From NCBI GenBank assembly GCA_032718475.1, contig JAUCBJ010005901.1:1-60593 (forward strand): DNA of 60,593 nucleotides, written 5' to 3'. The notes under the pieces were generated by a model. It was not told the origin of the DNA and made no database searches. It was given only the letters and a program-made list of their open reading frames with translations. Positions within the stretch are counted from its first letter, which is position 1; each line of letters starts with the position of its first letter. Below, one piece after another: positions 1-60,593 of the stretch. The position numbers were made by a program, and so were the translations under genes. This DNA comes from Nemertoderma westbladi (taxonomy: Eukaryota > Animalia > Xenacoelomorpha).

Positions 1-414
1 TTATGAATAATGCTTAATTGTTTTTTTCATTAATGTACGAAACTGATTTTATGAATAATGCTTAATTGTTTTTTTCATTAATGTACGAAACTGATTTTAT
101 GAATAATGCTTAATTGTTTTTTCATTAATGTACAAAACTGATTTTATGAATAATGCTTAATTGTTTTTTCATTAATGTACGAAACTGATGTTATGAATAA
201 TGCTTAATTGTTTTTTTCATTAATGTAGGAAACTGATTTTATGAATAATGCTTAATTGTTTTTTCATTAATGTAGGAAACTGATTTTATGAATAATGCTT
301 AATTGTTTTTTTATTAATGTAGGAAACTGATTTTATCAATAATGCTTAATTGTTTTTTTATTAATGTAGGAAACTGATTTTATGAATAATGCTTAATTGT
401 TTTTTTCATTAATG
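1..414. repeat. Tandem minisatellite, ~47-48 bp unit, ~8.5 copies (runs off the left edge)
   Basis: Unit TTATGAATAATGCTTAATTGTTTTTTTCATTAATGTACGAAACTGATT repeats head to tail; only the T-run length and a few bases vary. Confidence 0.95.
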
Positions 415-624
415 CTTTCGGAACGAGGGAGAGTTCATCCAATCATTATTTGTAACAATTTCGCACACGTTATATTATCACATAGACTCTGTATATAAAT
501 ACAGTTAGCATATATATAGACATCAAATGCATGACATATAAAGAGTGTACAGTGGTTAAATACATGACAAATAGAATAAATATAATATAAAGCAGTAATA
601 TAATAGCATGTAATATAAGTAAGT

Positions 625-1823
625 CTATACACTTCCTTTCCATTGGTTTCTAAGAAACTTATAAGCAGAAGATGCCAGATTGCTATCAATGTTTTGTGGG
701 GATGACATAGCTGTATAGCAAAAATTGTATATATCTGTACGAGATTGGGTTTGCATACCAATAAAACCGGAAGCTCCAATTAATTCCTCCAGATTACCAT
801 CGGTTACAGATTTCGACCTGTTGAGAGCTCCATACCATTCAGGATGGTTAAATATATGATCCGGGATTCCAGAGGAGAGTAGAAGATGTCTTTGTTGGCG
901 CATTCTGTGACAGTTCCATAGGTTGACAAAGAGATCGCACTCTCTTTGGATGACTGGAATATAAACGTACCCAAGGATTTCACGATCAACCTCATCCGAT
1001 GTTCGTAGGCAAAACATTCAACAAGATCCTTTAGTTGTTCTTTGAAGTACTTTTCTAAGCGTTCGTGGAGCTCTCTCCACAACCTTTCTATTTTATTTTA
1101 TGTAGAGGGGCCATACTTAAAGTATTCGACGGGATCTCTTTCCGGATCCTCCTGATTGCCGAGTAAGGAATGTAAATAGAAGACGCATTGTCCCCATTAT
1201 CCCGGTTTCAGAACCCTTATCGCATATACATAGAGATGCAGCCCATTTCCCTAAGAAGGTCTAGATATAAAGAAACGATAGTGACAGGCGAGGAGTTGGA
1301 AGGCATAACACGGAGTAGTACAATTTTTCGCAAAAATGTGTCTTGTAAGCCGTACAAAGCCAATTGGAACAATGAGTTTTGAAACCCGCATAATTTATCG
1401 TGCCCATTGCACGACAAAAGCCACATAGGTCCCCATTGGATTTAAATTATGTTTTGCGCGGTTTCTTCCTGTTACTTAGCCTTCGCTCTTCTAATCCTGA
1501 CGTCCTTTTCGTCCTGCAAGATACTGTAAATTAAATTTCGAGGAACCAGAATACCGCGTAACACGTTCGTAATTTCGAATGCATGGCTCTGTAGCCGAGA
1601 AGACTTCCAGGACCATCGAGTTCTTTCCTAACAACTTCCTTAACTTCCTCCAGAGGAGTATCATATTCGATATAACTAATATCAAAACTACGTAACCTGC
1701 GATCTAAAGTTTTAAGTGACCAGTCCAAATTATATTTATCTTTGATGCTAACTAGAATTTCACTTCTTTTCCAGTTTTGGTGTACTAGTTTGGTCAAGTT
1801 TCTTTCAATTCAAATTCAGCCAT
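625..1823 (-). pseudogene. Frameshifted rve-like DDE integrase/transposase (tentatively IS3EU-type DNA transposon)
   Basis: Fragments in several frames: MAEFELKENLTKLVHQ...SLKTLDRRL...GPGSLLGYRAM; NGHDKLCGFQ...LYGLQDTFLRKI; ERLWRELHERLEK; FVNLWNCHRMR...GIPDHIF. The layout is HTH plus integrase core. Confidence 0.6.
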
Positions 1824-2039
1824 ATTCTGTTAGGCATATACAGTAGCAGAGCAGTACCGGTATTAATTCAACAATTAATTATGTAATTACAAGTACTGGT
1901 ATGGGTAGCAGGTAGCGAAACCGCCCCTAAACGGTCCAGCAGTCCAGTCAGGTAGTACAGCAGTAGTACAGTCTCAGCAAAGTACTGGCCTGGAGTGGAG
2001 ATCAACGATTGATGCCCACTTAGATCCTACCACCATAAT

Positions 2040-2414
2040 ACACGTTCGCGGGGCCATCGCGCAGGACGAGGCTCAGTTATCAGATACAGTTTGAAATTGA
2101 GCGACTGTATCACAAAATCAGGTTTTGAGAAATTTACCCACACCACCAATCAATCAAAGAAAGGGGACAGTACGTGTTCACCCCTTTTACTCGAAACAAT
2201 GTACACGTTCGTGGGGCCTTCGCGCAGCACGAGGCCCAGTTATGAGATACAAATTAAAATTGTGCGACTGTATCACAAAATCAGGTTATGAGAGATTAAC
2301 CCACACCACCAATTAATCAAAGAAAGGGGGACAGTACGTGTTCACCCCTTTTAATCTGCACCCCCCCCCCCCCCCCCCTCCCATCAATACATAACCGCAA
2401 CATCTACCACCCAC
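2040..2414. repeat. Two tandem ~165-bp units of a dispersed repeat; a third copy lies at ~7770-7980
   Basis: CACGTTCGTGGGGCCTTCGCGCAGCACGAGGCCCAGTTATGAGATAC...GTACGTGTTCACCCCTTTTA occurs at ~2040, ~2204 and ~7770. Confidence 0.85.
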
Positions 2415-2471
2415 GGAAGGGTAGCACGAACTTATTTCCAAACGCACGTTCAATATGCAAAGCCAGGTGGT

Positions 2472-2930
2472 TTATAGGAATATAATCAATGCAGTACTCG
2501 TCTTCATTATAAGCCTCTTTGCGTTCGACCTGTTTTGTATTAAAATATATTTATTAAACGCAGGCTGATGCTCTTTATAATAATAATACCTAGGGATGCC
2601 AGCTTCCAGACTTTCAATCTTTACTGCCGCGCAAACCCCGCAGAGGAAGTTTTGGTTTGAGAGATCAAGCCCATCGGCAATTGGTGTTTCAATTTCGGTC
2701 CAGGAACTCTGACAATGGGAGCATTCAATCTTAGCTGTGGTCCATTCCCGTGGTTTCGGCTTCCTTTTCTTCGTCCCAATGACAGATTCTTCTGAAGACG
2801 TTCGATTCGCTTTCAGTTTATTGTTGGCGTTTGTGTTTTGAAGTTGTATTCGAGTGGACAGACGCGCCGGTTTCGAGGTAACCATACCGACCTGTGATAA
2901 GCGTTGGTTTTGTTGAGTGCCGGTATTCAT
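2472..2930 (-). pseudogene. Fragment with a PHD-like Cys cluster, possibly a LINE ORF1 remnant
   Basis: IECSHCQSSW...FLCGVCAA followed by a coiled-coil-like start; no ORF2 nearby. Confidence 0.35.
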
Positions 2931-3163
2931 CTTCTCTCACCTCTTCAATGTCAGATGTTGCAAATACTGATAACAGGAATAACGGTATATATTTCAATAC
3001 TTGTCAATAGTAATATATATAATTTAGATAACTATTTTATATCTGTACTGTTGAGCAAACTCTACATAAATTCCAACCTGTGTATCGCCGGTAGTGCTGT
3101 TGCTGTGCAAGTGCTGAAGTGCTAGTTGCCACCGGTCAGCCGGTACCGGTAGTAGGGTGGTAC

Positions 3164-4993
3164 CATGGCCTACTACACACAGGCCATGACAAGGACTTTG
3201 CTGTGAAATTAGCGTAGGCTGACTGCTGAATTATCAAATATTATATTTTCCACGAATGCAGGGTCCATATTTAAAAGAAGATGACTAGATTTTCGTAAGT
3301 AATTTAATTGAAACAGTATTTAATAATTAATTAATTAATTATCGCTAGAGTTCCTGCAGCTTTTATTTGTTTGTGGCTGCCTCTGGCTATGTTTGTGGCA
3401 GGAATGTTTGAACACTTATAAGTCAGTCAATCAAGGATGAAATGGGACCAAACTTGGTACACATGTAGTCTATAAAAAATTTTGAAATTCTACACACAGA
3501 CAGACTTCTACAGTTCCCCTGTCTGCCGCTAGGGGGCGAATTAACAGAAACTTAATAATAGCTGTAATTATAGAACCAACGATCAGATTCATCTGAAATT
3601 TAGTAGTAGTTACCTAAGAGCATTGCTTAATTAGAAATTCTACAGAGACTTTTACAGTTCCTGTCTGCCGCTAGTGGGGAATTGTTAAAGCTCCAGTTCA
3701 ACGTGCTTAGTACGGTTTAATAAACAATAAATTAATTATTGTATTCAATACAGTAATTATAACAGTAAAATGCAATGTATTCTATTTTTTAGTAAAATCA
3801 AGAGACAGGAGGGGGATGGGACTGGACGCAAATCCCATCTTGGCGAATTAATATCCCGCCTCAATATTAATTTCTCAATTTTGGGAAAGGAGCAGGTTAC
3901 AGTGGCACGTTATTTTAACCAAAACAATAAAGTAAACACAATAGAACAGGTTACAGTTTTATTTTTGAGAGTAATCAGCTGTTGTTATTTGCGTCCAATT
4001 TCCCTTGGAGAGGGATTAATTTTTATTGCGTCCAGTCCCCCCCCCCCCCCCTATCTTGAAATCAAATACCAAAAATATATTTATTATATGATATTCTATT
4101 TGGAAATTGTAATTTCTTTTTGGAAATTGTAAGATTTACCAATTATTTAATACGTTTGATAGAATTGAACAACACCGCCCAACACAACCAACTCTCTATC
4201 CGCCTCGAGCTGTCGAGCATCGAGAATATGAGAAACTCGATCGAAATACCTGCTTATCCCAGTAGTATCCGTCCGTAGTCACCGGACCGCTGCGGTTTAC
4301 TCCCGTAGAACAGTAGAATTCCCGCAGCTTTCGACCCAATTCGACAACGAATTCGCTTCACACTTTCACGTCGCAGAGAACGTAATCCAGTATGATACAA
4401 GTATGCCCGACGTTCAACCACTTCCCCCAGGCGATACCAGGATCCGGGCCACCGCTAAACCCAGATCGCAATCCTCATCGATTCGTCCAGTCGTCGACGT
4501 AAGTCAGTAAGTGGGACTCTTCCCACCGCACTCCAAGGTGGGTGACCGGAGTGAGGCATGAGGAACTTGGCAATGGTCTGCATTACAATCTGACCGACCG
4601 CCGTATTCCCAGTGTCTGAGTGTAGTAAATACCGGTACCCAAATAGAATCGTACTGACAAACAAGCAATTCCGTAGCACTGCGTAGTATTCCCCCGTTAA
4701 TCACCTCTTGAAGCAACTCGGCTGCTCGGGTCCAGATACGTCGGACTGTCGGGAGCGTTTCAGACAGTAATGGCAGAATGGAGCGGCATTTGCGAATATT
4801 TCCAATGGTTTTATAATAAATAAGGGGATTAAATGCTAAAACAAATGGATTATTCCTAACCCCACCCCAATACAGCAGTATACCTAACAGTATATAGCTT
4901 GTACCACAGTACCATAATCTGATAATCAGCACAGTCAGCCTACGCTAATTTCACAGCAAAGTCCTTGTCATGGCCTGTGTGTAGTAGGCCATG
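3164..4993. mobile_element. Non-autonomous TIR DNA transposon (P- or hAT-like), ~62-bp TIRs, 8-bp TSD
   Basis: CATGGCCTACTACACACAGGCC...GGCTGACTG at 3164 is the inverted copy of 4932-4993; TSD GGTGGTAC at 3156-3163 and 4994-5001. Confidence 0.9.
3799..4058. mobile_element. Small nested MITE, possible 4-bp TSD AAAT
   Basis: CAAGA..GGGG..GGGACTGGACGCAA is inverted as TTGCGTCCAGTCCC(C)nTATCTTG; AAAT on both flanks. Confidence 0.6.
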
Positions 4994-5521
4994 GGTGGTA
5001 CCTACGGTGCGCACTACAACTGACAACGGCAGTACAGCAATACGGTGTACCGTGCCAATGCAGCAATGACTGAATGATTAGCGGTAACTATCTAAACTAT
5101 TATATTATTATTACCAGTGCCGGTACTGGGCTAATTAGGCCTAAACTTTAATCACCGCAAGGGTTGCCGGGGTTAATTAGATTACATGATATGGCATATC
5201 TGCAGTGTATGGTACCGGCTGACCAGTATTGCAGTATTGACTGATTGCAGGATTCTCGATTCAGGGATTGTGTACAGCCTGACAGTACCGGTACACATGG
5301 TACATGCAGACAACCCCAATGTATTGCAAAATTTGTCAGAAACACAGCTGATTTATCCTACAGTAATAATAATTTAACGCATGGTTGAAATTGATGTTGT
5401 TTCCCTAATCAACTTAATTAACTAATTAACTGCTATGGAATGTTGTATGGGGATTACAGCTGTATAACTTTTAAGTATATTTATTTAAATCTTATACTAG
5501 AAAATAATTAATATCCTTTAA

Positions 5522-6038
5522 GGGGGGGTACACCTTTTACAGTGAACCTAATCACATGAAAGTTTTTTTATATGATAGATCAAAGATGGGGCAACATAAC
5601 TATCAGGCGAAATTTTGTGAAAATAATTCTGCACCGCTAGGTGGCGCTGCAAATTTATGCTAATTTTTAGGTTTTTTATAAATAGTATTAAATTTTATTA
5701 ACAAAAAATTTCGAAAAGTTGCCTGATACTTTTATGCAGGGTGACAATCTAGACACCCACAGGAAGTTTCAGACTAATTACTCAAAAATTGTTGAAGTAG
5801 TAGGGTTTTGAAGTTGACAATTTCATGAAAAAAATATTTGGAGATAATTGACCTTTCATTATACATAGTAATAGCAATTTCAATAGGAATCACTAAATGT
5901 AAATTTACATAACTTGAAAACTAAAAGAGCTATTAAATAGCGGTTTTCAGATTTGGAAACACCATTCAATGGTGCATTATAATAGACCATAAAAAAAATT
6001 TCGACATATTTTGGACCAAAATGGTGTACCCCCCCCCC
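5522..6038. mobile_element. Kolobok-like MITE (TTAA TSD, GG...CC termini)
   Basis: TTAA-GGGGGGGTACACC ... GGTGTACCCCCCCCCC-TTAA. Confidence 0.8.
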
Positions 6039-6088
6039 TTAAGGAGGCAGGTTGAAATTGATGTTGTTACCCTAATCAACTTAATTAA

Positions 6089-7591
6089 CCCTTTGCTGCT
6101 CGAATTATTTTTAATGGTTTAGAACATTTTTTTTTAGGTTAGATAAACTTAAAACAGTCTAAAAGAACACATTAATGCCAAAAAATTTATTTTTTTTATT
6201 ATTTGAATATTTTTAATGAATGTTGTTCAGGAACAACAATGAGCATTAATGGTAGCAATAATATTTGGTAAAATAGTATCAGATTCATCTTCGCCACTAT
6301 CATTACTATCTGGTATGACAATTGAATACACCTTCTCTTTGTTCTGGTACCGAACTTACTACTCCTAGGATCGGTATGCTGCATTGGAGCTGCATTTTTA
6401 AGAAAGCTTTGCCGGCATATCGACAAAATTTCGCCGCCGCAACTCCCTATCACCCATGACATTTGCTAGATCATCCGCATCTTCAAGGCCAGTGTCATTT
6501 AAGATGCGTCTCAAGAAAGTCATTGGCTGTCCACCATGCTTATTCACTCAATGAGGCCTCCTTCAAAACACAAGATTATGCACTGGCTGGTCCTCACGGT
6601 GAAAGCAATGTCCTGCAAAGCGGAGGGGGCTTTGTTCTAGCATCAAGCTTGGGAGAACCAATGAGAGACACTTCCAATGTTATATAGTGTCCGGTTGGAG
6701 ATGTGTGCATTGTACTTGATATAGTGAATTACCGGTACTACTACTACGATCGGCAGGCATGCTGCATTCAGCTGCATTATATATGTATAACATATATATT
6801 AAGAATGCTGTGATGGCTTGTCGAAAAAATTGCCCCGCAACAACACCCTATCACCCATGACATTTGCTAGATCATCTGCATCTTCAAGGTCAGTGTCCTT
6901 TGGGATGCGTCTCAAGAAAGTCATGGGCTGTCCACCATGATTATTCGCTCCATGAGAGCGCCAAAGCACAAGGTTATGCACTGGCTGGTCATTACGGCGT
7001 AAGCAATGTCCTGCAAAGCGGAGGCGGTTCCGTTCAAGTGTCAAGCTAGTGAAGATTAATGGAACACCTCCAATACTGTATAGAGTTTGGTTGGAGATGT
7101 GTTCATTGTACTTGACAGAGTGAACTCTGCGCAGCATTCTTGTGAAAGTTCCTGTGAAAGTGTGAAATAAAAACTAATAACAGTGTAATTACAGCTTTCT
7201 TAAATGGGTAATGTTGTTGTGGGACAACAATCTTTAAAACACTACTCACTTGGTTAAAATCTATTAACAATCTATTGGAGCATTCGAAAATCATCTTAGA
7301 CATATTTTCCTATCTACTCAATTTTTTTGGAACGGAAAAATTAAAGGGAATTGTCTTTTTTAACAATATGAATGCACGTGTTTTTTCAATTACCGCTTAT
7401 TGAAGCATAGGCTCACAATATGTAAGCCAATGTTCAAATTTCCCTCTGGAAAGCAAAGGAAACTGATCCTCAGGTACAAGAAACATGTTGACAACCCATA
7501 TCAACCAATTAGATTTCACATATTACCATTCTGAGATTAGGAGAGCCAATAATAGGAATGTTGTTCCGGAACAACACTGAGCAGCAAAGGG
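6089..7591. mobile_element. Non-autonomous piggyBac-type element carrying RTE fragments
   Basis: TTAA-CCCTTTGCTGCTC ... GAGCAGCAAAGGG-TTAA (13-bp TIR). The flanks rejoin to match the uninterrupted sequence at ~5383-5429. Internal AATGTTGTTC.GGAACAACA repeats at ~6218 and ~7557. Confidence 0.85.
6403..7140 (-). pseudogene. Two tandem 3' fragments of an RTE-clade LINE
   Basis: MLRRV...EHISNQTLY...RLRFAGHCLR...LVLW is the RTE C-terminus; ~6403-6720 duplicates part of ~6800-7140. Confidence 0.75.
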
Positions 7592-7616
7592 TTAACTAAT
7601 TAAGTTAGATTAATTC

Positions 7617-7806
7617 TTAGCTTCTCGAAGGCCACGCGAAAATTCAACTTGAAAAATTTCTAAACTTTGGCCAGACCATATGTGTACCAAGTTTGGTTAA
7701 ATTTCATTAACATTTGGCTGAGTTATTAAGGTTTAAAATTGGACACGACAGAACGACAGAACAATAGAAGACGTTCATGGGGCCTTCGCGCAGCACGAGG
7801 CCCAGT
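7617..7806 (+). mobile_element. DINE-1/HINE-like (Helentron-associated) short element
   Basis: Subterminal IR CGAAGGCC / GGCCTTCG, GACAGAAC microrepeat, terminal hairpin GGGCCT..AGGCCC. Confidence 0.45.
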
Positions 7807-8381
7807 TATGAGATACAAATTAAAATAGAGCGACTGTATCACAAAATCAGGTTTTGAGAAATTTAGCCACACCACCAATCAATCAAAGAAAGGGGGACAG
7901 TACGTGTTCACCCCTTTTAATCCCCCCCCCCCCCGCCCTTTCCAACCACCAATACATAACTGCGACATCTACCACCCACATGCCCATGTCTTTCCCTTAC
8001 GTATTCGAAGGTTCTCACGTTACTTCCGGATCCATGATCCCAGGTTGTCCAGATGCTCAAGCATACCATCCTTTGAGCTAAGGAGGCTAGCTCACGGGCA
8101 TCAGAGAACAGGGAGTGCCAAGGGAAGGAAGGATAGATTTGCCAATGGTGGGGCAGAATACCATCTGATTGGGATGCATCCATTGGCCAGGCCACAATAC
8201 CAAGTAGCAATATTCCATGTGTTAGTAATATAACTGTTGTCTTTAATACCTGTTGTTCAGTTGGTTTGTGTAGAGTTGTGGAAGCAGGACGGTTTAGACT
8301 GTAACTGTGCTATTATCGTATTCTTATTGTGCTAATATTGTATTCTGACATTATAAACAACTGCCACTAAAACTCAGATAT

Positions 8382-9170
8382 TCAATCGGCCTCCGGCCTT
8401 TCAGATACCACAAGCCATTCAGCAGAGCAGCCAGCGGACGTGGCGACGCGTACTACCCAAAGGCAAAACAAACTGGTCGGGAATCCCTCGACAACAGTTA
8501 TCATCCCAGTTATCATCACCCCATCATCATTATGATGATCTAAGGACATGCGTAGAACATAGTCAACCACAATTATGAACAAGAATGGTGCAAGTGTGTC
8601 TCCCTGGAGATGCCCCATAACACTTCAAATGGTTCTGTGTCACCCTCAACAGTAGACACAAATGTTGTATACTGTTATGCGCCTTATAGAGATCATTTCG
8701 GCACTTCTGAATTTTGTTGTTAGTCCAGGGGGCCCGTTTCCTGGTTCGAGGGTATACAGGAACTGTTTCTGCAGCTGCTAACTAAACTGCTTCTGTGAAG
8801 GCAGTATAGCCCTTACAGTGATCTGCCCCCTCAGAGGCAAGAACCTCATACCTGTTGCTCAGCTGTAGTGTGAAGCTGGGTCTCACACTTGGCTGTTGCA
8901 ACAGTGAGGACCAGTCATGCCGCGGCAAGGCAGATTTCGTTGTTTTGCTAGCATGCAGACTAAGTCTTACCTTGGCCACAATAAGGCGGTGATCACTGGA
9001 GAAGGGTCGAAGTGTAAATGCATTACATTCTTGTATAGAGCTCCTGTATTTCCTACGAAACAGAATATGGTCTATCTGGGACTTGTGACTACTGGGTCCA
9101 CTAGGAGTCCATAGCTTTCCAGTTCGCTTCTTGAACTGGGTTCCAGCTGAAAACAATCCATTTCCAGAGA
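8382..9170 (-). pseudogene. Degenerate RTE LINE fragments (APE C-terminus and RT QG motif)
   Basis: SQIDHIL...SSDHRLI and LQGDTLAPFLFIIVVDY. Confidence 0.75.
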
Positions 9171-12100
9171 TAAAATCCGGAAGATGGACGAAATTTCGGT
9201 TAACACTATTTCTATAGACCCAGGGCGATGTAGGTGATTGATGCAGACTTGCATTAGGCTACAGATAAGGTAGGCTACAGAGAGTTCTTACATACTGGCA
9301 TTGCACCACCTCCATAGTTTTCAGATTTACGATCATGCCAGAAGACACTATACTACTACTACTAGGTCGAGCGAACTCGGACAGGGGAAATGAGATCCTT
9401 CCAGGCTTCCCGATTCTCCATAGTTGTCGCAATTTCGTTTCTCCTAAGTTCAGTATCCATTTCAAGTTGATCTATATATGTTATGGCCGGTCGTCCACGA
9501 CTACGCTTTCCATGAGTTGGTTGCCAGAAAAGTAGATCTGGTATGACCTCGTCTTTACTTCGCCAGCAGTGCCCACTGAATCTTAATCTGCGTTCACGGA
9601 GGGTGGTTGATACAGGTGGTATTGTACCATAAAGCTCGGCGTTTGTCATGTGTTGTCTCCAGCTGATGTTTAGGGCTGCCCTTAGTAAGTAGTCTTGTGT
9701 AGCAACCATCAATTCGTTGTTCAAGTGATTTAGTCAGTGTCCAGGTCTCACCCCCATATAAAAATACACTTTCCACTGTGGCTCGAAAGAACTTAGTCTT
9801 CAGGTGCCTGGTGAGATCTGATTTCCAGATGGTATCCATTTTTGATAGAGCTACCCAAGCTTTTGCTTTCCTAACTTCTATGTCCTTTTTGCTACTCTCT
9901 ATCCATACGGATCCCTATCCATACTGGAAGTCATCGACCTTCCTTAGTTGATTATCATCAATGGTTGTCAAGTTTCCATCAACATTAAGGTCATGAATTC
10001 GGTCTTTGTAGCATTTATATGCAATCCAACCTCGTTAGCAGCCCTCTCCACTGTATTTAGTAGAAGCTGCGCATCTGCTAGGGTATTAGAGAGCAGGGCG
10101 ATGTCATCCGCAAAGTCAGTGTCTGTGACTGTAGTTGCCGGATATCTACTACTTCTGCGTTCTTGAAGTGTGAATCCCAGGTCTTCACCCTTTGTGGCCG
10201 TCCTCATTGCGTAATCCAGCACAATTACAAATAGTAATGGTGCTAATGTGTCACCTTGCAGTACGCCAGCCACGATTGAGAAAAACTCAGTTTCACCATC
10301 TGGTGAGAGTACCTGCGCTTCTGTGTCACAATATAACAATCCAATGCCAGCAACAATTACTTCTGGTATTCCATAAGCTCTTAGGATTTCAAGCATTTTA
10401 CCTCTATGGATGGAGTCGAACGTCTTCTTGAAGTCCACAAAAGTCATGACAGCGGGGAGATTCTTTGACTTAATTCCTTCAATCAGTCTCCGTAGTGCAA
10501 GTATCTGAGCCATTGTTGATCTACTTGGTCGAAATCCGTTTTGGCTCTTACGCAGTAGTTTCTCTATGTGAGGCCTAATCCTATATAGAATCATTTTATT
10601 GTATATTTTGGCAGCTACCACAAGCAGACAGATCCCACGATAGTTTGTTGGTATGCCGAGGTCTCCTTTCTTGGGGAGAGGCTTTAGTTGACCTTTAGTC
10701 CAAATTGGTGGTGGCTTTTCCCCTTTTAATATCCGGTTGCAAACATTCAATAATGGTCTGTTTAGCACTCCAGTTTTCCATACCTCCGCTGGGATTTCAT
10801 CTAATCCACTCGCTTTATTATTGGACATGCTTTTAATGCTTCTTTGGAGTTCGGCAGGTGTGAAGTCCCCTTTTTCTATAGGTAGTGTCTTGTCATATAT
10901 TTTCCTTGCAGGGCTGACCTCGATGTTTGGTGGCTGCCCAAGCAAGTTGCTGAAGTGATTTTTCCACTTCCCAACACGTTCTCCACGACTATCGGCTTTG
11001 AGGCGCCCCTTTGCACAACTTTTCCGACCAGCGATACCTCATTTACAGTTTGCCAGGTAAGTTTTGATTGTTGCTGTATGTGAGCAGTTGTAATTTCTTC
11101 AGTTTTATCCTGTATGTACTTTTCCTGGCTGATGTTGTAGGCCAATTTAAGATCTTACTTAGCTTTCTCAAACTTGTTAATGTTTTCGGTTGTTGGTTGT
11201 TCGGTTTTAACTTTGTAGGCTATCTTAAGATCTTCTCTCTTATAAGTAAACTCAGAGTTTTGCCATGGCACATATTGTTTTCGTTTGGGTTTCTGGGGGA
11301 TATGCCTCTTAGCTGATTCCTTGTGGGCTGTTATTATATTCTGGTATATTGAATTGGTGGATTGGTCTTCATCCATTGACTGAAGTGCTTCAAAGTAGTT
11401 TTGAACTTCTACTGTATAAGCATCCTTTACAGCATTGTCAGTTCTGAGTTTTTCCCAGTCATATTTGATTTGCTTGCTTGTCCTGGGTTTGCTGGCTCTC
11501 AAACTGAGTCTGATCTCTGCAGTCACAATTCTGTGGTCCGAACCAATTAGGTTGAACGAGCTGTATGCATCGCAGTTGATCATGCTGTTTCTCCACTTTT
11601 TGTTTATAAGGATGTAATCCAGTTATGAGTTGGTTCCATTAGGGTATTGAAAAGTCCATAGCTTCCCCTTAATCTTTTCGAATGTGTTGTTTGTTGGTAT
11701 CAATTCACATTCTTCCATTAGGTCTAAAAGTAAGTACCCATTTCTGTTAGAACTGGTGTTATAGGTGTAACCCTTGATGGCTTCTGGGCTAATTTCAGGT
11801 CACCAGCAATGACTTTAACATTGTGTTTCGGAATGTCCTTTATAAGTCCAGTCAGTTCTTCATAAAACTTGACTGCTTGTTCTGGCTCTGAAGCATTGGT
11901 TGGACTGTAGCATCATATAACTGTTGCCTTGGGATTCCTATCAAATGTTGCGATCATAACCCTGGAATTTATAGATTCGATGGTGTTTAGGGTCTTAAGT
12001 GCAAATGGGCTTAGCAGAATTCCTACTTCACCAATTGATGCATTGGCCGAGTTTCTTACTGCTGAGCTTGTTACTAACATCCATCCATTTCCAATGTCAT

Positions 12101-12354
12101 TGTACTTCATGGCAGTGTCTTCATGACAAATCCGATGTTTGCTGTGATCTTAATAATATAGTTAGATCATGCAAAAAGGTAAATTAAGTTTATCCTGTAT
12201 ATCGGTAATCCAGTAGTATATTAGTTGTACTTATCCTAAGCTAGAATACATTTTGAATTTCCCGCCACCTGCATTTAAATGTTACATAAACATAATAAGG
12301 GTAGAACCCACCAACTCCCCCCTTTAAGATTGAGTTTGTCTAACGAGATCTGAG

Positions 12355-15174
12355 TCAGTATTTTGTAGAGTCATAATGGATGGGCTGGTGTCGAATTCTA
12401 CTACTCCTATGTAACATGGCGGTAGGAGGCTCATCTTTCTGGAATACCACAACATCCGTTGCTGGGTTAAGAGTGCATTTATTTTTCTGATTGTTGTTCG
12501 GTGGAATTCTATTTTTATGATTTTCTTTTAGTATACCCTTTGGGAGTAATCGTGCTGAATACTTCATTTGCGGTTCCTGTTCCAGAATATTACGTCGAAT
12601 ATGGCGACGGTTGCGCCACAGAACACGGCCACTTGGTAAACGTATATGGTAATTGCGGCCACTGGCTCCTATAATAGAACCAGTACGATCCCACAGTTTA
12701 GTCTTTGCATTCTGAATGTGAACCGGTGTACGTACAGTTAGGGCCTTTAGTGACACGGTTCTGGATTTGGGGAGGGGGTGTCACCATAGTGTCAAGAGTG
12801 TCGAGATGTTTGGTCCACTGAGATGAAAAATTTGTATGGTGAGAAGGCACACGTGTCCTAGTTTGGCGTCCGAACACAAGCTCAGCGGGAGAAAATCCAT
12901 TTACCCGTGGCGTATTTCGCAGTTCGAGTAAACCTTTATGGAAACTATCAGTTTGTATATCCCCATGATGTGATGCTGTGGCGACCAGGTGTTTGAGTGT
13001 TTTAACAGCCGACTCCGCGAGTCCGTTACTTTGAGGGAAATGAGGGGCAGAGAACGACTGATTGACTCCCCAATCCTGGAGGAATGATCGGAATTCCGCC
13101 GAATCGAATTGTGGACCTCCATCAGTCCGCAGTTTAATGGGAATTCCCAGGTTACTGAAAAGACGGCGAAGTACTGTAGCAACTTTTGCAGAATTAGGGT
13201 CATGCCGTCCGAATGCATGGATTTCAGGCCATCCTGAAAAGCGGTCAATATATGCTAAATAATGTTGACCTGCGTAGCTGAAAAGATCCGAACCAACCTC
13301 TTCGAATGGACGTGTAGGTTGAGGGTCAGAAAGTAAAGGCTCCGGTGGTAAAGATGGTTTACGTTGTTGACATGGCATACATTTCCCAACTTTGTTTATT
13401 ATGTCAACGGTTAAACCGGGCCAGAATACAGTTTGACGGGCTCGTCGTTTAGAACGTTCAATCCCCTGATGAGATTGATGTAAGAGTTCTAGAACGTGGC
13501 AACGTTGAGATTGTGGAATAACAATACGGGATAAATACAGGACAAGCCCATCATCAACTGACAAATCATCTCGTAATTTCCAATATGGTTGTAGATCGTG
13601 AACTAAGTTCGTCGGCTTTACTGGGAATCCATTCTGGATTAGATAGATCAGTTTCTGGTATTCTGGATCCAAAATGGCCGCTTGTTTTATACTTTCTATA
13701 TTTGGGTCATTGAGGGAAGAATTTGAGTTGCTGTCGGCTAACGCATTGACAGTGGCATTAATATGGGCACACATGTAAGTGTTGATCTCCTGTTCGGTAG
13801 TGACATCATCTGGGGTTGGGTTACCAACTGGTGCCGAGAAAGCGCATCTGGTATGTAATGGGTTTTACCTTTCTTCCATTCGACATGGAAGGAATAAGAT
13901 AAGAGTTTTTCCTTGAGACGCCTCAGCCTCGGATTATCGATGTTGTCAAGAGTTTTTTCATTTAGAATTGCTAGAAGCGGTTTGTGATCACTCACAATAA
14001 TGAAATGTGGAATGCCGAGTATATATATATGACATTTCTTAACGGCCCAAGCAATGGCAAGTGTTTCGAGTTCGATGACTGCATATCGTGACTCAGTGTC
14101 TGTAAGGAATCGTGATCCACACTGGATGAGATTAAGGTGCTCTGAGGATGTCGGTTGTAGTAAAACAAAACCGAGTCCTTTCAACCTAGAGGCGTCAGTA
14201 TGAAGTTCTACTGGAAGATTTGGATCGAATGGAGTAAGAATCGGCGGGGAAACTAGAGCCAGTTTAACATCATTGAAGGCATTGGTGTGGTTGGGCGTCC
14301 ACTGGAAGACGTTAGCTTTCTTAAGTAGTGGGTGTAGTGGTGCTGCAGCAGCACTTACCTTACTCGAAAATGAACCAAGCTGGTTCACAATTCCAAAAAA
14401 TGATCGGAGTTCTGATATATTCATTGGAATTGGAAAATTAGATATAGCAGAAATTTTAGTTGGATCTGCCTCTATTCCATTAATACCGACTCTGTATCCA
14501 ACATAGTCAACAGTGTCTTTGGCAAATATGAATTTCTTTGGATTCAATGTGATTTGATGAGTGCGACACCATTGTAGAACCTCAATAATTCGTTCTACAT
14601 GGTTGGGAAAAGAACCAGTGTGGACCAACATGTCGTCCACAACTTTCTCGAGGTTGTCAATCCCCTCTATAGCAAGATCTCCACGACGACTATATTCATC
14701 CCCTGTTGATATCAACCCCATAGGAGCCCGCAGGAATTTAAAACGTCCTTGGGGACAGATAAAAGTTGTGAGAAACTGACTGGCAGTGTCGAGGGGAATC
14801 TGCCAATAGGCCTTAAGTGCATCGAGTGTTGAAAAGTAACGATCGTCTCGATGGATAGAATCAACAGCGTCCTTTGGAGTCCGTAGAGGATGATATGGAC
14901 GCGCGCAGAAAGAATTGAGTTTAGTAAGATCTACACATATCCGCACTTCCTCAGGTGAGTGTGATTTTTTGGTGACAACCATCGGATGGCACCACTCGGT
15001 AGGTACATCGCCAACACGTTCAATTATACCTTTCTCCACCATGGATTCAATTTCGAGCTTAGCCTTCTCTCTAAGAGCAAATGGAACTTGACGAGAAGTG
15101 GTTAAAGAGAAAGGAATGTTGTTTGGTTGAAGATGAATGCATAGGCTTGAGATGTTCCACTGTCGAGAAAACAT
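12355..15174 (-). pseudogene. pol: Gypsy pol (RT, RNase H, integrase) split across frames: 13738-15174, 12698-13774, 12355-12756
   Basis: RICVDLTKLN, LDALKAYWQ, VVDDML, TDAS, HQSHQG..C..C, DRFSGW, TDGGPQF, SNGLAE. Confidence 0.9.
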
Positions 15175-16915
15175 CTGGGAATAGTTCTAAAATTTGGTTA
15201 CGTATTAAATCAATGTCTGACTCAGAGGGATTTTCTGGAATTGTGCGTAGCTGATCACAATATTGTATGGAGTGTTCTGATTGGACATTGCAGATTTGTG
15301 TGGGAAAGTCAGTTGGAATGATTTTGAGATCTCGAAAAGTTATCCAACCAAGAATAAATCCATCAGACTTTCCAATCACGTGTATAGTTGTCACAGAGGT
15401 ATAATTTCCAAGTGTAATGGAGCAGGGAAATTGTCCAAGAACCTTAAGCGAATGATGTCCGAAACTGTTAAGTGGATGATTGCTGGGTTCCAAGTCAGAC
15501 AGTTGGAATCCAAATTTGTTAAATACAGAATCGGACATTATGTTTGTTGGAGAGCCAGTGTCTGGTAGAGCCTTGATATTATCTACCTGGATTCCTACTG
15601 AGAAATTAAAAGGGTCGAGGGAGACTATAACTTCTGGTGTAGGCTTTTCATCAGAGTTATAAACATGATTTACTGAGGATTCGATGTAACCAACATTGGA
15701 AGATGGGGTTTTCAAATACATTTTATCCCATTTCAAACTACAAACTTTGGCCCAATGTCCGGTCTTTTTGCATAAGGAACAGGTTGATTCGTTTGCAGGG
15801 CAAGTGGACATGTCCTTATGTAGGTCATTACCACACCGTAGACATTTCTTCCTTAAATGTTGTGGAATCCGGTCACGGGACTTACTACGATATCGAGGCC
15901 GTGACCTGTCTGGCGAGTTCCTCCGACACTCTTTCTGTGTTTTGTAAGTATTACCTTTTATACGGTTTACTGTAGCTCCTGGGTTGGCGAATTTACGGCC
16001 GGCCTCCTCCCGGCGGCAGAATGCGATGACGTCATCAAGGTGTGGGTATGGATGAATCGCCATGAGGCGTCGGCGGATCTCCTCGTCTCGTAGCCCAACA
16101 CGTATTCTATCTGCCAGACGTTGGTCGAAGCAATGGTTGCAAAGTTCGGCATTCTGCCCTAGGTTCCTTAAGGCTAAGAGAAATTGGTCGAAAGTTTCTC
16201 CGGGCGTTTGGATTCGGCGTTCGAAAGCTTCGCGTTCACGCCCTAAATCACGTTTTTCTTGGAAATAAGTTGCAATTGCATCGAGTCTGTCATTGATTGA
16301 TATCGCATTTCCCGGTTCGGCGGGTTGGACGTCGATGTGCGACAGAACGTCCTGTACATCTTGGTGTAAAGCGCGACGGAATGCCGCTAGTTGCTCCGGA
16401 ACCGGGAATTCTACAAGATGTACGAGAGTTGCGTAGTCGTCCCAAGTTGTACGCCAACGGCGAAATGCTCCAACCGATGTATTCAGGTTTAAAATCGACG
16501 GAGGGTGAGAGGCAGCTGATCTGGCGAGATCATGACGTGGTAGATGCGGTTGAGTCGGCCTATTGTCGGCAGGAACATTGGGAGGAACGCGGTGTATATG
16601 CCCCATTATTTGTAGCATCTCTGCACGTTCAGTGCGACGTCGCTGTTCGTCCTCTGCACGTCGTTGTTCCTCGCGTTGTTCCCGGCGTTCTTCCATCTGC
16701 ATAAGGAATTTTGCCAGGTCGGTTTGTTGAGGAGGATCCTCGGCCTCGAACTCGAGGATTCTGTACAGCTGTTTGCGTAAATTAGCTGTCGATGTGCGAG
16801 GATTAAACTGTAAACCGGCATTTGTACAGTGGATTTTTAATGCGGCTCGGTCGAGTTCATCTATTTCGTCCGCAGTGAGGTCCAAGTAATCCTCTGGGTT
16901 AATAGCTTCCGCCAT
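15071..16915 (-). CDS. gag: Gypsy Gag-protease (two CCHC knuckles, aspartic protease)
   Basis: CLRCGNDLH..C, CSLCKKTGHWAKVC, ALPDTGS. Confidence 0.9.
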   Translation of the reverse strand: MAEAINPEDYLDLTADEIDELDRAALKIHCTNAGLQFNPRTSTANLRKQLYRILEFEAEDPPQQTDLAKFLMQMEERREQREEQRRAEDEQRRRTERAEMLQIMGHIHRVPPNVPADNRPTQPHLPRHDLARSAASHPPSILNLNTSVGAFRRWRTTWDDYATLVHLVEFPVPEQLAAFRRALHQDVQDVLSHIDVQPAEPGNAISINDRLDAIATYFQEKRDLGREREAFERRIQTPGETFDQFLLALRNLGQNAELCNHCFDQRLADRIRVGLRDEEIRRRLMAIHPYPHLDDVIAFCRREEAGRKFANPGATVNRIKGNTYKTQKECRRNSPDRSRPRYRSKSRDRIPQHLRKKCLRCGNDLHKDMSTCPANESTCSLCKKTGHWAKVCSLKWDKMYLKTPSSNVGYIESSVNHVYNSDEKPTPEVIVSLDPFNFSVGIQVDNIKALPDTGSPTNIMSDSVFNKFGFQLSDLEPSNHPLNSFGHHSLKVLGQFPCSITLGNYTSVTTIHVIGKSDGFILGWITFRDLKIIPTDFPTQICNVQSEHSIQYCDQLRTIPENPSESDIDLIRNQILELFPDVFSTVEHLKPMHSSSTKQHSFLFNHFSSSSICS

Positions 16916-17845
16916 TTATTGTATTCGTAATTGAATTAGAAAATAAAATAATTCAAAAACAAGTAATTTACTTTACTCGCAGCGCCATGCTGTGATCTTA
17001 ATAATATAGTTAGATCATGCAAAAAGGTAAATTAAGTTTATCCTGTATATCGGTAATCCAGTAGTATATTAGTCGTACTTATCCTAAGCTAGAATACATT
17101 TTGAATTTCCCGCCACCTGCATTTAAATGTTACATAAACATAATAAGGGTAGAACCCACCAATGTTCTTGGATGCAGATGATGTCGATGTTATATTCCCT
17201 ATAACACTGACAAGTAGGTCCAATAATCATAAAAAAATACCTTCTCAATAAGACACTATAACTGTGACAATGGGAACCTTGGAGTAGATAACTTGTATCA
17301 TCCTCTTTAAGGAAGGTATCAGCAGTTAAATGAGTGATTGCAGTATATATTGAGACACCAAATCAATTGTGCATTAGTGCAGTAACAGTTAATTGTGGAA
17401 CCCTTAGGTACATAACTAGTATGACATGAACTGGCCGGTTAGATCCAGAACTAGTTGGACCAGGGTTAGATCTAGAACAGGTTGGACCAGTTTTTGTCCG
17501 GAATGAATGTGCCACGTTTGGTCCAGAACTTGATGGGCTGTTCGACAAGTTCTTGATTGGTCCAGAACTTGTTTGGCAGGATTTAGACTAGGTGAACTGC
17601 TTAGAATGCTTGTATTAAACCTACAATAATTATCCGTAATATGTATATAGAGTTTCAAGATTTTAGACGCATCTCCAGTAGTTTATTTTATGACAGTTTT
17701 GTAGATTTCAGGCTCTTTGAGTTTCCAAGTTTTGCCAGCCTGGTCTTCGTTTTTCCAAGATCCAGCCAGATTCCTGGATTTTGTCGCCTATTCCGAATCC
17801 GTTAATGAGACCCTTGGAATATATGTATATCATGGAGGAGTTTAA

Positions 17846-18984
17846 GGGGGGGGGGGTAGCGCATTTTCTGACCAAAAAGACGAATTTTGGAAACATATCC
17901 TATCTGATGCAGAATTTCCAAATATGGAAACCGTTTTCCCATATCTTGCTTAGTTTTCGAGATATCTGGGATAGAAGATACCGACTCCGATATATCGCGA
18001 TATCGGTAAAGCCGATGAAGTTTGGGGTTTGCATTCAATTTCTGCAAATTTCTGTGCTCAGTTTTGCCAATTCGATGTCTCCACGAGAAAGAGCACAAAA
18101 TTTTAATTGAGAAGGTATTTTTTTATGATTATTGGACATACTTGTCAGTTTATAAGACAACTTCAAGTCTCCGGAATGAAGATGGGACTCGAATAAGCGA
18201 CTCTGCAGTCTTTGCAGGATTACACGGAATAGACTTATTGGTCATCGGAGATCTTCAAAATGTATAATCTAGTGGTTGTACGAAGTTCCTTTTAGGCTCA
18301 TTCGAAAGCTCTTTTCTTAGAGAACAAAGTTACCATTTGGTTTAAGACAGAATGGTTGTAAGGCAACATAACATGAATTTGGGTAAAATATGCCTTGCAA
18401 ATTTTGTTCAAGTTATGATTGCTCAGGAACCTTTCAAGAGTTTGCCAAACCAAATGGTAACTTTGGTCTCTGAGAAAAGAGCTTTCGAATGAGCCCAAAA
18501 CGAACTCCGTACGACCACTAGAACTGGAGATTATACATTTTAAAGATCTCCGATGACCGATAAGTCTATTCCGTGTAATCCCGCAAAGACTGCAGAGTAG
18601 CTTATTTGAGTCCCGTCTTCATTCCGGAGAATTGAAGTTGTCTTATAAACTGATCAGTAGGTCCAATAATCATAAAAAAATACTTTCTCAATTAAAATTG
18701 TGTGCTCTTTCTCGTGAAGACATCTAATTAGCACCACTGAGCACAGAAATTTGCAGAAATTGAATGCAAACCCCAAACTTCATCTCCTTTACCGATATCA
18801 CGATATATCGGAGCCAGTATCTTCTATCCCATATATATCGAAAACTAAGCAAGATATGGGAAAACGGTTTCCATATTTGGATTCAGGATGAAATTCTGCA
18901 TCAGATAGGATATTGTTTCAAAAATTCGACTTTTTGGTCAGAAAATGCACTACCCCCCCCCCCCCCCCCCGACCCCCCCCCCTC
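17846..18984. mobile_element. Foldback/Kolobok-like MITE with ~500-bp inverted arms and TTAA flanks
   Basis: TTAA-(G)nTAGCGCATTTTCTGACCAAAAAG ... CTTTTTGGTCAGAAAATGCACTA(C)n..TTAA; the arms stay complementary inward to ~18342/18446. Confidence 0.85.
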
Positions 18985-19079
18985 TTAAAGAAAAGTTTTG
19001 GATAGTTATAGTATTCAATCTTTGGAGTCAGCAGTTTGACAGTTAAGTCCTCAGCATATCTGATCAGATGTGCATAAGC

Positions 19080-19660
19080 TCACAGGATGGTATGCTTGAG
19101 TATGTGGATGACTTCTGTTACCTGGGATCATGTATCCGAAAGTCAGGTGAGTACCTTCGAATACTTAAGGGAAAGACAAGGGCAGCATTGAAGGGCTTTC
19201 TAGGATTACACATTAGTCATACAGAATTCATCGGAAACTTAAGGTCTGATTATTTAGAGCAGCATTCCAGTATTCCTCTATGGGAGTGCATGCTGGGCCG
19301 TAACTGCTGAGAACACCAAATATCTGGATGGCACATTCACAAAAATGCTATGTCAGCACATGTACAATGCACACATCTCCAACCAGACATTATACAAAAT
19401 TGGAGGTGTCTCATTGGTTCCCCCAAGCTTGACACTAGAACAAAGCCACCTCCACTTTGCAGGACACTACAGTACACTTGAGGACCAGCCTGTGTACACT
19501 GGTGTGCTTTGGCAGAGCCCCATGGAGAAAACAAGCATAGTGAACAGTCCATGACTTTCGTGAGACGCCTCCTAAAGGACACTGGCCTTCAAGATGTGGA
19601 CAATCTCGCGAAAATCATAGTGAGTTGTGGCGGTGCAACTTTGTTGATAATAAGCCGGCA
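19080..19660 (+). pseudogene. Degenerate RTE LINE 3' fragment (same family as 6403-7140)
   Basis: LEYVDDFCYLGS; AHISNQTLYKIGGV...LHFAGH. Confidence 0.75.
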
Positions 19661-20750
19661 TTGAATTCTTAGTGCAAGCTGCATTGGGCCAATTATGGAT
19701 TGAATGGTGGTGACAAAATGTTTTCTTAATCTTGGATAGCACATCAATGTGCTGTTACAATGCAGTAGTCAGATTATAATAGAAGTAGTTTGAGTCAGTG
19801 ATTATGTGGGTAGATGCTATTGTCCTAATTGTTGATTCATTCAAGATCGAAATATGACTCCCCAAATATGTGAACTACATCAACAACAGGTTGTATCGCT
19901 TCCTATTTCTATCATTATACAAATCACTATCAAAATATATCAAAGATTAAATGAATCAAATTAACCCAATGTATGTGTGTCACCTCCTACTGCTGGCACA
20001 CTGATGTGACTATTAATCACAGATAAACCTAAATATGTTTACAATTTCAATATTCCAGATATTGTCTTACATTTGCATGCACCTCAATTTTAATGCTGAT
20101 AGTAGTGGTAGCAAAATTATTCGAAATGTTTTGCATTTTGTCTGGCAACTACTACATGCACCAAGCATGGACTGTGCCCCGTATTTCGGTTATGAGATTT
20201 AAGGTGTAAGAGGTCTATCACTGTTAGCGAATTCCATCCGCTATACGCTCCCATCACAAATTGGGGAGGGGAGCTTACTTACAGCAAGCAAGCCAGGAAC
20301 CCAATATAACCCGAGAAGAGGGAAAGTAAGGTGATTAGGGTGGCCAATAGGGGTGGGGTCTATCGAGTTTTGGGCCACCATTGGTGCGTTTTACCAATTC
20401 ACAGTTGAGTCAGCTGATTTCTAGTTACTGTAGGCCGAATCTTTGAAAGGGCGGCAGTTGTCAATTTACATGGATAGAGTGTGCCTCGTTTTGTACTGCT
20501 ATGTTCAGCGGTTGCTACAGTAGGTTACCGGTTAACATGCAGTCAAGCATTTTTGACAGCCAGACGGTCATCCATATAGCTGCTGAACTAGCACGTCGCA
20601 GACTACACAGTCTAACCAGTCCATCATGGCCGTATATATAATTAAGGTCCATAATCATTCCATTCCCCATTGAAAATATTTCAGACATGTAGGTAGACCC
20701 CTCACACCCTCCACTCAAACTACTATAATTATTGTTTTTATGTTTTACAG

Positions 20751-20896
20751 GAAGGATTGCATTTTTATTATGGAGATGATTATGGAAGAAGTGCAGTTAT
20801 TAGCGAATCTGTTCCAAATCTGGCTACTGCCCCAAACTCATATAATAATAACATAGAAGCCATCTTCATTGTTACTGGAATATGGAAATTCTACAG
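20751..20896 (+). CDS. Beta/gamma-crystallin-domain gene, internal exon A (Greek key 1)
   Basis: ttttacag|EGLHFYYGDDYGRSAVISESVPNLATAPNSYNNNIEAIFIVTGIWKFY(R)|gt; starts in phase 0, ends in phase 2. Confidence 0.8.
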
Positions 20897-21610
20897 GTTC
20901 GTTTAATTTGCATTTGATAGTGTAATAGAAAGATACGTTTACATTAGTAGTTTTTCATAGGTGAGAAGTTGATTGAAATCTCAACACCTGGCTACACTCG
21001 AGCCATTATCAGACCTTTATAATGATAAGATGATAAGTGAATGATCAAAGCTTTTTACACTCAAAACATGCGATGCTTAAAACAGTCGCATTTTGTTAAC
21101 AGTTACATTGGCATTGAGCAGAAAAGTTGCAATTTGGCAAAAAATGCGTTTTTGGGAAATTCTTTCAGAATTCTGCAAAAGACATCACAGAAACAGTTTT
21201 TATTGTAAAAGGCTCTTAAAAGTAAATTTTCTTCGGCCGCTAGGACAGGGATTACGTACAAAGTCTGACGACTTATTTCCAGTACTCATTTAGGTACCAC
21301 TTAAGGATGCAAGGCAGAGATGCGCCATGGCTGGTCCCTTTAAAGCATTCGTTCCGAAACGAAAACTGCCCTGGCCCATGTGAGGATCGAACTATGGGAG
21401 ATGTGAATTCAATGCGACCACTACACCAACATTTTTCTATTTTAACATATAAACTTAATTTCGTGAATATTTAATTTCGATATTCACAATTTAATGAACC
21501 TTTTAAAGGAAAGTAGCAGATTAAAATGGCAGGATTTTCTAACCAAAACAATAAACTAAATTTAGGAACACAGTTTACAGGAAAATGCAATAATTTATGT
21601 ACTTTGTTTG

Positions 21611-21684
21611 AAAGTGTGTTTAAAAGTGTGTTTAAAAGTGTGTTTAAAAGTGTGTTTAAAAGTGTGTTTAAAAGTGTGTTTAAA
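21611..21684. repeat. 12-bp tandem repeat (AAAGTGTGTTTA) x~6
   Basis: Direct inspection. Confidence 0.9.
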
Positions 21685-23907
21685 TAAATGTAAACTTATT
21701 AAGTATGTTTTAAGTTTAAATTTAGCTTAATAAGTAAATCGTAAGTTTACAATACCCCTTAATAAGTAACTTTTAAGTTTATAATTAATTGGATCTAGTG
21801 TATATTGTGACAGGGTTAAACTGTGGAATGAAGAATCCCCCACCATCAGTGTCCTCTTATATATTAATCGTCAAAGTACCGCTGCTGGCCTACAGAATAA
21901 TCGTGTCAATAACCCCCCCCCCCCCCCTCCCCCTATTACCCCCTCATAAGATTAATATAAATAACCACCATTATTACAACGTTTTATTTACAACAACGTT
22001 AAACAACAACGTCAAAGTTATTTTTACTCTCAATATTTTTCAAGTCTCGATATTTTTCACCATTACCGCATTGAAGGATGCCGAATTGCCCTACCCCACG
22101 GTAATTGAATGCATGGAAAATTACACCATTAACAGAAATGCTGTGTGCATTTGAAATTATAATACCAATGTTAACACTAACATTATATACACATTCATAG
22201 TTGCAAGGTAAAGTAGTTACACTACCAATTTTTCCAACGATATTTACATCATTGCTATCAAAAAAATTAAGGCAGTGCAGTGCTTCCTTGTTCACATTTG
22301 ACATGGCATGCAATTTTAAACGTAAAAATCGTTTAACAGTTAAATTTCCCTCGTTCTTACTACCGGTAACAAATGCACCCAAGTGATAAAACGCGCCTTC
22401 AAATACAGACACGACAGCTAACGGTCCAAAACCACGAACTTGTTCTACCAAATGGGACAAAGCATGGTGAGAAAGAGATGAGGCTGCCATTCCGAACTGT
22501 GCGACCACAAGCTTTCTAAAAGTGTTCAATAAGAAATCCGCCCCTACACGTTCGTCTTCACAAATATTATTCTTTGATAGAAGATATATATATGGTAATT
22601 GAAAGACAAGAAACTAGAATTATAATATGGGGACTGGTATCCGAAAAATGAAGTAACGCGGTCACCATAAAAAGCCAAAAAAACCTTGAATTCAGTAGCC
22701 TTCCACAATCATAAGACATCAAACGAATGAGGTTTCCTCATAAAATAGACAAGACACTGTATGAAATGCAAGGATGACGATTTATGATGATTTCCTTGCA
22801 AAACGATGACTAAACAATGTTTTTGAGATTCCATGATCAACTAGGTGCATTGGGTTAAATGAGGCAAATGAATAACTTATTCTAATGGTGACTCTAACCC
22901 TTTAACACCCATGATAATTCGGCCAGATTGTTCTGCGGAACATGGATCTCATGTTCCGCTTTTGTTCGGAGTTTAGTGCAATTGTCTTCAAATGGGAATA
23001 ACATCTTGTAATGATCCACACTGTATTCTCCATAAATATTGCATCAGTACTAGTACCCATTATGGAGTATCATGTTTAATGAGTCGGCTTTAGCTGGAAG
23101 ATCAGCAACAATTGGAATGATCTTAATTTGAATAGTAATAGTTATATCCTTTACCATATATGAACAAATGAAGAAATGCGTTGAACAACATGAGTTAACA
23201 TAGTTTTAAAACTAGGCTTGTACTTTCCATAATAAAGGCATATCAAAATTAAATTTTCGAACCATCTACGTTTTCTCTTCTCAAGATTTATAATTGATGA
23301 AGTACTGGCCAAATGTTAAAGTTTTTAGATTTTAGAATGGAAACTACACCATCAGTTTATGGGAATTTCATACAGGTATTTATTAAATTTAGAATCATAT
23401 AGTTTAAAAATTTTACCGGAAGTGATATCAGATAATACATTGGGAATTCCTTGAGTTGCTTTGTAACGATCAGAAAATGTAAGAACTTCGGGGTTGAATT
23501 TTAAAAGATCTTCAACTTGAATATCTAGGTCCACCATAAAATATTGGCCACCATTTTCACATACAACATTTGATGTTCCCTCAAGCCAAGCATCATTTGA
23601 GTCTTTATTTATACTGTAAAGTGTAGGGCATTTATTTGGAATGGGTAGAGCATTGGCAAAAACAGCTGTAGAAGATCAGATACGCAAGCATCAGATATAT
23701 GATGTTTATCAATGTCACTAGTAAACTGTGATTGGAAGGAAGCCATAGACTTTGATGAACCGGGATATAACTCCTCCAACTCGTTTTTTCTGGATCTGAA
23801 CTTGAAGGTTTGGAATCAGAACAATATAGAATGCCACTTTCTATGTTGTCAATATCAGCAGCATTAAGAGAATGTAGTGCTGGTTTATCAAAATCAATTG
23901 GTGAAGA

Positions 23908-25963
23908 CAGGGCCGCTTTAAGCCAGTGGGAGGCCTGGGTCCCACTTGGAAGGGAGGTCCCCTCTCCAATTCCCTTATTACATACAGTGCACTGTATGTA
24001 TGTATGTATGTAAGTTTGATATTTAGTGCCATATGCCGCAAACATGTGCCACATGCTAAAGTGGCACGTCTGAGTGAAAGCGAAAATTTGAAACTATTTG
24101 CAATCGCATCAGCACTCTTGGAAACTCATGAGAACCAAAAATTGCGGCATTCTGACATTGTTTATCATATATCCTATATATGCGCATTTGGGCACGTGAC
24201 AAGAAATGGCACAACGCCAAACATTGATAACTCGAAACCCTTCCCAAACGATTCAGAACACATGAAAACCCGTATTGGAGAAAAATTGTTCTTAAAACAT
24301 GTACACTTTCCGAATTAATGCATTTTGGCCACAAAACATGGTTTCTGACCCACTGTGCAGTGGTGAGGCCAGGATTTGTAAATCAGTGGTAGGGAGGTGT
24401 GGCGGGGTTCAAAATATGTATACCACAGAGTGCTGAGAAACCACGCTTCACCTCATACTGTCAGCACTTTTCGTGCAAACAGGTGCAAAAAAGTACAATT
24501 TCACACATCCGAGTAAGTCCAAAACATGTTTCATTGTAATCAGCACCCAAAAATACCCCTTCTTACATAAAATTTATGTCGATTTGATGTTGTTACAAAA
24601 TGAAATTTTTTCATTACCAGCACTTTTCGTGCAACATGCTGGGTGCAAAAAAGAACAATTTCACACATCCGAGTAAGTCCAAAACATGATTCATTGTAAT
24701 CAGCACCCAAAAATACCCCATATTACATAAAGTTTATGTTGATGTGATGTTGTTACAAAATGAAATTTTTTCATTACCCAGCACTTTTCGTGCAACATGC
24801 AGGGTGCAAACAAGTACAATTTCACACATCCGAGTAAGTCCAAAACATGTTTCATTGTAATCAGCACCCAAAAATACCCCTTCTTACATAAAATTTATGT
24901 CGATTTGATGTTGTTACAAAATGAAATTTTTTCATTACCAGCACTTTTCGTGCAACATGCTGGGTGCAAAAAAGAACAATTTCACACATCCGAGTAAGTC
25001 CAAAACATAATTCATTGTAATCAGCACCCCAAAAAACCTTATTAGGCAGTCAATAGTTATAGATATCTTAAGTCTAAAAATATTTCGATTTTTTTTCAGA
25101 CACTATGAAAAAAAGGGGGGCACCCACCGAAAAGTAGCAATCCTTTGAAAATAAAAATAGTGCCAAAAGGTGCGCCGATAAAAGTTAGGAAAGGTCAAGA
25201 AATTTGCGTATCTCATTTTTAGTGCTTCTATGTTTGTAATCGATTTTTGATAGGGGGGGGGGGGGGGCAGGGGGTTCATAAGAACCCCCCCCCCCCCCCC
25301 CCCCCCCCCGGGACTGAAACGGTTAAACGTAGGCCTAAAAATTAACTGTGGCTACTAGTACTTTATTATTCAAAACTTATTTGGTCCGCGGACCAAATAA
25401 TAGTATTGTGATGTAAATATGACATTATTACGACCACAATTATAGCTAACATTGCTAACTTTCTGAACTTCGGTTTGGATTCGTATTAGGTTCGGTTCGG
25501 CCCGAACTTTGCACTGTTTCGGTTCGGCATCGGCCCCATAAAGTGCTTTCTGTTGGACCCTAGTTTGGACTTACTCCTGCTTACAGGCTATTTTAAACAG
25601 ATTTATATACTACCGGTCGGGTATGGTTAGGGAACAATTTTTATCAGTTTGAGACGATGTTTGAACTAGCATACAGGATAGGCCTACAACAAACAACCAA
25701 TAATAGAGATTACAAAACATAATGGACTACGATGCCCCTGGAGATTAAGTTTCAATACAAGGGCACCAGCCAGAAGAGAATGGAATTTAATGAAACTATA
25801 AAGTAATTATCACATCATTTGTGCAGTACAGTACCAATAATTTTAGTAAAATTCGTGGAAAAAGTCATATAATTATATTAAAATTTATGGCCGCATCGGT
25901 GGAATTGGTGGATGGCCCGGCGCCCGGGCCAATTGGGCCCGCCCTCCCCTTAATCCGGCCCTG
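23908..25963. mobile_element. Non-autonomous hAT-type element with 8-bp TSD
   Basis: CAGGGCCGCTTTAAG ... CTTAATCCGGCCCTG; TSD GGTGAAGA at 23900-23907 and 25964-25971. Confidence 0.88.
24462..25030. repeat. ~160-bp tandem repeat, ~3.5 copies, alternating A/B variants
   Basis: CAGCACTTTTCGTGCAA... starts at ~24462, 24619, 24780 and 24939. Confidence 0.9.
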
Positions 25964-26348
25964 GGTGAAGATGTTCTCTGACCAACTTCATTTAAATGCA
26001 AAACGTCATTAACAAATACGTCATAGTCCACAATCGAAGCTAATGTATCGACAACTTTGGGATCGGAATTAGTTTTATTGCAATAACTTATCAATGAGAA
26101 TTAAAATCAGCTAGAATTAAAATATAGTGAGCTTGAAATGATAGTGGATAATGACGAAGTGGTGTTTACACTTACAGTTGCGGTGAATAATAAGGTTGTT
26201 TGGTGGTATTACGACGGGTACGACTGAAAATGCGTGTGTCATGTGTGATAGCGAGTTTTTGTGTCATAATTTAATCCAGAATGGCATTCATTTTTTTTAA
26301 TAGATAATTCCGATTTATTGAAAACTATTTGTGTTTATATATTATTAG

Positions 26349-26621
26349 GGATGCTTCTTACCTCGGACCATCCGTTACTCTTGGACCAGGCCGGTATCCA
26401 ACAGGTACGGGTTTCCTACCACCAGGAGGTGATACAATAACGTCAATAGAACAAATACAAGCATCAGTGACAACGGCTTGCCCCAGCCCAAAGATAACGT
26501 TTTTTGATTACGAGAATTATCAAGGACAACAAGTGACTTTCAATGGGGAGGCAAACACACAATCATTCGATATGGCATTGATAAATGATGCTGCATCCAG
26601 CATTATTGTTGAATGTGGAAG
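26349..26621 (+). CDS. Beta/gamma-crystallin-domain gene, exon B (Greek keys 2-3)
   Basis: ttattag|(R)DASYLGPSVTLGPGRYP...DTITSI...ITFFDYENYQGQQ...INDAASSIIVECG(R)|gtgagt; 273 bp, phase 2 at both ends. Confidence 0.88.
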
Positions 26622-27220
26622 GTGAGTCATTTTGTTACTTCACAGTTATCTTAGATGCCATATTAACCGCTCATTGATTGTGATCATATAAGTCACTGCG
26701 CTCTTTTTAATTAAACTATCATACCCCTGAACAGGAGTTGTAACCCCAGAGTGGAGAAAGCACTGCATTCGAATTTCCAAACGAATTTTGGACTAATTGC
26801 GACCCGGAAAATTGGGAACTGGATAATTGTCCTGTCACAATTATACGGATTCAGATAAAAAATACGATGTAATGTAATTCATGATTTTATTATTTATTTA
26901 GTATACTTAAAATAATTCAAAACAGATAAACAATACGCATAATACCCCACCACACAGATAGTCATATAGAATCTATACCAAAATATTATCAAAAAGATAT
27001 TTCATGATCATTAATCATTAGTAAAATCATAAGAAACCATGTAATATAATTCTAATAATAAATAATTAGTTAGAATAGTCCAAAATATTATATTAATTAT
27101 TATTATTATTATTTCATATTTATTCCAGATAATTCCAATATATATATATGAATATATATAGACATCCATAAACTACAGTAAATATTAGAAATAGCACATT
27201 TTTAGATTAACTCTACTCTA

Positions 27221-28825
27221 CTACTTTACAACGTTAGATATAGCTAAACAAGTGTTACGGATATTGTAAAGAATAATGTTATTGGACGCATATACTCTAT
27301 CAAATAAACTAATGACTGAAAATCGTCTAATGTGAATAAAGTTGTTAATTCCTAGACTGACGAGCATGTTACTTGCACTGCAGTCGAATTTAAACCCAAA
27401 CAGCCGGCGAACTGTATTATTATATGCTACCTTGAGACGATCTAAGGTGGAATTAGAAAAGTAAACGTCTGCCCAAAGAGAGTTGCAATATATGGTACTA
27501 CAGTAACAGGAAAATAGTTTAGATTTCACATTTTTGCTGCACTTATTGAAATTCCTAATTAGAAGGTTACATCTCGCGTAAAAGCACCTGGTTTGATTAC
27601 GAATATCAATGTCGTCAGAAAAGTCATTTGTAATATAGTGTCCTAAATATTTGTATTTCGATACCTGTTCTAGAATTGCACCATTAATAAACATGGCTAT
27701 ATCAGAGACATAATGACGAGAGCAACTTTGTAAAAATAAACATTTAGATTTCTTAGCATTAAACTTTAGATCATTTTTATTGGCATAGTTCGCACAAATA
27801 TTAAGTAATTTGTCGCTAATACGTTCTAGAACGATTATCTCGAAAAGTTTGCCTATAATTGTACATAGGGCAATGGGGCGGTAATTATTATCATCAGTTA
27901 CTAAACCGGTCTTATCTTTTAAAACTGGAAATATATGAGATTCAATGATTGATGAAGGTAAAAAACCGTGTATAAAAAAGGCTGTGAATAAAAAACTAAG
28001 AAATATATGCAAACGAGGTGGGGCTAAAAATATATGTTCAGCAAATATATTATCAGGACCACAAGACTTATTGCTAGATAATGAAGTAATTGCCGTAACA
28101 GTCTCTTTAGGAGAGACCAGCATGTCAGTACTAAATGGAATATGAGAAATATAGCTATGTACATTCTCCGAAATTTGATTTATCCCTGAGCTGGAGTTGA
28201 ACAGTGATTTATATTTATCGGCCCACTGATTGCAGATTGATGGGGCCCCTTTGGCTGTACCGACTGACATTGGTGGAGAACCTCGGAAGCTAGTTTTATT
28301 CTTAACCTGTTGCCAAAATTTATATGAATCATTGTTAGAAAGTGACTGCGCTAGTCGATCCGACTGTATTTGCCCCTCAGCCCGTTTACAGTGACGCATA
28401 GCCCTCTTAAACTGGGCTTTGGCCCGTAGTAGTTGAGCATGTAGAGCCCCCCCTCGTTGGCCACCCATTTCGCGCCATAACAAGAAGAGTTCCCGTGAGT
28501 GTTCATACTTTTCTCTCGCTACTTCATTCCAGCCAGGTACATGCGAGTAGTTGTCAGAACCCCGTTTGACCCCAAGCGTCAATGACTCTGCTTTTTTTAA
28601 AGCAGAAACAATTTCCTCATTAAAAGCAAATATCTCCTTCCTGTGAGATTTACATTTAGTGTTCTCACACTTGATGGCAGACCATGGAACAGATATATTC
28701 GATAGTAATTCCTCGCATTTATTGGAGTAGAGATTACATTGATCCTGAGACAGAGATGACCAATTGGTCCTATTGTGGCACTCCGGAGTTTTTGATACAC
28801 CAGGTGGAATCTCAGTTGGTTCCAC
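27221..28825 (-). mobile_element. 5'-truncated CR1/L2-group LINE ORF2 with an in-frame deletion of the RT catalytic core
   Basis: PGWNE, GPDNI..EH, NYRPIAL...LERISD is followed directly by KLLNIC..LKFNAKKS and YKYLGH; there is no QG or YADD motif. (TAA)n tail at ~27095-27112. Confidence 0.85.
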
Positions 28826-29855
28826 AGGAATATTAATATATTATATATTATATATATTATATATTATATAACCCATAAATTTTTCAAAAACAATAAATTT
28901 GTGTTGAAATTTTCACAGAAGATAGCCTACATATCTAAGTTCTTTGGGCCAAACTCATGGACCGAGAAATACAACCCATTTGGTACTACAGATCCTTCTA
29001 CATGATATATTTTTCATAAAAACCCTCAAAATATTTACAAATTTTGAAAAAAACCGACTTGCACAAAAAGTCCCATATTTTTTGAACAAAATGGCTAACG
29101 AAGGTATCCGTACTCAGTTTTCTTAGTTAAAGATCACAGATAATTGTGTTCTAGTTTCAGAACCTATAAAATATAAAAAAATAGATTTGGGATGATACCC
29201 CCCTTAAGTATTCATTTTATGTAAATTAAAATATAGAAGTTATTAGAGAAAGGGGGGGGGGGGGGGCTGAATGCATATCTGATCTCAGATAAATATAATT
29301 TCGGGCATAATAAAATAACTTATTCTAAGCAGGGTCGATAGTTAATGGAAGGAAAGGTCAGGGTTGAATGAACTCCAATGAAATAATTATTGCTGATGCT
29401 GACAAATATAAATAGTGTTGTGCAGGGTTGCCAGGGGGTTGAGTGCCGGATTTACTAGACACCCCGACCCGTTGTTGTTTAGGACTACCGACTATTTTTA
29501 GTTTTAAAATTTCCCACCGTTTTTATTTTACATAATGTCGCCCAGTCCTTGCTAAGTAACATAATAAATACTCTTCTGGTGGAAAATGTTTGGTGCTTTG
29601 AAATTATGGATATTAGAATTATAGCGCTTCCCATCACAAAATTTACACCTTAGTATTTTGATAATATCTGTCAATTTTTGTTGAAATATAATACGGTTTG
29701 CAGATTCTGTTCCCGCTTTTAGAAGACTTCGATAATTTTCACTGTACAAATTTTATTATCACAGAAATCTTGCTAAAGTTTGCCAAACGAGATAATATCA
29801 GAAACAAATCAGCCAGCGCGGCGTATGATCCACCTTTAAATGGGATCCTGAAATA

Positions 29856-31173
29856 CAGGGTGTCCCATAAAATTTGTTACTACTTTGAATTTATATAACT
29901 CCCACGTATGTTGGATAAAATATAATTTTTTTATAACAATTTAAAGCCAATATTGTCACTTAGATTTTGGTCTGTGTTTGGAAACTCAACGTTGTCATGG
30001 AAACAAAATACAGCCAATTGAATTCAAAAGCTAGATTTTATACATTCGTAGGTGCATGTTCTAGGCTTTTGCGGGTATTTATTTTATGAGAAAGTTAGTG
30101 TTGCTATGGAAATAAGACTAGCTACCATTTTGGTTTACTCTTGTGTTTTAAATTGGAACCATGTTCTCTGGTGAAGAGAAAGTTTTTATTGTAAAAACGT
30201 ATTTTGAAACTAAGTCGTCCAAACTAACAGCTAGTGCATTTGGACACAAATTTCCAAATCAGCGTCAATTTTAAGATTCGTAAAAAAACTTTCATCCGAA
30301 TTCGGTTTCACCAGAAAAAAGGGGTCAGGAAGACGCATTCGTGTTTCAAGAGAAATCATTGAGGCCCATTTTATCCAGAATCCCAAGACATCTCTGAGGC
30401 GGGCATCACTATCATTAAGCTACAGTCGAAGCAGTATTCAAAGAGTTATTAAGAAACTCAAATTTAAATCTTACAAAATTCAGCTCCTACATGCAATTCA
30501 ACAAAACGACTACACCAGACGTGTCAATAATGCGGCCCAGATATTGAACTTTCTAGAATCTAAGGACTTATCCAAGGTATTCTTTAGTGATGAGTCTACC
30601 TTTCATGTCAATGGACAAGTAAATAGATGGAATTCTCGGATTTGGGGAAAGGAAAACCCACACTCAATCGCTAAAAAATCCTGCGACTCACCAAAGGTCA
30701 CTGTATGGCCGCTATGTCTCGCACACGATTAATTGGTCCATACTTTTTTGATACACCAACTGTTACAAGTGCCAGTTATTTAGATTTGATATCTTCATTT
30801 TTTTGTTCCTCGGTTAGGAATCCATCATAGCGATATTGTGTTCCAGCAAGATGGTGCACCGCCACACTGGGGGCTTATCGTTAGGAATTATTTGGACTGT
30901 CATTTTAACGGACATTGGATTGGCAGAGATGGACCAGTGCTGTGGCCACCACGCTTCCCGGACCTGACACCTTGCGATTTCTATTTATGGGGCCACATTA
31001 AGAACTTAGTTTATAGCCAACCGATTGAATCCTTGGCCCAACTTCGTCCTGCTATTACTGAAGCCTTCAACGGAATACCGAAAGCCCATCTTCAGAGATC
31101 CTTTACAGAAATGATGAGTAGACTAGAAAAAGTGCAGGAAATAGGAGGTGGCCACATAGAGATTTACAAATAG
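29856..31173 (+). mobile_element. Tc1/mariner DD41D (rosa/Visitor-type) element; transposase disrupted, right TIR not found
   Basis: TA-CAGGGTGTCCC left end; ATG at 30161; FSDESTFH; FQQD-(41 aa)-D in WPPRFPDLTPCDFYLWG. Confidence 0.88.
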
Positions 31174-32659
31174 ATACTGGTACAATAATAGCATTAAACT
31201 ACTAGTGTCTAATCTAATGTCTAACCAAATAAATAGCGGGGTTTTAGCATCAGTTTAGCAAGTAGAGGAGCTAAAACTAGCTGAGAGTAGTGTGATTTTA
31301 GCACCAATTTAGTCACTGAATATAAAAGCAAATAGCAGATTATTTCTCCAGAACATACACACATACCCATGGCACCTGGAAGCACAGGACATTCACCAAA
31401 GATATTGGACATTAACATATGGTTATTCTGTTCTTACCCATGATGTAATCATCACTGATATGTATCCAATGTTTAAAGACCTCGTGTTGCCCGAGCAACT
31501 GGTTAGTGGCCCTATGGCAGTGGGTACTTTGGACATATGTCCGACTTAACTGGTCAGCTTTTGATGAGGGCATTTAACTTCGTACTTCAATCCCAATTCG
31601 ACAAAAGATCGGTAAAGGTACTTAGAAACGCAGAAAATTTGAAAATTAGAAAAGCATAAGTTACATCAGTAGGTGTCCTTCCATCAATTTGATAAAGAAA
31701 TCGAAAATCTGGAGGAAAATATTGATCCAGGACACATTTATTCGATAGGCGATTTCTTCGAGAATAGATGCCAACAAAGTAAAGACAAAATCAGCTCAAG
31801 GCGAAGCATACAGAAATAGACGAAAGAAAAAAGGCAGCTGCAGCTCAGCCTAGGGTGCGGGTGCTCATATACGGTCTCTTTTCCGAGACAGTAACTCTCC
31901 ATGGCCCCTCTTGACTCATCAACTCGTGACTGTGACCCAAACAACCAAGCCTGCATCAGTACAAACTGCTGTACTGAAACGCACTCTCAGCATTGCGCAC
32001 ACAGAAGCAAGAAAATCATGTCGTAATAACGTCAACACGAGATCCAAAGCGACCAAGATTGATTCTACCTGATTCTACCTGGTACCCCCACAGGTGGTTG
32101 TACCGATAGAAATCAGATCCCTCCTGATATGCTAGTGCTACATCCTTCGCCCCAGAGTAGCAATCCCCCTATCAAAGTGACGCACTCAGAAGAGAAAGAA
32201 ACTGTAAGAAAGTTTAAGAAGTACTAAGTAGCAGACTCAAAAATAAACCTCTTGTTGGGCCCACTTATATTGTGATTTGTTCGAAGTAGTGACTTATTTT
32301 GAGTAGTCTTTCTTATTAGAAAGTGTAACTCTGGTGTAAATATTAATCTCAAGTCCCACATTCTGGGATGGTAAAATTCTCCAAGGTCAGTAAATCAGGT
32401 CCCAGAGTGTATTTCAGTTGGGTCCATAATACCACATCCCTAAAGGATGTGACAATTCGAAATAATATAAGGATTGAATGTAGTACAGTACAAACAGTTC
32501 TAAAAAAATAATTCAATATAATTGAGTACTGTAGAGCATGAGTACTGTAGAGCAGAGTGTAGTGAGGTACAGTATAGCACAGTTCATAAAGTGTAGTTCA
32601 TGTAGCACACTATCAGTCAATATAGAGTTCATCCTAAAAATCCGACCTCAGATGTGAGT

Positions 32660-34528
32660 TTAAAATTTAATAAACTTAGACACGCACTTGCCACATATCA
32701 CGAAGCAATGCTCATTACAAATGTAATCATCACAATTACAACATGAAAGAAATGTTTTCAAATCTTTAGATCTATCGCATTCCACACATCGACGTCGCTT
32801 TCTCTTACGTGATTCAGCTATTGAAATCAGATTATTCGAGGTTGCTATATTACTTCCTTCATTATCATCATCCAGTCTACGTGCATTGCGAATAACTAAC
32901 AATGCTGCTTCAGTACGAGGCATAGTAGTTCGTGTCAGTAGTGTTGGACCAATTAGTTCACGACCCAATCGTTCCAAGAACAAACGCCGTTGGTTACGTT
33001 TATGATTGAAGTAGTCTGGAAATAGGTCCATCCAGATGCAGAAGGCATTATATCCAGAGATGCCAATTATATGACTAAATACAACGACGGGCCATCTTCG
33101 AGTTTTTCGTTTCACTGAGTATTCTTCCAAACACTTATCTACTGCATCTACACCTCCCTTAGTTTTATTATAATCCATGATCATTAGAGGTTTCTTCTTA
33201 TCACCAACACTGGATAATTCATTCCCACTATGCATCGTACTCAGTAATGCAACAATTTTACCTTTCTTGGGGCAATATGAAACTATAGTGGTATCATTAG
33301 TATGTCCAAATAAACTGCTAAATGGTTCTCGAGATTGAGTAGCAACAAACTCCAATGGGAGTTCTGGTTTGTTTCTTCGAAGTGTTCCTAATAAGGTTTG
33401 CTTTCGTTTCAACATCTCCTGACCCAAACTGTACGAGGTGTAAAAGTTGTCAGTTGTCACATTTCGTCCTGGCAACCCAACAGTTAGCTCCAAAGCAACT
33501 CTCTGACCTTGATTCCGCTCAGGGCTGTCACCTTCCTGCTTTCCAAGATACGGTTGAACATTGTAAATGTAATTATTGTTTTCAGCTGTAACAGATGTAC
33601 ATGTCCAAAACTTCAGCCCATATTTTGCAGGTTTCTGCGGCATATATTGACGGAAGGAGCAACGCCCTCTAAATTTGACTAATGTTTCATCAACGCAGAG
33701 ATACTCTTTTGGAACATATGCTAATGCTAACTGATTTGTAAATTTATCCCATAAATCACGAATCGCGGCAAATTTATCGACTTCACGGCGACGTTTAGCT
33801 TTTTCATCAAAACGCAGCATTCCAGATATTTCTGAAAACCTATTTTTAGACATTGTTGCAGCGAAAATAGGGCGACCGGATTCACTATTCCAGAGCTGAA
33901 CAATAGCTTCATTAGCAGAACGATAAACTCCTGATAAAACTAACAGTCCCACATAGGCTTGGAGTTCTTCAGTTGTCAGTTCTTTCCACTTTTTAGCAGA
34001 TTTAGCAATAGCATGTAAATTCGTCATTTCAATAACTAGATTCATCATTCTATCAGTAAAAAATAGCGAAAATGCCGAGGAAATAAAACTACATGATGTC
34101 ACAGCAAGCCGTGTTGGACCTGTTCTACCATGGATAATGTTTTGTGGTCGAACCTTCCCTGCTATTGTTGGTGGATTCTTTCCCCAATTAATGGTTTTAT
34201 TAGTGTCCTTATGACGAGAATGGAATTCAGAATCGCCGCCATATTCACCGTCACAATCCACATCACTGCCATCCAATTCATCGTTGGAATCGCTATCAGG
34301 GCCTTTATCATCTGCCTCTTTTATTGGTACTCCGGCTTCAGATTCATCACTACTCGATTGATCATCGTCGTCATCATCAACAGTGCAATCGTTTTCATCG
34401 TCATTATTCTGTTCTAAAATCGGTGCAATATTCAGATGTTGATAGGGCAATTGCTGGCGTGGTAAACGATTTCTTCGGGGATATTCTTTTCTCAACGGCT
34501 GTTCGACATCACCTTGCACGTCATCCAT
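32660..34528 (-). CDS. piggyBac transposase, intact 622-aa ORF
   Basis: Acidic N-terminus, VDETL...KPAKYGLK, TDNFYTS, YNKTKGGVD, and a C-terminal Cys-rich domain (C..C...CCNCDDYICNEHC...C..C). Confidence 0.95.
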   Translation of the reverse strand: MDDVQGDVEQPLRKEYPRRNRLPRQQLPYQHLNIAPILEQNNDDENDCTVDDDDDDQSSSDESEAGVPIKEADDKGPDSDSNDELDGSDVDCDGEYGGDSEFHSRHKDTNKTINWGKNPPTIAGKVRPQNIIHGRTGPTRLAVTSCSFISSAFSLFFTDRMMNLVIEMTNLHAIAKSAKKWKELTTEELQAYVGLLVLSGVYRSANEAIVQLWNSESGRPIFAATMSKNRFSEISGMLRFDEKAKRRREVDKFAAIRDLWDKFTNQLALAYVPKEYLCVDETLVKFRGRCSFRQYMPQKPAKYGLKFWTCTSVTAENNNYIYNVQPYLGKQEGDSPERNQGQRVALELTVGLPGRNVTTDNFYTSYSLGQEMLKRKQTLLGTLRRNKPELPLEFVATQSREPFSSLFGHTNDTTIVSYCPKKGKIVALLSTMHSGNELSSVGDKKKPLMIMDYNKTKGGVDAVDKCLEEYSVKRKTRRWPVVVFSHIIGISGYNAFCIWMDLFPDYFNHKRNQRRLFLERLGRELIGPTLLTRTTMPRTEAALLVIRNARRLDDDNEGSNIATSNNLISIAESRKRKRRRCVECDRSKDLKTFLSCCNCDDYICNEHCFVICGKCVSKFIKF

Positions 34529-34704
34529 GTTAATGATTATTATAAGATGTAAAAGGGAGATTCTGTCTATTGTACAGTACCGTGTACCGGTACCGGTACA
34601 GTACCGTGTACCGGTAACTGCAATATCAGAATTGTCACACTTTGTTCAACAAATTTAATAATATATTTATTGAATATCCCTCCAAAAACAAAATAAAATG
34701 CCTT

Positions 34705-34918
34705 GGGGTCACACCTGACCCCAGGTATGTTAAAGTAACTTTCAACTTTTCTCCATTACCCCTAATTGGATGGGCAAATATGTATGGTTGATTTAATTAG
34801 CCAATCACAGTGAAGGAATAGCTTATATGACATAGCATATAGATTACCCATTTCATGCATGCAGCCTTATAAACATGCCAAAGGGTCATATGTGACCCCA
34901 AGGTTGCACAAAGGTTAA
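34705..34918 (-). mobile_element. piggyBac 5' terminus (TTAA plus TIR and subterminal palindromes)
   Basis: ...GGTTGCACAAAAGG-TTAA, element end at 34914; GGGGTCAC..TGACCCC palindromes at ~34705 and ~34883. Confidence 0.75.
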
Positions 34919-37105
34919 ATTAAAATTTTAAAAAATTAGGCGGGAGAGGGATTCCGACTTGCTAAAAATGGTCGTTGTATTGACCCTATTAGTACCGGCC
35001 TATAAAATGTTGTATAAATACCATGGCTGGTCATGTTGACACCCCCCCCCCCCCCCCTCCCCCCCCCAAAAAAAATCTACAAATTTTAATGAAGATGTTT
35101 GATATTTTGTTTGTATGTAGATTTCAATAGTCTGAATCAGAACGAAAAAAAATTCTAAAAAATGTAATTGGCTGGTTATTTTGCAGAACCAAAATTCCAA
35201 GTACTGAACAATTTTGAAAAGTTTTCGTTTTCTTATTTTCGAATTATTTAGGTTTTCTGGGACGCTGATTCTAATGGAATGCATTTCTAATTTTCCAGAT
35301 CATTGCAACTTGTATTTTTCGGCATAATATGACACATTTTGATGCTAACACGAAATTACACCCACTACCAAAAAATACAAGTTTGAGTACTCTCTGCAAT
35401 TTTGACTTATTCCATTGAATTCAGGACCCTTACAAGCCCATATAACGTAAGTAACAAGTAACAATTGATATATTGGATGGGTTTCAAATTATTTGATAGA
35501 AAAATAAAAGTTTGAGATATAAAATCTATCTATCTAGATATAAAATTACGTATTCAATTCAATTCAGATCCCTCATAAACCCCTAAAATGCGAGAAATAA
35601 GTTGTCATAGTCAATTGAATTATTTAATTAATTTTCAAAATTTCGTGCTAGCACAAAATTTTGCACACACCACCGAAAAATACAAGTTTGATATGCTTGA
35701 TGCAATTCGCATATATTCCATCGAAACGAGAACCACAAAAACCCATATTGCGCTGAAAACAGGTTCAAGCAATCAATTTCCAAATTTACATATTTCAAAA
35801 CTTGTTGCTTGGTAAATCAACTTCTCAATTTAGATATTATAAATCGTATTTCATGAAAATTTAAAAATTAAGCTATAACTCGAAAAGTTCATAATATTTT
35901 TAAAAACCGTTTTTAATATTAGGAAGGCAATATATTTTTTAGGAAAAGTCGTAAATTTCCAGATTACCAATTGTGTTTGTTTCAGAGTTTAATAGAAAAA
36001 AAATCACAGGAGAGTCATATTGACCTTCCCCCCACCCCGGGTTTAATAATTTTAAGGGAGATGCTGTTGGCTCTACTAATTTTAGGAGCATCAGTTAAAC
36101 AATTAATTTTCTTTAAAATATCCCCTTGACAATAAAGACTTTATAATGTCCGCATTTTGAGGACAATAAAGTAATTCTCCAATCAATCGTCCAAAAATGC
36201 GCTAATGAATTATTTATCCAAGCAATGATTTAGAAGTTGATTTTGCATTATTTATTCTAGATTAAATGTTGGTAATTATTAATAAATTTAGCATTAAAAT
36301 AAAAAACTAATATTATTTAGTTAAACTAAAATGGTGCAGAATTTAACTTAAATTTGCGATACTTTGTTCGTTATCATTCTAATTCAAAAGGAAATATTTT
36401 AAAGAAAACAACATCTTTAACAAAAAATAGTATTTTTTGTCCTCCTTGATTGTAGAGTTACGACTAAGAAAGACAGACATCTATCTGGCTGTTGTTTTTG
36501 TTGACTTCGGTTCAATCTATCTATCAAATATATTCTGCATAAAATTTGCATTATGTTGGAATCCTAAAGGATTTATTCCAGATTTTAGATACAAATTGTT
36601 CTACAATATAGAATTTTAACAATGTAGTTCTGCATTTTCTACAATAAAACATAATAACATATACATTTGAAGCATTATGTGGTGACCTCCAAGGAGACAT
36701 TCTTACAATCCTTATTCATAATTGTGGTTGCCTATGTTATAGACATTGTTCTTAGATCATTATTATGAATAATATGGGAATATGGTAACACCTCCTACTG
36801 TCTATAGAAGTTTATTAGATTAGATAGAAGATTAGTATTCTCAGAATAGCTAGAGGGACCACAACTGATCTTCAACCTTTTGGGTCTTTTTGTTAACTCC
36901 AAGAAAGACCTAATTTTAAGAGCTGTCCTAAACGGTGCAGTCCTCACGAAATGTCTCATCATATGGCCATAAGCTCTAAGAATGGTATGTTTGAAAAACT
37001 TCTGCTAAGTGGAATCATGGTTCTAGAGGTCAGGTAATGCAAGGTATGGTATGTAAGTAAGGTTGGGTGAGAGAGAATAACAGAAACAATTAAATGATTT
37101 TGCAG

Positions 37106-37232
37106 GTGGATTGTGTATGATGGAGATAGAACTGGAAAGTATGTAATTCTTGAAGAAGGTGAATACCCAAATGCATTGAGTTGGTGGGATTATGGTGCTC
37201 CTCGAGATAATACCATATCAAGGCTAGTGTAA
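37106..37232 (+). CDS. Beta/gamma-crystallin-domain gene, terminal exon C (Greek key 4)
   Basis: ttttgcag|(R)WIVYDGDRTGKYVILEEGEYPNALSWWDYGAPRDNTISRLV*; phase matches exon B. Confidence 0.88.
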
Positions 37233-37400
37233 ATCTTTTATAATGATTAAATAACTTAATATAAGTAATAGATATATTCTGCCAAAACTTAAATTTATAT
37301 TAAATAGCGAATTTTAAATGAAAATATAATAATATTGTAAAATTTCCAAATACAATAATTATTTATGTATAACTGTCAATTAATTGGGTAATGTAAGAGT

Positions 37401-38960
37401 TTATACACCAATTTCATATAACATATCTTTTATAAATTTTACTAATAATATAGGCTTATTTTCACTCATAAAAATCTGTATTTTACCTAGTTCTAATTCC
37501 GCGTATTTTAATCGTACAGATTCTGTAAGAGGACAATAACAAACTACGTGTTCTTCCGTCTGAATATCTAATTTACAAGAGCATAAACGCTCATTTCGGG
37601 GGATCCTACTCCATCTCCCTAACTCAACTCGTAAATTGTGGGAGCTCAATCTCAATCTAGAAAAATTGACCCTTAAATTATCCGGGATGTAAATTCTAGA
37701 ATTACCAGAATAAATATCGTGCACAGCTAATCCTGGATTCAAATTCAAATATGTAGAAAATTTACTTTGAGATTGCGATTTCCTACATCTTTCCCTCTTA
37801 AATTTCGTTACACTATCTAAAATATAATTACAATCTGATGCACTAATCTTATTTAGAAATCTATAACCGGGAGAATTGACGGATTTACATAATTCATATG
37901 CAAAATAGGCAGCATCCTCATTTGTCCATAACTTTTGTAAATTACAAAAGGATTTCTTAATATTATTACTAATTATTGCACCAACTTCAGGCATCCCTAT
38001 TTCTACTAAGCACAAAATATTAGGAGTTTTAATACGTACATTCAATAAAAATTTTTGCCAAACAAATAACCATTCATTTTCAGAATTACACAGGTTACTA
38101 CAGACCACAAACCCTGGCACATTATAAGAAACCTCGGTTTTAACCTCATATAACCAAATAAAATTGAATCCTAAAACTCTGTCATTCTGTAGCTTATCAG
38201 AAAGGCCTGCAATGTTCCATGGTAATATCCGAAGTTTATTATTAAATATTTTGTTCCGTTCCACCTCTTTATTCCCGCAAGAATCCTAATGAAAACCTCG
38301 ATCGATTTCTAAACCATCAACCGTTACTACACCCTTTCTATAGTTTGTAGAATACAGCAGCACTTCCTTGATTTTCAGCCGTCTCTTTTTACAACTTTGT
38401 TTAATCGAGCATGTTCGCGACGTACGGATGGGTGGGTATCAGGTTTGATATAAATTTTATCACAGGTGGCCTTCTCTTTTAACTTCTTTCGGCTGCAACA
38501 CTTCAACATTATCGGAAGCGGTCGTCACAAGTCGTCTCCCGAACTTTGTTCTCTTTGATCCTTCCCCAATCGAATAAATTCGAAATCAGAAGGGCCTAAG
38601 GAAGCATCAACTTGACTTAATATTTTTGTCAGCTTCTGCTCGTCATTCTCCCCCAGATCATCTGGAATCTCTTTTACTCCTAGGACTACCACATTGCATC
38701 CCCGCCGTTCCGAATCAATCGACTCTAAGAATTTCTGTTGCCTTCTAATCACTACATGACAACTATCTAACTCTTTCCGCATTGTCTTTATCTCAGTTGC
38801 CTGTTCAGAAAATAAATTTATTTTCAAAGTATTTCTTTAGTTCACGGATTTCTTGAATCACCGGAGTCCGACGTCGATGTACCGACTGATTGGTCCAAAG
38901 GTTCGTCTAGTAGGTTTTTTAGGATTGTTGTCATGTCATCTTTTTTTTCATTGAACCTAT
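37401..38960 (-). mobile_element. Internally deleted LINE: ORF1 remnants, then the ORF2 APE start fused to the C-terminal Zn-knuckle region
   Basis: ORF1-like ERRGCNVVVLGVKE; ORF2 LRILPWNIAGL...YE joined to RLSSHNLRVELGRW...LCSC...EEHVVCYCP; no RT. Confidence 0.75.
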
Positions 38961-39634
38961 ACGGGTCCGATTCATTGCTCTTAATTAATTAATTGTCGAT
39001 AAATTAAACTGGCATACTTTTGAAGAAAACTGGAGAATAATTTAATAATATTGGCAGAATATTTTATTTTACGACAAATAAATTTCTTAACTAAAGGACC
39101 GAAACAGAAAGTAAAAGTAGCAAATAATTATATAATATTAAATTTTGCCTTTGGTTTGATGATTCTGAAGCTATAGGCCTACTGGTTTTCAAGGTTGCTG
39201 ATCACGATTCAAGTCGTTAAAAATCACTCGTTTTAACGCAACTATTAATGTCTTAAAATCAGGTTGATTTGGTAATGATTTTTAGTATCAAATTTGTGCT
39301 ACTTGTATTTTTCGTGTTCCAGGGGGATTTCGCATTCAAAATGACAAAAAATGTTCTCGAATGTTATATTAAATTTCTATAATCGTAATTGTTGCCGTTA
39401 TTCCTAACGCCAATGTAGGTTTGAGAGGGTTGTGGATCTCAGCAATACTAGTCACCGGATATTGGATCAGGGGGTGGTTGGATAATGCAGGCAAAACAAA
39501 AAGAATGAGTTGGGTTGAATCATCAATTTATTCTGACTGATCTTGTTTTCTGACGGTTTTAACACTGATTCTAAATATATGGGACCAATACGCCAATCTA
39601 AATATAATATACCCAATGAATGAGTTTATAACAT

Positions 39635-42134
39635 TGTTGGATTATTTCACTGTTAAGTAGCAATCTACAGTATCACATAAAAACTTTCTAAATCCGACAT
39701 ATTTTGACTTGATTTGTAGTAATGTAATATGCCTACTTCCTATCAGTAGATATAAGTACACTGGTGATTCTATTGGCACAGTGGTCAGATGGGTTAAGGC
39801 GTTGGTTACATTCTAGGTCGGTCATGGGTTTGAATCTTGGTCGGGAAATTTGCATTGGGCTATTAATTTTCGATTTCATTAAACTAGATAAGCCAATGAG
39901 GTGCGTACAACACATGGAATGGTGGGTTGGGCCAATCATAATAGGGCATTTAAGAACCTATTGCTCCAATGTGCAGCCATGGAATGTTGTAGAATGTTCT
40001 AGTTAATTCCATGTCCAGTATTTGCTATATAAAGGGCGGTTTACCCTTCGGTTATCACCTAACACAATCACTTGTATTACACTCTTGACTTAATCATTTG
40101 TTTAGATTTATTTGTAAAAATTAAGTTTGATAAGTCTTTAGCAATTACGTTAATATACTGTAAACTCTTCAACATGTACGTTTTAATGTGTCCACCTTTG
40201 GGACAGCCAAACATTTGGGGAATGGCTGCCTAAACCGTTAGGCCCTCAGCAATGCAGGGAAAGGATGTCCGCAACACACTAGAGCGCCCATATTAGATTC
40301 ACCCGCACTCCCGTTCGAAGCATGCCCTCTTGCCATACAGCGTCCACTTCAGAGGAAGGTAAGACTTTATTTGACGCCCTTGCCTGCAATAAGACCTTAG
40401 ATCAGGGTAAAGCGTGACACCGTCCTAGGATGCCGTAAAATTTAAGATTAGATATTTTGGATTCAGACATAGGCAAAAACCCCGGATCAACCTGTATCTC
40501 CTACAGGTGTGAGCTATTGCTGTTTGTTAGTACGCGCAAGTACAATTTAGGTGCGGATAGCACATGCTCTATAATTTGGTGAGTTGCAGTACTGACAGTT
40601 ATGTACAGCTTCACTTTGTAGCCTATATAGTTTGCCTGCCCCTGTCTGAGCCCGAAATATTTGATCAGGCAAGAGGCAGCTTTCTGCTACTGGTACATAT
40701 TTGGATTAGATAGGTTACTAACATCCTACCGCACCTTGCCATGTACTAATAGGTATTTACTGCTAACCACTGCAGTAACAAAATTCTAGAATCAAATTTG
40801 TATACCAGATCAGCTAACCTAAGGTAGTAATTAACACCTATTCTCTTATCTCATAATCAGAATCTGGTATTAGTGCCGATCACGGGTGTAGTTAATAACA
40901 CCATAATTGCCCGGTTGAGTTGTGGATAAGGAGGAGAGAGCTTTGACATCAGTTTGTAAGTATTGATCCTACAGCGTGCAACTAGTTATTCGAGTAGCTA
41001 GCGCCTGGTATTGTTTTGACTAAAATCACTAAAACCTATTATAATGGCGATACACCAAAATTGTCTTATTCGCAACACACACACATGCGTCCTAAAACAC
41101 ACACACGCGTCCTAAACCACATTTTGAGACCTACTAGCTACTGATTTACATTAGGTTACTTTTCAGTAGGATTTATTCTATAGTTTCTACTATTTTGTAG
41201 TTTTGTAATTTGTGGAGATATTTAGTATTTAGTTTTACGGCAAGAGGTACTTTAGGCATACACCCTTTTTTGACTGTTTTCCTATGGGCAGTATTGTTAC
41301 GCTAGTCTGTTGATCCACTAGCTCGTTCATAAACTATATAAATCACACTGCGGCAAGTTTACATTATTTAGGTCCATTAGCGATAGTTAGGATACGCTGC
41401 GCGGGGATTGTTTTCCCGTGAGTTTGGTCTGTCACTGTAGACTGTACATCTGCCTCACCAGTTAGAGGCCGGTTATCCTGTTTTGTCTAGTTCGCCTGGG
41501 CATTTGACTTGCCCACGCTTTAAAATAGACACCAGGCTCCATTCCTCGCCAGTAGTAGTTTGCGTATTTAGTATCTGTTTGTTTAGATACCCTGGACTGG
41601 GATTTATTGTCAGATACTCTATGAGCCCGTATACACTACTAGATCCTACAGTAAGGTACATCGTTACTAGGATCCGGTAGGCGGTATACTACTGGACTTT
41701 TCAGTAGGAGATATTTTATAGTCTAGTATTCGTAGATTGGTAGATTATAGAATGGACCCTACCAGAGAGTACATAAAAGTAGGAGATATTTTACAATCTA
41801 ACATTAGTAAGATTAGTAAATTGTAGAATAATTTCTTATTTGTATGTAGCTAGTAGTTTCGTATTTGATAAAAGTAGGAGATACTCTTATTAAATATTTA
41901 GTAGGAGTAGTATTCGCTATTGTACTTCGTAGCTAGTAGTTTCGTATTTGGCTAGCTGTAGATAGTTAGATAGTTTGTAATTATTTTGTTTTACGCTGTG
42001 TGTGTGTGGTGCTTTTTTCAGTACTTGAAAAGGTACGCAAGGTTTAAAGACCAATTTGTATCGGTACCTAGGAAAATTTTTTCGAAGAATAGTTAGTAAA
42101 ACTCTCACCTTCGATTTTTCAGGACTCAAGGACT
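39635..42134 (+). mobile_element. Long (~2.5 kb) LTR of a BEL/Pao-type family, older copy
   Basis: Colinear with 55311-57940 from TG(T/A)TG.ATTATTTCACT to CAGGACTCAAGGACT; visibly diverged. Confidence 0.75.
39890..40060 (+). promoter_or_regulatory. LTR Pol II promoter (CCAAT boxes, TATA, Inr-like)
   Basis: GCCAATGAG and GGCCAATCAT, TATATAAA at 40026, then CCTTCGGTTATCAC; all conserved in the second LTR (TATAAAA at 55809). Confidence 0.6.
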
Positions 42135-43189
42135 GCCATTGCCATTGCCATGGTGCCGTAGTACCATCTAGCCGGCCTGTTGCCATACTGCCAGTCCTGT
42201 ACACAGTAGGGGTGGTGGCATGGCGTGATTTGTGGTTCATGTGGTGTGAACTATGATTTGTATGTGGGCGATCATTGGCATTTGTCTTGGGGCTTGGATG
42301 GGTTCCTTTGGCCATCAGCTGCTCCGTTTTTTTGATACTATATGTTATTGTCTCCATGTTCAGCTGATTGGTCTTTGGGATTTGTTTGCGTCTTTGAACT
42401 TTCTGTTGCTGTGGGTACGTGGTACATGTGAGTGTATGTATGGCCACTTCAAGTGAGTATGGGAACCCTTGCCAGTTGGTCCAGACGCCGCTGGTATTAG
42501 TAGGACCATATCTCTACTGTGCCCCAGCATACTTTGTGCAGACAAAGTTATTTTGCCCTGACGGCAAAATAAGGTACTCTCGACTCTCTTGTGAGTCAAT
42601 ACAATTTTGTCCCCTCTGATTTGACCCCGATTTTGTCTTTCCTGATTTTGTCCTCTGTGTGTGCATGGTATGTGTCTGATTTTGTGCTTACCATTGTGTA
42701 CTTGATATTGTGAACATCTGTTGAGTACACGTGTACAGTGACTTGTAAATGGTTATTTGTTCGTAGCTTTTGAGCTACAGACAGTATTGTCTTTTCAATA
42801 CTGCCGGAGACGCAGGTGAAAACGAGTCAAAATTCCATGTTGGGTAGCGCAAGTCCACGTGGTACAAGACCGTCGGTTAAGCCCAAGGGCGACCTTGGTG
42901 CTCGATCGCTATCGACTGGTCCACCTGCTGGTTGACTCTGTATGTACAGTCAGGCCACAGTAAGTTGACAGTAGCCGATCATTTGGTCGTTGGGCGGCTA
43001 CACGTGCGACGAGCTGTGCTGGTGTGATCGGGGAATTAAAAATTGAACCCGGGAAGCACCGGGCCACCCTGCGGCCTGGTTGGAACTTCCGACTGAAAGA
43101 AATATCAGTCGAACTGGCCCCCGGGGTGGTGGAAACACATCCGCCTCGTGGGTGCGCCTCCAAGAGGATCCCAAAAGGACGAAAGCGAT

Positions 43190-45932
43190 ACTTTCCTTGA
43201 CAGACCACCTTTCCTGCCGACTTGGAGCTTCACAGCTTCAGCGACGCTAGTAAGGGTGGGCTGGGGGTTACCTTATACCTCAGACGACAAGTGACTTCGG
43301 ACAGCTACGAAGTGTCTCTCGTTACTTCAAGGGCAAAAACAATGTCATTGAAGTACATGACGGTATCTTGTGGAGAGCTACAAGCATGGACGATATCCAC
43401 CGATATTGTCAGTCTAGTTCAACGCGAGCTGGAGGCTAACTTGAAGGTCACAATTTTGGACTGATGCGATGTTAGTACTTTGGTACATAAATAACGACAC
43501 ATTCCAGTTCAAGACTTTCGTAGCTAACAGACGGGCTGAAATACTGGACCAGTCACTCAAACAAGATTGGCGTCACTGTCCAGGGAAACTGAACCCAGCT
43601 GACATTGCATCACGGGGAATGCTATCCATAGACTTTTATAAACCGGACAATAAGTCCTTTTGGTTTAGAGGAACCAACTTCCTACAGCGACCATCGGACG
43701 AATGGCCACCGTTACTTGACGCGACAACCTACACCATACCGGAGGGTGCCGAGATCAAAACCGACACTGTTGTCAAATCAAAAGCGATTTCACCAGACGT
43801 TTCGCCAGATTGTTCACCAGATGTCTCGCCAGATTATTCGCCAGAAGCGACACCAGATCCGGATCATACACCAGATTGCTTTATGGAGCTCTCGACAGAT
43901 TGTCTACCGGACGTCTCACCAGACTTTCCACCAGACATCTCGACAGACAGTCCACCAGACTTTAGACCAGACACTCTGACAGAAGCTACGCCAGACTCTC
44001 TTTGGGACAGATGACAGAACATTTCGCTGGAAGTCAGCGATATGTTTCACCAGACGTCTCACCAGACTGTTCGCCGGATGCCTCACCAGACTCTCTACCA
44101 GACTTTCCACTAGACGAACCACCGGAAAGTAGCGACGTGTGCTATGAAGCTGAAATGACACCATTGGAGCGGACTAGTACACACCTATTAGGTATTACCA
44201 ACTCACCTACTTTGACTTCCTTGAACAATGACGGTGTGGCAACAGCGATCACACTCCGCTCAAGGAAAATACTAGGTTAGGAGGCTTACAAGCCGACAGG
44301 AACACACTGGTACCGTAGAGTTGAAACCATTACTACCAGTCAATTCACTGAGTGCGGACGGTAAAGGTAAGACCGTGGAGATTGAAGTACTTAAGATCTC
44401 AGACAAACCTATTGTACAAAGGGAGACACTCACCGGAAGGCCCGCAGGACTACCAAGTCCGAACAAGTATCCACAATTTGACTATACCTTACCTGATGAC
44501 GTCACCAACACTTATGTTGACAGGATAGTTAACTTAACTAGATCATGGATGGAAGCGTGCCACAAGTTAGCATGGCTCAAACGTTTGAGACAATATGCCA
44601 GAGGCAAACGTGACTTTCCAAGAAGACTTACCTTGGCTGAAATTGGTAGTTGTGAAGTTGATATTATTAAACATTATCAATTGCGATATTTCGCACGAGA
44701 GTTCACAGCGATCAATCAGGGTAAACAGATTAAGTCTTCACCGATCTTGAGTTGGAGTCCAATAATTTACAACAAGGGCTTACTTTGTCACAAGTCCAGA
44801 ATCCAAAACATTGACTTCGCCTTAGACTGTATGATACTGGACGCACACGTACAACTCAAACACGTAGATAGACACCACTGTCTATCACACTTACGCTTGA
44901 GGTTTGTACTGATTAGACCTAGTAAGGCATTGAGTTCAGTGACACGTAACTGTATTATTTGTAAGAAGGTGCACGCGAGGATAGGACACCAAGAGATGAG
45001 TGAACTACCACTAGCAAGGTTACAGGCCCTTAGACCCCCTTTCACTGAGACAGGGATAGACTGTTTTGGACCCATAATTGCGAAACGTGGAAGGTTACAG
45101 GTAAAACTCTGGGGATTAATCTTCACCTGCATGGCCAGCAGAGCTGTCCGTATTGAACGTGTGACAAATTTAACCACCAACGCCTTTATCCTAGCCTTAC
45201 GGCGATTTATCGCTAGATGTGGATTGGTCAAATCCATTTATTGCGACCAAGGGACTAACTTTGTGGGTGCACGGAATGAAATCTCCAGAGCCTTAAGGAG
45301 GTTGGACCAAAATAAAATTTCCCATGAACTATGTCCTCACAACATTGTCTGGAGCTTTAACACTTCTGACAGTCCATGGAGAGGCGGAGTTTGGGAAAGA
45401 TTAATTGGGTCAATCAAAACGGCTATGGCGAAAGTAATACCGACGCAACGCATCTTGACAGACAACCAACTGACGACGTTGTTAATAGAAATCGAAGCGG
45501 TTTTGAACACAAGACCTATCGCTTTGATCCCAGACAACAACGACTCACAGTTTGTCTTGACACCAGTGCACCTGCTTATGCAGGCGCCGATGACGTTGTT
45601 GTCCACTTCGGTACCTGTCGATAGCGATGGTTACGGCAACAGAGCTTGGAAAATCGCTCAATTATTAGCCAACAAATTCTGGGAAATATGGCAGAAGTAC
45701 TATTTGCCCTCTATTTCGGCCAGGACATCTTGGTATCTTAATACCCGATGTCGGAGACGCAGTGACCACGTTTTATTGGCTGAAACCAATTTGAAAAGGC
45801 GGTTTTGGCTGACTTGAGTCCTTTTGACCACACACCCGACATCCGGTGTTGTAAGGACAGTAACTGTACGGACTATTGACGGTCGTACCGTAGATAGGCC
45901 TGTACAAGCCTTGAGGAGACTAGAAACGTGAT
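43190..45932 (+). pseudogene. pol: BEL/Pao pol 3' part (RNase H, integrase, C-terminal DUF5641-like region), with stops and frameshifts
   Basis: ELHSFSDAS, FKTFVANR, WRHCPGKLNPADIASRG, C..C, TGIDCFGP, CDQGTNFVG, GGVWERLI, LNTRP, GVVRTVTVRT...RPVQAL. Confidence 0.92.
43790..44125 (+). repeat. 12-bp coding repeat (xSPD/xPPD tetrapeptides) between RNase H and integrase
   Basis: SPDVSPDCSPDVSPDYSPEATPD...; CCAGA(C/T) recurs about every 12 bp. Confidence 0.85.
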
Positions 45933-46678
45933 GGGAGACTACAAATCTCCACCTAACATTAGTAAATAGAGATGTGGGACCCTTTATGGTTGCCACATAG
46001 CCTTACTGTATTCTAGTACTTGTATTACTGTACATTTGTATTGCTCTTCACTGTAGATTTAAGACAGCGGTGGAATTCCATTGTCTTTATATGTGAACAT
46101 GGAGGGTAGTACCCTTATGTATCACATAGGAGCGGGGTTGTGTGTACAGTAGGAATGGAATTCCACTTGGAACCCACAAGTGAGACAATTTTTCAAAAAT
46201 TTTAGATAAATCCATTCAGTTGGATTTAAATTTAAGAAAAACGATTCTCCAGTGGACGGATTCTAGGATATGGTTGGATAGAACCAAAATTTGGGAGGGA
46301 CAAGAGCGGATGGAAGGCTTGCGAGCCTACCGATATATTTTTTTGGAAAATAAAATCGGCCTTGTTCTAAAGTCGTGTCTATTATTATATTTTAGTCTGA
46401 TTAATTCTCGACTGCATTGTTTTCTTAAGGGAGTAGTTTGGGAATAAAAGGTGAGTATTTTAGACTCACGGCTAGTTTACCCGGAATTCGTTTTTATCGG
46501 CACATTTTTTGGATTGGGAGCCAGTGCGAATTCATGCGGAACCCGAAATCTTAAGCAAATGGGTAGGGGTTTTAGAGAGCCAAAAGCCGACAAAACTCTA
46601 AGTCTCCTCACATCTAACCTCTGTTTGTGCTTCCTCTAGTAGAACGTAACGATACGTAACCATATATACGCGTATATA

Positions 46679-49189
46679 ATGTCTGAGAGGATGTATAAGG
46701 AGTTACGACAGGGATTCACACAGGAGCAGGAGCACCAAGCGCCATTTAATCAATGTGGAGAAAAGAACTTTAACGTGGTTGGAGTTGAGAGTATGGCTAG
46801 GAGTACAGCCAAGCTCGCGAAGTCCAAGGCGGATCCAAACGTTATGCGACAGCGACTAGACGCCTATAACAAAAGAGCGGAGGAGTTACGCGTGGAGTTC
46901 AATGCGTTGTACCCCTACGATGCATTATGTGATGCCAGCGACATTTGCGAGGACCCCGACACGGAGATACGCCGATTATATCACATGCTGCAATATTTGA
47001 CGGCGAGTGAACCCTTGCCTGCAGCTAGGGACAAATTTGATGGGATGCATATATATATTATAGGGGATTATAGACGCGCTTGAGGAGTGGATCCGGAAAC
47101 TAAGGAAGCGTTCTCCATTTATAAACTGTTCTATAAATGTGGAGGATGTATGCGTGCGCAAGACAACGCGATCCCTATGCGCTTGAACCCGGAAAACCCC
47201 GAGCCGATATTAGCGCGTTGCCCAAACCACCAAATTCTGCGTTACCAAGAAGGCAGATACCCTTTGACGAATCCGTACCACTTGTTAAAGATTAGTGGAC
47301 CAAACGCGGGCGAGATTGTTATTTATGAACCCAAATTAGTCGAGCCAGACGTCTATAGTATGGTAGTAGACGAGTCTTACAAGTAGACACAGGAGAAACG
47401 GGAAACTCTAAGCCTCAACAGGGCATACAAGGCATACGAGAAAGGCGAGATCGTGGAGTTCGGCGGAAGGCTCGCGAGCCTACCATTCTATTGGATATCC
47501 TACGATCAAACCAAACCCAAGGAGATGACACCCGATCTTTTCGATAGTATAACCTTTGCTCAGCATTTGTCGAAGAGACTGCAGATACCACACATCAAGA
47601 TGACGAGAGAATCTCAACCCCACCCTACCAAGGTGGTAGTACCGGTCGCGAGGACAACCAGCTTTCCTATTAGCATACCGACCCGAGAGGAGATAACTTA
47701 CAAGATCCCCATAGTAGAACACCCGGAGATCATTTCAAACCTGGATTTCCTCCCATTGGTAACATTTGGCGATGTGTTAGAGGCGGCGGAGTTACATAGA
47801 ACCATAGTTCAGAAAATCTTATGCAATGTGCCTCCACATATTACCGACTTTAAGGAAGTGGATCGCGCGGGGACGGATATCGCACCTTGCATTCTGTGGG
47901 GGTATTTGGCGAAGACGATTTGATTATGGATCGGAGTCGGCACATTCGATACCGACACCGACATTGCGACCAATTGGACGGGGAAACCTATTAGCTTCGA
48001 CAACGAAAAGTCTATAGGGAGGATTTGGAACCCTACTGATGACTTACTCGATGATTGGGATGCGACGAGTCGATCTCTGCGGGAGAATGGATACATGTTT
48101 TATGATAATGAAGGAGGAAGCCATCAGCAGAGCCTCACTTCAAAGACCATACAAATTCGAGCACCAGATGGAGTGCTACACGTCTTCAGCCGACAGGGGA
48201 GCGATCAAAAGATGTCGACTCCGGAAGGAATGACGCAAAGACAAGCTATGATAAAATGGATAATTAAATCCATGGAACTAGCTTGTAGCATAGAGGCTAG
48301 GATGTTACCAAAGGCTGTGCGCGACGTTGTACTCAACAGGAGTATCGTCAAAATCGGATCCGGTGTATGGGAGGACCTTATTAGCAACTTCGCAGGAATG
48401 CCTGAGGAGGAGGATCGATTGCCTACGCCCTACATAGATACTAGACCATTGTTGCTTTGGGCCATCGAGCAAGGATATTTTTGAGAATATAACATGCATA
48501 AAACTGGAACGGGTAATATCTCATATCTCATGTTTAGTTGGGATTTTAAGGAGAGCAAGAGGAGCAAATACACAGACATATACAGTGAGGGAGATACCCC
48601 TAGCGTAAACAAGTTTGAGTCACAGCTAAAGTGGCGAGGATGTGTATATTGGGCGATCACCTCACCTCTGCGAATAATCTTGCAATACTACTTGGTGATT
48701 GAATCATCGGTGAATGTGTGTTTCATCGCCGATGTAGTGTCTAGGACTCTAAATCGACATCCGTTATGTCTCGTCGAAGGACATACAGTTTACGAGGGAG
48801 GAAGGACGCATACTGACATATTCCGCCGATTTCTCCAACCATTTTACTACACCGATGCCCACTGTGAAGTTTTCATGCAAGCGGGATTCAGTGTTTTTAT
48901 GGACGTTTATCTCACTCACGCGGGAAGCCTAGTCGACAGACCGTCGATGTTGACGTTAGTACCCTACGACGGGGAACGCCACGCGGAGATCAAAGGCCCG
49001 GAAGGATCCTGGAAGGCACGCGCCCCTACCGCTCATCATCCCGATGAGGATCCAACCGAGACCGCGACAATCGACGAACTGTTGCGGCAACTCATAAAGA
49101 TAGAGGAGAATCTTCCGAGGAAGATGCGAACCGAGATACGCGAGGTAGAGAAGAGCGACGCTGTGGTTTGTGTGCAACCTACGGAGTAG
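46679..49189 (+). pseudogene. BEL element extra ORF (~836 aa, one frame, 4 nonsense codons) with a WRN/EXD/RNase D-like DEDDy 3'-5' exonuclease domain
   Basis: Five track ORFs share one frame and the gaps between them are open. Motifs: FYDNEG (ExoI), TIQIRAPDGVLHVF, LPKAVRDVVLNRSIVKIGSGVWED (ExoII), YIDTR, and a tentative ExoIII at PL..ILQYYLVIE. Confidence 0.75.
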
Positions 49190-49859
49190 TAGTAGTAAAT
49201 TTATTGACTTTCGTCCATAATTATTATATAATATTTATCGCACAACTGAATGAAAAGATTTATCTAAATTTTTATCAAACATACATTACTTATTACATAT
49301 GTACTGTACGTGTGTAGTTTATTGTAATTTGTTAGGATCTATACCGCACCATTAGAGATGTGAAACAAAAATAAATAAATAAATGTCAAAAGCTACTAGT
49401 CCAATAACAAAATAAAATATAGACAAAAGACACTTCATAATTGGGTGTATAAATTATTTATTCATGTTCCATTACCGGAATCAAACAATGTCCCCCGAAT
49501 TATTGTATGTTAACAATATTCAAAGAATGATAATATATAATATGGGCGGGCGGGAGGGGGGGGGGGGAGTTACTGAAAACACTCCCATGATACGTCCATA
49601 ACTATAACTAATAACATACACTCAATAAGTTAATAAATACTACCATTAACCGTGTCTATCATACATATATAAATGTCAAAAACGCTAACAGACTCTTCAA
49701 TTAACAAATTAATATAAACAATGATAATATACAGTATAATATGGTCGGGTTATAAAATATAATATAAAAAAACTACGTTCATGACAATAACTAATTGCAT
49801 CTATTCGATAAATTAATAAATACTATACCACATCATAAAGATGTAAATGTCAAAATTGT

Positions 49860-50830
49860 AACTGTGTCTTCTTTAAAGTAACACATTAAGAACATTATAT
49901 ATTAAATTTGCAACTGTAACACTATCTTCCTTATATATATCAGTCAACTTTAGGTTGATATTGTATTTGGCACATATATGTTTTGTCAAAGAACAACTAA
50001 CTGATAGGACATGTTGTTCGTCTTGTACATCTGTTGCGTTAAAAGGACATGTCCGTTGTTCCCTCGGAGTCCTTGTCCATCTCCCAGTTTCTACATTTAA
50101 ATTGTGAGATGAGAGTCGGACATGGGTCATTGCTTTTCTGTGATATTCTGGAATATTGATTTGGTGACGTGTGTAAATCTCGTGGACAGATAAGTTGGGG
50201 TTATGTATATTTCTATGTGATGGATTTGGTACGACTGGACATAGATACTTTTTGTTTTCGTCTCTCGATATCGCGTTCTGTATATTTATTTTTGGATATT
50301 ATGGAGGCGATGTGTTTCCACGCCGGTGTGGAATTTGTTCTGGATATATACAAGGCATAACTTAAAGGGTAGTCAGTCTGATTCATTTGTGTCATTTATC
50401 AACATGGATGAGTAATACTTATGTTAACCTTTCCTGCACCATAGCTAGTAGTGAGGGTAGTTCAAGCTCTAGCAACGAGGTGTCGTGAGGTGTAGATGAC
50501 CTGACACTTATAAGCACCTTAATGGCCGTCATATATGTGCGTTCTAGTTCTTTTATATTGGAACAAAACCACGTTTCACAACCATATAACAATGATGCAT
50601 TAAGGCATGCATTAAGTACCTCTTTCTTGATAGTGAATGGCAAGTCAGGATTACTTGTAACAAAGGTAATAAATTTAAGCAGGTCCTTCTGTTTGTCATT
50701 ACTCTGTTCTTGTATCATGGAATTAACGCGGCCGTCGCAGGTTATAATACATCCAAGGTAATTATATTTGTCTCAATGTTTGACAATGCACCTATCTATT
50801 ACAATCGTGTCTTTATCGGTACCAACACCA
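49860..50830 (-). mobile_element. 3' fragment of a LINE (related to 37401-38960)
   Basis: YIYLG, LLYGCETW, RLSSHNLNVETGRW...C...DEQHV..C. Confidence 0.8.
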
Positions 50831-50930
50831 TTTATTACCATAATATGACGGGATCAAGGGATCCCGACCGGGTTAAGTTTGTACGCATCACAGCGAGCTG
50901 ATGGCAAGATGGAGAAAAGTTTAAGTTTGA

Positions 50931-51441
50931 TGTTCCTTCGCTCATATAATACAACTGCTAATGATAGCACAGTATGAGATAACAATAATAGTGAATAATA
51001 AATCAGTATGTAACAGCACCGCGATGACGGTAAGACTATAATGCCGGTCTGTACTGAAACTGACAGATTGGATAACTGAATAGTAAATCAGTATGTATGA
51101 GATAATATACGACACACCAATATTACTCCACTGCTACATTACTTTGGCCTCCTACCTAGTGGATGCTCTCCCTCGCTCTCCAGCGATTGGCTAATAACCT
51201 ACTTCACGCCTTTCCACTCTCTGGGAGTGTTTCCCCCCTGTCGCTAGCCCCTGCTAGCTGTTTCCCCTTCTGAGGTGGTTTGACCTCTAACCTCCCTTTA
51301 TGTGGCTTTGGGTTTGTACTGTCCCCGATGTTGGTTGTGATACGAGATTAATTATTGCTAATCTCGTATCTCCAACATATTGCTGAAAATGTCACTATCC
51401 CATTTTATGAGGGTAATGAAGCGGTATTGAATCCGCTTACA
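50931..51441 (-). mobile_element. Probable 3' LTR of the minus-strand BEL-like element
   Basis: On the minus strand a PPT GGGGGGAG directly precedes TGTAAGCGG at 51441. The candidate end ...GGAACA at 50931 is inferred, since the partner LTR is outside the window. Confidence 0.5.
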
Positions 51442-52118
51442 CTCCCCCCATGCTATCTTCCCAGTGAGAAGATAGCATCATCTACAAGTGTGCTTCAATT
51501 CCGCTGGAACCCGATCTACTATCAGGTGTGGGGTGGAGTTCTTTTCTTGGAGTCGGCTTTCCAGGACGCTCCCTCTGGGTATGATATTACTACCCCTACT
51601 TGGTGCAACCGCAATCTATGTTGCACCAAGACATCTGATGTCTCGGTTCGAGACAATTGTGGACTCCTCTCACACAATTTTTATATCTCCTCACTCTGGA
51701 CTAACTCTAACTTCACTTCAGCTCCACTCTAACTCCACTCTACTCTATCTTACTCTCGGACCTCTCCGTCCCTCACTCTGCCTCTTAATACTCGCTCCCC
51801 ACATCTGAATTGCACCCGTATACTTTCCACACGCGTCAACACCTCCTCTCGCTATCTTCCCTGCGCTTCTGTACTCAACCCTTACTTGTTTCGCTCCACT
51901 CACTCCTGACGAGCCTCACCCTCCCCTTCTGTGCCGTCGCACTCAAGAAGTGTGATTCATCTAGTGTCCCGTCCTCCTGTCATAGTCTATTGGTCCCCAG
52001 TCCCAGTAGCTAGTTGGAAAAGGTTACATGACTATAGTACTTACTTTGATTATATTGATTCTAATTATATTCTATTGATTATTACATTATTACATCCCCA
52101 CATCTCCCCCTCCAAGTC

Positions 52119-54106
52119 CTAGTTCGCTCCTCCCGTCTTTGGGAACCATCTCAATTCCTTCCCTCTGTTGTCGTCCTGTCTCGGTCGCTTCCTTGTTGTC
52201 GTCGCTTCCTTGTTCTTATCCTCCTTAAGGCTCCTCATTCTCACTGTTACCTCCTTACTGATTCCCGTGGTCGATTCCTTGGGCCCTGGTGTTATTAGCT
52301 CCCGGTATCGCTTCGCAGGTGGCCCTTCCGAATGCCCCTCCTGCTTCCCCCTAGTAGCGTCCCACAAGATCATCTTCATGGTCCGCGGCACATGCTCCGC
52401 CAGGAAATCTCTGAACTCTCCTCTGTTCTCTGGTGCCCATCTGTCTAAATACCTCTGCATATTGATGACTCCACCATACGATGCCGCCATCGCTACTTCT
52501 TGATAAGTAAATGGAAGTCTTCTCTTGATGATTTCCAGATGGGCCTCCTGGTTAATATTGAAGAAACCCCACCGGAACTCCTGGGCCTTCATTCTCTGCC
52601 ACATCATGACGCCGACATCGGCCCACTCCTCGAATATCTTAAACTTCTCCTCGTCATCCATCCAGTCACACTGGCGCCCATACTGCCCTCGAAACTTACA
52701 CTTAGAACACCGGTTGTGCAACCGCGGATGATGGTGCTCCCCGCGAAATCCATCGCCAGCTCCTCACGCACCCAGGCCCGCTTGCCGGGTTTATCCCAGA
52801 AGGCCCTCGCAAGGCCCCGTAACTCGTCCAAGTTCTGGGCCTCGAACCCGTAGTCCTCTCCTCTAGCTTCCGCCTCTCTTTCGTCTGCTTCCCTCCTTTC
52901 TCGTCTGCGATTTCTTCCCATCGCTTCTCCTCCACTCTATCCGCCTCCAGCTTCTCCCACCTCTGATATGGCGTATCCACCTCCCTGTCTACTAGATATC
53001 GGCAGTTGTAGTATACCGACTCGCCCTTCAGCCACGGGTGGTCTGCCAGACCCTCGAAGGCCACCTTGAAGGCTCTTCTGTAGTTCAGGGGTGATCCCGA
53101 CAGCAGAAACGACGTTGGCTCTCTTCCGATAACCACGGCCATGAATAGGTTTAGTAAACCTATCATTACCCAATCCTCCTGCAGGATATATCGCTTCTGA
53201 TATATCTTTATCGCTCATCTCCGGAATTGATACACCTCCTGTTTCCCTGGCCTTGCTCCCCACTTTAGCGAGTTTGCCAACTCCGCTCCGTACTCCTCCC
53301 TGAATTTACCCCAGTCCATCGGCTTGTGGCAGATGAGCCCCATGAGCTGGCCCATCGCCACTGCTCCACAATGTCCTGTGTTCTCTACCAATCCCAACCC
53401 AGCTGACCCTGTCATGGCCATGTAGACCGTTTGCATGTCCAGGAGGTTGGGGGTCTCCGGTCCGACGATCCTCTCCGCATCGTCGCGGATCGCCGATCCC
53501 ACCTTCATCGTCGACTTCTCCCTTACTAGGTTCTGCACCGCCCTTGGCAACCGGTTCAACTTCGGCCCGCGCTTCTTCCCATACTTTCCCAGATCGAACA
53601 GGAATATGTCCCCATTTAGCGTAGCCAAATGCAGAAGTATGGTTCTGGCCGACCCCGCCGACCTTCTTCTCGAACCCTCGTCGTCTTCCACAGTCCCTTC
53701 GTCATCTAGGACCATATATCCTCCCCTGCTGACGGACTCTACGAACCTCTTTCAGTCCTTTCTCGGTGGTTCCCTCGGATACTTCGGTATCCCGAACTTC
53801 GCCTCATCTCTCATCTCCCTTCACTACGTAGTGGAAATGCTCGAGGATTGCGTTATCTAGCAATGGCATCCCGTAGGTCCCGACCAGCCGCCTCTCGTGC
53901 ACCTCCCTGAAATGGTCCTGCAGCGCTCGCGCTTTGTGACCCTTCTCTAACCGCTCGTAGTATCCCCTCGTCTTCTCTTCCAGATGCCTCTGGGTGAAAT
54001 CTACTAGTATATCCTTTCCACCTCTTTCCGCCTTTCTCTTTCTGACAAGTCTCTCCGCCATTTCGAACATTCCCAATCGCTCACCCACAAGGTGGTGCCT
54101 TACCAA
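52119..54106 (-). pseudogene. Second extra ORF with a DEDDy 3'-5' exonuclease domain and a C-terminal Cys cluster (stops and frameshifts)
   Basis: VLDDEG (ExoI), LLHLATLNGDIFLFDL, LPRAVQNLVREKSTMKVGSAIRDD (ExoII), LLDMQ, then QKRYILQED (ExoIII-like) in the same frame after one stop; HNRCSKC...C downstream. Confidence 0.78.
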
Positions 54107-54569
54107 GGAGGCTCAAAATAGATGAGTGATGTAGCTAGGATGGTCTGTGCGGTCCGATAATGGCCTATCTCTATCAGAACACTAGGTTTTTACACTATAT
54201 TTACCTATGTACCCCCCAAAGTGCTAAATTTTCCTAAATTCCCTAAATTATGTTCTAGAATTTTCTGCCTACTATTACCATAATTTGTTGAATTTGAATT
54301 TTTATAGTAATTTTAATACTACTACTGTGCTATCAATACTCATAATGGGTTATTTCTGCTTAAATAACCCCTATAGTTTGCATACAGGGTAGACTAGCTA
54401 TTCCCTACTGTGCTAGTCTGCACCAGGTAACCTCCTGGCTCTGTATCAAACATTCTGACCTACTCTACGGGCTGTGCAGTACAGTAGTCTGTCTCGTGCG
54501 GCCTACACGGTCTGTCCAGCTGTATCCACGTGCCCCCCCCCCTCTCGCTCTCGTGGATATCATACTCTC

Positions 54570-55085
54570 CACTCTCTTACTACTAACCCTACTAACTCTC
54601 TAACTCTACTAACTCTCTAACTCTTACTAACTCTCTAACTCTTACTAACTCTCTAACCCTTACTAACTCTCTAACACTTACTAGCTCTCTAACTCTTACT
54701 AACTCTCTAACTCTTACTAACTCTCCAACTCTTACTAACTCTACTAATGGTACTACGTACCCTCTTACTGTCTAACTCTAACTCTACTAACGGTACTACG
54801 TACTACGTACCCTATTACTCTCTAACTCAAACTCTACTAACGGTACTATGTACCCTCTTACTCTCTACTAACTCCACTAACGGTACTATGTACCCTCTTA
54901 GTCTCTAACTCTTACTAATGGTACTACATACCCTCTTACTCTCTACTAACTCCACTAACAGTACTGCGTACCCTCTTACACTCTAACTCTTACTAATGGT
55001 ACTGCGTACCCTTTTACACTCTAACTCTTACTAACGGTACTGCGTACCCTCTTACATTCTAACTCTAACTCTACTAACTTCTATC
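54570..55085. repeat. Compound minisatellite (CTCTAACTCTTACTAA-type short units grading into ~36-bp GGTACTACGTACCC units)
   Basis: Direct inspection. Confidence 0.9.
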
Positions 55086-55254
55086 TGCCTACTTACTTAC
55101 TACTACGTACTATCTTCTATTACTTTCCCTTTCTAATTTTATAGCTTTCTTTCTACTGCTTTATTTTATTATTTTTATTTTTTTTACATTTTGTGGGAAG
55201 GGCGTCTTGCCCTCAATCCCACCCCCCTCAGTCCAATACTTGGATGACTAAACT

Positions 55255-55310
55255 CTATGGTTCCCCTTCCAATAGGCAACACTTTCCTACAGCCTCCTCT
55301 TGTAGGTCTT
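55255..55310 (-). pseudogene. Extreme C-terminus of a BEL/Pao pol, cut by the 55311 LTR insertion
   Basis: The minus strand reads KTYKR(+2 nt)AVGKCCLLEGEP*, resembling the BEL pol ending Y.R.V.K.CLLE. Confidence 0.45.
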
Positions 55311-57940
55311 TGATGAATTATTTCACTATAAGGTAGCATTTGTAGTTTAACTTTAACGTAAAAACTTTTGAAAATCCGACGTATTTTGATTAAGTTACAG
55401 TAATGTAATATGCCTATTCATATTTGTACACATAAAACCCTTAGGTACTCTCGTGGCGTAGTGGTCAGATGGTTAAGGCGTTGGTTACATTACGTAGGTT
55501 ACGAGTTCGAATCCCAGTCGGGAAATTTGTATTTTGGGGCCATTTATTTTTGTGTGGTGCTAATTGGTAGGCCAATGAGAAGCGTACAGCGTAGCGAATG
55601 ATGAGCCAGGCCAATCATAGGGCATAAATTATTTTATTGCTCAAATGTGAGGCAGTGGAAAATTCTGTTAGGATTCCATGTCCCAGATTAGTGTAAGGGC
55701 CGGACTGCGTTGAACGATGAGCTGGGCCAATCATAGAGCACGAAGCACTTCATTGCTCAATGGTGAAGCTGTGGAAAATTCTGTTTAGTTTCCATGTGCA
55801 ATTTCTAGTATAAAAGGCCGGTTTGCCTTCGGTTATCACTTCTTAGAATGTTGTTATCATCCTGATATCGTTTATTCTTGTAAAATTAGTTAATTCGGTT
55901 TCTTGTTGAAACTTTATTTGATAAATCCTTTTGTAAAACTGTAAATATACTGCAATTTCCTGACATGTTTTCTTTTGGTCCGACTTCGGGACAGCCGAAC
56001 ACCAGGGAGATGGCAGCCTAGATCGTTAGGCCGTAAGCAACGCAGGGAAGGGATGTCCACAACACGCTAGCGCCCACATTGGATCGACCGCGCACCCCCT
56101 TTGCCCCTTCGAAATACTCCACTTGCTATGCAGCGCCCGCTTTGTGAGAAGGTAAGACTTTGTTCGACGCCCTTGCCCGCCGTAAGACCTATAGATCAGG
56201 GTAAGCGTGACATCGTACTGGACGCCGCAAATTTAGGATCAAATAATTATATCCAGACACCCCCCCTTTGTCAAGTCCCACGAATCCCTGGGTTAACCTG
56301 TACTTCCTACAGGTGCGAACTATTGCCATTCGTCAGTACGCGAGTACATATTAGGTACGGACAGCATACGTTCCATAATTTAGTGATTCATAGCACTGAC
56401 TGTTTGGTACCGGTTCGCTTTGTAGAACGTACATTAGTACCCCCCCCCCCCCCTGTCTGGAGTTAGCTATTTGATCAGGCAAGGAGCATTTCTGCTACCG
56501 GCACACTGCTTGGCCTAGGGAGGTTTATTAATATCCTACCGCGCCTTGCCACGTACTGATAGGTATTGCTGCTAACTACCGCAGCAACAAAGTTCTAGAA
56601 TTAAATTAGTATACCAGATCAGCTAACGTACGGTAGCGATTAACCCCTATTCTTATCTTACAACCAGAATCTGGTATTAGTGCCGATCACGGGTGTAGTT
56701 ACTAACACTGTGGTTGCCCATTGGGTTGTGGATAGGAAGGAGAGAGCTTTGACGTCATTCGTGAGTATAAAGTTCTACAAACGCGACTAGTTTATTTTAG
56801 TAGCTAGCGCACGGTATCACTTAGTCAGAAAATCACTAAAACCTAGTAAAAGGAATTACACGAAATTGTTTTATTTGTAACACACCCACACACACACGCC
56901 CTAAAACATATTGCCCTTAAAGTTCTACTAGCTATAGCGTACTATACATTACGTTAGGTGGAAATTATCTGTATTTGTAAAATTAGGATCTGATTTAGTT
57001 GCGGCAAGATAAGGAGTATTTCACTTTCATTATTAAACTGTTGTTTGTCTGGACAACGGTATTGTTACATTTAGGCCTGACCTTTTAGACTGACTTCGTA
57101 CAGGGGGATCAGTTATTGTTACATTTAGGCACGACCTTTAGGCTGATTTCGACAGGGATGATCAGCATTGTTACACTAGGTCTGTTAACCACCTAGTTCG
57201 TATATAAACCATATAAATCACACCGCGGCAAGTTACTGTATTTAGGACTGTCAGTGATAGTTAGGATTCGCTGCGCGGGGATTGTTTTCCCGTGAGTTTG
57301 GTCTGTTACTGTAACTGTACATCTGCCTCACCGGTTAGAGGACAGGTATCCTTCTGTCTAGTACGTAGGCATTAGACCCGCTCACGTACATAGAATAGAT
57401 ACAAGGCTCTGTTCCTCGCCAGTAGTCGTTTGTGTACTGTATCTGTTTGTTTAGATATCCTGGACTGGGATTTGTTGTCAGATACTGTACGAGCCCGTAT
57501 ACATTACTAGAGTCTCATAGTAAGATACATCGTTACTAGGATCTGGTAAGCGGTATACTACTGGACCCTTACAGTAGGAAGTATTTATTAAATATCTCGA
57601 CCGAAAGTGCGTGCGCATTTAAAGTGAGATATAGATAAATATTTGTTAGCTATTGTAAGTAGGAGATATTTAAAATTTAAGGTTAGTAAATTTAGTAATT
57701 TAGAACGTCCCCTGCTTCAGTAGGCTTTTAGGGTAGCTAGTACTTTCGTATTTAATATTTGACTAGCTAACAGTTAGTTTGTAGCACTTTGTTTTACGCC
57801 GTGTGTGTGCGGTGTTACTTTTCGGTACTTGAAAAGGTACATAGGGTTTAAAGACCAATTTGTATCGGTACCTAGGAAGATTTTTCGTAAGCGTAGAAGT
57901 AAAACTCTCACCTTCGACCTTTTCAGGACTCAAGGACTCA
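55311..57940 (+). mobile_element. 5' LTR (~2.6 kb, TG...CA) of a younger BEL/Pao-type element that continues beyond the window
   Basis: Homologous to 39635-42134; ends ...GGACTCA and is followed by TTTC-TGGACCGCTTCGAGGATT (PBS-like), a leader and a long ORF. Confidence 0.78.
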
Positions 57941-58511
57941 TTTCTGGACCGCTTCGAGGATTAGACCGCTTTTCGCAAAGTTTGGGAGACAATAAATTCG
58001 TCCGCGCCGCCGAAAAACGGAAAGACCCACGTCCGGTTTGTATTTGGGAATTTGTACGACTGGAAGATCAAAGGAACGTAAGTTTTACGACTCGCGTCGT
58101 TCAAACTTAAGAAAGCACAGTAGTACTCAAAATTTGTGGGTTTCACTGTCTATTAGTAGTGTTGTTGGTACTTATTTTCCCGTTAGACGTTGCTGTTTGG
58201 CCTATTGTTTATACTTGTTGATCTACATTTTGTTAACGTATACCGTTATCTCACTTATTCGTACAAATTTAGCCGGTAGGCTAGATTACTACTTATTTTA
58301 TTATATACCTTGTTAGTTTTATTTGTACCGGTTAGGGTATATATATGATATATATATATATCAAGGTAAGTTTGACATTTGTACATTTCGACATTTTGAC
58401 ATTTCGACATTCTGACTTGTTGATTTATTTGTACCGGTTAGGTAAGTTTGACACTTCAACATTCAGACACTTTGACATTTTATTACCCGTACTTGACGTA
58501 TATAATAAGAC

Positions 58512-60593
58512 ATGAGTGACACACCCCATTCGACGAGATACCCACCTACCGACTATGACTCGTGCGACCCGGACAGATCGACAGTAGACGAACCGAGAAG
58601 GAGAACCCGAGATTCCACCGATGTCACACCGCTTGCGTCGCCGGTACCCCGAACGGAAATACCGGAAGCCGCAACGCGTGGCGACGGCAGGATCGAAGAT
58701 TTCCTTACCGTCCCGCAGACTAGATCACGGGAACCGGACATGGTAAGTTCGACTGGAAGCCAGGAGAACGTTATTAGAAGTATAGGAGGACACATGGCCC
58801 AGATTACTCGGAACCTCGGAGAAGGTTTTCGCGTTTTACGCGAGTTAACCGCCCCGATGTCGAGATACGAGTTCTACACCTTACAGGTAAGGATAGAAAG
58901 TAGGGTACATGCCTCCGTAGATAAACTTAAAGGTTTGCACGAACTTGCAGAGTTGCGTGGCGACAACTTTACTCAGGTAAAGATAGTAGATAAATTGGTA
59001 AGTGCGAGAGAAAGCCTTATCCAGTTTAAGTCGGTGATAAGATTGGCTCAACAGGAGCAGTTCGACCAACTGCTAGGTGAGTCAGTTTCGGACGCGTTGT
59101 TACAACCCGAAGAGGAAGAAGAACTCTACTGCCTGGACGGAAGGTTGGAAACGCTGACCAATTTTCTTCGTAGATGCGGCGTACCGATCGACGAACCGGA
59201 AGTCGAACCGCGAGGGACGACGGAAGTTCTCACTACGGAAGGCTCGCGAGCCTACCAACATCCACCACTGGATAGATCGTTCGTTAGCGTACGGAGCGAC
59301 GTTGGCAACGTTGGCGACGTTAGTAGAACAGCGTCTGGAATTACTCGACAACAACAGGAGGTTGCACGCCGACAACAAGTCGCCGAGGAAGAAGCGCGAC
59401 ACCAGATGGCACAGATCGCCATCGAAGGAGAGAAACAACGTAGAGAAGACGAGGCAAGAATTGCACAACTCAAGGCGCAAGCTGAATTCGAAGCATCAGA
59501 AATGCGCAGACTGGAGGAGGACTTAGCGCGAGAAGCGGCAGCCGACGAGTTAGCACGGCAGAAAGCAGCATCCGACGTTCGTGCCAAGTTGGAGGCGCGG
59601 CAAATAAACGCTCGATTAGCTATACAGGAAGCGGAATTAGCGGCACAACAACAGGACGCAGATCGACGCGAAAGGGAGATGCAACTACAGTTCGAATTGA
59701 ATCGTAGATCGCGCGAGACAGCGAACGCGCAAGCGGACCTCGAACTCGACGCGAGAGATAGATCTATGAGATCGCGAACTGGACACGACTTGTCTGCCCT
59801 GGATCGTATGGAAGCTCGATATCGCGGAATACAGAAGCGGATCGAGGAAGGAAGCGTGGGAGCGATAGATCGAGGAGAGGAGTTCGTCGAGGATTACTGT
59901 AAACGTTTTCCCCAAGTTATTCCTATGCTCAAACCCACGACTCCGATAAAACCGGTCTTCGTTACGAAACCTAAGGAAATAACGCCTGTGCGTTCGACGC
60001 AAGGCAACAGGTTTGTTGTGACGGAAATACCGCAACCTAGGGCGACTTCATCGCCAATTTTAGCAGGTAACATAACTAGTCCACCTACAGTAAGTCGTAG
60101 TCTACTTGTAGGAAGAGAGGAACCTGCGTTTATGACCATTAAACAGGTGAGTAAACCATTACAAGTTAAACCTGTGACGTGCTGTGCAAATCCAGTTATT
60201 TACAGACCGACTACGAAACCCGACTATTTCACTCGACCGTTGACACAATGTTCGACGCAACCTACGACTTCGTGGAAGGCTTGCGAGCCTACCGAACTAC
60301 GAAGGAGGATGGAGGTGGGTAGTACCCACGGGATCGGACAACGTATAGCGAGACCTACGACTTCGTGGAAGGCTTGCGAGCCTACCGAACAACGGAGAGC
60401 CGTAGATTCCGGACCGCAACGGACGAAAACGAGAGTAATACGCCGGACACGAACCCGCCAACCACCTTATCCGGACGACAGCGATTCATCTAGTGACTCG
60501 GAGTCGACGGAACGGGAAATATTCCGTACTGGAGCGGCGGAAGATTGCAAACGAGAGGAACGATCGACGAACCCCTATATCGACAATCCTCCA
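58512..60593 (+). CDS. Open ORF of >=694 codons running off the window; probable Gag(-Pol) N-terminus of the BEL element
   Basis: ATG at 58512 (MSDTPHSTRY...) with no stop to the window end by manual translation; long E/R/Q/A coiled coil; absent from the track because it has no stop. Confidence 0.8.
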   Translation, partial: MSDTPHSTRYPPTDYDSCDPDRSTVDEPRRRTRDSTDVTPLASPVPRTEIPEAATRGDGRIEDFLTVPQTRSREPDMVSSTGSQENVIRSIGGHMAQITRNLGEGFRVLRELTAPMSRYEFYTLQVRIESRVHASVDKLKGLHELAELRGDNFTQVKIVDKLVSARESLIQFKSVIRLAQQEQFDQLLGESVSDALLQPEEEEELYCLDGRLETLTNFLRRCGVPIDEPEVEPRGTTEVLTTEGSRAYQHPPLDRSFVSVRSDVGNVGDVSRTASGITRQQQEVARRQQVAEEEARHQMAQIAIEGEKQRREDEARIAQLKAQAEFEASEMRRLEEDLAREAAADELARQKAASDVRAKLEARQINARLAIQEAELAAQQQDADRREREMQLQFELNRRSRETANAQADLELDARDRSMRSRTGHDLSALDRMEARYRGIQKRIEEGSVGAIDRGEEFVEDYCKRFPQVIPMLKPTTPIKPVFVTKPKEITPVRSTQGNRFVVTEIPQPRATSSPILAGNITSPPTVSRSLLVGREEPAFMTIKQVSKPLQVKPVTCCANPVIYRPTTKPDYFTRPLTQCSTQPTTSWKACEPTELRRRMEVGSTHGIGQRIARPTTSWKACEPTEQRRAVDSGPQRTKTRVIRRTRTRQPPYPDDSDSSSDSESTEREIFRTGAAEDCKREERSTNPYIDNPP

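Follow-up and report, generated by a model that had tools for sequence, protein, structure and literature searches.

A large accessory reading frame with a putative divergent DnaQ-type exonuclease domain behind a BEL/Pao pol gene in Nemertoderma westbladi

Among described retroelements the closest parallels to the locus reported here are the bdelloid rotifer LTR retrotransposons Juno and Vesta and the Terminons, which carry RNase D-like DEDDy exonucleases as their ORF3s, with the motif DEED and with activity unshown according to the accessible sections of PMC5408684; the Terminon exonuclease ORF also appears in the available portion of PMC6431247. The same sections of PMC5408684 propose in principle a role in replication for the rotifer ORF3s and state that inactive derivatives of the DEDD class can keep RNA binding. 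They bear out the rotifer precedent for DEDDy cargo that an earlier note on this DNA had named. Its second precedent, Cer1, stays unconfirmed, the name being absent from PMC5408684 and the word 'exonuclease' from the Cer1 paper (PMC10309623). For BEL/Pao elements the only third gene described in the ICTV profile is env-like (PMC8742986), and in the accessible text of PMC3118150 the third gene is likewise env-like and 'exonuclease' occurs 0 times. By term search the word is also absent from PMC10309623, PMC8220671, PMC13524379, PMC8556966 and PMC7264820, and no report of a BEL/Pao exonuclease was found in a literature search that had Repbase, GyDB and most subscription papers outside its scope.

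The window, by which we mean the whole stretch of DNA analysed, is 60,593 nt of contig JAUCBJ010005901.1 of Nemertoderma westbladi (GCA_032718475.1), read on the forward strand. We favour, with moderate confidence, the reading that a long frame in it, ORF2, is an accessory gene of BEL, under selection and containing a DnaQ-type domain. The features on which the argument draws are as follows.

39635..40174, plus strand: 5′ LTR of element 1, 540 bp, with TGTTG...CAACA ends (termini read; 74% identity to the LTR at 55311)
40175..42134, plus strand: long non-coding leader with a degenerate PBS-like stretch at 40187-40206 (placed from position) and a donor-like GT at 40359
43201..45931, plus strand: remnant of a broken BEL/Pao pol with its RNase H region and integrase (Pfam domains, polyprotein mapping)
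45932..46678, plus strand: repeated spacer with the 20-nt motif (46312) and an acceptor-like site ending at 46639 (contig depth, motif, acceptor scan)
46679..49189, plus strand: ORF2, accessory gene, 836 codons and a stop
47138..47314, plus strand: CxxC...CxxH stretch, aa 154-212, of which aa 163-212 are weakly like the L2 zinc loop of p63/p73 (phmmer on PDB)
47465..47484, plus strand: 20-nt hairpin motif within ORF2 (motif scan of the window)
48095..48703, plus strand: putative divergent DnaQ/WRN-type 3′-5′ exonuclease domain (D476, E478, D566, Y671/E675), colinear with ORF3
51527..52113, minus strand: polypurine tract (52103-52113) and putative LTR (51527-52102) with TGTGGGG...CCCCACA ends, directly behind ORF3
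52119..54112, minus strand: ORF3, a broken gene resembling WRN-type exonucleases, in a second LTR element, with stops and about three frame changes
55311..60593, plus strand: element 2, a related copy with LTR (55311-55965), PBS-like site (55976), leader and gag-like ORF (likeness to element 1)

ORF2 and the BEL/Pao copy around it

By sequence likeness, the DNA upstream of ORF2 is BEL/Pao pol. Pfam reports Peptidase_A17 (E 4e-12) and DUF5641 (E 3.5e-6) there, in agreement with the earlier note, which had placed a BEL pol at this position; the region is 33-36% identical to BEL polyproteins from metagenomes, and a BEL-type RNase H region followed by a BEL-type integrase is the arrangement of BEL/Pao (Belpaoviridae). 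Two intact BEL polyproteins (L001 and L005) map to 43207-43801 and 44543-45925 only, and between 42134 and 43200 there is no match to them. Because gag, protease and RT are absent, element 1 is best described as a defective BEL/Pao-derived copy and not as a complete member. Its 540-bp LTR with TG...CA ends lies within the 0.2-1.2 kb range, the putative PBS behind it is degenerate, and 387 of 525 aligned LTR bases (74%) are identical to the LTR at 55311. The leader is 72-84% like 55966-57938, and LTR and leader together resemble 55311-57938.

The LTR at 55311 was considered as the 3′ LTR of element 1 and rejected, given the 74% identity, the PBS-like site and gag-like ORF that follow it, and the lack of a purine tract before it. 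Since the second copy continues into the gag-like ORF at 58512, we take this LTR to be the 5′ end of a related element. The ORF runs from 58512 to the window end, contains the 20-nt motif three times without mismatch (59237, 60274 and 60367), has no Pfam match and appears gag-like from its position. Behind ORF2 there is no 3′ LTR, the only LTR copy in the window being the 74% one that opens element 2, and neither the polypurine tract nor the 3′ LTR expected of BEL/Pao was found for element 1. Of the proposed placement of ORF2 between BEL pol and a 3′ LTR, the pol side is seen in this truncated copy, which lacks gag-PR-RT and the 3′ LTR; the LTR side stays hypothetical.

Translation of 46679-49189 on the plus strand gives 836 codons and a terminal stop; codons 135, 236, 415 and 602 are stops as well, and there are 0 frameshifts, so that five small ORFs which the earlier note had joined into one 837-codon frame with 4 stops and no frameshift do form a single frame. 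It begins 747 nt downstream of the pol stop at 45929-45931 (about 750 bp had been claimed), and the DEDDy-like motif residues and CxxC...CxxH that had been quoted are present: D476-x-E478, K558-I-G...D566, C154-x-x-C157 and C181-x-x-H184. The other five frames of the same interval hold 29-50 stops each versus 4 in the ORF2 frame, and among 2000 base shuffles of ORF2 the best of six frames had a minimum of 18 stops (mean 31.5). The open frame is far beyond chance. Past 49186, six contigs of run X2, one of the public DNA runs described below, continue into sequence that does not resemble the window, and at that point depth drops sharply; since other contigs continue beyond it, ORF2 is probably cut near its last codon in this copy, its terminal stop may mark a truncation, and 836 codons may be a minimum.

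Contigs of four public DNA runs (X1-X4, from at most three samples) were aligned to the window, and their summed depth serves to tell repeated from unique DNA and gives no copy number. In X1 the summed depth is 7,600-33,500 in the integrase bins, 18,800-21,500 in the spacer and 10,300-14,800 in ORF2, compared with 79-118 in the unique DNA behind ORF2; X2, X3 and X4 show the same contrast between repeated and unique DNA. The spacer is as deep as pol, and variants are recorded throughout it. Between 48050 and 49450 there are 0 indels at a 10% share in all three of three runs versus 232 substitution places, and the indels listed, 12 of 186, all fall outside ORF2. Deletions or gaps within ORF2 do occur in a few of the contigs, those of low depth, as expected for dead copies. 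Counts of third codon positions, which cover 40 of the 232 differences, chosen by support, and are not dN/dS, place 22 of the 40 there (p 0.004). The bias lies in the differences that vary between contigs, 15 of 19 at third positions (p 6e-5); those common to nearly all other contigs fall there in 7 of 21 cases, as in neutral decay of this copy. In one X1 contig, read by eye, 4 of the 12 nucleotides in codons 477-480 differ, every change third-position and silent. Of the four stops, the comparison covers those at 47921 and 48482, neither of which is common to at least 90% of aligned depth in every run; the other two lie at 47081 and 47384. No contig among those listed bridges pol and ORF2. These data support ORF2 as a genuine, selected, multi-copy part of the BEL/Pao lineage.

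A 20-nt motif provides a further link. Exact copies number five, at 46312 in the spacer, 47465 in ORF2, and 59237, 60274 and 60367 in the gag-like ORF of element 2; a copy with 3 mismatches lies at 49011-49030 inside ORF2, and weaker copies lie in pol at 44283 and 44435. The motif is found nowhere else in the 60.6 kb, where 0 are expected by chance, and scans of 124 loci, of the viral collection and of the accessible part of the PMC3118150 supplements found no copy. Since it occurs in all three codon phases, it is kept as nucleic acid. In each of 5 contexts it folds into the same hairpin, a stem of 5 bp closed by a loop of 4 nt, with modest folding z-scores of -0.1 to -2.6, and a search for Rfam families and tRNA gave no match of note. 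Because the motif is common to BEL gag, spacer and ORF2, it ties ORF2 to the BEL lineage.

How ORF2 might be expressed is suggested by an acceptor-like site (branch-point, pyrimidine tract, AG) that ends at 46639, 40 nt upstream of ORF2's first ATG. It failed the initial threshold of 13/15 pyrimidines and passed a relaxed one of 12/15, at which it is one of 4 plus-strand acceptor-like sites in the window. A donor-like site is kept in both leaders, at 40359 in element 1 and 56152 in element 2. Together these sites argue for a spliced ORF2 mRNA of the kind used for env, and we give about an even chance to the predicted junction from leader donor 40359 to acceptor 46639.

The exonuclease-like domain and its counterpart in ORF3

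ORF2 taken by itself resembles nothing in the collections searched. It has no family match in Pfam, NCBIfam or PHROG, no homologues among 1.84 billion representatives or 7496 candidates, and no usable match in an atlas search; a PDB sequence search with the exonuclease part found no match, and a metagenome scan and a viral scan with alignment A2 were both blank. The AlphaFold models are too poor for use (pLDDT 37 and 32), and fold searches with them returned nothing (best Z 4.5, best E 0.5), a result that leaves room for an unlisted family. An initial reference profile, which consisted of short RNase D proteins (19/20 loci, one in the wrong frame), gave no match. A WRN-type reference alignment was built from 13 proteins, from 2 of 12 further loci and 11 of 12 homologues, and their class was confirmed by top PDB matches to WRN. 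Against this alignment ORF2 gives an hhalign P of 0.067 in local mode, in global mode 77 of 100 shuffles reach its score, and ORF2 is missing from the hmmsearch list obtained with the WRN-type profile over 306 six-frame pieces.

The case for the domain rests instead on ORF3, a repeated gene (by contig depth) on the opposite strand, which the earlier note had passed over. A 178-aa piece of ORF3 reaches 0.94 in the atlas search to clusters with PF01612 in 11-36% of their members, and the best 10 of 10 named matches belong to the same family or clan, where shuffles reach 0.9 in 4-10 of 100. Against the WRN-type alignment it gives an hhalign P of 0.0009, with 0 of 100 shuffles as good in global mode; it is the top match among the 306 six-frame pieces (hmmsearch E 0.044), and its D-x-E and ExoII D align to those of the WRN-type family. 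Neither ORF2 nor ORF3 exceeds the cut-off of the PF01612 profile in Pfam, and several further searches with ORF3 were blank.

The alignment of ORF2 with ORF3 spans about 225 residues and brings G-Y-M-x-x-D-x-E-G, L-P-x-A-V...K-x-G-S...D, L-K-W and Y-x3-E into register. With cheaper gap costs, which were picked after the standard ones, the score is 84 versus 36 +/- 7 and is matched by 0 of 2000 shuffles; with standard gap costs it is 58, reached by 1 of 2000 shuffles, and the match rests on 24 residues. Against whole ORF2, 0 of 300 shuffles are as good as ORF3; for the remaining ORF3 pieces, which show no match to ORF2, the counts are 28, 205 and 75 of 300 shuffles. That ORF3 might be an antisense gene of element 1 was rejected, since it is accompanied by a purine tract and LTR-like ends of its own, oriented the other way. 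The extent of the putative LTR behind it is drawn from 7-bp inverted ends, and the highest aligned contig depth in the window lies at 51424-51767. We thus take ORF3 to lie at the 3′ end of a further LTR element, the pol of which is not in the window.

Through its homology to antisense ORF3, ORF2 probably holds a DnaQ-type domain. The ExoI D-x-E and the ExoII D are present (D476, E478 and D566) in register with ORF3, and the third motif reads Y671-x3-E675, ORF3 likewise having Y-x3-E, compared with the canonical ExoIII Y-x3-D. The spacing between the second and third motifs is 105 residues in ORF2, 97 in ORF3 and 65 in the WRN-type alignment; in hhalign the Y-x3-E of ORF3 did not fall on the third motif of the family. 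Because of this unusual spacing and placement the fourth ligand, E675, is uncertain; the candidate ligands are D476, E478, D566 and E675, and the fourth acid, if placed correctly, would be E and not D. The D, E and D, the Y-x3-E of the third motif and the silent variation around the first motif are what suggest activity, and given the domain we would rate an active exonuclease and an inactive one about equally. The earlier note's claim of a DEDDy exonuclease survives in part: ORF2 alone shows no family, homologue or fold match, and it is colinear with PF01612-like ORF3. A Pfam search, proposed there as a check, gave no PF01612 match for ORF2. As its profile score is below the cut-off, we describe ORF2 as working like the PF01612 class without filing it as a member.

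For the N-terminal half there is a weak lead. In a phmmer search of PDB the whole protein matches p63/p73 DNA-binding domains at E 0.2, and a 100-aa stop-to-stop piece, selected after that match, reaches E 0.012 with 8 of 9 rows from the p53 family; three control pieces of ORF2 gave nothing under E 0.8 against PDB. C181 and H184 align to the L2 zinc ligands of p63/p73 in a C-x-x-H pattern. The alignment stops at aa 212-214, short of a whole p53 domain with the L3 cysteines, and Pfam finds no P53 match in ORF2. A p53-like zinc stretch is accordingly doubtful, a possibility suggested by these alignments. By simple hydropathy the best Kyte-Doolittle 19-mer scores 1.61 at aa 666, and the top five windows include none at the N-terminus and no clear membrane segment. 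As no 19-residue window exceeds 1.61, ORF2 is not env-like.

Proposed role and alternative explanations

Nibbler and MUT-7 belong to the same nuclease class and act on small RNAs. Trimming by Nibbler is treated in the accessible part of PMC13269885. We propose that a repeated BEL/Pao family keeps a large accessory gene behind pol, of which the window copy would be a decayed example. Its product, made from a likely spliced mRNA, would act in trans and would join a zinc-binding front half to a distant WRN/EXD-type 3′-5′ exonuclease, which may shorten or degrade the small RNAs or double-stranded RNA that the host directs against the element. By analogy, counter-silencing is our tentative choice of target, ahead of an RNA adaptor or replication trimming, because it is hard to see how a protein made apart from Gag-Pol would enter the particle and because small RNAs are what Nibbler and MUT-7 act on.

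The most serious challenge is that ORF2 is a real BEL accessory gene of undescribed fold and that its exonuclease likeness is chance or a remnant. Every direct test of ORF2 being blank or not significant, and the strict-gap match to ORF3 amounting to 24 residues, speak for this; it is set against a colinear match of about 225 residues with three motifs in order and 0 of 2000 shuffles as good, and against the link of ORF3 to WRN-type enzymes by three methods, and we regard it as unlikely yet worth keeping in view. Only slightly less plausible is a DnaQ-fold domain with a weak or dead nuclease that serves, like EXD1, Maelstrom and Egalitarian, as an RNA-binding adaptor for the 20-nt hairpin and exports, localises or packages unspliced RNA. 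The non-canonical third motif with its unusual spacing is consistent with this, as are the RNA binding kept by inactive DEDD derivatives (accessible text of PMC5408684), the export protein CERV of Cer1 (PMC10309623, in its available part) and the spread of the hairpin across gag, spacer and ORF2, and more weakly pol, with the same stem-loop in all five contexts. However, the first- and second-motif acids are present in both ORF2 and ORF3, first-motif variation is silent, the hairpin z-scores are modest and nothing ties the protein to the motif.

An active exonuclease could also serve the element's own replication by trimming the tRNA primer, the RNA 3′ end or the cDNA ends. Such a role has the in-principle proposal for the rotifer ORF3s behind it (PMC5408684, accessible text), and the window contains two LTR elements, each with such a gene at its 3′ end. 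BEL relatives nevertheless do without it: the metagenome BEL loci L002 and L004 have no ORF of at least 150 aa between integrase and the next gag-pol, and 0 of 9 metagenome BEL loci match ORF2 or ORF3, so ORF2 is not needed for BEL replication in general. A separately made protein would, moreover, lack an evident route into the particle, and we think this explanation improbable. Least probable of the simple alternatives is that ORF2 comes from a different repeat or a piece of host gene that merely adjoins the BEL fragment. No listed contig joins pol and ORF2, and the copy is deleted and truncated within a nest of elements, as that origin would allow; against it, the spacer is as deep as pol with variants throughout, the 20-nt motif is shared by BEL gag, spacer and ORF2, ORF2 has no introns, and no LTR-like ends lie between pol and ORF2. 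This origin is very unlikely. A bolder synthesis, in which ORF2 would be the BEL/Pao lineage's spliced, retrovirus-style regulator, with a p53-derived zinc domain and an active WRN-type exonuclease acting on its own 20-nt hairpin, and in which the distant relative in an unrelated LTR element would reflect a shared pool of anti-silencing nucleases, is a long shot that we mention as speculation.

The preferred reading, a selected accessory gene with a DnaQ-type domain, has consequences beyond this locus. If ORF2 is a selected exonuclease-like gene, enzyme cargo extends from rotifer Ty3/gypsy and Penelope-like elements to BEL/Pao, and the finding of one such gene in each of two elements of the same genome suggests that a common need led to repeated capture. 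An anti-silencing role is so far unproven for any exonuclease ORF of these retroelements; the ORF2 protein, its splice junction and the cis motif offer handles for asking whether animal retrotransposons encode nucleases against small-RNA silencing.

Comparison with known systems

Like BEL/Pao elements, the locus has a 540-bp LTR, a putative PBS in the expected position, the RNase H-integrase order, the Pfam domains and a third gene behind pol. With its leader of 2 kb and an ORF2 of 2.5 kb, a full element would probably exceed the 4.2-10 kb of BEL/Pao (PMC8742986). The order D-x-E, K-x-G-x5-D, a downstream W and, if placed correctly, Y-x3-acid is shared with WRN-exo, EXD2 and MUT-7 (PF01612); unlike that family, ORF2 falls under every threshold, contains long insertions and has E in the third motif. 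The likeness to p53/p63/p73 covers some 50 residues around R-C-P-N-H, which align to the L2 zinc loop; the rest of the domain is unaligned, a CxxC precedes the loop, and the likeness may be chance.

The nearest counterpart is the rotifer one. As in Juno, Vesta and Athena, a DnaQ-like exonuclease gene, here a probable one, stands third, behind pol, instead of env; in both cases the gene type is common to unrelated retroelements of one genome, the catalytic motif is altered and activity is putative. The hosts differ, being Ty3/gypsy-type and Penelope-like in rotifers and BEL/Pao here. The rotifer ORF3s are RNase D-like with DEED, whereas ORF2 is nearest to the WRN type with D-E-D and probably E, a distinction drawn from descriptions, and ORF2 carries about 470 extra N-terminal residues relative to the rotifer proteins.

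A hairpin motif and the LTRs of the BEL elements

A 20-nt near-palindromic hairpin motif recurs in the window at positions 46312, 47465, 49011, 59237, 60274 and 60367, with weaker versions at 44283 and 44435, and within the window it is found in the BEL elements only. The motif occupies all three codon phases, and it is a possible signal for packaging, dimerisation, export or protein binding. The LTRs of element 1 (the defective BEL/Pao copy) and element 2 (its related copy) each include a stretch resembling a tRNA on visual inspection, with A- and B-box-like words (39780-39850 and 55450-55520); neither ARAGORN nor Rfam gave a call for these stretches.

Coding parts of elements 1 and 2

43788-44103: in element 1, tandem repeat with 12/24-bp units, separating the RNase H and integrase regions
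58512-60593: in element 2, gag-like ORF whose 693 codons run without a stop to the window's end

The tandem repeat encodes an S-P-D-rich linker, and small insertions are present near 44270 in other contigs. The gag-like ORF includes a long charged helical stretch and found no match in a Pfam search.

Other repeats, ORF3 and its LTR element

12140-17162 (-): Gypsy-like element, labelled by eye
17846-18963: element of long inverted arms, ~1.1 kb, arms 93% complementary
32660-34645 (-), 9968-11038 (-) and 27221-28840 (-): by eye, an open piggyBac-like transposase (661 aa) and two LINE RT pieces
49873-50900 (-): decayed piece at unique depth, similar in look to 37401-38285
51527-52113 (-): purine tract, then LTR-like ends, directly behind ORF3
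54590-55070: tandem arrays of 18- and 38-bp units upstream of ORF3

The Gypsy-like element has 175-nt terminal repeats that are 99% identical and, by eye, gag, RT and integrase-like ORFs, and the decayed piece at 49873-50900 looks like a LINE ORF's 3′ end. A second repeated LTR element carries at its 3′ end ORF3 (52119-54112, -), a broken WRN-type exonuclease-like ORF with an H-x3-H-x2-C-x2-C stretch at its C-terminus.

Comparison with metagenome BEL elements

The BEL elements of two metagenome loci, L002 and L004, have no extra ORF between successive polyproteins, which are separated by ~2.2 kb in a head-to-tail tandem arrangement.

What the first reader, a model, noticed from the sequence alone, without database searches (positions are those of the whole stretch)
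50931..55310. A second, divergent exonuclease-carrying LTR element on the opposite strand: the cargo looks like a lineage-wide module
Seen, in minus-strand order: BEL-like pol end (55310-55255), minisatellite spacer, an ORF with VLDDEG / LLHLATLNG / LPRAVQNLVREKSTMKVGSAIRDD / QKRYILQED, PPT, candidate LTR. I see no DNA similarity to the 46.7-kb ORF. The two proteins still share the same ordered motifs (DxEG, LPxAV...K(I/V)GS, KW, Q.{1,2}Y) but have different flanking domains. Inference: two distinct BEL families with different LTRs keep an exonuclease ORF in the same position, which suggests an old, selected and possibly undescribed exonuclease-bearing BEL clade rather than a one-off capture.
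Basis: partly seen in the sequence, partly recalled or inferred. Interest (0 to 1): 0.82.

Follow-up and report, generated by a model that had tools for sequence, protein, structure and literature searches.

The report
Dead retrotransposon carrying WRN-like exonuclease cargo
This is the broken tail end of a repeated jumping gene in an animal genome, split by a second jumping gene; it likely belongs to the BEL/Pao group and likely carries a captured WRN-type exonuclease gene, a cargo already described in rotifer jumping genes, and a shared origin with the similar neighbouring element is possible but not shown.

Summary
The anatomy is largely real. On the minus strand lie a 56-base pol tail, minisatellites, a broken extra ORF, purine tracts and an LTR. 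Contigs of three runs and the start of a flanking LINE frame put the LTR's outer end at 50846, not 50931; its inner end (51441 or 52102) is open. The element is a repeat family, and uninterrupted copies exist, so the LTR element at 55311 is a nested insertion. The exonuclease call has moderate support: ESM Atlas points to PF01612 (0.94), and a profile of 14 WRN/EXD2-like enzymes ranks this ORF first of 276 window ORFs (0 of 500 shuffles). Pfam, PHROGs, NCBIfam, PDB sequence search and an RNase D profile gave nothing. ExoI and ExoII acids are present; ExoIII has Glu for Asp. The neighbour's 47.9-kb ORF scores only weakly. The two share one 24-residue block, a generic part of this fold, and are no closer to each other than to bacterial enzymes. 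No relative was found elsewhere, so a lineage-wide clade is untested. DEDDy cargo is known from rotifer LTR elements; my searches found no BEL/Pao case. New variant of a known kind.

The parts
55255..55310 (-). Last codons and stop of a pol-like gene, with one frame break; cut off upstream by the insertion at 55311
   Evidence: Translation. Resembles by eye the pol end of the neighbour, which Pfam assigns to the end of DUF5641 (E 0.019). BEL assignment inferred.
55311..60593 (+). Nested LTR element (C) inserted into the pol tail; begins with TG; gag-like ORF from 58509 runs off the window; sister of the element at 39635
   Evidence: 72-84% DNA identity to 39634-42134. Contigs of all four runs leave the stretch at 55294 and do not enter this LTR. 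Gag label inferred from position.
55200..55240 (-). Purine-rich motif just after the pol stop, far more widely shared among contigs than its surroundings
   Evidence: Summed depth about 120,000-376,000 at 55200-55234 against about 3,600-10,000 at 55255-55289 in X1-X3; purine tract at 55229. Function unknown.
54590..55070 (-). Minisatellite spacer (18-base unit x8.8; 38-base unit x6.9), variable in length among copies
   Evidence: many joints inside it among contigs.
53807..54070 (-). Probable N-terminal piece of the extra ORF (88 codons from an ATG), in another frame than the exonuclease part
   Evidence: no family hit. Its link to the exonuclease part is inferred.
53173..53712 (-). WRN/EXD2-like DEDDy exonuclease domain: ExoI D 53706 and E 53700, ExoII D 53481, ExoIII Y 53190 with E 53178 in place of D; in-frame stop at 53215-53217
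   Evidence: Atlas PF01612 0.94, 179 of 256 features; HMM 7.0 bits, 0 of 500 shuffles, hhalign E 9e-4; collinear alignment. The stop is not shared by the other copies laid.
52119..53172 (-). Downstream coding pieces of unknown function (frame ending at the stop 52702-52704, then a 214-codon frame 52119-52763)
   Evidence: no family hit at useful E-values; unrelated to the neighbour's pieces.
52103..52113 (-). Purine tract just after the last stop, followed by TG at 52102: alternative PPT and LTR start
   Evidence: Terminal inverted match 7 of 10 with the 50846 end (p about 0.03, best of 6 pairs tried); TATAA at 51685.
51442..51478 (-).
   Evidence: Fold z -3.4, 1 of 200 shuffles; bin 51422-51608 is the deepest inside the element.
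50846..51441 (-). 3' LTR, minimal extent (596 bases; 1257 if it starts at 52102); ends in CA at 50846
   Evidence: No second copy in the window.
50300..50845 (-). Flanking LINE-like fragment into which the element is inserted
   Evidence: Frame opens at 50844 and matches another fragment at 37.6 kb (tblastx E 3e-11); LINE label from recalled motifs.
44276..45931 (+). Neighbour element A: decayed integrase and pol end
   Evidence: DUF5641 E 3.5e-6, above the curated cut-off; DUF5641 as a BEL/Pao mark is recalled.
46679..49189 (+). Neighbour's extra ORF (836 codons, four internal stops), with a possible exonuclease domain at about 48098-48706
   Evidence: HMM 1.9 bits, third of 276 ORFs, 0 of 500 shuffles; hhalign 1 of 100 shuffles; ExoIII position ambiguous.

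Best explanation
This is the decayed 3' end of one copy of a repeated LTR retrotransposon family, likely BEL/Pao, whose extra gene between pol and the LTR likely holds a captured WRN/EXD2-type 3'-5' exonuclease that in working copies would trim the 3' ends of the element's own RNA or new DNA. Shown: the layout, the repeat status, the insertion into a LINE-like fragment, the nested insertion at 55311, and the stops and frame changes that make this copy dead. Inferred: BEL/Pao identity (about 0.75), the exonuclease fold (about 0.8), homology of the neighbour's domain (about 0.6), and an accessory role like the third ORFs of rotifer elements. Least supported: the substrate. I put trimming of the element's own nucleic acid ends at about 0.35, ahead of RNA binding without catalysis (0.25), action against host small RNAs (0.2) and no function (0.2).
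For: Repeat family: 5513, 5882, 9940 and 119 contigs of four runs (at most 3 samples) lie on the stretch, while the flank is held by single mismatch-free contigs. Nested insertion: 5, 5, 6 and 1 contigs leave at 55294 and do not enter the 55311 LTR. LTR end at 50846. Exonuclease: Atlas top three hits PF01612 at 0.94, with ten of the ten best family-bearing hits in one family or clan. A profile of 14 bacterial WRN/EXD2-like proteins ranks the ORF first of 276 and above 500 of 500 shuffles; hhalign E 9e-4, 0 of 100 shuffles. An alignment made mostly of those proteins finds WRN, EXD2 and mut-7 structures first. ExoI, II and III motifs come in order. The stop inside the domain is not shared by the other copies (30, 38, 37 and 2 contigs), so the domain is open at that codon elsewhere in the family. 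Precedent: PMC5408684 (passages).
Against: No exonuclease hit in Pfam, PHROGs or NCBIfam or by PDB sequence search. An HMM of 127 RNase D/NrnC domains gave no score; hhalign with 7 such sequences gave E 0.33. In the Atlas clusters only 11-36% of members carry PF01612, and shuffled proteins reach 0.9 in 4-10 of 100 cases. The WRN-like profile was built after the hypothesis and its score is small (7.0 bits; hhalign probability 23%). ExoII-ExoIII spacing is 97 against 65 and the last acid is Glu. The single-sequence fold failed (pLDDT 33). The alignment-guided fold is circular and mediocre (pLDDT 59; residues 1-27 with ExoI under 50; best Foldseek E 1.4e-3, TM 0.29). Only 56 bases of pol are in view. 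No data on expression, activity or selection.
Confidence: 0.6

Rival explanations
1. One old capture: both elements descend from a BEL/Pao ancestor with an exonuclease ORF, and a wider clade keeps it.
For: Same position after a pol end in two families with unrelated DNA. Shared D-x-E-G, L-P-x-A-V and K-x-G-S, where the 14 bacterial enzymes have K-x-G-V or I. Pairwise score above 1000 of 1000 shuffles.
Against: The shared block is the generic stretch before ExoII and is also matched by bacterial enzymes. Identity of 14-23% is no higher than to bacterial enzymes. Flanking domains are unrelated. Rotifer elements acquired DEDDy ORFs independently at least twice (PMC5408684). No third family was found. 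The neighbour lacks a 3' LTR here.
Confidence: 0.33
2. The domain is a catalytically weak or dead exonuclease fold used to bind RNA, as with EXD1 or Egalitarian, for transport, packaging or as a decoy against piRNA factors.
For: Glu for Asp at ExoIII and a 32-residue longer ExoII-III spacing. PMC5408684 notes inactive DEDD derivatives in piRNA biogenesis. EXD1 and Egalitarian appear among the fold matches, though that model is circular.
Against: Three of four acids and the Tyr are in place, and an Asp follows the Glu directly. Rotifer domains also swap an Asp for Glu (DEED).
Confidence: 0.25
3. The ORF is not an exonuclease; the motif matches are chance resemblance in a decayed accessory ORF of another kind.
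For: All standard library and database searches were blank. The positive scores are small, and the motif pattern was fitted afterwards.
Against: Two unlike methods agree on the same family. The ORF ranks first of 276 and the neighbour's third. The alignment is collinear over about 130 residues.
Confidence: 0.15
4. The pol tail, the ORF and the LTR do not belong to one element but are a patchwork of nested repeats.
For: No contig spans the whole stretch. Depth varies widely along it. There are two candidate PPT/LTR starts. The window is a nest of broken elements.
Against: All parts lie on one strand with steady purine bias (0.53-0.70; skew). Every bin is repeated. The order pol end, ORF, PPT, LTR is the usual one (PMC8742986).
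Confidence: 0.1

Closest known systems
Juno and Vesta LTR retrotransposons of bdelloid rotifers with a DEDDy ORF3 (Rodriguez et al. 2017, PMC5408684; passages read)
   Same: An extra ORF between pol and the 3' LTR with a DEDDy-type 3'-5' exonuclease; one Asp replaced by Glu; activity and role unproven.
   Different: Those are not described as BEL/Pao (BEL and Pao occur 0 times as whole words in the main text; Ty3/gypsy placement recalled). Their change is DEED; here the last acid is changed. Here the domain sits within about 2 kb of coding pieces with unknown flanking parts. Their sequences were not compared here.
Belpaoviridae (BEL/Pao) with a third, env-like gene (ICTV profile PMC8742986, whole text; Atlas virus PMC9094657, passages)
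   Same: Order pol end, third gene, PPT of about 10 bases, LTR; animal host.
   Different: The third gene here looks like an exonuclease, not an envelope; neither text mentions an exonuclease cargo. RT, protease, PBS and the 5' LTR are not in view. I recall, unverified, a report of an exonuclease in C. elegans Cer elements (Malik et al. 2000); that paper is not held.
WRN exonuclease, EXD2 and mut-7/Nibbler (PF01612, DEDDy)
   Same: Ordered ExoI D-x-E, K-x-G-x5-D and ExoIII Y motifs; weak profile match.
   Different: 20-30% identity to bacterial members; longer ExoII-III spacing; Glu at the last acid; below every curated threshold.
Dada DNA transposons with a DEDDy domain (PMC3706591; passages)
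   Same: A mobile element carrying a DEDDy exonuclease, proposed to process its own 3' ends.
   Different: DNA transposons; the domain lies inside the transposase and keeps all four acids.

Membership tests
LTR retrotransposon | LTR with TG...CA ends preceded by a polypurine tract | tested here: met
   CA end at 50846; two candidate TG starts, each after a purine tract.
LTR retrotransposon | Two matching LTRs, PBS and target-site duplication | not testable with these tools
   The 5' half lies beyond the insertion and the window; no genome is held; no second LTR in the window.
LTR retrotransposon | Dispersed multicopy family | tested here: met
   Thousands of 80-100% alike contigs over the element against single contigs on the flank. 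Depth is not a copy number.
BEL/Pao (Belpaoviridae), this element | RT phylogeny, and PR-RT-RH-INT order | not testable with these tools
   Only 56 bases of pol are present; no related locus found.
BEL/Pao (Belpaoviridae), this element | DUF5641-type pol C-terminus | tested here: inconclusive
   The tail is under 20 codons and frame-broken, so it was not scanned; it resembles by eye the neighbour's tail, which hits DUF5641 positions 66-92 at E 0.019.
BEL/Pao (Belpaoviridae), neighbour A | Integrase followed by DUF5641 | tested here: met
   DUF5641 27.6 bits over cut-off 23.1; DUF5641 as a BEL mark is recalled; RT not tested.
DEDDy exonuclease (PF01612) | Match to the curated Pfam model | tested here: not met
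   No hit for the pieces or the X read-through.
DEDDy exonuclease (WRN/EXD2 type) | Profile or feature similarity above controls | tested here: met
   Atlas 0.94; HMM first of 276 ORFs, 0 of 500 shuffles. Small scores, directed test.
DEDDy exonuclease (WRN/EXD2 type) | Four acids D-E-D-D and Tyr in ExoI-III | tested here: inconclusive
   D, E, D and Y present; Glu aligns with the last Asp, an Asp lies one residue on.
DEDDy exonuclease (WRN/EXD2 type) | RNase H-like fold by independent prediction | tested here: inconclusive
   Single-sequence model unusable; guided model circular.
DEDDy exonuclease (WRN/EXD2 type) | 3'-5' exonuclease activity | not testable with these tools
   Needs an assay.
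A single exonuclease-bearing BEL clade | Exonucleases form one group, matching the RT tree | not testable with these tools
   Only two domains are in hand, no RT for this element; their identity is no higher than to bacterial enzymes.

The most novel reading that the evidence does not exclude
A so far undescribed branch of BEL/Pao retrotransposons has kept a WRN/EXD2-type exonuclease in the place of env since a single ancient capture, has swapped the domains around it, and uses it to trim its own reverse-transcription intermediates or to blunt host piRNA processing.
Probability: 0.25. Interest if true: 0.75.

Novelty: new variant of a known kind. Interest (0 to 1): 0.48.

Why it matters
Retroelements lack a proofreading or end-trimming exonuclease, and the same enzyme family (mut-7, Nibbler, EXD1) serves host small-RNA defence (own knowledge; PMC5408684 raises both roles). 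An exonuclease kept in the env slot of two diverged BEL/Pao families would extend DEDDy capture from rotifer elements to another LTR superfamily. It would also offer a multicopy system in which selection on the catalytic residues can be measured from natural copies. If the two captures are independent, repeated capture itself argues for a benefit. As it stands the evidence covers one dead copy, one weakly supported neighbour and one species.

Tried and rejected
No whole genome is held. Family scans without an exonuclease hit: Pfam (12 and 17 proteins), PHROGs (9), NCBIfam (9). PDB by sequence: nothing useful. Homologue searches: none of 836 and none of 997 candidates scored; the neighbour's ORF was not searched there, because the third search went to collecting RNase D proteins. 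The representative library returned 12 hits: all multi-stretch matches, 9 of them TPR proteins by Pfam and 3 without a family above cut-off, so all 12 were dropped as repeat artefacts. Related loci: none in viral contigs or metagenome contigs; one 24-residue match in a bacterial contig, outside the domain, rejected. Plasmid and phage tblastn gave only E 8-9. RNase D/NrnC profiles: no signal by HMMER; right register but E 0.33, 0.12 and 0.056 by hhalign. For the WRN-like profile I fetched 20 matches chosen mostly for short frames: 2 gave no usable frame and 4 fell outside the cluster, leaving 14; 13 of them went into alignment A3. A shared Asp-to-Glu change in both elements was considered and dropped, because the neighbour has a second ExoIII candidate with Asp at near-normal spacing. 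The neighbour's domain was not scored by the Atlas. No RNA holder was listed. No tRNA gene and no Rfam match of weight in 39000-60593. Earlier scan notes held nothing on this cargo. LTR end 50931 rejected.
Full report
Setting. The window is repeat-rich eukaryotic, apparently animal, DNA: LINE fragments, DNA transposons and LTR elements lie nested in one another. No genome is held. I call the minus-strand element of the finding B, the plus-strand element starting at 39635 A, and the element starting at 55311 C.

Anatomy of B. Read on the minus strand, B starts at 55310 with under 20 codons of a pol-like end, broken once, and a stop at 55255-55257. The tail resembles by eye A's pol end, which Pfam places at the end of DUF5641. 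Minisatellites follow at 54590-55070. Coding pieces run from an ATG at 54070 to a stop at 52119: a stop at 53804-53806, a frame change near 53720-53750, a stop at 53215-53217, and near 52760 either a second frame change or a separate ORF.

The LTR. In runs X1-X3 the flank is carried by one mismatch-free contig each, ending at 50875, 50875 and 50873. Contigs built from 31-letter words (recalled for Logan) stop 30 letters into a repeat, which gives 50846, where the minus strand reads CA. A LINE-like frame opens at 50844 and matches another fragment at 37.6 kb. The inner end is open. TG at 51441 follows a purine tract and a strong hairpin. TG at 52102 follows a purine tract just after the last stop, matches the 50846 end at 7 of 10 letters (p about 0.03, best of six pairs) and would bring in the TATAA at 51685, whereas 50846-51441 has no TATAA or AATAAA. 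I lean slightly to 52102. No second copy of the LTR is in the window.

Family and insertion. Six runs were listed, three holding about a third of the sampled words, none on record as RNA. Four were laid (at most three samples). Thousands of short contigs at 80-100% identity cover every bin of B, so B is a repeat family; the tool's depths are not copy numbers. The stop at 53215-53217 is not shared by the other copies (30, 38, 37 and 2 contigs). At the other end, 5, 5, 6 and 1 contigs leave the stretch at 55294, follow the window's letters closely to 55310 and do not go on into C. C is therefore a nested insertion into B's pol, and uninterrupted copies exist. C shares its LTR and leader with A at 72-84%. 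What lies upstream in pol was not established, so BEL identity stays an inference.

Is the cargo an exonuclease? Against: no hit in Pfam, PHROGs or NCBIfam, none in the PDB by sequence, no true homologue among 5.8 billion or 1.8 billion proteins, no score with an HMM of 127 RNase D/NrnC domains, and a failed single-sequence fold. For: the ESM Atlas puts PF01612 clusters first (0.94; 179, 174 and 177 of 256 features; ten of ten family-bearing hits in one family or clan; 11-36% of members carry the family). I then gathered 14 bacterial WRN/EXD2-like proteins out of 20 fetched; an alignment made mostly of them finds WRN, EXD2 and mut-7 structures first. Their HMM scores B's domain 7.0 bits, above all 500 shuffles, and its ORF first of 276 window ORFs; hhalign gives E 9e-4, probability 23%, 0 of 100 shuffles. 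The alignment is collinear from before ExoII to ExoIII. ExoI D-x-E, ExoII D and ExoIII Y are present. Glu stands where all 14 have the last Asp, and ExoII-III spacing is 97 against 65. A fold guided by that alignment gives EXD2 as best match, but it is circular and weak. I put the fold at about 0.8.

The neighbour. A's ORF has 836 codons and four internal stops. Its domain scores 1.9 bits (0 of 500 shuffles, third of 276 ORFs) and E 0.04 by hhalign (1 of 100 shuffles). A and B have no DNA similarity, and their protein score beats 1000 of 1000 shuffles, but through one block of 24 residues that bacterial enzymes also match. Identity is 23% pairwise and 14% in the joint alignment, where B is 20-30% identical to 13 bacterial proteins. 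An ordered-motif pattern fits both and only 5 and 2 of 20,000 shuffles, but it was fitted after seeing them, and A's ExoIII position is ambiguous. None of 12 flanking-piece pairs is related. A has no 3' LTR in the window. Homology is therefore likely (about 0.6), but common capture is not shown (about 0.33).

How it likely works. Shown: a dead copy, inserted in a LINE-like fragment and later hit by C. Inferred: working members express an accessory protein from the slot that env fills in other BEL/Pao elements. My lead reading is 3'-5' trimming of the element's own RNA or cDNA ends (0.35), as proposed but not demonstrated for rotifer ORF3s and Dada transposons. RNA binding without catalysis (0.25), action against small RNAs (0.2) and passenger status (0.2) remain open.

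What is known. Nine searches of the held library were run (listings only, and not all hits were listed). PMC5408684 (passages) describes DEDDy ORF3s in rotifer Juno and Vesta elements, acquired at least twice, with DEED. PMC3706591 (passages) describes them in Dada transposons. PMC6338049 and PMC5718144 (passages) cite the rotifer case. The word exonuclease has no occurrence in the main text of PMC2774666, PMC8556966, PMC6238403, PMC3118150 or PMC9094657 (term counts and passages), and the ICTV profile PMC8742986 (whole text) names only env as a third gene. I saw no supplements, and Repbase, Dfam and GyDB could not be searched. I recall, unverified, an exonuclease in nematode Cer elements; that paper is not held. 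So a BEL/Pao case was not found in these searches, which does not show that none is in print.

Verdict. The exonuclease is moderately supported in B and weakly in A. The lineage-wide clade is a fair hypothesis that these data do not test. New variant of a known kind; interest 0.48.

Noticed in passing
window 39635-42134 and 55311-57938: The element inserted at 55311 and the element at 39635 are sister families: LTR and a leader of over 2 kb are 72-84% alike. The first lacks an evident gag, the second has a long open gag-like frame from 58509.
   Followed up: partly
window 39774-39837 and about 55455-55525: Both sister LTRs hold a tRNA-like stretch with A-box and B-box-like motifs near their start. 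The scan matched the first; the second was seen by eye only. ARAGORN and Rfam call no tRNA.
   Followed up: partly
window 55200-55240 and 51422-51608: Two short non-coding stretches are far deeper in contigs than their surroundings, which suggests cis-elements shared by more families or by non-autonomous copies. The second holds a 13-pair hairpin directly before a purine tract.
   Followed up: partly
window 43788-44139: The neighbour's pol contains an in-frame 12-base minisatellite (SPD-type repeats) between RNase H-like and integrase parts.
   Followed up: no
window 12140-17162: A gypsy-like LTR element on the minus strand with 99% identical 175-base LTRs and long gag and pol frames, apparently young.
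   Followed up: no
window 32660-34645: An open 661-codon frame that looks like a piggyBac transposase (label by eye).
   Followed up: no
window 17846-18963: A foldback element with long inverted arms (354 bases, 93% complementary).
   Followed up: no
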